Origin: Alphaproteobacteria bacterium
Lineage (GTDB): Bacteria; Pseudomonadota; Alphaproteobacteria; UBA828
NCBI GenBank assembly: GCA_965214705.1
Contig: CBDCCI010000002.1
Coordinates: forward strand, 2,656,001 to 2,720,000
DNA length: 64,000 nucleotides
Direction: 5' to 3'
Position 1 is the first letter of the stretch. The number at the start of each line of letters is the position of its first letter. The notes under the pieces were generated by a model, which was not told the origin of the DNA, ran no database searches, and saw only the letters and a list, made by a program, of their open reading frames with translations. Below are positions 1-64,000 of this stretch, in pieces. The position numbers and the translations under genes are program-made.

Positions 1-761
1 TTGGTCGGGCCCGAGGCGAAGGTCAGCACCGGATAGCGCTCGACGTAAGCCGCGCTCATCAGGGTGCCGTCGTTCTGGCTGATGAAGAAGGGCGCATCGA
101 TCTTGAGTTCCTTCAACGAGTCGCGGAACGCGCCCACCACCTTGGCTGACAGCGAGACCAGGGCAGCATTCATCACCGCCGCGTTCTCGCGCTCGATCAG
201 CCCCACCCGGCCGATCTCGTTGGAGAGCGTGATCTGGGCCTGCGGGTGCTCGGCGCGGATGATCTCGGCGGCGCGGTCCTCCTGCGCGCTGTTGAGCGGC
301 GCGAAGACCGAGGAGACCGCCACCGATTCCAGCCCCTTGGCGGCGATATCGCGGGCAATGTTGGCGATCTCGGCCTCGTCCAGGGGCGAGATTTCGCGCC
401 CGTCCACCTCGTAGCCGCCCTTGGCCATGTAGACGTTGCGGCCGATGGTATCCACCAGGTCGCGCGGCCAGTCGATCAGGGGATTGAGGCTCTCGGTGGC
501 CGGCAGCGCCAGCCGCACGATGGCCACCGGCACCAAGCGTCGTCGCTCGACGATGGCGTTGGTGAACTGGGTGGTGCCGATCATCACACCGGTGACGGTC
601 TCCGGCGCGACCTCGGAGCGGGCCAGCACGCCCTCGATGGCGGCCACCACGCCCGCGCCCACGTCGGCGGTGGTGGGTGCCTTGATGGACGCGACAACCG
701 TTGCACCGTCCATCAGCACCGCATCGGTGTTCGTGCCGCCGACATCGACACCAATTCTCAT
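1..761 (-). CDS. Hydantoinase/oxoprolinase family protein (3' end beyond window start)
   Basis: Not in ORF track. Minus-strand translation from ATG 761: MRIGVDVGGTNTDAVL...MIGTTQFTNA...GGYEVDGREISPLDE...ERENAA...SQNDGTLM...SGPT; RBS CAGGAG upstream. Confidence 0.9.
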   Translation of the reverse strand, partial: MRIGVDVGGTNTDAVLMDGATVVASIKAPTTADVGAGVVAAIEGVLARSEVAPETVTGVMIGTTQFTNAIVERRRLVPVAIVRLALPATESLNPLIDWPRDLVDTIGRNVYMAKGGYEVDGREISPLDEAEIANIARDIAAKGLESVAVSSVFAPLNSAQEDRAAEIIRAEHPQAQITLSNEIGRVGLIERENAAVMNAALVSLSAKVVGAFRDSLKELKIDAPFFISQNDGTLMSAAYVERYPVLTFASGPT

Positions 762-925
762 GCTTTTCTCCTGCGCTTCGTGCTGCCGCATCCTAATCGC
801 AGTGCCATGCGACCGCACCGGCTAACGTCGCGCTGCCGCGCCCGATTGAACGCCGGACGGCAGAGACGTAGACTCCCCGCCAGGCAGCGCCGGCTGAACG
901 GCGTTCCAATGGAAGGGCACCGGCC

Positions 926-1693
926 ATGGCAACGGATGTGAGAGTAGTTACCCCGATCACCACCTGGGGTTTTCGGGACAGCTCCGAGTTTCGCGCCCTC
1001 GAAAGGCCCGACTTGACGATCAGTCATGTCGAGATCGAGACCGGACCGGCCTCGATCGAATGCGAATACGACGAGGCGCTTGCCGTCCCCGGAACGATCG
1101 CGAAGATCATCGAGGCCGAGCGTGACGGCTGCGACGCGGTCGTGATCGACTGCATGGGTGACCCCGGCATGCTGCCGGGACGCGAGTGCGTATCCATCCC
1201 CGTGATCGGGCCGTGCGAGGCGGCGATGCACGTGGCTTCGATGCTGGGTCACACCTTCAGCGTCGTCACGGTGCTCAAGCGCCTGCGCCCGCAGTTCGAG
1301 CATCAGGCGCAGCTCTATGGCGTGCGCGAAAAGCTCGCTTCGGTCCGTGCCGTTTCGATCCCAGTGCTGGAGCTGGAGCAGGATCTCGACCGTACCAAGG
1401 CGGCGCTTGCGGAGGAGGCGGTTCTGGCGGTCGAGGAGGACGGCGCGGATGCGATCATCTTCGGCTGCACCGGCATGCTGGGCTGCGCCGAGGCCGTACG
1501 CCGCGGCCTGCTCGCCAGGGGCTACGACGTGCCGGTGATCGACCCGGTGCCGTGGGCGGTCAAGCTCGCCGCGAGCCTGGTGGACGCCGGGCTCAGCCAC
1601 AGCAAGATCACCTACGAGCGCCCGCCGGCGAAGCCCGTGGTCGGCTACGAGATTCCACCGATGACGAGCCTCACCCGCGACGCCGCCGAGTAG
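926..1693 (+). CDS. Asp/Glu/hydantoin racemase family (hydantoin/allantoin racemase-like)
   Basis: GPASIE, IDCMGDPG and FGCTGM two-cysteine racemase motifs; divergent from the hydantoinase. Confidence 0.88.
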   Translation: MATDVRVVTPITTWGFRDSSEFRALERPDLTISHVEIETGPASIECEYDEALAVPGTIAKIIEAERDGCDAVVIDCMGDPGMLPGRECVSIPVIGPCEAAMHVASMLGHTFSVVTVLKRLRPQFEHQAQLYGVREKLASVRAVSIPVLELEQDLDRTKAALAEEAVLAVEEDGADAIIFGCTGMLGCAEAVRRGLLARGYDVPVIDPVPWAVKLAASLVDAGLSHSKITYERPPAKPVVGYEIPPMTSLTRDAAE

Positions 1694-1727
1694 GTGTCGC
1701 GCCCAACCCGGTGGACTGACGCGTCGA

Positions 1728-1907
1728 TCACGCCACCGCCTCCCCCGCGACCTCGGCCGTCGGCGTGGGGTGCCCGATCTGGGCCAACCTGACGCCCCTC
1801 CGGCGGATTTTCCCTTTCGGATCGACGGTTGCAGATTCGTCGAGGGCATCAAGTTCCCGAACTTCGAATTCATAACCTCCGCCAATCCAGTGGACTTGCT
1901 GATCCAT
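1728..1907 (-). pseudogene. Remnant of a second hydantoinase/oxoprolinase gene
   Basis: 59-codon frame MDQQVHWIGGGYEFEVRELDALDESA...IRRRG aligns without gaps to NVYMAKGGYEVDGREISPLDEAE...IAAKG of the gene at 1-761. Confidence 0.55.
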
Positions 1908-2121
1908 TTGTAGAGAAGGCGCGACTCGAGCGCTGATCAGCCTTGTGCGACTAAGTGCAGGAAACTCGTTATTCGACCGTAGGTGGATGCCGCTCGCGTG
2001 TCAGTCGGCGAAACGGATAGGTCCGCAACTTGTTCGGATAGGTGATCACGGCCGACAAAGACCCGAGCCTCTTCACCGACCGGCCAAGCTTTCGTCTCTC
2101 AGCTTAGGCTGATCGATTTAG

Positions 2122-4814
2122 CTACGGGTGCGGCACTTCCGGCGGTTTGTCCAGCCCATGCCGCTGTGCCACGGAGACGGCGAGGGCCCGCTTATTCACC
2201 CCCAGCTTGGCATAGATATTCTTCAAGTGAAATTTCACTGTTGGTTCCGAGAGCCCCAAGTGCCGGGCGATGCGCTTGTTCGAGTGACCTTGCGCAAGTT
2301 GTTCCATGACTTCCAGTTCACGTGAGCTGAGAATATGCGCTGCCTCTCCATGTTCCCCAGAGCGCATGTCAGACAACAATCGGGCGACGAATTCTACTTC
2401 AACCTCGCTCATGTCGCCGATCCCGGTGGTTCGAACGACTGCCTGCACCAATTGCGCCAGAAATCTACCCTCTTCGGCAAAGGAACCATAAAATCCGCAC
2501 GAGCTGCCTAGGGCGATAGCTTGCTTGAAGGGCTTGGCGGCGGCGCGACTGTCTCCGGATTCATGCAGCGCCATGGACTGCAGGATTAATCCCTTTACCC
2601 GGAAGCGAACCGCATTTGCTTCCTGGGACTTGCGAACCGCCTCGTTCAGTAACTCCACTGCATGGACGGCGTCGCCAAACCGAATGTGGTATCGGGCCAG
2701 GGAAAATGCCGCCATATAGAAGCCGCGCCAACACGCCCCGGCATCTCCTGCATCGGCGTGAGTCAGGCGATCGATATCCTGCAAAGTCAACTCGGCCAGA
2801 TCGGCCCGTTCCGCGCGGACAAACAGATCCAGCCGCTTGTAACAAATAAGGTGCTGAAGCCGGTGCATGTTTCGCCGCCTGATCGTCCGCTCCGCTTGAT
2901 CGAGTATCTCGGCCGCGGCCTCAAGGCCGCTGTTGGCATACGCCACCTCCATGGCCACTCGGCCGCGGCCTCAAGGCCGCTGTTGGCATACGCCACCTCC
3001 ATGGCCACCGTGTATCCCGGAACATAAAGCTCGCTCCACCCTTCCCTGACCTCGATATCGTGAAGCGAATTGAAAATACGCCGGCTGGCGGCCATTGGGT
3101 CGCCGCGTTCGAGATGGATTTCCGACAAGAGCACGGAAGCGATGCCCGCGAGCCCCCTGTCAGCGGGAAAATACCGCTCAGCCAGTTCTAGCGCCGTTGA
3201 CCTTCGTTTCTGGGCATCGGAGAGAAGACCTTCTTCAAGATCAATAATGCTAATGTTGATATGAATAAAGAACTGGAGATATTTAGCATCGAGATCCCGA
3301 TAGTAGGCCATGGACCTCTCGCCGGACAGTCTGGCATTCTTCAGATCGCCTGCCTGGATCTGCGTGACGCAAAGAATATTATGAAGAACTCCTCGAACGA
3401 GCGGTTCCGATTCTTGTGTCGATCGTATCAAACTCTCAAAGCGAGCAATATCTTCATCTGAAATCATCAGGTCTTCATAAATTCGGAGAAGCGCGCCGAT
3501 CAGCGTGATCTCGTCGGCCAGATCGCGATCGTCGGCTGCGCCTTGGGCGACGACTTCGTCGAAAAGCTTGGCGGCCTCAACGATCCGCCCTTCTTTCGCA
3601 AGGACGTAAGCAAAACACAACTTGGCGCGCGGACTGGCATGAACCGCATTCGTAGGAATATGATCCAGGAGAGATCGGAGATAACCCACACCCTGTCTTA
3701 TGCCGACTAGTACGCCGCCAGCGTTTTCGACATATCCTATCGCCCGCGCGTAAGCGTTTCCTGCCTTGGCGTGGTGCATAGCGGACTGGAGATCATCGGC
3801 AGCGAAGAACCAATCGGCAGCGCGTCGATGTAACGCATCGACATGCTCCCTGCCGAGATAAATCTGCTGTTGCCGCAAGAACTCCAGAAACAGTTGATGA
3901 TACCTGAACCACCCGTCTTCGGGAGCATCACTCCTCGAAATCAGGACGCCGGCCTTCCAAGTCTCGAGTAATTTCTCCCATCCGTCATTTCGCTCTCGAA
4001 CAGCATCTGCAAGATCGCCGTTCAAACGCTCCAGATGCGCCGTCTCCAGCAGAAATTGTTGTAGGTCTTCCGGAAGTTGTTTGAACACGCGTTCATTGAG
4101 ATAATCGGCCAACTCGGCCCGCGATCCGGACAGGCTGCTGACATGTCGCTCGAAGGGAACGCTGCCATTGTGGGTCAGGTGTGTCAGTTGAACCGCGACC
4201 GGCCACCCTTCGGTCCGCTCAATCAACTGCCTCGAAACCTGCTCGTCCAGCGGTTGATCGAACAGCACTCCTATGTCCGCTTCGCAGAATCTAAGGTCGT
4301 CGACCGTGATCTCGTGGACTTCACCTTGCAATCTCAATCCTGAGACCGGAATGCCCGAACGCTCTCTAGTTGCAATGACGATATGCAAGGTTTGTGGGCT
4401 GTTGTGGATAAGGTATTCGAAAAGCTCGAGGCATGCGCCGGTATCAGCGAAATGCGCGTCGTCTATGATCAGGCATGCCTCCACACCGCTTTCGCGCAAC
4501 AGCGTTGTCAACATCGAGAGGCGAGCAAGCGGCTCCGTATCGCCCGAAACGGAAGCGTGAACACCGAGGTCAGCCCTGGCCGCCTGTTCCAGGAGCGCGA
4601 TCAACGACGTCGGATCGCAATCGCGGCGTTCAATTTGAACCCAGGCCCAGGCAATACCGGAACTAGCTAACCTGGTGCGCAGCTGATTCAGTAGGGTCGT
4701 CTTGCCATATCCGGCCGGTGCGTCGATCAGCGTCAGACGCCGCCCAAGATTGTCCTGAATGCGGTCGAGGAGCGGTGTCCGTTCGATCAGTACGACCCTG
4801 TCCGGTAAAGCCAT
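2122..4814 (-). pseudogene. MalT-like (LAL) LuxR-family ATP-binding transcriptional regulator, frameshifted
   Basis: N-terminal APAGYGKTT Walker A, IIDDAH, TEGWP, FRYHQLF (ORF 2787..4814); C-terminal LuxR HTH LSSRELEV...SNKRIA..L..SEPTVKFHLKNIYAKLGV (ORF 2122..2958); frames split by a 50-bp tandem duplication. Confidence 0.88.
2908..3007. repeat. Perfect 50-bp tandem duplication
   Basis: CTCGGCCGCGGCCTCAAGGCCGCTGTTGGCATACGCCACCTCCATGGCCA at 2908-2957 and 2958-3007. Confidence 0.95.
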
Positions 4815-5087
4815 CGACCCATGCCCGGCAACTGGTCCGGCTCGAATCTTAGTCCATGGACGGTTTGTCGACCAAGCTGGCTGATCGGCGGATCACAGCG
4901 GAGCAGGACGGCCCGCCTGGCAGGACGATCGTCTCCAGGTCTGGCCGCCTGAATTCCAGGCGGCCACGTGGCCGTACGACGTTGTAGTGTTGTTCGGCGT
5001 GCAAAACTGCTCCCCCCAGTATCACGCCACTTCAATAGGTTATCGCGCCGATCGGCGCGCAACTCACGTGCCGAACAACAATCCGGG

Positions 5088-5990
5088 CTAATAGTCGCGG
5101 AGTTCCGAGGCTTCGGTGGCGGCCTTGGCTCCGCCGCGCATCCGGCCGCTGATCCAGACGCCGAGTATCGTCGCTAGATAGGGCAGCGAGAGCAGCACGT
5201 CGTGCGGGATGCTCGCGCCGAAGAGAAGCTGCAGCCTGATTCCCGCGACGCCCACCAGGCTGAAGAACATCGCGGCGAAGGCAGCGGCGACGGGATGGCC
5301 CGCGCCGAAGATGACGGCAGCGAAGCTCATGAAGCCGCGTCCGGCGGTCATGTTCTGGGCGAAGATGGTGAGGCCGCCGGCCGCAAGCTCTGCCCCGCCG
5401 AGGGCGCAGAGGATGCCGCCGGCCGCCAGCGCGATGAGCCGCGCGGTGGCCGGACTGGTGCCCACGCTGCGTGCCGCCAGCGGGTGCTCGCCGGCAGCGG
5501 CCAGACGCAGGCCGAAGCGCGTGCGGCGCAGCAGCACCCACATGCCCCACACCACAAAAGGCATCATCAGAACGAAGATCGAGAGCGCACCGTAAGGGCC
5601 AAAGGCCGCGCCCAGCCGGGGCACGCCAAAAGGCGCGGTCACGGCCGCGAGGCTCCCGAAAAGGGCCTGCACCGCCAAGGCCGTCCCGCCGATCCCGAGC
5701 CCGGTGAGGCCGAGGCCTGCGATGATCGGGTTGGCGCCCAGCTTCTCGATCACGAACCAGAGCAGCACGGAGGCGGCGACGCAGAGCATGCAGGCGATGC
5801 CGATAGCGGCCGGAAACGAACCGGTCAGCACGATGCCGAGAATTGTCGCGCAGGCGCCGATGATCATCACGCCTTCGAGGCCGAGGTGCCAGACGCCGGC
5901 GCGCTGGGCGATGACACCCGCCATGGTGACGTAGACCAGGGGCGTACCAGAGCGCAGAATCGCCACCATGAACTCGTGGAACTCGGTCAT
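5088..5990 (-). CDS. Nucleoside/BMP-type ABC transporter permease
   Basis: Start MTEFHEF in ATGA overlap with the upstream permease; GVWHLGLEG, RTRFGLRLAAAGEHP, MTAGRGFM, LPYLAT motifs. Confidence 0.88.
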   Translation of the reverse strand: MTEFHEFMVAILRSGTPLVYVTMAGVIAQRAGVWHLGLEGVMIIGACATILGIVLTGSFPAAIGIACMLCVAASVLLWFVIEKLGANPIIAGLGLTGLGIGGTALAVQALFGSLAAVTAPFGVPRLGAAFGPYGALSIFVLMMPFVVWGMWVLLRRTRFGLRLAAAGEHPLAARSVGTSPATARLIALAAGGILCALGGAELAAGGLTIFAQNMTAGRGFMSFAAVIFGAGHPVAAAFAAMFFSLVGVAGIRLQLLFGASIPHDVLLSLPYLATILGVWISGRMRGGAKAATEASELRDY

Positions 5991-7033
5991 GTTGGCAGCC
6001 TGGCGGCCCGCAGGAGGCGGTCCAACAGCCCCGATTTCGCAGTGATGAAGAGCGCGACCGAGGCGTTGAAGATGTCGATGGCGGCGGCTGGCAATCCGGC
6101 CAGAATTGGCAGGTAGAGCGCGGCCGACGCGAGGCCGCCGAAGAACATGCTGACGACCGCCGTCGCGAGCACCGAAAGGTTGGCGACCAGCGCAATGAGC
6201 ACCGCAGTGAAGCCGTGGCCGGGCAGAAATCCGCTCGCGATGCGCCCGGTCGGGCCGAGAAGCTCGATGGTGCCAGCGAGCCCGGCCAGTCCGCCGCTGA
6301 TGAGGAAGCTCGAAAGGCCCAGGGTCCAGAGCCGCGCGCCCTGAAAGCGCACCATTGTCGGGTTGCGCCCGGCGAGGCTCGCCAGCATGCCGAAAGGCGT
6401 ACGGTTGACCAGCACCCACATGGCGAGCGCGACGGCAGCGGCAATGCCGATGATGGCGGGCGAGATGCCCTGTGAATCGCTGATGCGATAGACCGCCGGC
6501 AGCAGCGGGCTCGCCGCCTGCTGCCCGGTGCCGGAGGGGTCCTTGAGCGGACCCGAGGTGACGTAGACCAGCACGAGGGCTGCGATGAAGTTGCCCATCA
6601 GCGTCGTGATGACCTCGTCGGTACCGGAGCGAAGCCGCAAGTATCCCGGCCAGAGCGCCCAGAGCGCGCCCCCCGCCATGCCGGCGAGAAAGGTCGCCGG
6701 CAGCACGAGGGCGGCCGGGCCGCCGCCGAGCAGGTCGGTGACGAAGGCAGCGCAGATGGCGCCCACATAGAACTGGCCCTGCGCACCGATATTGAAGAAG
6801 CCGCAGCGGAATGAGATTGCGACGCCGGTCGCGGTGATGAAGAGCGGGAGCGCCCAGCGCAGGCTCTGCGTCCAGCCGCCCGCCCGCAAGAAGGCGCCCT
6901 CGACGACGCTCTCGAGCATCAGGAGCGCCGAGTAGCCAGCGAGCTCGAAGACGATGCCGCAGAGCGCGAGCGCGAGAACGATGAAGGCGAGCGTGCGGAT
7001 TACCGCGCCTGCGCGGATGCGGATGCCGCTCAT
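5987..7033 (-). CDS. Nucleoside/BMP-type ABC transporter permease
   Basis: FNIGAQGQ, EVITTLMGN, GGLAGLAG, GFTAVLIAL; hydrophobic helices. Confidence 0.9.
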   Translation of the reverse strand: MSGIRIRAGAVIRTLAFIVLALALCGIVFELAGYSALLMLESVVEGAFLRAGGWTQSLRWALPLFITATGVAISFRCGFFNIGAQGQFYVGAICAAFVTDLLGGGPAALVLPATFLAGMAGGALWALWPGYLRLRSGTDEVITTLMGNFIAALVLVYVTSGPLKDPSGTGQQAASPLLPAVYRISDSQGISPAIIGIAAAVALAMWVLVNRTPFGMLASLAGRNPTMVRFQGARLWTLGLSSFLISGGLAGLAGTIELLGPTGRIASGFLPGHGFTAVLIALVANLSVLATAVVSMFFGGLASAALYLPILAGLPAAAIDIFNASVALFITAKSGLLDRLLRAARLPT

Positions 7034-8610
7034 TCGACCGCTCCGGTCATGGCGCGGCCCACCGAGGCGATGTCGTAGGGCGGAACGAACTCGGCGACAA
7101 TGCGGCCTGAGAGCATGACCACCAGGCGGTGGCTGACGTCGAACAGCTCGTCGAGGTCAGAGGAGATCAGCAACACGCCGCAGCCTCGTCCGGCCGCCTC
7201 GCGCAGCGCCGACCAGACAAAGGCGGTGGCACCGATATCGAGCCCGCGCGCGGGCTGCGCGGCGACGATGAGGCGCGCGTCTTCGTCGATCTCGCGCGCG
7301 AGGATCACCTTCTGCGCGTTGCCGCCAGAAAGCGCGCCGGCGTTCTGTGCCGCCGACGCATAGTGCACACCCCAGGCTTGGAGCGCCTCGTCGCAGCGCC
7401 TGCGCTGGGCGGCCGGGTCGACGAAACTGAACAACGGCCTTTGCATCAGATCGCGAACGGACCAGTTCTCCCACAGCGCGCTGGTGAGGCTGAGGCCCTC
7501 GCTGTTGCGCTCGAAGGGGATGACGCGCAAGCCCAGCGCGCGACGGGCGGCGGGGCTCGTGCGGCTCGCACGCGTTCCACCCAGGTGGAGTTCGCCACCG
7601 GTCACGTCGGTAAGTCCGGCGATCGCCTTCACCAGAGTCCCCTGGCCGTTGCCCTGAACTCCGGCGACGCCGACGATCTCCCCCGGCCGGACCGCGAGGG
7701 AAACCCGGTCGAGCGGCGGTTCCTCGGGCTCCTTCGCCGTGCTCACGTCGGCGAGTTTGAGCACCGCCTCGCTGGCGGAGGGCTTCGCCGCGGTGGGACC
7801 ATGGTGAGCGGCGGCGCTTCGAACCGGCGCCGCCCCGACTAGCGTCTGTGTATCGTCGGCGCCAACGGCGCCCACGGCGGCTTGGCCGACGATCATCTCG
7901 GCGATGCGCTTCTCGTCCGCCCGCTCGCGTGGGATCGGTCCGGCGACCAGCTTGCCTCCGCGAAGGACGGAGATCGTGTCCGCCACCGCCATGACTTCGC
8001 GGATCTTGTGCAGGATCAGGATCACCGTGACCCCGTGCCGCTTGAGGCTGCGGATACGCTCGAAAAGGGCTTCGATGCCGACGGGCGGGAGCACTGCCGT
8101 CGGCTCGTCCAGAATGAGCAGCCTGGCGTCGGTGACCAGCGCGCGAGCGATCTCCACTCCCTGCTGCACCTCGACCGGCAGGTCGCGGATGCGCCGGCGA
8201 GGGTCGACATTGAGATCGAGGGCCGCGAGCCGTTCGCGGCATCGCTTCAAGATTTGCCGACGGCTGTAGAGGCCAATGCCACCGCCCGCGCCGAACTCCA
8301 GCGCCTCCGCCACGGTGAAGGAGGGCGGCAGCGCGAAGCTCTGGTGCACGAGCTCGACGCCCGCCGCGCGCGCGCCGGCCACACGGCCGAGACGCAACGC
8401 GCGCCCCTCGATAGCAAGGGTCCCTGCGTCGGGGCGGACGAGCCCGGCCGCGACACGGGCAAATGTCGTCTTGCCGGCGCCGTTCTGGCCGACCACGGCG
8501 TGTATCGCGCCGCGCGCGAAGGCGATTTCGAGATCGGCGAGCGCCGTCACCTCGCCGTATGTGACGCGAATCCCACGGCAACGGAGGGCCGGCGGGTCCG
8601 CGGCGGCCAT
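7030..8610 (-). CDS. Nucleoside/sugar ABC transporter ATP-binding protein (two ABC domains)
   Basis: GQNGAGKTT, LILDEPT, LSGGNAQK, QPARGLD; start taken at MAAADPP. Confidence 0.9.
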   Translation of the reverse strand: MAAADPPALRCRGIRVTYGEVTALADLEIAFARGAIHAVVGQNGAGKTTFARVAAGLVRPDAGTLAIEGRALRLGRVAGARAAGVELVHQSFALPPSFTVAEALEFGAGGGIGLYSRRQILKRCRERLAALDLNVDPRRRIRDLPVEVQQGVEIARALVTDARLLILDEPTAVLPPVGIEALFERIRSLKRHGVTVILILHKIREVMAVADTISVLRGGKLVAGPIPRERADEKRIAEMIVGQAAVGAVGADDTQTLVGAAPVRSAAAHHGPTAAKPSASEAVLKLADVSTAKEPEEPPLDRVSLAVRPGEIVGVAGVQGNGQGTLVKAIAGLTDVTGGELHLGGTRASRTSPAARRALGLRVIPFERNSEGLSLTSALWENWSVRDLMQRPLFSFVDPAAQRRRCDEALQAWGVHYASAAQNAGALSGGNAQKVILAREIDEDARLIVAAQPARGLDIGATAFVWSALREAAGRGCGVLLISSDLDELFDVSHRLVVMLSGRIVAEFVPPYDIASVGRAMTGAVE

Positions 8611-8645
8611 CTGTTCCGAGAGCGCCTCCTGATCAGGGCGTACCT

Positions 8646-9719
8646 TCAGAGCTCCGTGTTGAACGGCACTTGGACCGATCCATCGAGGATGCCCGCCCGC
8701 GCCGCCTCGACCGCGGGCCACGCCTGGTCGGACCGCGCGACGATAGCCGCCGGCCCCTGCTCTCGATAGAGCGGCGAGCGGAGGAAGTCGATGACGCCGC
8801 TGCCGAGGCCCGTCGGGACATGCCGCCCGCCCTGCCACTCGGCGGCCAGCGCCGCGCTGGTCTCGTTATGGAGAGACTGGCCGAAGTCGAGGCTGACCAC
8901 CCCGATCACGGAGGCGGGCCCGAGCGGGTACTGGGCCGGATCGAGTGCGCTGACCATGGCGCCCTCGCGCTCGTTGGCCGCCTGGATAATGCCGCCGTCG
9001 GTCGCGGCGGAATCGGTCTGGATGTAGTCGATCCCGTCCAGGAACATCTGGCTCGCGATCTCGTAGCCCTTGGCCGGGTCCTGGAAGGAGCCCGCGAAGG
9101 CGGCGGTAACGCTGGCGTCCGGGTTGACCGCGTGCACGCCTGCCTTGAGCGCGTTGTAGTCGGCATTGATCGGCGGAATGCTGATGCCGCCGATGAAGCC
9201 GATCTGCTTCGATTGCGAGACGTGCGCGGCGAAGATGCCCGACAGATAGCAGCCGAGATAGTAGTCGTAGGAGACCGTCACCAGGTTTCCGATCGGCGGG
9301 TCGACGGCGTCGCCGAAGAGCTGGATCCACTTGGTATCGGGGTAGATCGGGGCCACCGCCTTGAAGGCCTCGGAGATGACCGGGAAGGTCCCGAGCACGA
9401 TGGAGGCACCCGCATCGCCAAGGGTGCGCAGCACGGTCTCGTAAGTCGCCGGGTCCTGGGCATAGATCGTGCGGGTCTCGAAGCCTTGCGCCTCCGAGAA
9501 TTGGTTGAGCCGGCCCATCATGGAATCGATGGGGCCGCTGTCGCCGGCCGCCTGGGTGTGAACCAGAGCGACGAGGCCTGCGCCCGCACGCGCGGCAAAG
9601 GGCAGCGCAACACTCGCGCCGACGACCGCAGAAACGCCGGCGGTCGCCGCCAGGAACCTGCGGCGGCTGAGGCGCGCAAACGGTGCGCCTGGACCAATCG
9701 CATTCGGCTTGTTCGACAT
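8646..9719 (-). CDS. BMP family (basic membrane protein) nucleoside-binding protein with Tat signal
   Basis: SRRRFL twin-arginine leader; IGFIGG, AGSFQDPAKG motifs; GAGGA RBS. Confidence 0.85.
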   Translation of the reverse strand: MSNKPNAIGPGAPFARLSRRRFLAATAGVSAVVGASVALPFAARAGAGLVALVHTQAAGDSGPIDSMMGRLNQFSEAQGFETRTIYAQDPATYETVLRTLGDAGASIVLGTFPVISEAFKAVAPIYPDTKWIQLFGDAVDPPIGNLVTVSYDYYLGCYLSGIFAAHVSQSKQIGFIGGISIPPINADYNALKAGVHAVNPDASVTAAFAGSFQDPAKGYEIASQMFLDGIDYIQTDSAATDGGIIQAANEREGAMVSALDPAQYPLGPASVIGVVSLDFGQSLHNETSAALAAEWQGGRHVPTGLGSGVIDFLRSPLYREQGPAAIVARSDQAWPAVEAARAGILDGSVQVPFNTEL

Positions 9720-9796
9720 GGCGTTTTTCCTCCTCTCCCACGGGCGCCCGTTGCGCCCGGTTGGCATTCGTGGGCAGGCCCCCATCGGCGGACCGT

Positions 9797-10123
9797 TCAA
9801 TCGGCGATGGGCGGTGAGCAGGGCGCCGGGTTCATCACCATCACGTCCTGCTCCTGGATCGCGTCGAGCGCCCAGACCGACTGGATGAAGGCCTGCCATG
9901 CGGGGTCCGCGCCCATCGCGGCGCGGCGCTGCTCGCGGTCGGCCAGGCTCTGGTAGGCCCAGATCAGGACAATCCGATGCAGCCGGCCGATCTCGGAGAC
10001 GTAGAGCCCGACGAAGCGGCCGAGATGGCGCCTCTGGATCGGCAGGCCTTCCGCCTCGTACTTCTTGAGCCAGCCATCCACTGTGCCGGGACGAAACGTG
10101 TAGGTGCGATGCTCGACGATCAT
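9797..10123 (-). CDS. NIPSNAP family protein
   Basis: MIVEHRTYT.RPG...EIGRLH...IWAYQSLADR..RRAAM..DP.W; ATGA overlap with GMC stop. Confidence 0.9.
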   Translation of the reverse strand: MIVEHRTYTFRPGTVDGWLKKYEAEGLPIQRRHLGRFVGLYVSEIGRLHRIVLIWAYQSLADREQRRAAMGADPAWQAFIQSVWALDAIQEQDVMVMNPAPCSPPIAD

Positions 10124-11781
10124 TCCTGGGTCCCCTCCAGCGGCGCATGGGCTTCGCCCACGCCGAGAATGAACTCGGCCGCCTTCTCGCCGATCATGAT
10201 GGCGGGCGCGTTGGTGTTGCCGCTGACGATGACCGGCATGACCGAGGCGTCGGCGACCCTGAGCCCGGCGATACCGTGGACGGCGAGTCGGGCGTCCACC
10301 ACGGCCATCGGGTCCCCTCCCATGCGGCAGGTGCCGACGGGATGAAAGGTCGTCATGGCGTTGGCCCGGAGCCACGCGGTGAGGTCGGTATCGCTCTGCA
10401 CCGCCGCGCCAGGCGCAAGCTCGGGGCCGCGGTAGGCGTCGAAGGCCGGCTGTGCGATCACATCACGAACCATGCGGATGCCCGCGATCGTCGTGCGGCA
10501 GTCGGCCTCGCTTTGCAGATAGTTGGGCTGAATCAGCGGCGCGTCGGCGGGATTGGCGGAGCGCAGGCCGATCCAGCCCCGGCTCTCAGGATTGAGCGGT
10601 CCCACGCGCAGGCTGAAGCCGTGGGAATCCTCCAGCGGTGCCTTCCGGAACGGATTGGGGACGTGCAGGTTCGCCGCGCTTTCCAGCGCCGGCATGAAGT
10701 GCACCTGGATGTCCGGCGCCACCTTCTCCGCCCGGCTCTTGAGGAAAGCGCCGGCTTCGTATGGGAAGGTGGTCGCGACGCCGCGGCCGAACAGCATCCC
10801 CTCCGCCACCGAGCGGATGAGCCTGTCGGCGCGCAAGTCCCGGTAGAGGGTAATGGACTTGGTGCAGGCATAGGCGAGGACGCAATCGACGTGGTCCTGC
10901 AAGTTGCGTCCGACGCCGGGAAGTTCGTGCACCACCGAGATGCCGTGCCGCTTGAGCACGTCACCGGGCCCGATCCCCGAGAGCATGAGGAGCTGGGGCG
11001 AGTTGACGGTGCCGGCGCAAAGGATGACCTCACGCTCGGCGCGGATGGTCCGCGCACCGGCCTGCTGCGCGACCTCGATCCCGGTGGCGCGGGCTCCCTC
11101 CACGCTCACGCGGTGCACCAGGCTATTGGTTAGAATCGCCAGATTGCGCCGATGTCGGATCGGGTTGAGGAAGGCGGTGGAGGCTGAGCAGCGCCTGCCC
11201 CGCCTGATGGTGAAGTCGTATCGGCCGACGCCTTCTTGCTCGTCGGCCCCGTTGAAGTCGTCGTTGACGGGATGACCCGCTTGGCGGCCCGCCTCGACGA
11301 ATGCGTCGAAAAGCGGATTGACGCCGCGCGCGCGGCAGACCGTGAGCTCGCCTTCCGTCCCGTGGTAGGCCCCATCCCGCTCCAGGTGCCCTTCGGAGCG
11401 GCAGAAAGCCGGCAGGACCTCGTCGTAGGACCATCCTGGGAGACCCATTTGCGCCCAGCGATCGTAGTCGTGGCGATTGCCGCGCACGTAGATCATGCCG
11501 TTGATGGTGGACGAGCCGCCGAGCACCTTGCCGCGCGGCCAGTAGAGCGAGCGGCCCTCCAGGCTATGTACCGGCTCGGTGTGATAGCGCCAGTTGTAGA
11601 TGCCCGAGTGGAACAGCTTGCCCATCAGCATGGGCAGGCGAAACAGGGGGTTGCGGTCCTTCCCGCCGGCCTCGATCAGCAGCACCGAGCGGTCGGGATC
11701 TGCCGAGAGCCGGTTGGCGAGCACGCAACCGGCAGAGCCTGCGCCCACGACGATGTAGTCGTATGACCGATTGCGGGGCAT
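10120..11781 (-). CDS. GMC family FAD oxidoreductase (choline dehydrogenase-like)
   Basis: GAGSAG, PRGKVLGGSSTINGM, GRNLQDH, FHPVGTCRMG, GNTNAP. Confidence 0.93.
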   Translation of the reverse strand: MPRNRSYDYIVVGAGSAGCVLANRLSADPDRSVLLIEAGGKDRNPLFRLPMLMGKLFHSGIYNWRYHTEPVHSLEGRSLYWPRGKVLGGSSTINGMIYVRGNRHDYDRWAQMGLPGWSYDEVLPAFCRSEGHLERDGAYHGTEGELTVCRARGVNPLFDAFVEAGRQAGHPVNDDFNGADEQEGVGRYDFTIRRGRRCSASTAFLNPIRHRRNLAILTNSLVHRVSVEGARATGIEVAQQAGARTIRAEREVILCAGTVNSPQLLMLSGIGPGDVLKRHGISVVHELPGVGRNLQDHVDCVLAYACTKSITLYRDLRADRLIRSVAEGMLFGRGVATTFPYEAGAFLKSRAEKVAPDIQVHFMPALESAANLHVPNPFRKAPLEDSHGFSLRVGPLNPESRGWIGLRSANPADAPLIQPNYLQSEADCRTTIAGIRMVRDVIAQPAFDAYRGPELAPGAAVQSDTDLTAWLRANAMTTFHPVGTCRMGGDPMAVVDARLAVHGIAGLRVADASVMPVIVSGNTNAPAIMIGEKAAEFILGVGEAHAPLEGTQE

Positions 11782-11784
11782 CTG

Positions 11785-12630
11785 TTACCAGTCCACCGCA
11801 GCCGCGCCCATCGCCTTGAGACGCTGGTTGCAGAGCGTGAACGGATTCTCTTGCCCGAGGACCTCGTCGGCTGCCGCCGGATGCGGGCGGAGGATGAGGC
11901 GCTCGTCGCCTGCGTCGGACCCGTTTAGCCCCGCCGCGCTGAGCGTCTCCGCCGCCGCGTCGCCGAAGCCCAGGAAAACGACCGGCGTTCTTCTCCGCGC
12001 GAGATGGTCGAGCACCCGAGCCATCAACGGCCGCCAGAGCGGCAGATGCCCCCGCGCCTGATGCGGATCGCCCGCGCGCTGGAAGCGGGTCAGCGTGAGC
12101 GAGGCGTTGAGGAGCAGCGCGCCGGACCTCACCCAGCGATCGGCAAGGTCCGCAGGCTCTTCAAGCTCGACTGCGCCGTCCTCGATAGCCGCCAGTGTTG
12201 CCGGCCATTGCGCGAAGCTGCGGGCGTAATCCGCCTCCCCGGTCCGGGCGGCCACGATGAGCTGAACGACCGCACGCACGCTGGGGGAGAACATCTTGTC
12301 GAGCTCCCGCCAGCGAGCGACGTTGCCGGCTTCGAAGGCCCGTCCGGTGGCGAAGGCGGGGCAGGGATAGGGGTCCTGGCCCAGGATCACGCAGCGCACG
12401 TCCTCCGGCGCGACCCCGTCGAAGGCGCGGAACATGTGTGCGCCCGCCGGAGCACCCGGAAGGGTCCGGCCTCGCCGGGCGGGAAAGATCGGCTCCCAGG
12501 GTCCAAGCTCTAGCGTGGCGTCAACCTGCTCGAAGCCCAGCGCGACATCGGTGATGACGTCGCGCCAAGGGGACGCGATGTCTTCCTGCCAGCCCTCGAG
12601 CGTCTCCCGGAGCGCCGCCCTCAGTTGCAT
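11785..12630 (-). CDS. Family-1 uracil-DNA glycosylase-like protein (atypical)
   Basis: ILGQDPYP, GRAF, W..SGALLLNASLT, VFLGFG, HP, C-terminal NPF..CN..L...VDW; start at 12630 (GGAG upstream). Confidence 0.8.
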   Translation of the reverse strand: MQLRAALRETLEGWQEDIASPWRDVITDVALGFEQVDATLELGPWEPIFPARRGRTLPGAPAGAHMFRAFDGVAPEDVRCVILGQDPYPCPAFATGRAFEAGNVARWRELDKMFSPSVRAVVQLIVAARTGEADYARSFAQWPATLAAIEDGAVELEEPADLADRWVRSGALLLNASLTLTRFQRAGDPHQARGHLPLWRPLMARVLDHLARRRTPVVFLGFGDAAAETLSAAGLNGSDAGDERLILRPHPAAADEVLGQENPFTLCNQRLKAMGAAAVDW

Positions 12631-12670
12631 CGCTACCGGCTCCGCTCGCCTCGCCTGAATCGGAAAAACC

Positions 12671-12719
12671 TGACACATGTGTCATGTTTCACGATCCATC
12701 AACCTGACATGCGCGTCAA
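12671..12719. promoter_or_regulatory. Two RutR-like operator boxes (TGAC-N6-GTCA)
   Basis: TGACACATGTGTCA (12671-12684, perfect palindrome) and TGACATGCGCGTCAA (12705-12719); the E. coli RutR consensus is TTGACCAnnTGGTCAA. Confidence 0.7.
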
Positions 12720-12809
12720 GTATTTTGTGCCCCTCCAGCCTGAATGTGGGGCTAGACTGCGAGCGGCGCTGCCGATGGACCTCGTCGGCGAGCAGTGCAG
12801 GGGACGAAA

Positions 12810-13472
12810 ATGGCGAAGGCAGTGCGTGCGGGCGAACGGAAGGAAACGCCGGAGCTGCGTATCCGGGCCCGGAACGAGGAGAAAATCCTACGCGCCGCCG
12901 TCGGCCTCTTTGCCGACAAGAGCTTTCACGGCACCCATATCAAGGAAATCGCGAGGGTTTGCGGCCTGCCGAAGACGAATGTCTATTACTACTTCCCCAC
13001 CAAGGAGAGCATCTATACGGCGGTGATCGAGCGGCTGATCGAGGGCTGGGACCGCGCCTTCGAGCATATCGTGCCCGAGCGCGAACCACGCGAGGCCATC
13101 GCTGCCTATATTCGTGCAAAGCTCGAGTATTCCCGCCGCCACACCACCGAATCCCGCTTCTTTGCCAACGAGATTTTGCGCGGCGCACAGTTTCTGGAAC
13201 GGCGCCAGCGCCAGCATATCCGCGAGGTCACCGACCAGCGCGCCCACGTGGTGGAGGAATGGATCAGGCGGGGACACATGGCGCCGGTGGACCCGCGCCA
13301 CTTCTTCATCATGCTGTGGTCCGCGACCCAGTTCTACGCGGATTTCGGAATGCTGGCCGCCGACGTGCTCGGGCGGCGACGGCTCACGAGGACGGACTTC
13401 GACGCTGCGGCCGAGACCATGACCAAGGTCATCCTGGACGGATGCTGCGGCCCAGCCGCATCGTCGCAATGA
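12810..13472 (+). CDS. rutR: TetR family regulator, RutR-like
   Basis: IRARNEEKIL.AA..LFA...IA...GLPK.NVYYYF.TKE HTH; YIRAKL...SR.FANEIL.GA and VDP.HF...LW.ATQ.YADF of the RutR-type C-terminal domain. Confidence 0.8.
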   Translation: MAKAVRAGERKETPELRIRARNEEKILRAAVGLFADKSFHGTHIKEIARVCGLPKTNVYYYFPTKESIYTAVIERLIEGWDRAFEHIVPEREPREAIAAYIRAKLEYSRRHTTESRFFANEILRGAQFLERRQRQHIREVTDQRAHVVEEWIRRGHMAPVDPRHFFIMLWSATQFYADFGMLAADVLGRRRLTRTDFDAAAETMTKVILDGCCGPAASSQ

Positions 13473-13687
13473 GAGCAGCTCAGTTCCTCTCGCAGGAAGG
13501 CCTTGGCTGCCCGACGGTGACGGCGAAGCCTGCGCTGCCGGCGCAAACGCCTTCATGAATTAATCTGTTACCTCGTACTTCCTAGAATGCCGACCGGAAG
13601 CCGCGCAGTTGTTCGGGGGCTGGCTCCGCGAATGCGCGGCGGGCGCTGCCGCTCAAGCCCCGCCCGGGTCAAACGCCAATTGCACAC

Positions 13688-13716
13688 TGTCAATCGGCTT
13701 TCAATATTGACCCCCA
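13688..13716. mobile_element. Isolated IS21-like terminal repeat
   Basis: TGTCAATCGGCTTTCAATATTGACCCCC resembles alphaproteobacterial IS21 ends; no istA/istB follow. Confidence 0.45.
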
Positions 13717-13840
13717 GATTGGAGTCAATTTCCCACGATTAACAACAGTCAAGGAGCCAGATTGGATCCGGATTGCTCTCCCGGACGAAGGCGGCGAGGG
13801 GTTCATCTACGCGCCGCTGCTGGGCGAGCCGGAGGTAGCG

Positions 13841-14140
13841 GTGCTCAAGCCGTTCGGTCCGAACTGGTCAATCACCGAGAACCAGCCTTGCCAGGTGTGG
13901 AATCACAGCAACCGCGACTACGAGCCGTTCGCCAGGTCTGGCGGGTGCGTGGACGGCAAGGCCTCGGGCGAGGGCCAGTTGACCTACCGCGGTGGAGCGG
14001 GGTTCTGGTTTGGGACGACGGTTTCCGCTACGAAGGCGAACTTCGCGACGGTAGGCAGCACGGCCGAGGTACGTTTGTGAGGGCGAATGGCAATCGATAC
14101 GAGGGCGAGTGGCGCGACGGCCGGCCGCACGGGCAGCTAT
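13841..14140 (+). pseudogene. MORN-repeat protein fragment, frameshifted and truncated
   Basis: Frame A: CQVWN...SGGCVDGKASGEGQLTY; frame B: WDDGFRYEGELRDGRQHGRGTFVRANGNRYEGEWRDGRPHG; ends just before the IS4 element. Confidence 0.75.
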
Positions 14141-14160
14141 CGCCCCAGGGCGCAAGGAGG

Positions 14161-15518
14161 CATATGCGCTAACTTGTTTGCGGTTCTTCGATGAAGCGTT
14201 CCGCGGTTTGGGTCAGGCGCCGTCGGGACGGTTCGGAGAGGGATTTGGAGATCTGGTTCCATTGGTCGATCACCTCGGCGAGGGACAAATGGGGTTCGAT
14301 GGCTCGCACGCCCTGGTTGAGCATGAACCTGAAGTCACGCCAGGCGCTGTGCGGCCGGCAGCGCCTCCAGGCTGTATCCCCAGGGGGAAACCGTGCCGGC
14401 ATGACGGATCAGCTTTTCCACCAGCAGCGCCACCAGGAGTTTGCCGTAGAGCCACGCCTTGGCGCTCTCGTCGTCGTATTTGGGCAGATGCCCCAACTGC
14501 GCCAGAGACTTGAAGCGCTTGAAGACCAGTTCGACCTGCCAGCGGGTGCGATACCACTCCAGGACCTGCGCCGCGCTGAAGGCCGCTTCGGGAAAGGTCG
14601 TGAACACGATGACGTAGCGCGCGAACTCCAGGGTTCGCGGCCGAACCTGCTTGCCCTTGCGCCCGGCCTCCTTGCGCAGCTTGCGCTGCGCCAGCCTGAT
14701 GGCTTCCTGCGTCTTTCTGATCGCGCACACGCGCCCCGGCACCGCGATGCCGTCGCCGACCGCCAGCACGGGCCAGGATCGCACGCTGCCGACCCGCTTC
14801 AGCGTCGTGACGTGTGCAAGCAGGTCGAACGGCGCGCCGTCGCGCGTTCGAAGCGACAGCGACCCGGTGTTCACGCGCACGGTGACGTGACCCCCCGCAG
14901 ACACCACGTGGTGGAGGCCCGCAGCAGTCGAGTACGCCCGGTCGGCGAGCACAAAGTCGCCCTCGCCGACCGGGAACTGCGAGAACGCCTCGCCCGTGCC
15001 CCGTCCCTCGCTCGCCGTGAGCTTGAAGAAGTCGCACGCCAGCGACGGAAGGCGCACGCTGTAGTGCAGGCGCCACAGCGCCCCGGTCCGGCCCGGCTCC
15101 TTCACCGTCGTCGCGTCGAAGGCCCTGACCTGGAACCCGCCAGCGGCCGACATCGCCATCCCCTGTTCGCGAAACAGCGCGACGCACAACGCGTGAAGCC
15201 AATCCCCCGACTTCCTCAGCCGCTTCAACAAGGCCACGTCGGACAGATCGGCCAGGTTCGCCTTCCTCGCACGCACCACGGTCTCGCGCAGCGAGTGTCC
15301 GCAGGCCAGATGCAGCAACAGCGTGCGCAGCAGGGCATCGACCGACTTGTCCTTGCGCAGACCCTTCAAGGCCCCGGTCTCCCGTGCCAACTCCCGCCAG
15401 CCCTCGGGCAGAAACAACGACACCACTTCCCACTCCTCGTCCATCCGCCAAGCCTCCCCGCAGCGCGCACCAACCCACAATACGGAGTGCCGACATGACA
15501 AACAAGTTAGCGCTTATG
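14161..15518 (-). mobile_element. IS4-family insertion sequence (1358 bp)
   Basis: 20-bp terminal IRs CATATGCGCTAACTTGTTTG (14161-14180) / CAAACAAGTTAGCGCTTATG (15499-15518), 1 mismatch; no clear TSD. Confidence 0.85.
14335..15444 (-). CDS. IS4-family DDE transposase
   Basis: FDATT, LADRAY, YRTRWQVELVFKRFKS (YREK signature). Confidence 0.9.
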   Translation of the reverse strand: MDEEWEVVSLFLPEGWRELARETGALKGLRKDKSVDALLRTLLLHLACGHSLRETVVRARKANLADLSDVALLKRLRKSGDWLHALCVALFREQGMAMSAAGGFQVRAFDATTVKEPGRTGALWRLHYSVRLPSLACDFFKLTASEGRGTGEAFSQFPVGEGDFVLADRAYSTAAGLHHVVSAGGHVTVRVNTGSLSLRTRDGAPFDLLAHVTTLKRVGSVRSWPVLAVGDGIAVPGRVCAIRKTQEAIRLAQRKLRKEAGRKGKQVRPRTLEFARYVIVFTTFPEAAFSAAQVLEWYRTRWQVELVFKRFKSLAQLGHLPKYDDESAKAWLYGKLLVALLVEKLIRHAGTVSPWGYSLEALPAAQRLA

Positions 15519-15543
15519 GGGACAGGGGGAGGTAGGCATCTTT

Positions 15544-16221
15544 TCAGGCCGTGTCGAGGCCCGCCTGCCAGAACGCGGCCTCCAGCCGGGTCGCGGTGCG
15601 GAAGGTCTCGGCAAGCTGCGCGAAGCGTCCGGCGCCGCCGCGTCGCGCTGCAAGCGCATCCAGTGCCTCGATCTCGGCACACATGAACGCCTGGTACTGA
15701 TCGCCAGCATACATTTCGATCCAGGGGCCGTAGGGATTGCCCGCGCCATGCGCCCCAGGCTCGGCCGCAAGGCGGGCGCCGATCTCGCCGTAGCCGATGA
15801 CGCAGGGCGCCAGCGCCACGCGCAGGTCGAGCAGGTCGCCCGCCAGCCCGCGCTCCAGCACGTAAGCCGTATAGGCGAGGGTCGCACCATCGGCCTCGAC
15901 CGCTTCCAGGTCGGCCTCCACGATCCCCCAGTCGGCGCAGTAGGCCCGGTGCAGGTCCATCTCCACCTCGACCAGCGCCTTGAGGCCGTCGGACGCCGCG
16001 CGGATCTCGGCCAGCGTGTCCGCCTTGTATGCGGCGAGCCCATAGGCGCGGGCGAACTGGATCAGGAACAGGTAATCCTGGACCAGGTAGTGGCGGAACG
16101 CGGCCTCCGGCAGGGTGCCGTCGCTGAGGCCCTGCACGAAGGGATGCTCGACATACGCCTGCCAGTCGTCCCCGGCGGCCTCGCGCAGAGCAGCGAAGAA
16201 GCCCGTCTCCGCCTCCGTCAT
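15544..16221 (-). CDS. tenA: Thiaminase II / TenA family
   Basis: HPFV..L.DGTLP...F.HYL.QDYLFL, LAPCVIGY (catalytic Cys), NPY..WI..Y, E..FW. Confidence 0.9.
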   Translation of the reverse strand: MTEAETGFFAALREAAGDDWQAYVEHPFVQGLSDGTLPEAAFRHYLVQDYLFLIQFARAYGLAAYKADTLAEIRAASDGLKALVEVEMDLHRAYCADWGIVEADLEAVEADGATLAYTAYVLERGLAGDLLDLRVALAPCVIGYGEIGARLAAEPGAHGAGNPYGPWIEMYAGDQYQAFMCAEIEALDALAARRGGAGRFAQLAETFRTATRLEAAFWQAGLDTA

Positions 16222-16270
16222 CGTCGAACGTCCCGCCTGGCCTGCGTGGGATGGGGCGCCGGGCACTCCA

Positions 16271-16597
16271 TCACATCATGTTGCTGGTTTCTGCCGGCAG
16301 CGTTACCACCAGCCCGTCCAGCGCCTCGGTGATGACGATCTGGCAGCCGAGGCGCGACGTGCGTGTGAGGCCCAGCGCGAGGTCGAGCATGTCCTCCTCG
16401 TCCTCGCACTTCTCATCGAGCTTGCCGTACCAGGCAGGGTCGACGATGACGTGGCAGGTCGAGCAGGCCATGGCGCCCTCGCACGCGCCCTCGATGTCGA
16501 TGCCGTGGCGGAACGCGATATCCAGCACGGAGTCGCCAATGGGCGCCTCGACCTCGTGGCGCGTGCCGTCGGGGTCGATGAAGGTCATGGTGGGCAC
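16271..16597 (-). CDS. fdx: 2Fe-2S ferredoxin, ISC/adrenodoxin type
   Basis: EGACEGAMACSTCHV...EEDMLDLA...SRLGCQ; GTG start MPTMTFID. Confidence 0.92.
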   Translation of the reverse strand: MPTMTFIDPDGTRHEVEAPIGDSVLDIAFRHGIDIEGACEGAMACSTCHVIVDPAWYGKLDEKCEDEEDMLDLALGLTRTSRLGCQIVITEALDGLVVTLPAETSNMM

Positions 16598-16611
16598 GGG
16601 TCGGGCGCGGC

Positions 16612-17766
16612 CTATCCTGCGGCGGCCGAGACGCCGGCCTTCCAGCGGTTGGTGAGGCCCGCATAGAGCGCCCGCCAGGCGCCCAGGAAGCGCTCGACCT
16701 CGTCCTCGGTCGTGGCCCACCCCAGGCTGACCCGGATGGCACAGCCGCCCACCGCGTCCGGCGCACCGAGCGCGCGCAGCACATGACTGGGCTCCACCTT
16801 GCCCGAGGAGCAGGCGGAGCCAGCGCTCACCGCGACGCCCGCGAGATCGAGGCCCATGACCTGCGTTTCGCTCTGCACGCCCGGCATGGTGAGGCAGCTG
16901 GTGTTGGGCAGGCGCGACGCTCCTTCGCTGAAGATGACGACATCGGGCTCGGTCTCGCGCAGCCGCGCCTCCAGCCGGTCGCGCAGGGCTGCGATCTCGC
17001 CTGCCCGCGCGAGGTCGTCACGGGCAAGGGCGGCTGCCGCGCCGAAGCCGACGATTCCGGCGGCGTTCTCGGTGCCGCCGCGCAGACCCCGCTCCTGCCC
17101 GCCGCCGGTGACGAGCGGCGCGATGTCTAGGCCTGAGCGCACGATCAGCGCGCCGATCCCCTTGGGGCCGGCGAACTTGTGGGCGGCGATGCTCATCATG
17201 TCCACGCCAAGCCCGGCGAAGGAGACCGGAATCCGGCCCGGCGCCTGCACCGCATCGCAATGCACCAGCGCGCCCGCCACCTTGGCTCGTGACGCGATCT
17301 CGGCCACTGGCTGGATCACGCCGGTCTCGTTGTTCGCCAGCATGACCGAGACCAGCGCCTCCGGCCCGTGCGCCGCCAGCGCGCCGTCGAGTGCTGCCAT
17401 GTCCAGCACGCCGTCGCCATCCACCGGGAGCACGACGAGGTCGTCCGCCACCGCCTCGGCCGTGCGCAGGATCGCCGGATGCTCGATGGCGCTGACGATC
17501 AGCGCCCGTCGGCCGGCGCCGCGCAGCGCGGTGTTGTTGGCCTCGGTGCCGCCTGCGGTGAAGACCAGCTCCGCCGGGGTGCAGTCGACCAGCGCCGCGA
17601 TCTGCTCGCGCGCGTCCTCGATGCGCTTGCGCACGTCGCGGCCGAAGCCGTGCACCGACGACGGGTTGCCGGCCAGCATCATCGCCTCGGCCACCGCCTC
17701 CACCACCTGCGGTTTGATCGGCGCCGTGGCGTTGTAGTCGAGATAGATCGGGCCCGAACTGCTCAT
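16612..17766 (-). CDS. iscS: Cysteine desulfurase (IscS/NifS family)
   Basis: YLDYNATAP, ANNETG, HCDAVQ, AHKFAGPKG, SAGSACSSG. Confidence 0.9.
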   Translation of the reverse strand: MSSSGPIYLDYNATAPIKPQVVEAVAEAMMLAGNPSSVHGFGRDVRKRIEDAREQIAALVDCTPAELVFTAGGTEANNTALRGAGRRALIVSAIEHPAILRTAEAVADDLVVLPVDGDGVLDMAALDGALAAHGPEALVSVMLANNETGVIQPVAEIASRAKVAGALVHCDAVQAPGRIPVSFAGLGVDMMSIAAHKFAGPKGIGALIVRSGLDIAPLVTGGGQERGLRGGTENAAGIVGFGAAAALARDDLARAGEIAALRDRLEARLRETEPDVVIFSEGASRLPNTSCLTMPGVQSETQVMGLDLAGVAVSAGSACSSGKVEPSHVLRALGAPDAVGGCAIRVSLGWATTEDEVERFLGAWRALYAGLTNRWKAGVSAAAG

Positions 17767-18248
17767 TCCGCCGCCTGCTCCACGAGCCCGCGCCCGTGGC
17801 TCGAGAGCCGGTGGCTCATGCCGAGCACCCGGCGCGCACAGACGTCTTCGAGAGAGACCGCGCTGAGAAAGCCGTGAATGTGGAGACCCAGCTCGTCCCA
17901 CAGATCGTGGGTGACGCAGCGCTTCGCGTCTTTCATGCAGCCCTGCCCCGTGTTCGGCGGGCAGCGCGTGGCGCGCAGGTTCTCGTCCACCGCGACGACG
18001 ATGTCCACGATCCGGAGCTCCGCCGCGGGCCGCGCGAGCCGGTAGCCGCCGCCCGGCCCGCGTGCGCTCCGCACCAGGCCCGCGCGGCGCAGGCGGCCGA
18101 ATAGCTGCTCCAGATAGGACTGGGAGATTTCCTGTCGCGCGGCAATCTCGGCGAGCGTCACGGGCTTGGCCTCGCTCGCGCCGCCCGAGCGCATCGCCAG
18201 CTCCACCATCGCCATCACCGCGTAGCGGCCCTTGGTGCCGAGCTTCAC
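17763..18248 (-). CDS. iscR: Rrf2 family Fe-S cluster regulator IscR
   Basis: KLGTKGRYAV, SYLEQLF..LR..GLV.S.RGPGGGY, three Cys plus His (RC......GC......C.THDLW). Confidence 0.9.
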   Translation of the reverse strand: MKLGTKGRYAVMAMVELAMRSGGASEAKPVTLAEIAARQEISQSYLEQLFGRLRRAGLVRSARGPGGGYRLARPAAELRIVDIVVAVDENLRATRCPPNTGQGCMKDAKRCVTHDLWDELGLHIHGFLSAVSLEDVCARRVLGMSHRLSSHGRGLVEQAAE

Positions 18249-18270
18249 GCCCCGCCTCCTCGCGCTGCGT

Positions 18271-19029
18271 CTAGCCGCCCGCGGCGCGGCGGCCCAGCGG
18301 CGTCGCGGCCTCCTCGGCGTCGCCCTCGGCCCCGGTCTCGTCCTCGACTGCAAGCGCGGCCTCCGGCTTGGCGGCGGCCTGCTCCAGCTCCTCCACGCGG
18401 TCTCTCAGGGCACGAACCTCGGCCAGCAGCTTGTCGACGGCACGCGTCGTCGGGTCCGCGATATCGGGCGAGGGCGTGCCATAGGCATCGAATGACGATG
18501 CCTCCTTCTTCGCCTCAGTCGGCCCCGCAGCGCGCGCGGGGATGCCCACCATGGTGGCGCCGGGCGGCACGTCCTTGAGCACCACGGCGTTGGCGCCGAT
18601 GCGCGCATCGCGGCCCACCGTGATCGGGCCCAGCACCTGCGCGCCCGCGCCCACCACGACGCCGTCGCCCACCGTGGGGTGCCGCTTGCCCGGCGACCAG
18701 GTCACCCCGCCGAGCGTGACTTGGTGATAGAGCGTCACGTCGTCGCCGATCACGGAGGTCTCGCCGATGACCACGCCCATGCCGTGGTCGATGAAGAGGC
18801 GGCGGCCGATCTGGGCGCCGGGATGGATCTCGATGCCCGTGACAATCCGGCCCACGTGGGACACGAAGCGGCCGAGCAGGCGGAAGCCGCTTTGCCAGAG
18901 CCAGTGCGACACGTGATAGAACAGCAGCGCGTGGAACCCTGGATAACAGAAAAACACCTCGATCCTGGAGCGGACCGCCGGGTCGCGGCCGAACACACAG
19001 CCGATATCTTCCCAAATACGCTTGAACAT
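18271..19029 (-). CDS. cysE: Serine O-acetyltransferase
   Basis: [35 protein letters not shown] hexapeptide repeats. Confidence 0.95.
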
Positions 19030-19101
19030 GGCGCAGCCGTCCGTATATCAATGGCCGGCGCGGGGCGCCGCCGCCGGCCATTATACCCGTGTGACGGACG
19101 G

Positions 19102-19134
19102 GATATAGAGTTCCCGACTCTAGGGGTCAAGTAT
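19102..19134 (-). promoter_or_regulatory. Sigma70 promoter of cysE-iscR with overlapping IscR-type site
   Basis: Minus strand TTGACC-17 bp-TATATC; 25-mer ATACTTGACCCCTAGAGTCGGGAAC resembles the IscR type-1 consensus. Confidence 0.6.
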
Positions 19135-19237
19135 CTCCGCTGCGCCACGCCGGGCGGGGAGGCGTGGCCGCCATGTGTTGCCGGCACCGGTCGCACCGCG
19201 ATCCTGTTTTTCAGCGTTCGGAGCCCATGAGTCGCCC

Positions 19238-19876
19238 ATGCCGGAAGTGATGATCAACGGGCCAGAGGGTCGCCTGCAGGCGCGCTACCAGCAGGCCGAG
19301 GACCCTCGCGCACCCATCGCGCTCATGCTGCACCCGCACCCGCAGCACGGTGGCACGATGAACAACAAGATCGTCCACGCGCTCTACCACGCCTTCCTCC
19401 GGCAATCGTTCTCGGTCATTCGGTTCAACTTTCGCGGCGTCGGCCGCTCCCAGGGCCAGTACGACCACGGGCAGGGCGAGTTGAGCGACGCCGCCTCGGT
19501 GCTCGACTGGCTGCAGATACAGAATTCGGGTGCCGACCGCTGCTGGATCGCCGGATTCTCCTTCGGCGCCTGGATCGCCATGCAGCTGCTGATGCGCCGG
19601 CCGGAGATCGAAGGCTTCGTCGCGGTCTCCCCGCCGGCCAACAAGTTCGACTTCACCTTCCTCGCGCCGTGCCCGTCGTCGGGCCTGATCGTCCACGGCG
19701 GCGCCGACGATTTGGTGCCCGAGCCCGAAGTGGCGGAGCTTGCGACCAAGCTGCAGAGCCAGCGCCAGATCGAGATCGACTACGAGGTCATCGAGGGCGC
19801 CGGCCACTTTTACGAACGCGAACTCGACACCATGGCCGAGATCGTCGAGCGCTACGTCGCCCGCCGCGTCGACTGA
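19238..19876 (+). CDS. Alpha/beta hydrolase (conserved next to alphaproteobacterial iscS)
   Basis: MPEV..NGPEGRL, LHPHPQHGGTMNN, RFNFRGVGRSQG, GFSFG, FLAPCPSSG. Confidence 0.9.
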   Translation: MPEVMINGPEGRLQARYQQAEDPRAPIALMLHPHPQHGGTMNNKIVHALYHAFLRQSFSVIRFNFRGVGRSQGQYDHGQGELSDAASVLDWLQIQNSGADRCWIAGFSFGAWIAMQLLMRRPEIEGFVAVSPPANKFDFTFLAPCPSSGLIVHGGADDLVPEPEVAELATKLQSQRQIEIDYEVIEGAGHFYERELDTMAEIVERYVARRVD

Positions 19877-19882
19877 CTCCCC

Positions 19883-20980
19883 TTACGCCGGATGGAAGAC
19901 CCCGCCGCTCACCGGGTGGGGAACGCCCGTGGTGCGCGGCAGGCTGAGCACGAGCCCCCGCCGGCTGCGCACGGCGAGATAGCCGAAGGCCTGCGCCTCC
20001 AGCGCATCGCCCTGCCAGCCGACCACCTCTACCGGCTCGCAGGGTGTGCCCAGACGCTCGCCGAGCGTCGCCATGAGCGCCGGGTTGTGCCGCCCGCCGC
20101 CGGTCACCAGCCAGCGCTGGGGCGCCGCCGGCATGTGCGCGAGCGCACGGCGCACGGCTTCCGCCGTGAAGGCCACCAGCGTCGTGGCGCCATCGGCTGC
20201 CGCCAGGCCGCTCACGGGCGCCGGGTCGAATTGGTTGCGATCCAACGACTTGGGCGGCGGAGCGTCGAAGTAGGGGTGCGCCAGCAGGGCATCCAGAGCG
20301 CTGGAGTCGACCGTGCCCGAGCGCGCGAGCCTGCCGTCATGGTCGAGGGCGGCCCCGGTCTTGCCGAGCACCCAGTCGTCGATCAGCGCGCAGCCCGGCC
20401 CTGTGTCGAAGGCCAGCAGGTCCTCGTCGGCCGGGCCGCCGATCCAGGTCACGTTGGCGACGCCGCCGAGATTGAGCACGGCAAGCGGCACGGCGAGCCC
20501 GCTACGCCGGGCGAGCGCCGCATGGAAGAGCGGCACGAGCGGCGCCCCCTGCCCGCCTGCGGCGACGTCGTTGCTGCGAAAGTCGTTCACCACGTCGATC
20601 CCGAGCCGGCGGGCGAGCGCCGCGCCGTCGCCGATCTGATCGGTGAACCCCGCAGCGGGGTCGTGGCGCACCGTGTGGCCGGGGAAGCCCGCGACAGCGA
20701 CCTCCTCCCTGGCCACGCCGGCTTCGGTCAGCAACGCCTCGGCGGCATCCGCGTGGAACGCGGTCAGCGCGCGCTCCGTGTCCTCGCGCTCGCCCCGCCC
20801 CTCGATCACGGCCCGGAGCTGCGTGCGTAGCGCCGCCGGATAGGGCTCGGTGCGCCACGGGCCGAAGCCCGAGACGGTGACGCTATCGGTCTCGATCAGC
20901 GCCGCATCGACGCCGTCGAGCGAGGTGCCGCTCATCATACCGAGCGCCCAGACGGGCCCATCCGGCAAGGCGTCGCTCAT
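19883..20980 (-). CDS. anmK: Anhydro-N-acetylmuramic acid kinase
   Basis: GMMSGTSLDGVD, DFRS.D.AAGGQGAPLVP, NLGGVAN, FDTGPG, PPKSLDR, EAQAF. Confidence 0.95.
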   Translation of the reverse strand: MSDALPDGPVWALGMMSGTSLDGVDAALIETDSVTVSGFGPWRTEPYPAALRTQLRAVIEGRGEREDTERALTAFHADAAEALLTEAGVAREEVAVAGFPGHTVRHDPAAGFTDQIGDGAALARRLGIDVVNDFRSNDVAAGGQGAPLVPLFHAALARRSGLAVPLAVLNLGGVANVTWIGGPADEDLLAFDTGPGCALIDDWVLGKTGAALDHDGRLARSGTVDSSALDALLAHPYFDAPPPKSLDRNQFDPAPVSGLAAADGATTLVAFTAEAVRRALAHMPAAPQRWLVTGGGRHNPALMATLGERLGTPCEPVEVVGWQGDALEAQAFGYLAVRSRRGLVLSLPRTTGVPHPVSGGVFHPA

Positions 20981-21102
20981 CGGTGCCATGCGGCAGGCCG
21001 GGCGCCGCGTTGTCCGCGCGCGGGCCGTGTGATACATGACCGCGCGCCTCGGCGCCCCGCGCGGGCCGCCGGGCGGAACGGCAGCCAGCGGGTCGAGCGA
21101 CG

Positions 21103-22350
21103 GTGTTTTCCTCCGATTTCATGCGCGTGCTGTCGGAGCGCGGCTACATCCACCAGTGCACCGACGACGCGGGCCTCGACGGGCTCGCCGCGCAGGGGCG
21201 CCTGAGCGCCTACATCGGCTTCGACTGCACCGCCGACAGCCTGCACGTGGGCAGCCTGGTGCAGATCATGATGCTGCGCTGGCTGCAGAAGACAGGTCAC
21301 CGGCCCATCGTGCTGCTCGGCGGCGGCACCACCAAGATCGGCGACCCGAGCGGGCGCGACGAATCGCGCTCGCTGCTCAGCGAAGACGCCATCGTCGCGA
21401 ACAAGAAGGGCATCCGGCGCTCGTTCGACCGCTTCCTCTCCTTCGGCGACGGGACCACCGACGCGCTGCTCGTGGACAACGCCGACTGGCTCGACGGGCT
21501 CGGCTACATCCCGCTGCTGCGCGACATCGGCGCCCACTTCTCGATCAACCGGATGCTGACCTTCGACAGCGTGCGCCTGCGGCTCGACCGCGAGCAGCCG
21601 CTGAGCTTCCTGGAGTTCAACTACATGATCCTCCAGGCCTACGACTTCCTGGAACTGTCCCGCCGCGCCGATTGCCTCCTGCAGATGGGCGGCTCGGACC
21701 AGTGGGGCAACATCGTGAACGGCGTGGAGCTCGCGCGCCGCATCGACGGGCGCCAGGTTTTCGGGCTCACCACGCCGCTCATCACGCTGGCCTCCGGCGC
21801 GAAGATGGGCAAGACCGCCCAGGGAGCCGTCTGGCTCAACGCCGACCGGCTCTCGCCCTACGACTACTGGCAGTATTGGCGTAACATCGACGACGCCGAC
21901 GTCGGCCGCTTCATGCGGCTCTTCACCGAGCTGCCGCTGGACGAGATCGCGCGTCACGAGGCGCTCGAAGGCGCCGAGTTGAACGACTCCAAGAAGCTGC
22001 TGGCGAACGAGGCGACGGCCCTCTGCCACGGCGCGGACGCCGCCGCCAACGCCGCGGAGACGGCGCGGCAGACCTTCGAGGAAGGTGCGGCCGGTGCGGA
22101 CCTGCCCGTCTTCGACGCTGCGCGGAGCGAGCTCGAAGCCGGCATCCCCGCCATCGCGCTGTTTCAGACGGCGGGGCTCTGCGAATCGGGCGGCGCGGCA
22201 AGGCGGCTCATCCGGGGCGGCGGCGCCCGCATCAACGGCACGGTGATCGAGTCGGAGACGCGCGCCATCGGCCCCGACGACATCGGTGCCGACGGCCGGA
22301 TCAAGCTCTCCGCCGGCAAGAAGCGCCACGCCCTGATCCGCCCGGCCTGA
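21103..22350 (+). CDS. tyrS: Tyrosine--tRNA ligase
   Basis: [31 protein letters not shown]-terminal S4 domain. Confidence 0.97.
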
Positions 22351-22396
22351 TTTCCGCGCGCCAGACCTCGGCGCGCGCCTCTCGAACCTCCGGCAC

Positions 22397-22780
22397 TCAG
22401 CCGTTGGCCGGCCCCTCGTCGGGCTGCCAGGGCTCGTAGTCCCCGGTTGCGTGGTCGCGCCTGCCCCGGCCCAGGATGTGCCCCGGCGGCCGGTAGGCAG
22501 CGGCGGTGCCGGTGAGGTTCGGCTGGTGCGGCTTCTCCCAGGGCTGCGCGCGAAGCGGCGCCTCCGTCGGCGGCTCGTCGGTGCTGTGGTGGAGCCAGCG
22601 GTGCCACTCCGGCGGCACCCGCGACGCCTCTACCTCGCCCTCGTAGACGACCCAGCGCCGCTCGCGCTCGCCAGGCCCCGACCGCCCCCACCGCTCGCGA
22701 TAGTAGCGGTTGCCGGCGTCGTCCTCGCCCACCAGCGCGCCGCAGAGCATGGTGTAGAGCCGTGTGCCGATCGTCGCCAT
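22397..22780 (-). CDS. NADH:ubiquinone oxidoreductase NDUFA12 (17.2 kDa) subunit family
   Basis: VGED..GNRYY, RRWV.Y.G..EAS.VPPEWH.WLH, WEKPH.PNLTGT..AYRP, DYEPW.P. Confidence 0.92.
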   Translation of the reverse strand: MATIGTRLYTMLCGALVGEDDAGNRYYRERWGRSGPGERERRWVVYEGEVEASRVPPEWHRWLHHSTDEPPTEAPLRAQPWEKPHQPNLTGTAAAYRPPGHILGRGRRDHATGDYEPWQPDEGPANG

Positions 22781-22949
22781 CGCCCCGCCGGTGTTCCCGC
22801 ACCCGTTTCAGCCCAGCGCCGCCGCTTATGCCACGGCCACACGCCACCCGTCCAGAGACCGCAGTCGCCCCTGATCCACCCAGTTCCTGCAACCTCCCGA
22901 AAATCCGATCTACGGCAACCGCCAAGTGCCGCTATTCTGAGGACCAGCC

Positions 22950-23411
22950 ATGCGCATCATCCCACCGATACTGCTCTGCATTATGGTCGGCTTGATGGTC
23001 GGGGCCGACACGTTGCTGCCCCTGATCCGGTTCGACCCGCCCGGTCTCCTCTGGGCGGGTGCGGCGATCGTGGTTCTCGGCGTCTGCATTGCGGGGCCCG
23101 CGATGTTGCGGTTTCGACGGGCCCGAACCAACTTCCATACCTTCAAGGAGCCCGGCGTGCTCGTCACCGACGGGCCCTACGCCATCAGCCGGAACCCGAT
23201 GTACGTGGGCATGGTTCTGGCGGGACTCGGAGCCGCGCTGATCACCGCAACGCTGGCGGGGGTCATCCTGGCCGCGGCCTACGCGCTCATCGTCCGCTAC
23301 TGGTACATCGCCTACGAGGAGCGCGCGATGCGCCGGCAGTTCGGCGAGCACTACGACGCCTATTGCCGAAAAGTCGGGCGCTGGATCGGGCGACGCCGAA
23401 CCACTCAGTAG
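22950..23411 (+). CDS. Isoprenylcysteine carboxyl methyltransferase / PEMT family membrane protein
   Basis: LVTDGPYAISRNPMYVG, EE..M...FG..Y..Y...V.RW. Confidence 0.85.
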   Translation: MRIIPPILLCIMVGLMVGADTLLPLIRFDPPGLLWAGAAIVVLGVCIAGPAMLRFRRARTNFHTFKEPGVLVTDGPYAISRNPMYVGMVLAGLGAALITATLAGVILAAAYALIVRYWYIAYEERAMRRQFGEHYDAYCRKVGRWIGRRRTTQ

Positions 23412-23447
23412 GCGACACGTCGGCGGCTGATTGGCGCGCGGCCGGCC

Positions 23448-23462
23448 TTTACAATTCTTTAC
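23448..23462. promoter_or_regulatory. CpxR/OmpR-type direct-repeat box
   Basis: TTTAC-AATTC-TTTAC, i.e. GTAAA-N5-GTAAA on the minus strand, about 80 bp upstream of the Spy/CpxP gene. Confidence 0.65.
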
Positions 23463-23541
23463 CTACCGGACACCGGCGGGAAACCGCCCATCCCCATCTT
23501 GAGTCATGTCCGACACCCCATAGCAAGAGAGAAGCGAAGAC

Positions 23542-24060
23542 ATGACCGACGACGACAAGACGGAGAACACCCCCGACCGCACCACCCGCCGCAAGGCGCG
23601 CCCGCGCTGGATCCTGATGAGCATCGCCGGCGCCCTCGTCCTGGTCATCGGCGGCATGACCTGGAGCGCGGTGGCCTATTCCGGCAAGTCGTGGGACGGC
23701 GACAAGATCGAGCGCTTCGTCGAGTGGAAGATCGACGGCATGCTCGACGAGGTCGACGCCACCGACGAGCAGCGCGAGCAAGTGCGTGCGATCACGACCG
23801 CCGCTCTGGCCGACATGGAGGAGTTCCGCGACTTCAAGCGCGAGGGCCGGCAGGCGCTGGTCGAGGCGCTCACCCAGGAGACGGTCGACCGCGAGGCGCT
23901 CGAAGCGTTGCGCCAGAACAAGCTCGCGACGGCCGACCGCGCCAGCCAGCGCCTGCTGGCGGCGCTCGCCGACGCGGCCGAGGTGCTGACACCTGCTCAG
24001 CGCCAGGAACTCGCGGCGGAACTGGAGTCTCACTGGCGGCACCATCATAGGCACGACTGA
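23542..24060 (+). CDS. Spy/CpxP family (LTXXQ) periplasmic protein with His-rich tail
   Basis: N-terminal TM/signal; ATDEQR and LTPAQR motifs, VDR.ALEALR; ends HWRHHHRHD. Confidence 0.82.
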   Translation: MTDDDKTENTPDRTTRRKARPRWILMSIAGALVLVIGGMTWSAVAYSGKSWDGDKIERFVEWKIDGMLDEVDATDEQREQVRAITTAALADMEEFRDFKREGRQALVEALTQETVDREALEALRQNKLATADRASQRLLAALADAAEVLTPAQRQELAAELESHWRHHHRHD

Positions 24061-24183
24061 GCGCCCTCACCCCAACCGAGGTAAGGCGCGGTAGGCACCG
24101 TGCGGCATCTCCCTCCGCACGGTGTCGGCGCGGGCGGAGCCCCCTTACGACCCTCCCTGCGCAAAGGGGGGGCTCCGCCTGCC
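24061..24183 (+). other. Three consecutive GC-rich hairpins with C/U-rich loops (structured 3'UTR, candidate sRNA)
   Basis: GCGCCCTC..GAGG.AAGGCGC; GGCACCGTGCGG-catctccct-CCGCACGGTGTC; GGGCGGAGCCCCCTT-acgaccctccctgcgca-AAGGGGGGGCTCCGCCT. Confidence 0.5.
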
Positions 24184-24244
24184 TCTCTCCGAACGCCCGG
24201 CATTGGGCGTATAACAGTGGGCACATCGTCGCCTGGAGGAGCGC

Positions 24245-26527
24245 ATGGTTTCCTTTCTTTCCCCCCTCGCCGTCTGGCTTGCCCTCGGGACGGCGATGGT
24301 CGCGTTGTCGGCGTGCGCGCTGCTCACGCCGTTGCCGAAGCAGAAGGACGTCGCCGAGCGCCTGGCGGCGTTCCCCACGCGCGGCCTGCCGCTCGACGGG
24401 ACCGTGACGGTCCACTGGAACGAGCAGCAGATTCCCTTCATCGAAGCCGAGAGCGACGGCGACGCTGCGTTCGCGCTCGGCCTCGTGCACGCCCACCTGC
24501 GGCTGGGTCAGATGGCGACGATGCGGATGATCGCGCGCGGGCGCGTGTCGGAGATGATCGGCCCCCTCGGGGTCGACATCGACCACGGCCTGCGCACCCT
24601 CGACTTCGGTCGCGCGGCGCCTGAGATCGAGCGCGGCATGGATGCGGCGACGCGGCTCTGGGTCCAGCGCTTCGTGGACGGCATCAACCACTACCAGAAC
24701 GCCGCCGCCACGCTGCCGCACGACTTCGATGTTCTCAACCTGGAGCCCGAGCCCTGGACGGTCGTGGACGTGTTCGCCATGGGACGTCTCGCCGGCACGG
24801 ACGTGAACTGGCTGGTCTGGATGGACCTGCTCCCGCTGCGCGCACGGGCCGGCTGGGACGAGCTCTGGGCGCGCCTGGTGGAGGGCGGCGCGGTCTCGGT
24901 CGCGGGATCCGACAGCGACGGGGACACGGCCCGGATGCAGCGCTGGCTCGGCGGGCTCTCGAAGTCCGGCAGCAACAGCCTCGCCGTGGCAGGCCATCGC
25001 ACCGATACGGGCGGCGCGCTCATGGCCAACGACCCCCATCTCGGCATTCTGGTTCCCAACGTCTGGCTGATCGCCGGAATCAAATCGCCCTCCTATCACG
25101 CAGTCGGGCTCATGGCGCCGGGGCTGCCGATCTTCGCCATCGGCCGCAACCCGCACATCGCCTGGGGCGGCACGAACATGCGCGCAGCCTCGAGCGACCT
25201 CTACGATGTCAGCGACGTGCCGGGATCGGAGATCGACGCGCGGCGCGAGAGCATCGGCGTGCGCTGGTGGTTCGACAGCGACGTGACCGTCCGCGAATCA
25301 GAGTGGGGGCCGATCGTCACCGACGTACCGCTCCTCGCCGACTTCGACCTGCCGCCGCTCGCACTGAAATGGACCGGCCACGATGCGAGCGACGAGATCG
25401 GCGCCATGCTCGCGGTGAGCCGGGCGCGCACCTTCGACGAGTTCCGCGCGGCGTTCGACGGCTTCGCGGTGCCAGGCCAGAACATGCTCTACGCGGATGC
25501 AGACGGGAATATCGGCAGGGTGCTGGCAGTGCGGCTCCCCAGCCGCAACGGCCCGCCCGCCGACATCGCCCTCGACACGACCGGCCACGACGCCTCGTGG
25601 GGCACCATGCGCACCGCTGCGGACCTGCCCTTCAGCTACAATCCGGAGGCGGGCTACCTGGTCTCCGCCAACGACCGGCCGCCGGCGACGAGCATCCCGG
25701 TGGGATTCTTCTTCTCGCGCGACGACCGGGTGAACCGCATGCACGCCCTCATCGAGGCCGAATCCGCCGTGGGCGTCGAGACGCTCAAGGCGGTGCAGCA
25801 GGACGTCTACATGGCGTCGTCCGTGACGCTGCGCGATCTCTTCATCGCCAGGCTCGATGCGCTGGGAATGGCCGCGGCAGCCGACGCCAAGGGCAAGGAG
25901 GCGATCGGCCGGCTGCGCGATTGGGATGGAGAATACCGGGCCGACTCGCGCGGGGCGGTGACGTTCGAGCAATTCCGCCACGGCTTCACCGGCAGCTTCT
26001 ATGCCCTGCTCTATGGAGAGGACGACGGGCAGGCATTCGCCTCGGTCGACCGTCGCACGGCGCTGCTGGGCGAGGAGATCGCCGCGGCGGGCGAGAAGAC
26101 GCTGCGCGCGGCCCTTGCCGCGGGGCTGGAGGCGGCCGTCGATGGCCTGGAGTCGTTCGCAGACTGGGGTGAAATGCACCGCCTCAGCCTCGCGCATCCC
26201 CTCTCCTACGTCCCGCTCATCGGCGGCCGTTACGAGTTCGCCGAAGCCGGCGTAGGAGGCAGCTCGGCCACGCTGATGAAGACCGCGCACGATCCCACCG
26301 CCGAGCGTCACACCGTCAACTATGGCTCCAACGCGCGGCACATCTCCGACATGACGGACCCGGACGAGAACTATTTCGTGCTGCTCGGCGGCCAAGACGG
26401 CTGGTTCAACAGCACGACCATCCTGGATCAGTGGGAGCTGTGGCGCCGCGGCGATTACGTCCGCGTGCCGCTGACGCTCGACGAGGTGCGCGCGAGCTTC
26501 CCGCACGTGCTCTCCCTGAAGAACTGA
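24245..26527 (+). CDS. Penicillin acylase family Ntn hydrolase, predicted lipoprotein
   Basis: Lipobox LSAC; IP.I.A...DA.FALG.VHA..RL.QM; GSNS beta-chain Ser nucleophile, ANDPHL, WGGTN, QNMLYAD, GGQDG. Confidence 0.9.
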   Translation: MVSFLSPLAVWLALGTAMVALSACALLTPLPKQKDVAERLAAFPTRGLPLDGTVTVHWNEQQIPFIEAESDGDAAFALGLVHAHLRLGQMATMRMIARGRVSEMIGPLGVDIDHGLRTLDFGRAAPEIERGMDAATRLWVQRFVDGINHYQNAAATLPHDFDVLNLEPEPWTVVDVFAMGRLAGTDVNWLVWMDLLPLRARAGWDELWARLVEGGAVSVAGSDSDGDTARMQRWLGGLSKSGSNSLAVAGHRTDTGGALMANDPHLGILVPNVWLIAGIKSPSYHAVGLMAPGLPIFAIGRNPHIAWGGTNMRAASSDLYDVSDVPGSEIDARRESIGVRWWFDSDVTVRESEWGPIVTDVPLLADFDLPPLALKWTGHDASDEIGAMLAVSRARTFDEFRAAFDGFAVPGQNMLYADADGNIGRVLAVRLPSRNGPPADIALDTTGHDASWGTMRTAADLPFSYNPEAGYLVSANDRPPATSIPVGFFFSRDDRVNRMHALIEAESAVGVETLKAVQQDVYMASSVTLRDLFIARLDALGMAAAADAKGKEAIGRLRDWDGEYRADSRGAVTFEQFRHGFTGSFYALLYGEDDGQAFASVDRRTALLGEEIAAAGEKTLRAALAAGLEAAVDGLESFADWGEMHRLSLAHPLSYVPLIGGRYEFAEAGVGGSSATLMKTAHDPTAERHTVNYGSNARHISDMTDPDENYFVLLGGQDGWFNSTTILDQWELWRRGDYVRVPLTLDEVRASFPHVLSLKN

Positions 26528-26557
26528 CAGCGTGGCGGAGGCGCCCGCACCGGGACC

Positions 26558-28141
26558 ATGTACGACGCAACCTGGATGCTGCGGCTCTATGCCCGGCGGC
26601 GCCTGCGAGAGCTTGAGGCGATGGAGCCGCAGCAGACGCAGCGCCGCGTGCTCTCGTCCCTCATTCGCCGCGGCCGCCGCACCCAATTCGGGCGAGACCA
26701 CGGGTTTTCGGGCGCCTGGTCCCTCGACGAGTACCGGTCGCGGGTGCCGCTGCGCGATTACGATGCCTTCTGGCAGTCCTATTGGCAGGCGCCCTTTCCC
26801 CGCCTCGCCGATTGCACGTGGCCCGGCCTCATTCCCTGGTTCGCCGTGTCGTCGGGCACGGCGACCGGCACCACGAAGCACATCCCCGTGAGCCGTGAGA
26901 TGCACCGGTCGAACGTGCGCGCGGGCGCCGACCTGTTGACCCACCATCTCGCCAATCGGCCCCAGAGCCGCCTGTTCGCGGGCCGCGTCTTCATGCTCGG
27001 CGGCTCGACCGGCCTGGTGCGCCAAGCGCCGGGGGTCTTCAGCGGCGACATCAGCGGGATCGAGGCGGCCGCCATGCCCGGATGGGCGCGGCTGCGCTAC
27101 TTCCCGCCACGCGAGCTCGAAGGCATCGCCGACTGGCAGGTCAAGATCGATCGCTTCGCCGAACGCTCCCTGGATACGGAGATTTCGGCGGTCGCCGGCA
27201 CGCCGAGCTGGCTGCTGATCTTCTTCGAGCGCCTGATCGAGATCGCCGGCGCCCGCCGGGGTGGAGTGGCACGACGGATCGCCGACATCTATCCCGCGCT
27301 GGAACTGCTGTCACACGGCGGCGTCGCGTGGGCGCCCTATCGCGACCGTTTCGCCGCATTGCTCGAAGGCAGCCGCGCGGAGACACGCGAGGTCTACCCG
27401 GCGAGCGAGGGTTTCTTCGCCATCGCCGACCGCGCCGACGGCGAGGGCCTCCGGCTGCGGCTCGATGCCGGGATCTTCTATGAGTTCATCCCCGTCGACC
27501 AACTCGACAGCGCACACCCGGACTGCCGCTGGGTCGGCGACGTCGAGCCGGGGGTCAACTACGCGTTGGCGGTGACCACCTGCGCCGGCCTCTGGCGCTA
27601 CCTCGTGGGCGACACCGTGACCGTGGTCGAGCGCGATCCCTCGCGCGTCCTCGTCTCCGGTCGGACGAGCTACATGCTCTCCGCGTTCGGCGAGCACGTA
27701 ATCGGCAGTGAGGTGGAACAGGCCGTGGCGGAGGCGGCACGCGCGATCGGCGCGACCGTCAACGATTTTTCCGCGGGAAACGTGTTTCCCGACGAGACCG
27801 GCACGCGCGGCGGGCATCTCTACATCGTCGAATTGGGCGCGGCGCGCGAAGCAAACGGTCTCGCCGCCGAGTCGCCCGCGCGCTTCGCCGCCGCGCTCGA
27901 CTCGACGCTTTGCCGCCTCAACGACGATTACGAGACCCACCGCGCGGGCGGCTACGGCATGGATGCCCCGCGCGTTCGTTTTCTCCCGCCCGGCGGCTTC
28001 GCGGCGTGGATGAAGAGCCGCGGCAAGCTCGGCGGTCAGAACAAGGTGCCCCGCATCGTCAACGACCAGGCGCTCTTCGCCGGGCTAATCCAATTCGCCG
28101 ACACTTACGGGGAGCACGGAGAAGGGGCCGCACGGCGATGA
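26558..28141 (+). CDS. GH3 family acyl-acid amido synthetase
   Basis: SSGTATGTTKHIP, AGTPSW, YPASEGFF, FYEFIP, GLWRY.VGD, KLGGQNKVPR. Confidence 0.9.
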   Translation: MYDATWMLRLYARRRLRELEAMEPQQTQRRVLSSLIRRGRRTQFGRDHGFSGAWSLDEYRSRVPLRDYDAFWQSYWQAPFPRLADCTWPGLIPWFAVSSGTATGTTKHIPVSREMHRSNVRAGADLLTHHLANRPQSRLFAGRVFMLGGSTGLVRQAPGVFSGDISGIEAAAMPGWARLRYFPPRELEGIADWQVKIDRFAERSLDTEISAVAGTPSWLLIFFERLIEIAGARRGGVARRIADIYPALELLSHGGVAWAPYRDRFAALLEGSRAETREVYPASEGFFAIADRADGEGLRLRLDAGIFYEFIPVDQLDSAHPDCRWVGDVEPGVNYALAVTTCAGLWRYLVGDTVTVVERDPSRVLVSGRTSYMLSAFGEHVIGSEVEQAVAEAARAIGATVNDFSAGNVFPDETGTRGGHLYIVELGAAREANGLAAESPARFAAALDSTLCRLNDDYETHRAGGYGMDAPRVRFLPPGGFAAWMKSRGKLGGQNKVPRIVNDQALFAGLIQFADTYGEHGEGAARR

Positions 28142-28857
28142 AGGGTCATGGCACCACCACCCGCCTGCTGATGATCGAGGACGACCGCGCACTCGCCGAG
28201 ATGGTCGCGACCTATCTAGGCCGCGCTGGCATGACCCTCGATCATCGGGAGGGCGCCGAGGCGGGCCTCGCTGCCGCCCTCCAGGGCGGCTACGACGCCG
28301 TCGTGCTCGACCTGATGCTGCCCGACGGCGACGGGCTGGAGATCTGCCGGGCGATCCGCGCCCGCTCCGACGTGCCGATCCTCATGCTGACGGCGCGGGG
28401 CGAGGAGGCCGACCGCATCGTGGGCCTGGAGATCGGCGCCGACGACTACCTGCCCAAGCCCTTCAACCCGCGCGAGCTGCTGGCCCGCCTGCGCGCCATC
28501 CTGCGCCGCCGCACCCCAGGCAGCCGGGCCAGGCCGGGCGAGACACTGCGCTTCGGCCGTCTCGTCATCGACCGCGCAGCGCGGCGTGTGCTGGTCGACG
28601 ACGAGGAACGGTCGCTGACCGGCCACCAATTCGACCTGCTCTGCGCATTGGCCGAGAGCGCCGGCCGCGTGCTCAGCCGCGAGCAACTCATGGACCGGGT
28701 GCGGGGCGAATCGCTCGAGGCCTTCGACCGCAGCATCGACGTGCATATCTCGCGCATCCGCGCGGCGATCGAGGATGACCCCAAGAACCCGCGCCGCATC
28801 GTCACCTTGCGGGGCGCCGGCTATCTCTTCACCCGCAGCCAGGACGACGACGCGTGA
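28138..28857 (+). CDS. OmpR/CpxR family response regulator
   Basis: IEDD, LDLMLP, LTARG, GADDYLPKPF, DRSIDVHISRIR, TLRGAGY; ATGA overlap with GH3 stop. Confidence 0.93.
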   Translation: MKGHGTTTRLLMIEDDRALAEMVATYLGRAGMTLDHREGAEAGLAAALQGGYDAVVLDLMLPDGDGLEICRAIRARSDVPILMLTARGEEADRIVGLEIGADDYLPKPFNPRELLARLRAILRRRTPGSRARPGETLRFGRLVIDRAARRVLVDDEERSLTGHQFDLLCALAESAGRVLSREQLMDRVRGESLEAFDRSIDVHISRIRAAIEDDPKNPRRIVTLRGAGYLFTRSQDDDA

Positions 28858-30122
28858 GACGGCGCCTCTTCCTGCAGATCTACTTGACGATGCTCGGCAT
28901 CGTCGTGCTGTTCGTCGTGCTGGTCTTTGTCGGCTGGTGGCTCAGCCGCGACGACAGCCCGAGGACGGGACTCCGCCAGGGTATCGGCGCGCTGGTAGCA
29001 GAAGCACTGCCGCCGCCCGGCGCGTCTCCGTCCGAGATCGATGCCGTGCTGGACCGGCTGAGCGAGCATGTGGCGGGCCGCATCAGCGTCTTCGGGCCGG
29101 AGGGCGACTTGCTCGCAAGCCTGGGCCCGCCCCTGCCCTTGCCCGAAGAGCGCACCTCCGGCTGGCGCGGCGGACGCAGTCACGGCTTCGGCATGCCGCT
29201 TCCCGACGGGCGCTTCGTGCTCTTTCGCCCCGATCGTGACCGCTCTGGCACGAAGACGATCGGCTTTCTCGCGGCCCTTGCCCTGCTCGCGGTCGTCGTC
29301 GCCGTCGGCGCCTGGCCGCTCGCCCGCCGCCTCGCACGGCGGCTGGAGCGCCTGCAGGCCCGGGTCGAGGCCCTGGGCGCGGGCGATCTCGCCGCCCGGG
29401 TCGATGTCGAGGGCAAGGACGAGATCGCCGCGCTGGCGCGCAGCTTCAACAGTGCGGCCGAGCGCATCCAGGCCCTCGTCGAAGCCCAGCGCGATACCCT
29501 CGCCGCCGCCTCCCATGAGCTGCGCTCCCCCCTCGCCCGCATCCGCATGGCGGTGGAGCTGCTGGCGGAGAACGGCGACCCTGCGCTGCGCCAGCGCGTC
29601 GAGCGCGACATCGAGGACCTCGACGAGCTGATCGAGGAAATACTGCTGGCGAGCCGGCTCAGCACCCTGGAGCGGCCCGCGCATCGGGAGCGAATCGATC
29701 TCCAAGCGCTCGCAGCCGAAGAAGCCGCCCGCGCCGGGGCCGACTTCGCCGGCGGGCCCGCGACAGTGGCGGGCGAAGGCCGGCTGCTCGCCCGCCTGAT
29801 CCGCAACCTGCTTGAGAATGCCGCGCATCACGCCCCTGGCAGCCCGGCTCTGGTCGAGCTGGAGGTGCGGGACGGCCACGCCATCCTGCGCGTGCTCGAC
29901 CGCGGACCCGGCGTGCCGGAAGACGAACGCGAGCGCATCTTCGAGCCCTTCTACCGCCGCGAGGGGCGGCGGGAGGACGAGGACGACGACCGGGGAGTCG
30001 GGCTCGGGCTCAGTCTGGTGCGCCAGATTGCCCGCCGCCACGGCGGCGAAGCGCGCTGCCTCGCGCGCGAAGGCGGCGGCGCCAGCTTCGAGGTCAGCCT
30101 GCGAATTGGAGGGTCAGCGTGA
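28854..30122 (+). CDS. HAMP-domain sensor histidine kinase (CpxA/RstB-like)
   Basis: Two TMs, HAMP (DEIAALARSFN), SHELRSPL, NLLENA, DRGPG, GLGLS. Confidence 0.93.
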   Translation: MRRRLFLQIYLTMLGIVVLFVVLVFVGWWLSRDDSPRTGLRQGIGALVAEALPPPGASPSEIDAVLDRLSEHVAGRISVFGPEGDLLASLGPPLPLPEERTSGWRGGRSHGFGMPLPDGRFVLFRPDRDRSGTKTIGFLAALALLAVVVAVGAWPLARRLARRLERLQARVEALGAGDLAARVDVEGKDEIAALARSFNSAAERIQALVEAQRDTLAAASHELRSPLARIRMAVELLAENGDPALRQRVERDIEDLDELIEEILLASRLSTLERPAHRERIDLQALAAEEAARAGADFAGGPATVAGEGRLLARLIRNLLENAAHHAPGSPALVELEVRDGHAILRVLDRGPGVPEDERERIFEPFYRREGRREDEDDDRGVGLGLSLVRQIARRHGGEARCLAREGGGASFEVSLRIGGSA

Positions 30123-30219
30123 GGCGCGTCGACCGGCAGTTCGAAGCGTTGGACGCGGAACATGCCCCGGCCAGTCGTAACAAAATTGTTGTTGACAGCC
30201 CCACGACACTTGGCATTTC

Positions 30220-30266
30220 ATACCATAGGTTGCGGTATTGTCGCCTTGATGAGCTATATGTCGTTG
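30220..30266 (+). promoter_or_regulatory. Tandem putative NrdR boxes
   Basis: ATACCATAGGTTGCGG (30220-30235) and GAGCTATATGTCGTTG (30251-30266), 31 bp apart, upstream of nrdJ; TTGACA at 30192. Confidence 0.5.
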
Positions 30267-30318
30267 AGGTGGTGGCCGCGCTGTTCTTCGGCTTAGGCCG
30301 GTCATTTGGGGGTAGTCC

Positions 30319-33300
30319 ATGCGCATCCAGCGCCACTATACGACGGACGACGGAGCGTCGCGCGAGGAGGTCGCGTACCGCACGACCTCGTGCGAGATCC
30401 GCAATCCCGACGGCTCGGTGGTGTTCGCGCAGCAGGACGTCGAGGTCCCGGCCGGCTGGTCGCAGGTCGCCTGCGACGTCCTCGCCCAGAAGTATTTCCG
30501 CAAGGCCGGCATCGCGGCCCGACGCAAGCCGGTGCCCGAGGCCGACGTGCCCGAGTGGCTGTGGCGCAGCGAGCCGGATCCGGACGCCGCCCGCGCCGAC
30601 GACGACCGCCCTGCCGGCGGCGAGCGCTCAGCCAGGGAGGTGTTCCACCGCCTCGCCGGCACCTGGACCTACTGGGGCTGGAAGGCTGGCTACTTCGACG
30701 CCGAATCGGACGCCCGCGCCTTCTATGACGAGCTCGTCACCATGCTGGCGCTTCAGGTCGCCGCGCCCAACTCGCCGCAGTGGTTCAACACCGGCCTGAA
30801 CTGGGCCTACGGCATCGACGGCCCGGCCCAGGGCCACTACTACGTCGACCACGAGAGCGGCGACCTGAAGGAGGCCGAGTCGGCCTACGAACACCCCCAG
30901 CCGCACGCCTGCTTCATCCAGAGCATCCAGGACGATCTCGTCAACGAGGGCGGGATCATGGACCTCTGGGTGCGTGAGGCGCGGCTCTTCAAGTACGGCT
31001 CGGGCACGGGCACCAACTTCTCCAACCTGCGCGGCGAGGGCGAGTCGCTCTCCGGCGGGGGCAAGTCCTCCGGCCTGATGAGCTTCCTCAAGATCGGTGA
31101 CCGCGCCGCCGGTGCCATCAAGTCGGGCGGCACCACCCGACGCGCTGCCAAGATGGTCATCGTCGATGTCGACCACCCCGACATCGAAGACTTCGTCTCC
31201 TGGAAGGTGGTGGAGGAGCAGAAGGTCGCGGCGCTGGTCAGTGGATCGCAGTTGCTGCACACCCGCCTCAACGCCATCGTCGATGCCTGCCACGCGGGCA
31301 GCGGCGCCGATCGCTTCGAGCCCAAATCCAACCCGGCGCTCAGCGACGCGGTCCGTGAGGCGCGGAAGGCGCTGGTGCCCGAGACCTGCATCCACCGTGC
31401 GATCCGCTGGGCCGAGCAGGGCTTCACCGAGATCGACTTCCGCATTTACGACACCGACTGGCAGTCCGAGGCCTATCTCACCGTCTCGGGCCAGAACTCA
31501 AACAACTCGATTCGCGTGACTGACGCCTTCCTGCGGCAGGTGGAGGCCGGCGGCACCTGGGATCTGATCCGCCGCACCGACGGCAAGGTGGTGAAGACCA
31601 TCGACGCGAGCGGGCTCTGGGACCAGATTTCGGAGGCGGCCTGGGCCTCGGCCGACCCCGGCATCCAGTTCGACAGCACCATCAACGCTTGGCACACCTG
31701 CCCGGCAGGGGGGCGCATCAACGCGTCCAACCCCTGCTCCGAGTACATGTTCCTCGACGATACCGCGTGCAACCTCGCCTCGCTCAACCTGATCACCTTC
31801 AGGCGCGAGGACGGCAGCTTCGACATCGAGGGCTTCGAGCACGCGGTCAAGCTCTGGACCGTCGTTCTCGAAATCGCGGTGGTGATGGCGCAGTTCCCCT
31901 CACGCGAGATCGCGCTCCGGTCCTATCGCTACCGCACGCTGGGATTGGGCTTCGCCAATCTCGGCGGTCTTCTCATGTCGCTCGGGCTCTCCTACGACAG
32001 CGAGGCGGGCCGGGCGCTTGGCGGTGCCATCAGCGCGCTCATGACGGGCACCTCCTACGCGGCCTCGGCGGAGATGGCCGGCGAGTGCGGTTCCTTCCCC
32101 GCGTTCGACGATAACCGCGACGCCATGCTCCGGGTGATGCGCAACCACCGCGCGGCCGCCCGCGGCGAGACGGGGAAATTCGAAGGCCTCGATATCCGGC
32201 CGGTGCCGCTCGATCACGTCAACCTGCCGGACAAGGCGCTCGGCAAGGCCGCCAAGCGTGCCTGGGACCGGGCCGTGAAGCTCGGCGAGAAGCACGGCTA
32301 TCGCAACGCCCAGGCGACGGTGATCGCGCCCACCGGCACCATCGGGCTGGTCATGGATTGCGACACCACCGGCATCGAGCCCGATTTCGCGCTGGTCAAG
32401 TTCAAGAAGCTCGCCGGCGGCGGCCACTTCAAGATCATCAACGGCACGGTGCCCAAGGCGCTGAAGACTCTTGGCTACACGGCGCCGCAGATTCGCGCAA
32501 TCGTCGCCTACGCCGTCGGCAGCGGTACCCTCAAGGGCGCGCCCGCAATCGACCACGCGGCGCTCGCGCGCAAGGGCTTCACGCCGGCCGCCATCGCGCA
32601 GGTCGAGGGCGCTCTCGATGCCGCCTTCGACCTCAACCTCGCGTTCAATAAGTGGACGCTTGGCGAGGATTTCTGCACCGGCTCGCTCGGCCTCGACGCC
32701 GGCGATCTCGACAGGCCCGACTTCGACTTGCTCGGCACCATCGGCTTCAGCGCGCGCGAGATCGAGGCGGCCACGCTCTACTGCTGCGGCGCCATGACGC
32801 TGGAAGGCGCGCCGCACCTCAAGGACGAGCACCTGCCCGTCTTCGACTGCGCCAATCCCTGCGGGCGCACCGGCTCCAACCGCTGCCTCTCGACCGAGAG
32901 CCACGTGCGCATGATGGCGGCGGCCCAGCCCTTCATCTCCGGCGCGATCTCGAAGACCATCAACCTGCCGATGGACGCCACAGTCGAGGATTGCCGCCGG
33001 GCCTACGAGCTCTCCTGGCGCCTCGGCCTCAAGGCCAACGCGCTTTACCGCGACGGCTCCAAGCTCTCCCAGCCTTTGACGGCGCTCGCGCTCGGCGATG
33101 GGCTCGACGAGGCGGCGGAGGAGGAGACAACCGACGCGCCGCCGGCCGTGGCTAGCCGACCCGATCCGCTCGCCGTGGCCGAACGCATCGTCAAGCAGGT
33201 CATCCGCGAGGGCGACCGGCGGCGCCTGCCCCATCGACGGCGCGGCTACACCCAGAAGGCCATCGTCGGCGGGCACAAGGTCTACCTCAGGACCGGCGAG

Positions 33301-34017
33301 TTCGAGGACGGCGGACTCGGCGAGATCTTCATCGACATGCACAAGGAGGGCGCGTCCTTCCGCAGTCTGATGAACAACTTCGCGATCTCGATTTCCATCG
33401 GGCTGCAGTATGGCGTGCCGCTGGACGAATACGTCGATGCCTTCACCTTCACCCGGTTCGAGCCGGCGGGGATGGTGGTCAACAACGACGCCATCAAGAT
33501 GAGCACGTCGATCCTCGACTATATCTTCCGCGAGCTCGCCATCTCCTATCTCGGGCGCAGCGACCTCGCCCATGCCGAGGCCGAGGACCTGCTGCCGGAC
33601 ACCATCGGCGGCGGCGAGGAGCAGACCGTGCGCGCACCCATGCTGCCCGACAGAGGCGGGCGTGCCGGTGCGAACGGCGGCACTGACGACCCGGTGAGCG
33701 CCGGCTACGTGCGCTCCAACCTGCTGGTGCTCAACGGCGGTGCCGGCGGCGCGGGCGACGACGAGGCCGGCCGGGCAACCGCCCGCCGCGCGGGCACGGC
33801 GCACGACGCCGAGGTTGCAGCGGTGCAGCCCCGGCACGAGCGGCGGAGCGAAGCTGCGGCGAGCGGTGCGGCGACGGGCGGCCGCGCGCCCCAAACCCAA
33901 GCGCGTGGCAAGGGTTACGAGGGCGAGGCCTGCGGCGATTGCGGAAATTTCACGCTGGTCCGTAACGGGACCTGCATGAAGTGTGTGACTTGTGGCGCTA
34001 CCAGTGGTTGTTCCTGA
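30319..34017 (+). CDS. nrdJ: Class II (B12-dependent) ribonucleotide reductase
   Basis: [55 protein letters not shown]-like domain, C-terminal CxxC..CxxC. Confidence 0.96.
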
Positions 34018-34055
34018 CGACCGTCCATCTCCCGCGGTCATGAACCACTGGCACT

Positions 34056-34088
34056 GGGGAGTGCGTGCAATGCGCACTCCCCTTCTTT
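34056..34088 (+). terminator. Rho-independent terminator after nrdJ
   Basis: GGGGAGTGCG..CGCACTCCCC stem followed by TTCTTT. Confidence 0.7.
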
Positions 34089-34212
34089 CCCCGCCTATTG
34101 CAGCGCCCTTTGCCGGAGCCGTCAAGCGGCCTGAGTGACAACGATATATCAGAATTGAACACCGAAGCAGTCGGCGGCGGCACCATTAGGAGGCTTGAGC
34201 AGAGGCACACCG

Positions 34213-35121
34213 ATGAGCGTCACCAAGAGACTCGGCTTGCTAGGCACCTTGGCTGTGGCTCTGGTGCTGGGCCTCGCGGCGTGTCAGACGTCGGGAACGA
34301 TGACCTCGCTCGTCACCGACACGGGAGAAGAGACGTTCACATCCTGGCTCGCCAAGCCCGACGGCGAGGGCCCCTTCCCCGCCGTCGTCCTGATGCACGG
34401 CTGCAGCGGGACCGAGAGGAACACATCGCATCAAACGGTATGGCGGGGCTTGAACCGTCATGTCGCGCGGCTGAACGATTACGGCTACGTCACGCTCATC
34501 GTCGACAGCTTCGGGCCGCGCCGCATCACCGATGGCTGCCAGACCGGCGGCAAGTACTACCCCGTACAACTAAGCGACGCCCATGCCGCCTTCGACCATC
34601 TGGCATCGCTGTCGTTCGTGGACGCAGAACGAATTGGCTTTGCAGGTTGGTCTCTCGGCGGCGGCACTGCGCTGCGTCTGGCTGCGGAGGGTTTCGGCAG
34701 AGTGACATCGGGTTACAGCGCAGTCGTTGCCTACTATCCCTATTGTAGCGACTACTTCTTCACCTTCGATCTTCCGGTCTTGATCCTGATCGGCGCCGAT
34801 GATGACTGGACGCCGGCGCGGCTATGCAGGGCAATCGCGAAGCGCGCTCCCGAGCACATCGATTTGACGGTGTATCCCGATACCCACCATTCCTTCGACC
34901 TACCAATGGGCGGGCCCTACTATATCGAGGGTGCAAACGGCGAGTTCCACAGGACCCAAGGGAATGACAAGGCGTATCGGGATGCGCAGGCGCGCATGCT
35001 GGCCTTCTTCGCGAAACACCTTGGCGGGCCGTATCCGGCCACGGCCAGCGCGGGAGTCGACGCCGCAGGTCACTCGGGCTTTGGAAACATCTTGCGTGCC
35101 GCCTTCGCGCTGAACGATTAG
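34213..35121 (+). CDS. Dienelactone hydrolase family lipoprotein
   Basis: Lipobox LAAC; GPFPAVVLMHGCSG, GWSLGG, YYPYC, IGADDDWTP, HHSFD. Confidence 0.82.
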   Translation: MSVTKRLGLLGTLAVALVLGLAACQTSGTMTSLVTDTGEETFTSWLAKPDGEGPFPAVVLMHGCSGTERNTSHQTVWRGLNRHVARLNDYGYVTLIVDSFGPRRITDGCQTGGKYYPVQLSDAHAAFDHLASLSFVDAERIGFAGWSLGGGTALRLAAEGFGRVTSGYSAVVAYYPYCSDYFFTFDLPVLILIGADDDWTPARLCRAIAKRAPEHIDLTVYPDTHHSFDLPMGGPYYIEGANGEFHRTQGNDKAYRDAQARMLAFFAKHLGGPYPATASAGVDAAGHSGFGNILRAAFALND

Positions 35122-35192
35122 TCTCTCGGCCCGACCGGCCGGGACCCGCCCGTCCCACGCCTCGACCGCACCCATCACGGCAAGAGGGAACG

Positions 35193-35894
35193 ATGACGCC
35201 GAGCGCCTTCCGCGCCTTCACCTTCGATTGCTACGGCACTCTGATCGACTGGGAGCAGGGCATGCTTCGGGCACTGCGCACGCTCGCAGGAATCGATGCC
35301 GACGACGAGGCACTGCTCGCCGCCTTCGCCCGGCACGAGCACACGATCCAGGAACAGAACCCGGCCTTGCGCTACCCCGAGGTGTTGAGTCGTGCCTGCA
35401 AGGCGATCGCGGCCGACTTCGGCCATGCTGCGACCGATGAACAGGCCGCCGCCTTCGGTGCCTCGATCGCCGACTGGCCGCCTTTTCCCGATTCAGTCGA
35501 GGCCCTCGCCTACCTGCGCGAGCACGGCTTGCTGATGGTGCTCTCGAACGTGGACCGCGCGTCCTTCGCCGTGAGCGCCCGGCGCCTGGGCGATCCCTTC
35601 CACGCCGTCGTCACAGCCGAGGATGTGGGGAGCTACAAGCCCGCGCCCGCGCACTTCGAGCGCGCCAAGGCGCTGCTCGCGGACGAAGGGATCGCGCCCG
35701 GCGAGGTGCTCCACGTGGCTCAGAGCCTGTTCCACGACGTGCAGCCCGGCCGCGGCGCGGGCTTTTCCACCTGCTGGATCGATCGCCGCGCAGGCCGCCC
35801 CGGTGGTGCCACGCCGCCGGTGGACGTGGAGCCGGACATCACCTTCACCGACCTCGCCTCCCTCGCCGCCTGGCACCGCGCGGGCGGCGCCTGA
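35193..35894 (+). CDS. Haloacid dehalogenase type II (HAD family)
   Basis: FDCYGTLIDWE, LSNVD, SYKP, HVAQSLFHD. Confidence 0.88.
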   Translation: MTPSAFRAFTFDCYGTLIDWEQGMLRALRTLAGIDADDEALLAAFARHEHTIQEQNPALRYPEVLSRACKAIAADFGHAATDEQAAAFGASIADWPPFPDSVEALAYLREHGLLMVLSNVDRASFAVSARRLGDPFHAVVTAEDVGSYKPAPAHFERAKALLADEGIAPGEVLHVAQSLFHDVQPGRGAGFSTCWIDRRAGRPGGATPPVDVEPDITFTDLASLAAWHRAGGA

Positions 35895-35929
35895 GCAGAC
35901 CGCGGTGCTGGGCGGCCGCGACGACGCCC

Positions 35930-36304
35930 CTACTCGTGCACGTCGAAGCGGAAGGACTTGGAGACGATCTTCCAGTCGCCGTCGATCTTGACGAGGCTCA
36001 GGAAGTCGGTGAAGTAGCGCGGATGGATCGCGCACTCGCAGGTCACGACGGCGGTGTTCTCGTCCGACATGTCGATGGAGAGGATCTTGTCGAAGCGCGC
36101 CTGCCCCGTCGACGCCGGCGGCACGCGGCCCCTCACGATTTCGAACCACTCCTCGCGCGGCCAGTCGACGAACTTGCCGTCCATGTTCGCGAAGAGGCGG
36201 CTGGACGGGTGAAAGATCGTGGCGAGCTTCTCGGTGTCGCACTCGTAAAGCCCGTCGAAATAGACCTGCACCACATCGGTAATCTCTTGGTAGCTGTTGC
36301 TCAT
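35930..36304 (-). CDS. NTF2-like (lumazine-binding/SnoaL-like) protein
   Basis: YFDGLY..D...L..IFHP, FTDFLSL.K.DG.W.IVSK.F. Confidence 0.8.
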   Translation of the reverse strand: MSNSYQEITDVVQVYFDGLYECDTEKLATIFHPSSRLFANMDGKFVDWPREEWFEIVRGRVPPASTGQARFDKILSIDMSDENTAVVTCECAIHPRYFTDFLSLVKIDGDWKIVSKSFRFDVHE

Positions 36305-36501
36305 TCGTGCTCCCTCCCGGTCCCTTGCGGCCCCTCGGCCGATTCCGCCGGCCACGGACCCCGTATAGGCTTTTCTCCCGGCCCACAAGAGCCGCATCGC
36401 CGGCGCCGAGCTTGATCCCCGGGCGGGCCGGCGTGCTACCGTCACACTCTGCGACAGCGAGGACCGACCGGAGGCCGCGCCGGAGCGCGGGAGGGAGACC
36501 G

Positions 36502-37692
36502 ATGAAGACGGTCGTGCGGAACAAGCAGTGGGCGGAGAAGTATCCCGACCTCGGGACCGAGCCGGTGCCCACCGAGCCCTACTACTCGGATGAACACCAC
36601 GCCCTCGAGCGCGAGCGCATCTTCCGCCGGTGCTGGATCAATGTGGGCCGCGTGGACGAAATCCCCGAGCCGGGCGATTACTTCGTGCGCGACATCGCCA
36701 TCTGCAAGACCTCCGTGCTGATCATCCGGGGCTCGGACGGTGTCGTGCGCGGCTTCCACAACGTCTGCTCGCATCGCGGCAACAGGCTGATTCTGGACGA
36801 ACGCGGCTCGTGCCCCGGCAGCGTCTACTGCCACTTCCACAACTGGGTCTACAGCGACACGGGCGAGTTAATCCGCGTGCCCGACGAGGAGAACTTCTTC
36901 GACCTCGACAAGCGCGACCACGGGCTCACCCCGGTCAACACGGATTTCTGGGAGGGCTTCGTCTTCGTCCACCTTGAACCGGAACCTGCGGAGACGCTGC
37001 GGCAATATCTCGGCGGCGTCGCCGACCAACTCGACGGCTGCCCGTTCCACGAGATGAGATTGATGCAGACCTACAAGGTGGAGGAGCAAGCCAACTGGAA
37101 GGTGGCGCTCGACGCGCAGAACGAACTCTATCACCTGCCGTTCCAGCACCGCCTGATCGTGGGTGATGCCTTCGTTAAGAACGACAAGGGCCTCATTCGC
37201 TTCCAGGACGTCAATCTCTACAACTATCACAGCGTCTGGTCGTGCGAGAACAACCCGACCCGCGCACTGCCACCGCTGGAGAGCATGCTGTTCGACGGCG
37301 ACGACGGGGCTCCCGTGATCCGCATCCCGCAGATGATTGGCGAGTTCGACTTCTTCGTGGTGTTCCCGAACTTCGTGCTGCTGCTGTTCGATGTCGGCAA
37401 TTCGACGAGCTACATCAGCTACAATTTCTGGCCGCTCGCCGTGGACCGAACGATCTGGGAGATCCGCATGCACTTCAGGGAACCCAGGTCCACGCGTGAA
37501 CGGCTGCAGCAGGAGTATTTCAAGTGCATCATTCGCGATGCGCTGCAAGAGGACGCATTCGCGCACGAGAACATTCATGCGGGTCTCGCCTCGCGCGCGA
37601 AGTCGCACGTGATCCTGCAAGACGAAGAGGCGCCGATCCGCTACTTCCACAAGGTTCTGGAGGATTACTGCGGGTTCTACCGGAACGCGTGA
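36502..37692 (+). CDS. Rieske non-heme iron oxygenase alpha subunit
   Basis: NVCSHRG...CHFHNW Rieske ligands; NWK...D...E.YH....H and QED mononuclear Fe motifs. Confidence 0.92.
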   Translation: MKTVVRNKQWAEKYPDLGTEPVPTEPYYSDEHHALERERIFRRCWINVGRVDEIPEPGDYFVRDIAICKTSVLIIRGSDGVVRGFHNVCSHRGNRLILDERGSCPGSVYCHFHNWVYSDTGELIRVPDEENFFDLDKRDHGLTPVNTDFWEGFVFVHLEPEPAETLRQYLGGVADQLDGCPFHEMRLMQTYKVEEQANWKVALDAQNELYHLPFQHRLIVGDAFVKNDKGLIRFQDVNLYNYHSVWSCENNPTRALPPLESMLFDGDDGAPVIRIPQMIGEFDFFVVFPNFVLLLFDVGNSTSYISYNFWPLAVDRTIWEIRMHFREPRSTRERLQQEYFKCIIRDALQEDAFAHENIHAGLASRAKSHVILQDEEAPIRYFHKVLEDYCGFYRNA

Positions 37693-37723
37693 GGAGCGCG
37701 GGCGGAAGGAAGGAACGCGCACG

Positions 37724-38047
37724 ATGGCCGACGCTGCGTTGCCGGACGGGTTCGAGGACCTCGCACCTTGGCTCGACTGGGCGCTGGAGCCCGAGCGCGC
37801 GCGCACGGCGAAGAAAACCGAGTCCTCGATGGAGGAGCTCCGCGCCTTCTACGACGCGATGATGCCGCGCATGGAGGAGATCATCGCCTACCTGGATGGC
37901 GTTCCTGGCGACGACAGGCCGGCGCCGGCGCACCGCCTCTACCTGATCACCCTCTCACTCGTCGAAGTCGCCAACCTGGCGGAGATTTACAAGCGTCGCG
38001 AGGTCATCGAGGCCTGCGACCCGCTGCACTTCAACCCTCAGCACTGA
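37724..38047 (+). CDS. Small conserved hypothetical protein accompanying the Rieske oxygenase
   Basis: LP.GF.DL.PW.DWAL..E..R..K...SSMEEL.AFYDA; GGAAGGA RBS, 31 bp after the oxygenase. Confidence 0.7.
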   Translation: MADAALPDGFEDLAPWLDWALEPERARTAKKTESSMEELRAFYDAMMPRMEEIIAYLDGVPGDDRPAPAHRLYLITLSLVEVANLAEIYKRREVIEACDPLHFNPQH

Positions 38048-38068
38048 GGGGAAGTGCTTCCGTCTCGA

Positions 38069-38467
38069 TCAATCGAGCAAGCGAGCCTGCAACCACTCGG
38101 CAAGTTCAGCCTCACCGGCGCGGCCGGCCGCGACGCTCTCCATTATGCGGATCGCTTCCAAATGATCGAAGACGAGGCGGTAATCGTTATCCAGCAAAAA
38201 TAGGCGCCCGACGACCCAGGCCACTCGTTTGTTGCCGTCGACGAACCCGTGATTCTTGGCCAACCCATACATGTAGGTGGCGGCCAGCGCGGCGGCATCG
38301 GGATCGTCGTACGCCGCGAGATTCACCGGGCGGGCTAAGGCCGACTCGATTGCTCCAAGATCGCGTATGCCGCCTGAGCCGCCGTGCTCGGCAATTTGAC
38401 GGTCATGGATGGCCAAGACAACATTCAGACCGATCCAGTTCCAAGAATCATGACCTTCTGCGCTCAC
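38069..38467 (-). CDS. doc: Death-on-curing (Doc/Fic) toxin
   Basis: HGG..GIRD.G..ESALARP, NHGFVDGNKR. Confidence 0.92.
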   Translation of the reverse strand: MSAEGHDSWNWIGLNVVLAIHDRQIAEHGGSGGIRDLGAIESALARPVNLAAYDDPDAAALAATYMYGLAKNHGFVDGNKRVAWVVGRLFLLDNDYRLVFDHLEAIRIMESVAAGRAGEAELAEWLQARLLD

Positions 38468-38691
38468 TTCGCGAGCGCCCGCAGCACCTCGCGGTCGTCG
38501 TGCATGATCTCTTCGGCAAGCGCCATCTGGCGCGCGAAGTCAGGGTCGTACGGGGTTAGCCGGTAGCCGCCGTCCGGCGCTTCGGTCAGATAGAGCGTAT
38601 CGCCCTTCTTCACGCGAAGGCGCGCCATCGCCTCCTTGGTGAGGATGACGCCAGACGATGCACCGACGGTGGTGATCTTGAAGGAGAGCAC
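38464..38691 (-). CDS. AbrB/MazE-type antitoxin
   Basis: KIT.VG.S.GVIL.KE...L.V.KGD.LYLTE...LTPYDPDF..QM; overlaps doc start. Confidence 0.88.
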   Translation of the reverse strand: MLSFKITTVGASSGVILTKEAMARLRVKKGDTLYLTEAPDGGYRLTPYDPDFARQMALAEEIMHDDREVLRALAK

Positions 38692-38700
38692 AGGAAACCT

Positions 38701-38730
38701 CCATCTATATAATCATCATTATATAGATGG
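38701..38730. promoter_or_regulatory. Palindromic operator of the TA operon
   Basis: CCATCTATATAAT-catc-ATTATATAGATGG, perfect 13-bp arms immediately upstream of the antitoxin. Confidence 0.75.
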
Positions 38731-38791
38731 GCTGAGGAAATCTACAAGTGAATAACCGCCCAGGTGGCACGCCGCCGGGACAAATGAGCCT

Positions 38792-40591
38792 CTACCCCTC
38801 ATCCCCCGTCTCCCGCGCAGGCGGCAGGTCGAGCTTGAGGCTCAGCTCCTTGAGGTGCCTGTCCGGCACGGTCGCCGGCGCCCCCATCATCAGGTCCTGC
38901 GCCGTCTGGTTGAGTGGGAACATGATGACCTCGCGGATGTTGGGCTCGTCCGAGAGCAGCATGACGATCCGGTCGATCCCAGGTGCGATGCCGCCGTGGG
39001 GTGGCGCGCCGTACTGGAAGGCGTGGTAGAGCGCGCCGAAGCGCCGCTTCACCTCGTCCTCGCCGTAGCCCGCGATCTCGAACGCCTTGACCATCAGATC
39101 GGGCTGGTGATTGCGGATCGCGCCGCTGGAAAGCTCCACGCCGTTGCAAACGATGTCGTACTGGTAGGCGAGCACGCTTAGCGGATCGTCGCTCTCCAGC
39201 GCCTCCATCCCGCCTTGCGGCATGGAGAAGGGGTTGTGGCTGAAGCCGACGGCGCCGGTCTCCCCGTCGCGCTCGAACATCGGGTAGTCGACGATCCAGC
39301 AGAACGCGAACCTGTCCTCGTCGACCAAATCCAGCCGCTTGCCGAGTTCCAGCCGCACGGCGCCTGCGTAGCGCGCGGCTGCGTCCGGCCTGTCGCAGCT
39401 CAGGAAGACCGCATCGCCGTCCTCCAGGCCCGCGATCGCGCGAATCTCGTCCTGCACCGCCTCCGGCACGAACTTCGCGATCGGCCCCTTGCCGGCGCCG
39501 TCAGCAAAGGTGATGTAACCGAGGCCAGGCGCGCCCAGGTCTTGGGCGAATCCGATCATCCGGTCGAAGAAGCTGCGCGGCCGGTCGGCGATCCCCTTCA
39601 CCGGAATGCCGCGCACGACGCCTCCCTTGGCAATCGTGCCCTTGAAGGCCTTGAACGTGACCTCCTCGCGCCCGAACTGCTCGGTGAGGTCGACAATCTC
39701 GATGGGGATGCGCAAGTCCGGCTTGTCCGTGCCGAAGCGCAGCATCGCGTCCTTGTAGGCGAAGCGCGGGAACGGCGGTTTGGTGACCGCGCGCTCGGTG
39801 AACTCCGTGAAGACGCCGTGCATCACCGGCTCCAGCGCGTCGAACACGTCCTCCTGCTCGACGAACGCCATCTCCACATCGAGCTGGTAGAACTCGCCGG
39901 GGGAGCGGTCGGCGCGCGCGTCCTCGTCGCGGAAGCAGGGCGCGATCTGAAAGTAGCGGTCGAAACCAGACGCCATGACCAGCTGCTTGAACTGCTGCGG
40001 CGCCTGCGGCAGCGCGTAGAAGGTGCCGGGATGCAGCCGGCTCGGCACCAGGAAATCCCGCGCGCCCTCGGGCGAGCTCGCGGTCAGGATCGGCGTGTGG
40101 CACTCCATGAAGCCCTGCTCGACCATGTGCCGGCGGATGCTGGCGACGATGGCGCTGCGGCGCACCATGTTCTGGTGCATGCGCTCGCGCCTAAGGTCGA
40201 GGAAGCGGTAGCGGAGCCGCACCTCCTCGCCATAGTCGTGCTCGCCGTGAACCGGCAACGGCAGGGTCTCGGCCGCGTTCTGCACCTGGAGCTCGGCGAT
40301 CCGCACCTCGACCTCGCCGGTCGGGATCTTGGGGTTCACGGTCTCGGCGTCACGCGTGACCACCGGGCCGGTCAGCGTCACCACCGTCTCCGGCTTGAGC
40401 GCCGTCACCGCGTCGAACAGCGGCTCGCCGCTCTCGGCAACGCACTGGGTGATGCCGTAGTGATCGCGCAGGTCCACGAAGACGAGGTGGCCGTGATCGC
40501 GCACCCGATGAACCCAGCCGGAGAGGCGCACGGTCGAGCCGACATCGGACGGCCTGAGCGCGCCGCAGGTATGCGTACGGAATCGATGCAT
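38792..40591 (-). CDS. aspS: Aspartate--tRNA ligase (probably non-discriminating)
   Basis: [56 protein letters not shown]. Confidence 0.97.
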
Positions 40592-40725
40592 GGCGGGAGG
40601 CCCCGTGGTGCGTGAGGTGGTGGGTGATGCCCGGAGCGGGCCGAGCCGGGCCGGAAAAGCGCACGGAACCGGACGCCTTGTCAAGCGCCGCTCCAGGCCG
40701 GCGCCGCGGCGCCGCTCAAGTCACG

Positions 40726-41502
40726 TCAATGCAGCGTCGCGATGTCCTCGGCGGTCTCCTCGCCGGGCTGCTTGCCGAGAATGATCATGCTCAGCACCTG
40801 GTCCTTGGTGACCTCGGCGGTGCGGTGCGTGCCGATCTGGCGACCGTTCGTCATCACCGTGATCCGGTCCGAAAGGTCGAACACGTCGTGAATGTCGTGG
40901 GAGATCAGGACCATGCCGATCCCCTCTGACTTGAGCCGGATCACAAGCTCCTTGAAGACCGCGGTCTCCCGGTGCCCGAGGGCAGCGGTCGGTTCGTCCA
41001 TGATCAGGACCTTGGTGTCGAAATAGAGTGCCCGCCCGATCGCCACCGACTGGCGCTGGCCGCCGGAGAGCCGCTGCACCGGCTCGCGCAGGTTCACGAA
41101 GTTGGGGTTGATGCGGGCGATGACCTCGCGGGTGGCCTTCTCCATGGCGTTGCCGTCGAGGGTCGCCCAGCGGGTCATGATCTCGCGGCCGAGAAACAGG
41201 TTGGCCACCGCGTCGAGATGGTCGGCCAGCGCCAGGTCCTGATAGAGCGTCTCGATGCCGAGGTCCCTGGCGTCGCGGGGATTGTGGATCGAGACCTTCT
41301 CGCCCTGCATGTAAATCTCGCCGCTGTCCATGCGGTAGGCACCGGCGAGAATCTTGATGAGCGTCGACTTGCCGGCCCCGTTGTGGCCGACGACACCGAG
41401 CACCTCGCCGCCCTGGACCGTGACCGAGACATCCTCGACCGCGTGGGTGCCGCCGAAGCTCTTGTAGATGTTGCGCATCTCGATCAGCGGCGGCGCGCTC
41501 AT
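40726..41502 (-). CDS. Single-domain sugar ABC transporter ATP-binding protein (orphan)
   Basis: [38 protein letters not shown]. Confidence 0.9.
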
Positions 41503-41610
41503 CGTATCCCCCTGCGGGTCAAGCGACGTCGTACTGACGGGACATTCTCGAAAGCGCGCCTCTGGCCGTCAAGCACCGGCCCCGCCCTGTGGCATGGGCT
41601 CATGCGCGGC

Positions 41611-42105
41611 CTACTCCGACGCGGCGCCTTCCTTGAACTGCTCGATGGCCTCCGCCAGCTCCTCGGTCTCTTCGCAAGACGCGCAGATGTCCTGCAGGGT
41701 CGCGAGATGCCCCTCGGCCTTGGCCAGATCGCCGACGATCAGATAGGCCTCGCCGATATATTCGTGGGCGCCGAGGTGCCGGGGGTCGAGGTCGAGCGCG
41801 CGCCCATAATTCTCGAAGGCATCGTCGATCCGGTCCAAATGGCGATAGCTATAGGCGAGCAGGTTGAAGACATCGGCGTTGCGCGGGTTGGACTCGGCCG
41901 CGCGCTCCAGGAATGCCGCGGCGCGCTCCCAGTCGCCGGCCTCGATCGCCTGCTTGCCGCGCTCGATGTTGCGCTGGTCGGCCTGGGACGCTGCGTTGCT
42001 CGTGCTGCTGGAGCTCCCCGCAGCGATGGCGTCCGACACGGGAAGCATGGCCAGGGCGCCGCCGAGCAGCAGGATGGCGGCGAAAACTCTTGTGTGAATC
42101 GTCAT
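41611..42105 (-). CDS. Secreted TPR-repeat protein
   Basis: Signal peptide; P.NAD.FN.LAY..R, Y.RAL..DP.H.GA.EY.GE.YL, C.SCEE. Confidence 0.8.
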   Translation of the reverse strand: MTIHTRVFAAILLLGGALAMLPVSDAIAAGSSSSTSNAASQADQRNIERGKQAIEAGDWERAAAFLERAAESNPRNADVFNLLAYSYRHLDRIDDAFENYGRALDLDPRHLGAHEYIGEAYLIVGDLAKAEGHLATLQDICASCEETEELAEAIEQFKEGAASE

Positions 42106-42166
42106 GTCGCACCTCTGCGGCTGAGTTGGGTCGACGGCCTCGTCCGGCCCGACCACGCCGCCGGCC

Positions 42167-44492
<2,326 letters not shown>

Positions 44493-44658
44493 CTCCCTCG
44501 TTTTGCTCGGTATCGCAGCCTAGGCGCGTGGCAATCCGGCGCGCAACGGGGCGCGTGGACGGTCAATGGTAGTGCGCCTATAGTGAACTTCCCCGGCGCT
44601 CGGCGAAGCAAGACCAAGAACCCGATGGCGCCCGGACAAGAATGGGAGGAATGGAACG

Positions 44659-45888
44659 ATGCTAGGGAGATTCGCAGCTCTCGTGGCGCTAGGCGCATTG
44701 GTCGCCGCGCCGTTGGCCCACCAACAGCAGGCGAAGGCAGACGACCACGAGGTGGTGATCGGCTTCGCCATCGCGTTCAGCGGCTGGATGAACCAGTACG
44801 ACGGCCCGCCCTATCAGGGCTCGCTGATGGCGATCGAGGAGTTCAACGAACAAGGTGGCATCCTCGGCAAGCAGATCCGGGCGGTCACTTCCGACACCAA
44901 GACCGACACGGTGCAGGGCGCCAAGGCCGGCGCTGACGTGGTGGCGCAGGGAGCGCAGTTCATGGTGGTCTCCTGCGACTACGACATGGGCGCGCCTGCC
45001 GCGACGGTCGCCAACAGCAACAACATGATCTCGATCTCGTCCTGCGCATCGGACGCCAAGATGGGCGTCCAGGGCATCGGGCCCTACGCGTTCACGCTCA
45101 ACACTTACGGCCAGGGCGAGGGCGCCGGCATGGCCAAGTACGCCTACGTGGACCGGGGCTGGCGCAAGGCCTTTCTGCTTCTCGATGCCTCGATCGAGTA
45201 CGACAAGAGCATCTGCCACGGCTTCCTGGAGCAGTGGAAGGACTATGGCGGCGAGGTGATCGGCGTCGACAGCTACATGCAGGAGGACGCCTCCATCGCC
45301 TCGCAGATCACCCGCTACAAGGAGCTGGCGGCAGAGCGTGGCGAGCCCGAGTTCCTCTATCTCTGCTCCTACGGCGCTGGCGCGGTGAGCGCGATCCGGC
45401 AGATCCGGGCGGCCGGGATCGACGTTCCCATCGGGGGCGGCGATTCCATGGACGGCGACTACTGGTCCGAGGCGGTCCCCGGCCTCAGCGACCACTACGC
45501 GTCGTCCTTCGGCTCGATCTGGGGCGACGACCCCCGGCCCGAGGTGAACGAGTTCTTCGACCGCTACCGTGCGAAGTACGGCGAGCCCGAGACCTCGTTC
45601 CCGCTCAACGGCTACAGCGTGATCCAGGCGATCAAGGTGGCGGCCGAGCGGGCTGGCTCGCTGGATTCAGACGCCGTGCTGGCCGAGATGAACAAGTTCG
45701 ACAAGGAGCCGCTGCTCTGGGGTCCGACCACGTACACGGCCGACACCCACATCGACCTCACGCACGTGCTGACGATCATCCAGATCCAGGATGGCAAGGG
45801 CAGCTACGCCGGTCAGGGCGGTGCCGAGAACCCACCGGCGCTCCAGCTCATCTTCCCGGACTTCACCGAGGACCTTTACGAGAACTAG
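44659..45888 (+). CDS. Branched-chain amino acid-type (LivJ/K) ABC substrate-binding protein
   Basis: Signal peptide; IEEFN..GGILGKQI, DTK.D, periplasmic type-1 pattern. Confidence 0.88.
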   Translation: MLGRFAALVALGALVAAPLAHQQQAKADDHEVVIGFAIAFSGWMNQYDGPPYQGSLMAIEEFNEQGGILGKQIRAVTSDTKTDTVQGAKAGADVVAQGAQFMVVSCDYDMGAPAATVANSNNMISISSCASDAKMGVQGIGPYAFTLNTYGQGEGAGMAKYAYVDRGWRKAFLLLDASIEYDKSICHGFLEQWKDYGGEVIGVDSYMQEDASIASQITRYKELAAERGEPEFLYLCSYGAGAVSAIRQIRAAGIDVPIGGGDSMDGDYWSEAVPGLSDHYASSFGSIWGDDPRPEVNEFFDRYRAKYGEPETSFPLNGYSVIQAIKVAAERAGSLDSDAVLAEMNKFDKEPLLWGPTTYTADTHIDLTHVLTIIQIQDGKGSYAGQGGAENPPALQLIFPDFTEDLYEN

Positions 45889-45900
45889 CCAGCGTTACCT

Positions 45901-45934
45901 GAAGGCCGGTCCGCCGCGCGGCGGGCCGGCCTTC
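45901..45934 (+). terminator. Intergenic GC hairpin after the binding-protein gene (mRNA stabiliser or attenuator)
   Basis: GAAGGCCGGTCCGCCG-cg-CGGCGGGCCGGCCTTC; no U-tract. Confidence 0.5.
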
Positions 45935-45966
45935 GGCACTCTCGTGGTTGTCTTCCAGGGGCCGCC

Positions 45967-46881
45967 GTGACCGGACTGGTCCAGAACGCCATCGACGCGC
46001 TTGCGCTGGGCAGCCTTTACGCGCTGACGGCGCTCGGCATCGGGCTGATCTTCGGCGTCATGCGGCTGATCAACTTCGCCCATGGCGACCTCATCATGAT
46101 AGGCGGCTATGCGCTGATCGTGCCGTCGAGCGCCGCCGCAGCGGTCGCCTTCATCGGCGCCTGGCCGGCCCCGGCGATGGTCGCCGCCATCGTCTTCATC
46201 GTCATGCTGTTCGCATTGGCGTGCGAACGCCTGGCCTTCCGGCCGCTCAGGCGCGCCAACCCGTCGGTACTGCTGATTACCTCGTTTGCGCTCAGCTTCT
46301 TCCTCGAACACCTGGTGGTGATGATCTATGGCGGCCGGGTGAAGGCGGTGAGCATCTGGCCCGAGCTGCTGGAGGTCTTGCCCATCAGCGGCGTGCGCAT
46401 TCCGTATCTGCAGATCGTCACCATCGGGGTGACGATCGGGCTGCTGGTGCTGCTGGTGGTCTTCCTCAAGCGCACCCCCATGGGCATCCAGATGAGGGCC
46501 GCGTCGGAGGATTTCTCCACGGCACGGCTGCTCGGCGTGCGCGCCAACCGGGTGATCGCCGTGGCCTTCGCCATCAGCGGCTTACTCGCCGCCGTGGTCT
46601 CGCTGCTCTACGTCTCGCAGGTGGGCGCGCTCACCTACAGCATGGGAATCCCGCTGGTGCTGTTCGCCTTTGTCGCCACCGTGGTGGGCGGCATGGGGAG
46701 CCTGACAGGCGCGGTGCTCGGCGGCTTCGTGGTCGGCATCGCAAGCGTGGTGCTCCAGGTGGCGCTGCCGGTGGCCATGCGGCCCGACCGTGACGTCTTC
46801 GTCTACGGACTGATCCTGCTGATCCTGCTGATGCGGCCCTCGGGCCTGGTGAAGGTGAAGTCGATCGAGGAGAAGGTCTGA
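45967..46881 (+). CDS. LivH-type ABC permease
   Basis: GSLYAL.ALG..LIFGVMRLINFAHG, G..MRA.SED, VVGGMGS. Confidence 0.92.
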   Translation: MTGLVQNAIDALALGSLYALTALGIGLIFGVMRLINFAHGDLIMIGGYALIVPSSAAAAVAFIGAWPAPAMVAAIVFIVMLFALACERLAFRPLRRANPSVLLITSFALSFFLEHLVVMIYGGRVKAVSIWPELLEVLPISGVRIPYLQIVTIGVTIGLLVLLVVFLKRTPMGIQMRAASEDFSTARLLGVRANRVIAVAFAISGLLAAVVSLLYVSQVGALTYSMGIPLVLFAFVATVVGGMGSLTGAVLGGFVVGIASVVLQVALPVAMRPDRDVFVYGLILLILLMRPSGLVKVKSIEEKV

Positions 46882-46882
46882 G

Positions 46883-48031
46883 ATGGCCGGGCCGGGTGGC
46901 AGTGGCATGGAACGGCGCGACCTGATCTTGCGCCTGCCCGTCGTGAGCTTGCGCGTCTTCTGGACGCCCATCGTGCTCTCCCTCGGCATGCTCGTCATCG
47001 TGCTTGCGGTGTGGGCGAGCGGAGACACGGTGCTGGCGCTCGCGGTCACCGCCGCGCTGATCCGCGCGGTGATGGTGATCGGCCTCTATATCTTCATCGG
47101 CAACTCGGGCGTGCTGGCCTTCGGCCACGCCACCTTCATGATGGTGGGCGCCTACGGCGTGGCGTGGCTGACGCTCCGCCCCTTCAACAAGAGCTTCGCC
47201 CTGCAGCTGCCGGAGTTCCTGGCGGCGCACCAGTACCCGATGCTGCCATCGGCAATCGCAGCCGCGCTGCTCGCCGCCATCGTCGCCTTTGTCGTCGGCA
47301 TCCCGATCATGCGGCTCTCGGGCATCGCCGTGGCCATCGCGACGCTCGCCGTGCTCGGCATGTTCAAGACCTTCTACTCCAACTGGAGCGAGTGGACCCT
47401 GGGTGCAGCGACCATGCCGGGCATCCCGATCTACGTGGACATGTGGATCGCGCTCGCCTGGGTCGTGGTGGCGCTCTTTGCCGCCTACATCTACCAGCGC
47501 TCGAAGTACGGCCTGGCACTCCGGGCTTCGCGGGAGGACGAGTTCGCGGCCCGCGCGGCCGGAATCAACATCCCGCGCCAGCGCCTCGTCGCCTTCGTGC
47601 TGAGCGCCTTCTTCATGGGCATCGGCGGGGTGCTGGAGGCACACTATCTCGGCACCATCGCGGTCAAGAATTTCTGGCTCACCATCACCTTCATTCTGCT
47701 CGCCATGCTGATCGTGGGCGGTCAGCGCAGCCTCACCGGGGCGCTGGTGGGCGTGGTGGTGATCTCGACCCTGATCGAGATTCTGAACTCCCTCGAAGCC
47801 GGCATGAACGTGGGCATTGCGGTGCTCTCTGTGCCGATCGGGGCCCAGGAGCTCACCATCGCGGGTCTCATGATCATCATCCTGGTGTTCCGGCCGGACG
47901 GGATCATGGGCGGGCGCGAGGTGCCCTGGCCCTTCGGCAAGGTAGGACGCATCGTGCGGGATCCCGGCGCGGCCGAGAGCGGGGACGACCCCCTGCGCCG
48001 GGGCGTCGCACAGCGGGACGGCGCCCCATGA
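46883..48031 (+). CDS. LivM-type ABC permease
   Basis: G.SG...FGH, GLALRASREDE.AA, GG..SL.G, RPDG. Confidence 0.9.
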   Translation: MAGPGGSGMERRDLILRLPVVSLRVFWTPIVLSLGMLVIVLAVWASGDTVLALAVTAALIRAVMVIGLYIFIGNSGVLAFGHATFMMVGAYGVAWLTLRPFNKSFALQLPEFLAAHQYPMLPSAIAAALLAAIVAFVVGIPIMRLSGIAVAIATLAVLGMFKTFYSNWSEWTLGAATMPGIPIYVDMWIALAWVVVALFAAYIYQRSKYGLALRASREDEFAARAAGINIPRQRLVAFVLSAFFMGIGGVLEAHYLGTIAVKNFWLTITFILLAMLIVGGQRSLTGALVGVVVISTLIEILNSLEAGMNVGIAVLSVPIGAQELTIAGLMIIILVFRPDGIMGGREVPWPFGKVGRIVRDPGAAESGDDPLRRGVAQRDGAP

Positions 48032-48837
48032 TGGACCGGCTCGCCCGCAGGCTGATCCCGGCGCGGCCCGGCGCGGCGTCCCTGGCCCTTGCCGGCACGC
48101 CTGAAGACACGCTGGAAGCCTTCGATGTCACGGTCCATTTCGAGGGGCTCGCAGCCGTGGACGGGGTCTCCATCTCGATGCGGAACGGCGAGGTGTTCGG
48201 GCTGATCGGACCCAACGGCGCCGGCAAGACCACGCTCGTCAACGCGATGACCGGTTTCCAGCGTCCGACACGGGGGCGGGTCGTCCTGGGCGGCGAGGAC
48301 GTGACCGGGCTTTCCGCGCACGAGCTGGGCCGGCGGGGGCTCGCGCGGACCTTCCAGGCGGTGCGGCTCTTCCGCGACATGCCGGTGATCGAGAACCTGG
48401 AGGCCGCCGCCGTGGGCACCGGTCTCGGCCGCCGCGAGGCCGCGCGCCGGGCCTCGCGCATCCTGGCCTGGATGAGGTTCGCGCACAGGGCGGACGACTG
48501 GGCGGACACGTTGCCCTACGGCGACGAGCGCCGGGTCGGCATCGGCCGTGCGCTCGCCATGGCGCCCCGCTTCGTGCTGCTGGACGAGCCTGCGGCGGGG
48601 CTCAGCGACGCCGAGTGCGACGAGCTGATGGGGCTGATCGCCGAGATCCCCCGGGTCTTCGGCTGCGGCGTGCTGCTGATCGAGCACAACATGCGGGTCA
48701 TCATGGGGGCCTGCCACCGCATCCACGTGATCGAGAGCGGGCGCACCGTGGCCGAGGGCTCGCCGGAGGAGATCCAGGTGAACCCCGACGTGCTGCGCGC
48801 CTATTTGGGGACCAAGTCGGCCGATGCTCGAGGTTGA
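48028..48837 (+). CDS. LivG-type ABC ATP-binding protein
   Basis: GPNGAGKTT, RTFQ, LPYG, LLDEPAAG, IEHNM, AYLG. Confidence 0.9.
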   Translation: MMDRLARRLIPARPGAASLALAGTPEDTLEAFDVTVHFEGLAAVDGVSISMRNGEVFGLIGPNGAGKTTLVNAMTGFQRPTRGRVVLGGEDVTGLSAHELGRRGLARTFQAVRLFRDMPVIENLEAAAVGTGLGRREAARRASRILAWMRFAHRADDWADTLPYGDERRVGIGRALAMAPRFVLLDEPAAGLSDAECDELMGLIAEIPRVFGCGVLLIEHNMRVIMGACHRIHVIESGRTVAEGSPEEIQVNPDVLRAYLGTKSADARG

Positions 48838-49564
48838 GAACCTGCACGTCCGCTACCGGCGGCTCCGCGCGGTGCGCGGTGTGTCGCTTACCGTGGGCGA
48901 GGGCGAGATCGTCTGCCTGGTGGGCCCCAACGGCGCCGGCAAGTCGAGCACGCTGCGCAGCATCGCGGGCCTGCACCCGCCGTCGGAAGGCGACATCCGG
49001 CTCGCCGGCCGCTCCGTCAAGGGCCTCGCGCCGGAGACCATCGCGCGCCTGGGCCTTTCCATGGTGCCGGAGGGGCGCCACGTCTTCACCCAACTCACGG
49101 TGGAGGAGAACATCCTGCTCGGCAGCCAGATGCGGCGCGACCGCAAGCAGGTGAGGGCCGACTTCGAGCGCATGCTGGAGAGCTTCCCCTTCCTGCGTGG
49201 GCGGCTCTCCGCCCCCGGCGGCAAGCTCTCGGGCGGCGAGCAGCAACAGCTGGTCATCGCCCGTGCGCTGATGACGAGCCCCCGGCTCATCCTGCTCGAC
49301 GAGCCTTCCCTCGGCCTCGCGCCCATGGTGGTGGACACGGTTTACGAGATCCTCAAGGGGCTGCGCGACGAGGGCATCACACTGCTGGTGGTCGAGCAGA
49401 GCACCCATCGGGCGCTAGAGAACGGCGACCGCATCTACATCATCCGTTCGGGCCAGATCGAGCTCGAAGGCGAGTGCAGCGCGCTCACTGACGAGCGCGT
49501 CGAACAGGCCTACTTCGGCTTCGGCGAGGCGGAAGCCGAGGCGGATCACCGCTCGCGCTTCTGA
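48824..49564 (+). CDS. LivF-type ABC ATP-binding protein
   Basis: GPNGAGKSS, VPEGR, LSGGEQQ, LLDEPSLGLAP, VEQ. Confidence 0.92.
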   Translation: MLEVENLHVRYRRLRAVRGVSLTVGEGEIVCLVGPNGAGKSSTLRSIAGLHPPSEGDIRLAGRSVKGLAPETIARLGLSMVPEGRHVFTQLTVEENILLGSQMRRDRKQVRADFERMLESFPFLRGRLSAPGGKLSGGEQQQLVIARALMTSPRLILLDEPSLGLAPMVVDTVYEILKGLRDEGITLLVVEQSTHRALENGDRIYIIRSGQIELEGECSALTDERVEQAYFGFGEAEAEADHRSRF

Positions 49565-49606
49565 GCATCTGGCGAACCGCGCGCAAGACAGACAGGAGAA
49601 AGATCT

Positions 49607-50392
49607 TTGGGCTACCACGACCGCCATATCGAGAAGGGAGCGGGACCAGCCGTGGTCTTCAGCCACGGAACGCTGATGGACGCGACGATGTTCGACCCCC
49701 AGCTCGACCATCTGGCCGAGCGGGGCTACCGGGCCATCGCCTACAACAGCCGCGTGCTCACCGGGGCGCCCGCTGCGCATACGCTCGGCGATCTGGTCGA
49801 GGATTGCCGGGTGCTCCTGGACGATCTCGGAATTCAGAAATGCGTCCTCGCGGGCATGTCGGTCGGCGGCTTCATGGCCCTGGAATTCGCCCTCGCGTAT
49901 CCGGAGCGGTTGAACGGGCTGATTCTCATCGCCGCCACGTCGAAGGACTATACGGCCGAGGAGCGGGAGGCCTACCACCGCCAGTTCGACAAGCTGGACA
50001 TCGACGGCATGGTGCCGCGAGACTTTGCCGAGTGGGTGGCGCCCTTCTGCTTCGGCGAGACGACGCTCAAGCGCAACCCGGCACTCGCGGAGAATTGGGT
50101 CGACCGCTGGGCAACGACGGTGCCGGCGCGCGCGGTGCTCTATCAGGGCCGCTCCTGGCTCGACAAGGAAGACATCACCGCGCGGCTCGCGGCCGTGCGC
50201 GTGCCGGCCCTCGTGATCCATGGCGAGGAAGACGTGCCGCTTCCCATCGAACGCGCGCAGGCGATGGCGGATGCGCTCCCCGACGCGACCTTCGCGCGGG
50301 TTGCACACGCCGGGCATTCGGTGAATCTGGAGCAGCCGGCGATCGTCAACGCGGCCATCGCCCGCTTTCTCGGCCGCCTCGACCTGTCATAA
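49607..50392 (+). CDS. Alpha/beta hydrolase (PcaD/RutD-like)
   Basis: SHG, GMSVGG nucleophile elbow, HGEED, AGHS; AGGAG RBS before TTG. Confidence 0.85.
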   Translation: MGYHDRHIEKGAGPAVVFSHGTLMDATMFDPQLDHLAERGYRAIAYNSRVLTGAPAAHTLGDLVEDCRVLLDDLGIQKCVLAGMSVGGFMALEFALAYPERLNGLILIAATSKDYTAEEREAYHRQFDKLDIDGMVPRDFAEWVAPFCFGETTLKRNPALAENWVDRWATTVPARAVLYQGRSWLDKEDITARLAAVRVPALVIHGEEDVPLPIERAQAMADALPDATFARVAHAGHSVNLEQPAIVNAAIARFLGRLDLS

Positions 50393-50443
50393 CGCGACGG
50401 AACCGAATACGGTTGCCACCCTCCGACGAAAGGAAGACCAGCC

Positions 50444-51028
50444 ATGTCAGACTCCGCATTCCTCGTGTTGCACTTTCAGAACGGCGTCGCCCATCCCGAT
50501 GGCGTGTGGGGCAAGTATTTGTTCCCGCAAGTGGAGAAGAACGGATCGGTGGGTAATGCGAGGCGGGCGCTCGACGCCGCGCGGCAGCGCGGCATGCTGG
50601 TCATCTACGTGAACATCGCCTGGCGGCCGGGCTTTCCCGAGCTGCCGGACGATACCTGCGGCCTGCTCAAGGAGGCCAAGGACAACAACGAGTGCCTGGT
50701 GGGCTCCTGGGGCGCGGACGTGATCGACGAGCTCAAGCCCGAGGGCAACGAGATCATCGTCATCAACTTCGGCTCGGACAGCTTCGAGGGCACCGACCTC
50801 GACCTGATCCTCAGAAACCGGGGAATCAAGCGCGTCTATGTCGTCGGCCAATGCATCGAGCACGTCGTCGCGACGACGGTGAAACGCGCGGTCAACATGG
50901 GCTACGGCGCCTCGGTCTTGAGGGACTGCACCAGCGGCTTCACCGACCAGAACTACGACGCCATGGTGGAGATCCTGCCGCTCTACGCCGATCTGGTCAC
51001 GGCAGACGATTTCGTCGGCATGAACTGA
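50444..51028 (+). CDS. Isochorismatase/cysteine hydrolase family protein with non-canonical catalytic residues
   Basis: LVLHFQN, GSWGA.VIDELKP, SF.GTDLD.ILR..GI, V..T...A...GY...V..DC. Confidence 0.82.
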   Translation: MSDSAFLVLHFQNGVAHPDGVWGKYLFPQVEKNGSVGNARRALDAARQRGMLVIYVNIAWRPGFPELPDDTCGLLKEAKDNNECLVGSWGADVIDELKPEGNEIIVINFGSDSFEGTDLDLILRNRGIKRVYVVGQCIEHVVATTVKRAVNMGYGASVLRDCTSGFTDQNYDAMVEILPLYADLVTADDFVGMN

Positions 51029-51056
51029 TCCGGTGCCCGGCTCATTCCGGCCGGGC

Positions 51057-52037
51057 TCAGACCGCCGCGATGCTCGCCTCCGCGATCAGCCGGTTGATCG
51101 CGCGGCGCTTGTTCTGCGCCTCGTCCACGGAGACGGCGCGGAAGCGGTAGACATCTCCCGGCTTCGACTGGGCGAGCTTCCAGAACGCCGCCGACGGCAC
51201 GGTGTAGGGATTGATGAAGCCGCCGGTGCTCGGCCCGTCGTTGACCAGGATGATGGGCGTCTGGCCGCAGAGATTGACCGCGCCCACCGGATAGCCGTGG
51301 TCGAGGATGTTGGAGGGGTCCTCGCCGTGCTCGGAGCGCTTGTCGGTAGCCCTCTCCGTGAAACTCCAGGCCGGTCCGTCGAGCCGGAAGCCCGTGCGGT
51401 TGCTCCGGGTCTGCACAGTCCAGTCGCTTTCCAGGAATCTGCGGTGGCCGGCCTCGTCGATCCAGTCGTCGTTGGGGCCGGGCACCGCCTCCATCTGCCA
51501 CACCCGCTCGCCGGTAAGGGGCGGCCGGCATTCTTCTCGCACCCTCCGGCCCGGCGTGCCGTTGCCCGTATCGCCACCGAGCGGCAGGTTCTGCTCCGCC
51601 TTGAGCGCGTAGCCGTCGAGCCCGCCGATCCCGGCCTGGTGGAAGGTCGCGCGTGAGCCCAGCACCGGCGTCGTGTCGATACCGCCGGCCACGGCAAGGT
51701 AGGCACGGGCGCCGAGGCGCGCGAACCCCAGCGTCAGCACCTGCCCGGCACGGACGACGAAGCTCTCCCACATGGGCGCGGGCGCGTTAACGAGGGTGGG
51801 CTGCAAGTCGGCGCCGGTGACAGCGACCACGGCGTCCCGGCCGAAGCGCAGCGTCGGGCCGGTGAACTGGCATTCGAGGCCGGCGGCATCCGCCGGGTTG
51901 CCCACCAGCAGATTGGCGAGGCGGAAGGACCAGTCGTCCATCGGCCCGGAGAACGGAAAGCCCTGCTCCCAGTAGCCGATCCGCCCCGGCCAGTCCTGCA
52001 CCGTGGTCTCGAGGCCGGGCTTGATCACCTCCAGCAT
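51057..52037 (-). CDS. PxpC/KipA-like carboxyltransferase subunit (allophanate hydrolase subunit 2 family)
   Basis: TTVQD.PGR.G, SGPMD..SFRLANLLVGN, G.RAYLAV.GG, SNRTG.RL, DGPSTGGF. Confidence 0.88.
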   Translation of the reverse strand: MLEVIKPGLETTVQDWPGRIGYWEQGFPFSGPMDDWSFRLANLLVGNPADAAGLECQFTGPTLRFGRDAVVAVTGADLQPTLVNAPAPMWESFVVRAGQVLTLGFARLGARAYLAVAGGIDTTPVLGSRATFHQAGIGGLDGYALKAEQNLPLGGDTGNGTPGRRVREECRPPLTGERVWQMEAVPGPNDDWIDEAGHRRFLESDWTVQTRSNRTGFRLDGPAWSFTERATDKRSEHGEDPSNILDHGYPVGAVNLCGQTPIILVNDGPSTGGFINPYTVPSAAFWKLAQSKPGDVYRFRAVSVDEAQNKRRAINRLIAEASIAAV

Positions 52038-52039
52038 GG

Positions 52040-52909
52040 CTAGAAGCGCACCGTCTCGTCGATGGTGCCGAGCCAGCGGTGGTAGTTGCCGATCGAAAAG
52101 CGCTGATACTCGGCCACGTTGTGGAGGTAGGTGCCGGCTTCGACCTGGGCGGCGACGTGGTCGTACTCCTCGGCACTCGTCGGGATGAAGCGCACGCGAT
52201 CGCCGGGCCGGAAGAGCGCGAGGCTCTCGGCGAAGGCGGCGAGTCGTTGCGCGGGGCCCCAGATCGGTACCGGCGTTCGCGCGATCATCTGGTAGCCGCC
52301 CGGCGTCCTGTCGGGATAGATCGAGCAGAGCGCACCGCCAATGCCGATGGTGCCCTTGTAGGTCCAGGTGCGCGGCGGATCGTACTTGGGCGCGGTCAGC
52401 CGGCAGCGCGGGTCGAGCGGCATCAGCGAGACCAGGCCGGGATAGAAGCCCAGTGCCGCCACCCAGTAATCGGTGCCGGAATGAACGCGGGCGAGCTGCG
52501 CGAGATCGGCGAGGCCGTTGAGCCGCGCCACCAGCTCCGGGTCCTGCTCCTTGGGCGCGATCTTCGCGCAGTAGTCGTCGTAGCACTCGCGCGTCCACGG
52601 GTCGAAATAGCGGATCGGCAGGTAGAAGATCCTGCTGTCGAGCTCCAGCCCATCGAGCGGGCCCACGGCGTGGAACAGAGCGGTCACCTCGGCCACGACA
52701 TCGGCGTAGGAGATGCGCTCGAAATCGTAGCTGATCATGATCGAGGTGAGCTCGGGCACGATCTCGATGATCCCGGCGGGGCCGCTCTCGCGGATCAACC
52801 TGGAGACGCTGTGCACGCGAAAGTTGAGATCGAAGCTCATCTCGTCGCCGAGCTCCATCTCGATGAAGCGGTCGCCGCCGGGCCTGAAGACCGGCTCCGC
52901 AAAAATCAT
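52040..52909 (-). CDS. PxpB/KipI-like carboxyltransferase subunit (allophanate hydrolase subunit 1 family)
   Basis: GGDRF...E, LGFYPG, PKY.PPRTWT, IYP..TPGGYQ..ARTP, GDRV.F. Confidence 0.88.
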   Translation of the reverse strand: MIFAEPVFRPGGDRFIEMELGDEMSFDLNFRVHSVSRLIRESGPAGIIEIVPELTSIMISYDFERISYADVVAEVTALFHAVGPLDGLELDSRIFYLPIRYFDPWTRECYDDYCAKIAPKEQDPELVARLNGLADLAQLARVHSGTDYWVAALGFYPGLVSLMPLDPRCRLTAPKYDPPRTWTYKGTIGIGGALCSIYPDRTPGGYQMIARTPVPIWGPAQRLAAFAESLALFRPGDRVRFIPTSAEEYDHVAAQVEAGTYLHNVAEYQRFSIGNYHRWLGTIDETVRF

Positions 52910-53074
52910 GAACGCGCCTCCCCGCCTACCCACACCGGCGGGTCTTGGCGCGGCTTGAACGGTCGTCGCGCCCTTCATTGTCCGGCGGAGGACGCATCAC
53001 CCGGTGCGCTCTCGCCCACCGTGGGTGACGCGCCAAGCGTAGGCACCGAGCGCCATGCCGATCAAGGGGCCGGC

Positions 53075-55277
53075 CAGGGCAAATTTGTCCAAGCGGCTGG
53101 TAGGCAGTTGAGTTCTGGCCACGGGTTGTGCGGATCGGCTTTGTTGCGGGGTTTGCGGCGGGGTCTGGCCGAGCATCCGGTTCGGTCAGAGGGTTCTGGC
53201 ATTACCGTGTGGGCGGTGCGGGCGGTGCCGTCGCGATTTGGCGGTGCCCCGACATGATGGATCGCGCCACCGGCGTGGTCGGGAGCGAGGGCAGGTACGA
53301 TCTTTGCGCCCGGCTTGCCGGGCGCCGGGGTTCAGGCCGGCGCGGCGCGCTTTGCGGTCCTCGGCTGGGTGTTCCCGGTCATTTTCAGGAAGTCGAGGAC
53401 GGCGCGGACGTTGCGGGCGAGCCTGCGCACGGTCGAGGCGACCTCGAGCCCCCGGCCCTTGATCAGGCCGATGGCGAAGCGCCGCAGGCGGGTCATGTTC
53501 TCGGGGCCGAAGCCTGTGCGTATGCGGCTGCGGTCCTCGTCCCAGGTCCAGTCGAGGCAGTGGTGCGAGCTGTTCTCGATGCACCAGTGGCCGCGGTTGA
53601 GGGCGAGCAGGCTCTGCGCGTTGGCCGTGCCGGGCGTGTGGCTGGAGATCCCGTAGGCGGTCTCGGTGCCGGTCTCGCCGGTCTTCTTGTCCTGGCGGGA
53701 GCGCTCGATCATGAAGACCTGGCCGACGCCCGGGAAGTCGAGAAAGCCGTTCAACTCCGTGCTCGTCCAGATTGCCCGCTGCTCGATGCGTCCGTGCGAC
53801 AGCGCGGCCTCCTCCTCGAAGTCAGGCTCACGCTCCGGCGCCTCTTCGAAGAGCAGCGTCACATCGTCCCGCATGGTCTTCTGGTTCCCTTTCACGATGA
53901 ACATGAAGTGCGCGCCCCGGTCGAGCAGGTAGCGGGCGAACTTGCGCTGGGTTAGCAGCGCGTCCGTCGTGACCGTCTTGCCCGCGATGTTCGGGATCAG
54001 GTCCACCAGCGCCGTCACGGTGCCGATCTCGTTGGTGCGCTTTGTCTCCTCGTCGGCCCCGACTTTCAGGAGAAGTTTTTTTGGGCGAGCGTGGCCTTGG
54101 TCTCGTGCCCGACCGCGCTCATGACATGAGCCTGGGTCCCGTCCTCGTCGATGGCCCCCCTCAGGGTCTTGCCGTCGATGGCAAGCGCCGCGTCGCCTGA
54201 GCCGTGGGCCTCCTGCCACTTGCGCAACGCCTCGTCCAACTGGTCCGGGTCCACCCGGATCACCACATTGCGGATGGTCGACATCGAAGGCGGCCGGCGC
54301 ACCCCGTCGCGCAGCCGCACGCCGAAGCGGGCCAGCGCCTTCTCGCCGAGATCGTCGACCCACTCGGACATGGCCTTCCAGCCTCGCATGCCGCAGAGCG
54401 TCGCGCCACTCGCAAGCGCGAGCACGCTGGGCAGCGAATGCCGCCGTCCCTTGCGCGTGCGGGGGTCGTCGATGTCCTTGAAGTAGGCGTAGAGCGACTC
54501 TTGCTGAGCGGCGCTGATCATGGTTCTCGGAACTCCTTTCTTCCACAACTCCCGATCCAGCCCGGCAGCGGACAGCCGGCGGCAGGCGTCGGGAACCAGG
54601 GGGCGCAGCAGCACAAGCTTCGGCGTCGAGCCGGCGACATAGCCCGAGCGGTGGCGCCGGAAGCCGCGGGTCTGGCCGACCGCCAGCCATCCAGCCGCCC
54701 GGTAGACCGTGCCCCGGAACCTCGCCGCGTCCACGAATGTTTCCAGCATCAGCACGGGGTGGCCGAAGCGGGCCGGCCAGTCGCGCGCCAAGCGCCGCGC
54801 GCAAAGCCCCAGCACCCGCGAGCCGAGGTTCGGAACACCCCGTCCCGGCAGGATCAGGAAGCGCGCGTTGTTCGCGATCAGATGCAGCCGCCCGTGCTGC
54901 GTGCGGAAGTCCCAGCCGATCCACTCGTCCCGCGCCCGGCACTTGCGCGCCGCAGCCGAAAACACGGCCAGCGCCAGCCACTCGCCGCGCCGATGGGCGA
55001 CGTACCACGCCGTCGCCCCCACCTTCGCAGACGCACCCAGGTAGTGATGCCCCTCCATCAGCGCGCGGAACCGGGCCTCGTCCTCCGGCCGGACAGCAGC
55101 GACATCGACCTCGGAAAGATCCACCGTAGAAACCGTCCCCCTGCTCGAAGCCGATCCGCAGCAGAACACCGCGAATCCAGTCGCCTCAATCCATAGCAGG
55201 GTTGGCGCGCGCTGACCAGACCCAAGGTCAACTCGTAGCGCAGAACTCAAAAATCAGGCTTGGACAAATTCGCCCTG
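53075..55277 (-). mobile_element. ISAs1-family insertion sequence (2203 bp) carrying a DUF4338-like domain
   Basis: IRs CAGGGCAAATTTGTCCAAGC / GCTTGGACAAATTCGCCCTG; 10-bp TSD AGGGGCCGGC at 53065-53074 and 55278-55287. Confidence 0.93.
53332..55124 (-). CDS. DUF4338(DruA-like)-ISAs1 transposase, -1 frameshift at about 54076
   Basis: ORF1: HHYLG, RD.WIGW, NN.RFLILP, LETFVD, GTVYRAAGW, then DPR...GRRH, AIDGKTLRG; ORF2: TNEI, TDALLTQ, VKGNQ, HGRIE.R, HWCIEN..H...D..W.ED. Confidence 0.85.
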
Positions 55278-55994
55278 AGGGGCCGGCCACGTAGATCCAG
55301 TAGTGGGTGAAGTCGCCCATCGCGACGTAGGGCCCGAGCGCCCGCGCGGGGTTCATCGCGGCACCCGCGACCGGGCCCATCAGCATGACCTCGATGCCGA
55401 CCACCGCGCCCACGGCGACGCCTGCGAAGGGGCCGTGCGCCCGCTTGTCGAGGCCGACGCCGGCGACCACCCACATCAGCAGGAACGCGAGAAAGAGCTC
55501 GATCAGGAACGCGGTAACTGGCGTGATGCCGATGGCCGCATTGGGCAGGTTCGCGCCCATCGCACCGTAGTCGCCGAGCGCCCACAGCAGGCACATCCCC
55601 GCCAGCACCGAGCCCGCGAGCTGGGCCAGCGCGTAGCCGGGGACGAGGCGCCAGTCGAGATGGCCGATCAGCGCGGCTGCGATCGAGAGCGCCGGATTGA
55701 CGTGGGCGCCCGAGACGTGACCGAAGGTATAGATGACGACCGTAATGATCAGGCCCGAAATCAGGCCGGGGCCAATGGCGCCGAGCATGCCGCCCATCTT
55801 GGCATCGACCACCACGGCGCCGGCCGCGAAGAAGACGAGCGAGAACGTGCCGATGAACTCGCAGCAGTAGCGGCGCAGGTCGTCGGGTCGCGCGCCTGCG
55901 GGCAAGCCCGCGCGAAGCGTGGCCTCGTCACTCATACGACCGGAGAATAACCGGTATCGCCGCCGCGCCAATCGGCCGCGCCGGCGGCGGATGC

Positions 55995-58649
<2,655 letters not shown>

Positions 58650-58793
58650 GGAATGGCCCTGCATGGTTCCCTGGGCCGCAGGCGGCCCGGGGCTTGGATG
58701 CGTGCCGTGCTACTTAGTGCGCCTTGGGCGGGCTGTCCAGATTGGCGCGCACCTTCGCGCGTCAGCGTTCGCCCGCCTCCGCTCCCAAGCTCG

Positions 58794-59876
<1,083 letters not shown>

Positions 59877-59935
59877 CACCGCCTCCTTATTCCACACAGG
59901 TAAAACCGATGCAATGCGACTCCGATTGGGCCAAT

Positions 59936-59950
59936 GTACCCTATTTGTTC
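59936..59950 (-). promoter_or_regulatory. Alphaproteobacterial LexA (SOS) box
   Basis: GAAC-AAATAGG-GTAC (GAAC-N7-GTAC) upstream of recA. Confidence 0.85.
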
Positions 59951-60023
59951 TCACCCCGCAAGCCCTCATTTCATCGCCGTCCGGGCGCGGGCACGCTATG
60001 ATGGGCGCGGCTGTCCGCCCTCC

Positions 60024-60100
60024 GGGCCCGTAGTTCAACTGGTTAGAACCCGCCGCTCATAACGGCGTTGTTGCAGGTTCGAGTCCTGCCGGGCCCACCA
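60024..60100 (+). tRNA. tRNA with CAT anticodon, most likely tRNA-Ile2 (lysidine)
   Basis: GGGCCCG acceptor stem, D-stem GTTC/GAAC, CGCCG-CTCATAA-CGGCG, GGTTCGAGTCC T-arm, 3' ACCA; lacks the initiator C1 mismatch and GGG/CCC anticodon stem. Confidence 0.92.
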
Positions 60101-60132
60101 ACTCCCCTGAGTTTCTATTGTGGATCAATGGA

Positions 60133-60309
60133 TTACGAGCCTCGATTGTCCAACCTCTCGGGAAGGTTGGACAGCTTTGTTCCGGTTTCGGCCCCGAGCT
60201 TCGCCATGCCGGAGTCCGCGAGCGTCACTCGATTGGCAGCCGCCACATAACGACTCGCCTCCTTCGCGCTCGCGTGTCCGAGAAAACTCATGACCTCGAA
60301 TTCGGTTGC
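60133..60309 (-). pseudogene. C-terminal remnant of a phage-type tyrosine integrase
   Basis: ATEFEVMSFLGHASAKEASRYVAAANRVTLADSGMAKL...* (LGH..Y box II), stop 33 bp from the tRNA 3' end. Confidence 0.7.
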
Positions 60310-60529
60310 TCGGCGCGGGGATTTGCCGCCGACCGGCTCTGTAACCTATAGACCAAGCTGGACTCCGGCAGGGGCGGGCTATATTCGACGCTAGACAACA
60401 CGCTGCGCGCCTTTCCTGCCCTGCGGGCTGGATTGCGCCGCGCAGACCGTGACCCTGGCGAGAAATGCTGGCTAAGAGTATTCCAGCAGCCGTCCGGCCC
60501 ACTGCTTTCATGAGGAGTGCCGCGCAGCC

Positions 60530-62356
60530 ATGGACCTGCGCAACATCGCCATCATCGCCCATGTCGATCACGGCAAGACCACTCTGGTCGATGCCCTGCT
60601 GCGCCAGAGCGGCACGGTGCGCGCGAACCAGCCGATGCAAGAGCGCGCCCTCGACAGCGGCGAGCTCGAACGCGAGCGCGGCATCACGATCCTGGCCAAG
60701 TGCACCGCGATCGACTGGCGCGGCGTGCGCATCAACATCGTCGATACCCCCGGTCACGCGGACTTCGGCGGCGAGGTCGAGCGGGTGCTCGGCATGGTCG
60801 ACGGCGTGCTCGTTCTGGTGGACGCAGCCGAGGGCCCGATGCCTCAGACGAAGTTCGTCGTCGACAAGGCGCTTCGGCTCGGGCTCAGGCCGATCGTGGC
60901 GATCAGCAAGATGGATCGCGCGGACGCCCGACCCGAGATCGTGCACGAGGCGGTCTTCGACCTGTTCGACGCCCTGGGTGCGACCGACGCACAACTCGAC
61001 TTTCCGCTGGTCTACACATCGGCGCGCGACGGCTGGGCCTCGCGCGATGCGGCCGTCGCAGGGGCCGACATGACCCCGCTCTTCGAGACCGTCATCGCGC
61101 ACGTGCCCGCGCCTTCGACGGATCGGGACGGGCCATTCCGCATGCTGATCAGCCTGCTGGAGGCCGATCCCTTTCTTGGCCGGCTGGTGAGCGGCCGTGT
61201 GCTCTCCGGCCAGGTGGCAGCGAACCAGACCGTGACGGTGCTCGGCACGGACGGTGCCGTGGTCGAGGTCGCGCGCCTCACTAAGCTGCTTCGCGCGCGC
61301 GGGCTGGAACGGATCGCGGTGGGCAGCGCCGGGGCCGGCGAGATCGTGACGCTCGCGGGCCTCAAGACCGCCTCTGTGGCGGACACCGTCGCCGCTTCCG
61401 GGAACTGCACCGCGATCCCGGCCGAGCCCATCGACCCGCCAACGATCGCAATGGTGTTCTCGATCAATGACTCGCCGCTCGCGGGACGCGAGGGAACGCA
61501 ACTCACCTCACGCATGATCGCAGCGCGCCTCACCCGCGAAGCCGAGGGCAATGTCGCGATCCGGGTGAACGGCATGGCGGAGGACGGTGCCTTCGAGGTC
61601 GCCGGCCGGGGCGAGCTTCAACTCGCGGTGTTGATCGAGACCATGCGCCGCGAGGGCTTCGAGCTCTCCATCGGCCGCCCGCGGGTGCTGATGCGCGAAG
61701 ACCCGGCGGGCAGCGCGCCGCTCGAGCCCATCGAAGAAATCCAGATCGATGTGGACGAAGCCTTCGTCGGCGACGTGGTGACCGCGCTCGCCGAGCGGCG
61801 CGCGGAGCTGGTCGAGCTCAGGCCCTCGGGGCGGGACAAGATCAGGGCGCTGTTTCACGGCCCGACGCGCGGCCTGATCGGCTTCAACGGCGAGCTGCTC
61901 ACGGTGACCCGGGGCACGGCGATCATGCATCGGCTGTTTCACGGTTATGCGCCGTTCAAGGGCCCGCTGCCGGGACGGCAGACCGGCGTGCTCGTCTCGA
62001 GCGCGGACGGCAGGGCGGTCGCTTACGCGCTCTGGAATCTGGAGCCGCGGGGCACGCTCTTCATCGAGCCGGGGATGCCCGTCTACGGCGGCATGATCGT
62101 GGGCGAGCACACGCGGCCGCAGGACCTCGATGTCAACCCGCTGAAGAGCAAGCAGCTGACCAACATCCGGGCCGCCGGCAAGGACAATGCCGTGCGCCTG
62201 AGCCCGCCGCGGCCGATGCCGCTCGAGGTCGCGCTGGCCTATATCGCGGACGACGAACTGCTCGAAGTGACGCCGGCGGCGATCCGCCTGCGCAAGCGGC
62301 TGCTCGACCCCCATGCCCGCCGACGCGCCGCTCGGGCGCACGCGCGGGCATCGTGA
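60530..62356 (+). CDS. typA: Translational GTPase TypA/BipA
   Basis: [74 protein letters not shown]. Confidence 0.93.
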
Positions 62357-62459
62357 TCGTCTGCCCAACAATCGAACACGCACAGCACGGCCTTGAGACT
62401 TTGCCAAGCGGAGCCTCTCTGGCTAGGAATTACCCGATCCCAGCGGAGCCTCGTCGATC

Positions 62460-63584
62460 ATGGACCAAGACATCCTCTCCCAGCTTGCACCGAGCGGCAC
62501 CCTGCGCGCGGGTATCAACCTGTCCAACTTCCTGCTGGTGACGGGCAGGGCGTCGTCGGGCGACCCGATCGGCGTCGCACCCGACATGGCGCGCGCGATC
62601 GCAGATCGCCTGGGTGTCGCGGTCTCCTACGTCACCTTCGCCTCGCCCGGCGAACTCACCGATGCGGCGGGACGGGATCTCTGGGACATCGGCCTCATCG
62701 CCGCGGAGCCTGCGCGCGCGGAGACGATCGCGTTCTCGCCGCCATACGTCGAGATCGAGGCGACTTACATGGTTCCCGAGAGCAGCTCCCTCGCTGCGAT
62801 CGAGGACGTCGACCGCTCCGGCATCCGCATCGCGGTGTCGGACAGGAGCGCCTATGACCTGTACCTGACGCGCCATCTCAAGCACGCCGAGCTGGTGCGC
62901 GCGAAGGGCCTTGCGGCCGCCTTCGAGGTCTTCGTGAACGAGCAGCTCGACGCGCTCGCGGGCCTCAGGCCCGGTTTGATCGCGGACGCCGACAAGCTCC
63001 CCGGCGCTCGGATTCTCGACGGGCGCTTCACGGCCGTTCGGCAGGCGGTGGGCACAGCGACGACCAACCGTGCGGGCGCCGCCTTCCTGGCCAACTTCGT
63101 CGAGGAGGCCAAGGCGAGCGGTCTTATCGCCCGCCTGATCGATCGCCACGGCGTGACCGGTCGTCTCCTGGTCGCGCCGGAAAATCCCCCCTCGCCTGAG
63201 GATTGTGGATCCGAAGTGAATCCGCAGGCCCAGGCCGCCGGCGGTCTCCGGATGTCGCGTGAGCAGATGATCGACCTCGGGCAGAAGGCGCTTGAGCTCG
63301 TGGTAGAGCGGATCGAGAGCCTGCCGGGAGAGAATGCCTGGGAGGGCGAGTTCCGGTGGGTCCTCGAAGAGCAGTTGCTCGAGGACCCACCTGAGGACGG
63401 GAAGCCGGCCGCAGAGGTGATCGAGCGGGCGGCGCGCGAGGTTCTGCCGTTCACGGCGCGAATCGACCACCCCCGCTGCTTCGGGTTCATCCCGTCATCG
63501 CCCACCTGGCCCGGCGTGGTGGCCGACTTCATGGCCGCCGGCTATCACATCAATCAACCTAAATCCCGCAGTTGGGGGCGATGA
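62460..63584 (+). CDS. Type-2 substrate-binding domain fused in frame to the N-terminus of a PLP-dependent aromatic amino acid decarboxylase, truncated by IS
   Basis: LAP.G.LRAGINL.N...F.PPYV.IEATY...SAYDLYLTR; linker; MS.EQM..LG..A.E.VV....DHPRCFGFIPS...GVVAD; last codons derive from the IS end at 63558. Confidence 0.72.
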   Translation: MDQDILSQLAPSGTLRAGINLSNFLLVTGRASSGDPIGVAPDMARAIADRLGVAVSYVTFASPGELTDAAGRDLWDIGLIAAEPARAETIAFSPPYVEIEATYMVPESSSLAAIEDVDRSGIRIAVSDRSAYDLYLTRHLKHAELVRAKGLAAAFEVFVNEQLDALAGLRPGLIADADKLPGARILDGRFTAVRQAVGTATTNRAGAAFLANFVEEAKASGLIARLIDRHGVTGRLLVAPENPPSPEDCGSEVNPQAQAAGGLRMSREQMIDLGQKALELVVERIESLPGENAWEGEFRWVLEEQLLEDPPEDGKPAAEVIERAAREVLPFTARIDHPRCFGFIPSSPTWPGVVADFMAAGYHINQPKSRSWGR

Positions 63585-64000
63585 TCGGTCGATTTCCGGG
63601 CTCAATTTCAGCCTGCCAGCGCAGGCCGAGGCGGTGGAATCCAGGGCTGGCGACCCGGCTGGCGGCCCCGGAGGTACTTCTTCAGCGCTTCCGCCAGGAT
63701 CCGGCGCCAGCGATCCTCAGCGCTCAACTGCTCCGCACTTGTCAGCAGAGTCTGGAAGAAGCCGGTGATCCGCCGCAACGCCGCGACCACGGCCCCCCGC
63801 CGCCCGTGGCTCGACGTCACCGTCAGCCGGGTTTGACCGGCGTGATGGGTCTGGCGGGCAACCCCATGCAGCAGGAGCGGTCGGCTGGTGATCGCCTCGC
63901 GGTGGTGATCGGGGTCCGCCAAGCGCACGAACAGGCTCCACCAATTGTAAATGAGCGCGATCAGCCGGGCCATGTGCTGGCAGCGCTTCAGGTCTCGCGT
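63558..64000 (-). mobile_element. IS1380-family element (partial)
   Basis: End CCTAAATCCCGCAGTT at 63558; transposase C-terminus TRDLKRC..MAR..ALIYNWWSLFVRL....H.EAITSRPLLL (stop 63608). Confidence 0.75.

What the first reader, a model, noticed from the sequence alone, without database searches (positions are those of the whole stretch)
5088..13472. Candidate new pyrimidine scavenging system: RutR-controlled operon UNG-like + GMC oxidoreductase + NIPSNAP + nucleoside ABC transporter
Seen: the UNG-like gene stops 3 bp before the GMC start, GMC overlaps NIPSNAP (ATGA), then BMP-ATPase-2 permeases follow. All are divergent from a RutR-like TetR gene with two operator-like palindromes between. 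Known: RutR senses uracil/thymine; BMP ABC systems import nucleosides/nucleobases; ung is normally a stand-alone repair gene. Inference: the UNG fold is recruited to metabolism (releasing or binding uracil-like bases from imported nucleosides or oligonucleotides), with GMC/NIPSNAP oxidising the base or sugar. The nearby hydantoinase-family/racemase pair might serve downstream steps. I know of no described pathway with this gene set.
Basis: partly seen in the sequence, partly recalled or inferred. Interest (0 to 1): 0.85.

Follow-up and report, generated by a model that had tools for sequence, protein, structure and literature searches.

The report
UNG-fold pyrimidine operon under RutR-like repressor
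A conserved bacterial operon joins a relative of the DNA-repair enzyme uracil-DNA glycosylase to a flavin alcohol oxidoreductase, a small NIPSNAP protein and an importer under a uracil-sensor-like repressor, which suggests the repair fold was recruited to process a still unidentified pyrimidine nutrient.

Summary
On the minus strand lie UNG-like (11785-12630), GMC (10120-11781), NIPSNAP (9797-10123), BMP binding protein, ABC ATPase and two permeases (5088-9719). They are divergent from a RutR-like TetR gene (12810-13472), with two TGAC-N6-GTCA boxes between. Spacing is as described: a 3-nt gap, then ATGA overlaps.

The linkage is not chance. 66 of 80 loci holding a homologue (53-85% identical; alpha-, beta- and gammaproteobacteria, and Sinorhizobium pSymA plasmids) have the same eight genes, and 77 of 80 have GMC directly downstream.

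The UNG-like protein is a divergent family-1 UNG by sequence and fold. It keeps GQDPY, Phe, LLLN-Asn and His-Pro, but lacks the HPSPLS Leu-intercalation loop and carries three insertions.

Other loci add a RihA-like nucleoside hydrolase and/or an aminohydrolase. Two gammaproteobacterial loci place the core among dihydropyrimidinase, thymidine phosphorylase and an NCS1 permease.

The repressor keeps both uracil-stacking Trp residues of E. coli RutR, but has Asp where RutR Leu78 faces uracil C5 (67 of 69).

Reading: a dedicated uptake-and-conversion module for a uracil-type pyrimidine, not DNA repair. The substrate is unknown; my best guess is a C5-hydroxymethyl pyrimidine. The hydantoinase/racemase pair is not part of it. 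I found no description in print.

The parts
12810..13472 (+). RutR-like TetR repressor (220 aa from ATG 12810; an alternative GTG lies at 12795)
   Evidence: TetR_N + TetR_C_3. RutR TIGR03613 171 bits, below the 368 cut-off. E. coli RutR structures E 5.5e-40. W80, W170 and I77 match RutR W77, W167 and L74; D81 replaces L78. It is the only RutR-like gene in the genome at this threshold.
12705..12718 (.). Operator-like box 1, TGAC-N6-GTCA
   Evidence: conserved in 65 of 66 homologous intergenic regions; PWM 25.2 bits, second best in the genome.
12671..12684 (.). Operator-like box 2, TGAC-N6-GTCA, inside the 12+12 nt inverted repeat 12666-12689
   Evidence: PWM 26.9 bits, best in the genome.
11785..12630 (-). 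UNG-like protein (UNGL, 281 aa): divergent family-1 UNG fold without the Leu-intercalation loop
10120..11781 (-). GMC flavoprotein oxidoreductase, BetA-like subfamily (553 aa)
   Evidence: (PRK02106 subfamily 665.7 bits, above the 605 cut-off; betA equivalog 562, below 732).
9797..10123 (-). NIPSNAP-family protein (108 aa); its start overlaps the GMC stop (ATGA)
   Evidence: It is the only NIPSNAP gene found in the genome.
8646..9719 (-). BMP/PnrA-like substrate-binding protein with an N-terminal RRRF twin-arginine-like signal (357 aa)
7030..8610 (-). ABC ATPase with two nucleotide-binding domains (526 aa)
5987..7033 (-). ABC permease 1 (BPD_transp_2, 348 aa)
5088..5990 (-). ABC permease 2 (BPD_transp_2, 300 aa)

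Best explanation
GENERAL READING (my odds about 0.7). This is a self-contained operon that is de-repressed when a uracil-type pyrimidine binds the RutR-like TetR protein at two TGAC-N6-GTCA operators. It imports that compound, or its nucleoside, through the BMP-type ABC system. It converts it in the cytoplasm with a three-protein core: UNGL, a BetA-like GMC flavoprotein and NIPSNAP. UNGL acts on a small molecule, not on DNA. It keeps the uracil-binding and catalytic residues of family-1 UNG, has lost the loop that pushes a base out of a duplex, and has three insertions. Where present, a RihA-like nucleoside hydrolase and an aminohydrolase placed after the permeases would free the base and turn a cytosine-type form into the uracil-type form. 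In this reading the three-protein core works on the base.

SPECIFIC MECHANISM I COMMIT TO (inferred, my odds about 0.2). The substrate is uracil carrying an oxidisable hydroxymethyl group at C5: 5-hydroxymethyluracil, also reached from its nucleosides or from 5-hydroxymethylcytosine. GMC oxidises the -CH2OH to the aldehyde, and perhaps on to the acid. UNGL binds the base turned by 180 degrees about the N3-C6 axis, so that C5 sits where N1 sits in UNG substrates. UNGL then removes the one-carbon group by water attack (Asp86) while His250 stabilises the enolate, giving uracil plus formate or CO2. This would be a flavin-dependent bacterial counterpart of the last steps of the fungal thymidine salvage route. 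No role can yet be given to NIPSNAP.

SHOWN: gene content, spacing, conservation, operator, residue pattern, fold. INFERRED: ligand, reactions, order of steps.
For: Conserved unit. 66 of 80 loci have all eight genes in the same order; GMC follows UNGL in 77 of 80, NIPSNAP in 73, BMP in 71, and a divergent TetR is present in 69. Several of the exceptions are cut contigs, and in L016 the GMC gene is interrupted. The gap from the UNGL stop to the GMC start has a median of 3 nt and is 8 nt or less in 70 of 77 loci. No terminator-like site lies inside the operon on its strand.

Local regulation..

Pyrimidine link.
(a) The repressor aligns without gaps to E. coli RutR (E 5.5e-40). W77 and W167 are kept, L74 is Ile or Leu, and L78 is Asp in 67 of 69 cluster-linked repressors. 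In RutR these four residues bind uracil, and L78 clashes with a 5-methyl group (PMC4325133, passages read).
(b) 48 of 80 loci carry, directly after the permeases, a RihA-like nucleoside hydrolase (9), a TRZ/ATZ-type aminohydrolase (27) or both (12). Nothing further downstream is shared in five genomes.
(c) In loci L078 and L082 the core lies among dihydropyrimidinase (601.6 bits, cut-off 393), a CN-hydrolase, methylmalonate-semialdehyde dehydrogenase, an NCS1 nucleobase symporter, a TonB receptor and thymidine phosphorylase (609.5 bits, cut-off 570.7).

The transporter varies while the core stays. Most loci have the BMP ABC system. L078 and L082 have NCS1. L012 has a PotD/SBP_bac_8-type ABC system by Pfam, and in L011 I saw only the matching ATPase by tblastn. 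A variable importer suits a base as the common substrate.

UNGL. PDB family-1 UNG chains match at E 1.8e-12 for the single sequence and 1.1e-26 for the profile. The AlphaFold model has pLDDT 96.3, and its Foldseek hits are all UNG, with TM 0.61-0.74 normalised to the target and 18-27% identity. D86, Y88, F99, N175, H250 and P251 are invariant or at least 90% conserved in 52 family members. The segment after His-Pro is HPAAADE here and varies in length across the family, while 8 canonical UNGs have HPSPLS or HPSPRS.

GMC relatives of known structure oxidise alcohols, among them the hydroxymethyl groups of heteroaromatic rings: pyridoxine 4-oxidase, HMF oxidase and aryl-alcohol oxidase.

Fungal precedent for 5hmU to 5fU to 5caU: abstract of PMC4787775 as shown in the listing.

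Repair-type UDG-superfamily genes exist elsewhere in the genome: three more Pfam hits well above cut-off and one marginal, of which one is family-4-like and one Mug-like, both below the NCBIfam cut-offs.
Against: No experiment and no expression data: no RNA run holds the stretch. The substrate is a guess, and no tool here could test ligand binding. The Tyr of GQDPY, which in UNG blocks 5-substituted uracils (PMC5449639, passages), is kept in UNGL, so 5-substituted bases fit only if the ring binds turned round; that is pure inference. I could not inspect the coordinates of the model. NIPSNAP has no assigned step. GMC is closest to choline dehydrogenase (E 6.9e-136), which says nothing about a pyrimidine substrate. 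A divergent GQDPA protein without motif B (BdiUng) still excises uracil and 5hmU from DNA in vitro, so loss of motif B does not prove loss of DNA activity. Four distant UNGL relatives (33-42% identity) sit in unrelated contexts. A TonB receptor in the L078/L082 arrangement is unexpected for a small free base.
Confidence: 0.6

Rival explanations
1. Deoxynucleoside branch. UNGL is a 2'-deoxyuridine (deoxypyrimidine nucleoside) N-hydrolase, which Rih-type enzymes cannot be because they need the 2'-OH (recalled knowledge). NIPSNAP acts as a mutarotase-like helper, and GMC oxidises the released 2-deoxyribose to the lactone.
For: This needs the least change from UNG chemistry, because all catalytic and uracil-pocket residues are kept. 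BMP importers carry nucleosides (family name). RihA-like hydrolases in 21 of 80 loci would cover the ribonucleosides. The window's own genome shows no pyrimidine-nucleoside phosphorylase above cut-off.
Against: 4 of 5 cluster-bearing genomes tested already have a pyrimidine-nucleoside phosphorylase above cut-off, and L082 has thymidine phosphorylase next to the core. No lactonase or deoxyribonate genes are linked. The NCS1 and PotD-type importers of the variant clusters are not nucleoside systems. The Leu78-to-Asp change in the repressor is left unexplained. The nearest GMC relatives act mostly on primary alcohols rather than on anomeric carbons.
Confidence: 0.15
2. Guardian glycosylase. UNGL is still a DNA glycosylase of a new UNG-like family. 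It is co-expressed with the importer to remove from DNA a base analogue that the pathway brings into the cell.
For: Motif A, Phe, Asn and His are kept. The Ser of the Pro-Pro-Ser DNA-pinching loop is conserved (S117, at least 90%). BdiUng is a precedent for a motif-B-less enzyme active on uracil, 5hmU and xanthine in single-stranded DNA. The window's genome has no canonical family-1 ung.
Against: The Leu-intercalation loop is absent and its replacement varies in length. The 3-nt coupling to a flavoprotein is conserved in 70 of 77 loci. UNGL is the first gene of a catabolic-type operon under a metabolite sensor. Other UDG-superfamily genes are present in the genome.
Confidence: 0.1
3. Oxidative cleavage of the C-nucleoside pseudouridine. 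GMC oxidises a ribose hydroxyl. UNGL binds the uracil ring turned round, so that C5-C1' lies where N1-C1' lies in UNG substrates, and breaks the C-C bond. This copies the logic of bacterial C-glycoside catabolism, where a GMC oxidase is followed by a C-deglycosylase (recalled knowledge).
For: The nucleoside-type importer. An Asp next to C5 in the repressor could bind a ribosyl hydroxyl. The window's genome has no PsuG.
Against: 4 of 5 other cluster-bearing genomes have PsuG, against 24 of 151 genomes sampled from the class, so the cluster does not replace the known route. The GMC is BetA-like, not pyranose-oxidase-like.
Confidence: 0.06
4. Ring oxidation. UNGL hydrates uracil or thymine at C6 and GMC oxidises the hydrate to barbiturate, giving a flavin-dependent version of the first step of the oxidative pyrimidine pathway.
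For: The uracil pocket with an activated water, next to an alcohol dehydrogenase. A barbiturase/cyanuric-acid-hydrolase family gene exists in the window's genome.
Against: That family was found in 1 of 5 cluster-bearing genomes tested, the window's own only. The gammaproteobacterial variant is linked to the reductive pathway, not the oxidative one.
Confidence: 0.04

Closest known systems
Family-1 uracil-DNA glycosylase (Ung/UNG)
   Same: Fold (Foldseek TM 0.61-0.74 normalised to the target). Motif A GQDPY with the catalytic Asp, the stacking Phe, the LLLN Asn and the His-Pro of motif B.
   Different: No HPSPLS Leu-intercalation loop. Insertions of about 12, 8 and 35 residues. Scores are below all curated cut-offs. 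It is the first gene of a transport and oxidoreductase operon rather than a stand-alone repair gene.
BdiUng (Blr0248) of Bradyrhizobium diazoefficiens, a motif-B-less UDG family (PMC5449639)
   Same: A GQDP-type motif A without the classical motif B, found in a rhizobium. BdiUng excises uracil and 5-hydroxymethyluracil (passages read).
   Different: Not detectably related by sequence. None of the BdiUng entries named in the paper's passages (5GN3, 5GNW, 5GRK) appeared with the single sequence at E up to 1, or among the best 60 of 61 rows listed for the family profile at E up to 10. BdiUng has Ala in place of Tyr and no stacking Phe, whereas UNGL keeps both.
E. coli RutR / PydR-type pyrimidine repressors
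   Same: The TetR_C_3 ligand domain. The two Trp residues that sandwich uracil. A palindromic operator with the same TGAC-N6-GTCA spacing as the RutR consensus TTGACCAnnTGGTCAA (the consensus is recalled).
   Different: Below the RutR equivalog cut-offs (171 vs 368 bits and 148 vs 230 bits). Asp replaces the specificity residue Leu78. It controls its own neighbouring operon; no other strong site occurs in the genome.
PnrA/BMP-type nucleoside ABC importers
   Same: A Bmp binding protein, a fused double ATPase and two BPD_transp_2 permeases.
   Different: Only weak similarity to binding proteins of known structure and ligand (best E 2.3e-23). The ligand is unknown.
Fungal thymidine salvage (thymine-7-hydroxylase and isoorotate decarboxylase)
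   Same: Proposed chemistry only: 5hmU to 5fU to 5caU to uracil (abstract of PMC4787775 in the listing; the decarboxylase step is recalled).
   Different: No 2-oxoglutarate dioxygenase and no Amidohydro_2 decarboxylase lie in the cluster. A flavoprotein and a UNG-fold protein would do the work. Untested.

Membership tests
Family-1 uracil-DNA glycosylase | Motif A GQDPY (water-activating loop with the catalytic Asp) | tested here: met
   GQDPYP at residues 84-89. D86 and Y88 are at least 90% conserved, and G84 and P87 are invariant, in 52 relatives.
Family-1 uracil-DNA glycosylase | Motif B HPSPLS (Leu-intercalation loop) | tested here: not met
   HPAAADE in the window protein, with no Leu wedge. 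The loop length varies across the family. 8 canonical UNGs aligned alongside have HPSPLS or HPSPRS.
Family-1 uracil-DNA glycosylase | Score above the curated family cut-offs | tested here: not met
   PF03167 18.8 vs 24.3 bits. TIGR00628 72.2 vs 185.75 bits. NF003592 76.6 vs 162 bits.
Family-1 uracil-DNA glycosylase | UDG alpha/beta fold | tested here: met
   Model pLDDT 96.3. The Foldseek top hits are all UNG, probability 1.00.
Family-1 uracil-DNA glycosylase | Excises uracil from DNA | not testable with these tools
   Needs an enzyme assay.
RutR (pyrimidine utilisation regulator) | Equivalog score | tested here: not met
   TIGR03613 171.3 vs 368 bits. NF011584 148.3 vs 230 bits.
RutR (pyrimidine utilisation regulator) | Uracil-contact residues L74, W77, L78 and W167 | tested here: inconclusive
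   W77 and W167 are kept, L74 is Ile or Leu, and L78 is Asp in 67 of 69. The residue roles come from PMC4325133.
RutR (pyrimidine utilisation regulator) | Controls rut, pyd or carAB genes | tested here: not met
   The only strong operator matches in the genome are the two next to this operon.
GMC oxidoreductase | N-terminal FAD domain and C-terminal substrate domain | tested here: met
   PF00732 at 1.2e-55 and PF05199 at 2.8e-38. GxGxxG, and the His and Asn of the C-terminal domain (H480, N522, N524), are invariant in 37 orthologues. Their catalytic role is recalled.
Choline dehydrogenase BetA | Equivalog score | tested here: not met
   TIGR01810 562 vs 732.1 bits. Only the broader PRK02106 subfamily is passed (665.7 vs 605 bits).
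NIPSNAP | Pfam domain over its full length | tested here: met
   PF07978 at 101.3 bits, profile positions 2-102 of 102. Matches NIPSNAP structures of unknown function.
BMP/PnrA ABC importer | Bmp binding protein with a double ATPase and two BPD_transp_2 permeases | tested here: met
Known pyrimidine catabolic pathways (Rut, reductive Pyd, oxidative barbiturate) | Presence of their signature enzymes in the cluster | tested here: not met
   None of the eight window genes matches them. Pyd genes flank the core only in L078 and L082. The barbiturase family is present in 1 of 5 genomes tested.

The most novel reading that the evidence does not exclude
The uracil-DNA glycosylase fold has been turned into a small-molecule enzyme that cleaves a carbon-carbon bond at C5 of uracil: a 5-formyl- or 5-carboxyuracil hydrolase/decarboxylase working on a ring bound the other way round. 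Together with a GMC flavoprotein it would give bacteria a route that recycles 5-hydroxymethyl pyrimidines into uracil. Such compounds would come from phage, dinoflagellate or oxidised DNA (these sources are recalled). The route would be sensed by a RutR paralogue retuned at the residue that faces C5.
Probability: 0.2. Interest if true: 0.85.

Novelty: new variant of a known kind. Interest (0 to 1): 0.72.

Why it matters
No member of the UDG superfamily is known to me (recalled knowledge) to act on anything but nucleic acid. A conserved operon that couples such a fold by a 3-nt gap to a flavoprotein and places it under a pyrimidine sensor is a concrete, testable case of a repair fold recruited to metabolism. 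Current annotation calls the gene 'uracil-DNA glycosylase' (PGAP names on Sinorhizobium plasmids). That name is probably misleading for this clade. The operon occurs in cultured, tractable bacteria: Sinorhizobium meliloti strains SM11, BL225C and Rm41, and Variovorax, Rhizobium and Mesorhizobium. The substrate can therefore be found with ordinary genetics and biochemistry. If the substrate is a modified pyrimidine, this would add a missing bacterial route for recycling modified DNA or RNA bases. It would also give NIPSNAP proteins, whose biochemical role is unknown, a first defined context.

Tried and rejected
1. A single-sequence AlphaFold run gave a useless model (pLDDT 35.9). I replaced it with the alignment-based run.

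2. The metagenome scan with the distant-member alignment A2 used the pattern GQDPY, which canonical UNGs share. 78 of the 80 loci kept were ordinary UNG-like matches (22-32% identity). Only L086 and L087 were family members, so the contexts of distant clades remain poorly sampled.

3. A search of 400 other Pseudomonadota genomes with A2 found one more carrier, an orthologous full cluster. It gave no distant clade.

4. Sequencing runs: no RNA holder was listed. Read laying was not used, because contigs cannot show transcripts.

5. Complex prediction for GMC + FAD + UNGL returned no answer (score 0.00). That is not evidence either way.

6. The Protein Atlas returned only 'uracil-DNA glycosylase (family protein)' clusters.

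7. Paper searches without a relevant hit. Searches gave only background papers.
   - In PMC5343134 I read the passages that mention RutR. Its supplementary regulon tables, which might list this operon as a RutR target, could not be seen because supplements are closed.

8. Pseudouridine and barbiturate readings were weakened.

9. A thiamine-pyrimidine (HMP) reading was considered. It rests on a TenA-family gene at 15544-16266 and on NMT1/THI5-like and PotD/TbpA-like binding proteins in the variant clusters. I dropped it as the lead because TenA is not conserved next to the cluster, and because the RihA, thymidine phosphorylase and RutR-type parts point to uracil-type rings.

As a result the padloc and phrogs libraries were not scanned and some neighbour ORFs stayed unnamed.

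11. The coordinates of the structure model were not available to me, so no pocket geometry was examined.

Full report
WHAT IS THERE

The window is GC-rich (0.64-0.71 across the region). On the minus strand lie seven genes:
- a UNG-like gene (UNGL, 11785-12630);
- a GMC oxidoreductase (10120-11781);
- a NIPSNAP gene (9797-10123);
- a BMP/PnrA-like binding protein (8646-9719);
- a double ABC ATPase (7030-8610);
- two permeases (5987-7033 and 5088-5990).

A TetR gene with the YcdC/RutR-type ligand domain (12810-13472) is read the other way.

There are 3 nt between the UNGL stop and the GMC start. GMC/NIPSNAP, ATPase/permease 1 and permease 1/permease 2 each overlap as ATGA. The gaps before BMP and before the ATPase are 77 and 35 nt. 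No terminator-like site lies inside the operon on its strand.

The long UNGL ORF starts at 12678, but homologues are 281-284 aa and that upstream ATG lies inside an operator box. I therefore take ATG 12630 as the start.

THE LINKAGE IS CONSERVED

A scan of one genome per species gave 100 stretches that encode a relative, and the best 80 were kept (53-85% identical). By record title they include Alphaproteobacteria and Rhodospirillales MAGs, Roseiarcus, Mesorhizobium, Rhizobium, Pararhizobium, Hoeflea, Paracoccaceae and Silicimonas, ten Variovorax, and three loci titled Gammaproteobacteria or Enterobacteriaceae.

I searched these loci by tblastn with the eight window proteins:
- 66 of 80 have the complete arrangement;
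- GMC follows UNGL in 77 of 80;
- NIPSNAP is present in 73, BMP in 71, and a divergent TetR in 69.

Of the 14 incomplete loci, several are cut by contig ends. In L016 the GMC gene is split by an insertion. L032 has UNGL only. L013 has UNGL followed by NIPSNAP without GMC.

The gap from the UNGL stop to the GMC start has a median of 3 nt and is 8 nt or less in 70 of 77 loci.

The cluster also lies on 37 plasmid records: 31 Sinorhizobium (among them S. meliloti SM11, BL225C, Rm41 and RU11/001), 3 Ensifer, and one each of Variovorax, Alloyangia and Azospirillum. The single region I opened is a pSymA. PGAP names the gene 'uracil-DNA glycosylase'.

The family is rare. Only 1 of 400 other Pseudomonadota genomes, drawn evenly, matched at E 1e-30 or better.

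WHAT ELSE TRAVELS WITH IT

I clustered all ORFs of the 80 loci without prior assumptions. Only two further recurrent genes appeared, both directly after the second permease:
- an inosine-uridine nucleoside hydrolase closest to RihA (below its cut-off);
- an Amidohydro_1 protein of the TRZ/ATZ/deaminase group.

Nine loci have the hydrolase only, 12 have both, 27 have the aminohydrolase only, and 32 have neither, the window included. In five genomes nothing further downstream is shared.

Three other arrangements keep the UNGL-GMC-NIPSNAP core and change the rest.
- In L078 and L082 the core and its TetR gene sit among a CN-hydrolase, dihydropyrimidinase, CoA-acylating methylmalonate-semialdehyde dehydrogenase, a TIGR03842 luciferase-like oxidoreductase, an NCS1 nucleobase symporter, a TonB receptor and thymidine phosphorylase.
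- In L012 an 81%-identical TetR gene, a glyoxalase-fold gene and a PotD/SBP_bac_8-type ABC system precede the core. L011 shows the same TetR gene (80% identical) and a matching ATPase by tblastn only.
- L018 is a second copy of the core in the same MAG as L006. It has no BMP system.

None of the window's other neighbours recurs. These are the hydantoinase/oxoprolinase fragment at 3-818, the racemase at 926-1693, the STAND/LuxR regulator at 2122-4814, and the TenA-family gene at 15544-16266.

REGULATION

The 179-nt intergenic region holds two boxes TGAC-N6-GTCA, at 12705-12718 and 12671-12684. 65 of 66 homologous intergenic regions have at least two boxes (one mismatch allowed), against 0 of 1320 shuffled sequences. 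A weight matrix built from them ranks the window's two boxes first and second in the whole 7.9-Mb genome: 26.9 and 25.2 bits, with the next best at 17.8. The genome has only this one RutR-like gene at the threshold used. The repressor therefore looks local and dedicated.

The repressor aligns without gaps to E. coli RutR (E 5.5e-40). In RutR, L74, W77, L78 and W167 bind uracil, and L78 excludes thymine by clashing with its 5-methyl group (PMC4325133, passages read). Here W77 and W167 are kept (69 of 69 and 68 of 69 cluster-linked repressors) and L74 is Leu or Ile (67 of 69). L78 is Asp in 67 of 69. That fits a uracil-like effector that differs at or near C5.

THE UNG-LIKE PROTEIN

It is a true but divergent relative of family-1 UNG. 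PDB chains match at E 1.8e-12 for the single sequence and 1.1e-26 for a 52-member profile. The model built on the alignment has pLDDT 96.3. Its Foldseek hits are UNG structures only, with TM 0.61-0.74 normalised to the target and 18-27% identity.

All curated family cut-offs are missed. None of the 120 listed close homologues carries a precomputed Pfam domain.

In the family alignment the following are invariant or at least 90% conserved: G84, D86, P87 and Y88 (motif A), F99, N175 (the Asn of LLLN), H195, H250 and P251.

Aligned with 8 canonical UNGs taken from metagenome loci, UNGL shows insertions of about 12, 8 and 35 residues. It has HPAAADE, or loops of variable length in relatives, where UNG has HPSPLS.

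BdiUng, a published motif-B-less UDG, is not detectably related. None of its three PDB entries named in the passages I read appeared in the single-sequence search, or among the best 60 of 61 rows listed for the profile search. BdiUng still shows that loss of motif B alone does not abolish DNA activity in vitro.

The window's genome has four other UDG-superfamily hits: three well above the Pfam cut-off and one marginal at 27.2 bits. One is family-4-like and one Mug-like, both below the NCBIfam cut-offs. No canonical family-1 ung was found.

Distant UNGL relatives (33-42% identity) occur in other contexts: beside a protein kinase (L086), after an amidohydrolase (Variovorax plasmid), next to an exonuclease-domain gene (Alloyangia), and near another GMC gene (Azospirillum).

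HOW IT MOST LIKELY WORKS

The evidence firmly points to a dedicated module for a uracil-type pyrimidine compound, made of a sensor, an importer and a three-protein converter. Because the importer type varies while the core and the sensor persist, and because a nucleoside hydrolase and an aminohydrolase are optional additions, I infer that the core acts on the free uracil-type base.

GMC enzymes of the nearest structural classes oxidise alcohols, including hydroxymethyl groups on heteroaromatic rings. The simplest substrate that uses every part is 5-hydroxymethyluracil. GMC would make 5-formyl- or 5-carboxyuracil, and UNGL would remove the one-carbon unit to give uracil. The ring would be bound turned about the N3-C6 axis, so that C5 takes the place of N1 beside Asp86 and His250. 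The conserved Tyr88 would then face an unsubstituted N1.

This is inference. I put about 0.2 on it and about 0.7 on the general reading. The role of NIPSNAP is open.

RIVALS
- A deoxynucleoside hydrolase plus deoxyribose oxidation (0.15). It is weakened because 4 of 5 carriers tested already have a pyrimidine-nucleoside phosphorylase and no downstream sugar-acid genes are linked.
- A co-expressed DNA glycosylase (0.1).
- Oxidative cleavage of pseudouridine (0.06). It is weakened because 4 of 5 other carriers have PsuG, against 24 of 151 genomes sampled from the class.
- Ring oxidation to barbiturate (0.04). It is weakened because the barbiturase family is in 1 of 5 carriers tested.

COMPARISON WITH WHAT IS KNOWN, AND NOVELTY

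Each part belongs to a known superfamily. The combination does not match the Rut, reductive, oxidative or fungal salvage pathways. Seven full-text searches found no description of it.

Two limits apply. The supplementary regulon tables of PMC5343134 could not be opened, and subscription journals are not covered.

I class it as a new variant of a known kind: a metabolite-controlled pyrimidine utilisation operon with an unprecedented enzyme core. If UNGL proves to be a small-molecule enzyme, that part would be new in kind.

LIMITS

There are no expression data and no ligand or activity test. The model coordinates could not be inspected. Distant clades are poorly sampled.

Noticed in passing
window 2001-5000 (ORFs 2787-4814 and 2122-2958, minus strand): A low-GC stretch (0.535-0.586, against about 0.68 around it) encodes a STAND/AAA NTPase ORF and an overlapping MalT-TPR + LuxR (GerE) ORF. 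It looks like one MalT-like regulator split by a frameshift, or an acquired island directly after the operon.
   Followed up: partly
window 15544-16266 (-): A TenA/THI-4/PQQC-family gene (thiaminase II-like, E 1.3e-43) lies 2 kb beyond the repressor. It is not conserved next to the cluster in other genomes.
   Followed up: partly
window 3-818 (-) and 926-1693 (+): The N-terminal part of an N-methylhydantoinase/5-oxoprolinase-family gene runs off the window start. It is divergent from an Asp/Glu/hydantoin racemase gene.
   Followed up: yes
window 13762-14172 (+): A small ORF with a MORN repeat hit (E 4e-12) lies between the repressor and the next genes.
   Followed up: no
L001 911-2065 (-) = G000:C2, around 345295-345747: The strongest UDG-superfamily hit of the genome (140 bits) lies in one open frame of 384 codons, with a MoaB molybdenum-cofactor domain at its C-terminal end. 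This is either a fusion or an over-extended ORF.
   Followed up: no
L082 5918-6979 (-) and L078 likewise: A TIGR03842 'F420-dependent' luciferase-like oxidoreductase (484 bits, cut-off 295) sits among reductive pyrimidine catabolism genes. No dihydropyrimidine dehydrogenase was seen among the ORFs I annotated in the locus. It may stand in for that step.
   Followed up: no
L016 10856-13686: The GMC gene next to UNGL is broken into three pieces, with about 1.8 kb inserted. It is a decaying copy of the cluster that lacks the TetR and BMP genes.
   Followed up: partly
L179 (S. meliloti AK57 pSymA) and the plasmid list: The cluster lies on pSymA in the one region opened, and 31 large Sinorhizobium plasmid records match, most with a record length of 1.3-1.8 Mb. 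It sits beside toxin-antitoxin, partition and IS30 genes. No record named strain 1021 was among the 37 matches. It therefore looks like accessory, mobile cargo.
   Followed up: partly
G000 (whole genome): The assembly is 98.47% complete but has 8.72% contamination. It has 8 GMC paralogues (41-51% identical to the operon's GMC) but a single NIPSNAP gene. A barbiturase/cyanuric-acid-hydrolase family gene lies at C1:1179010-1180080, with a broken second copy (stops inside) at C1:2628722-2629338.
   Followed up: no
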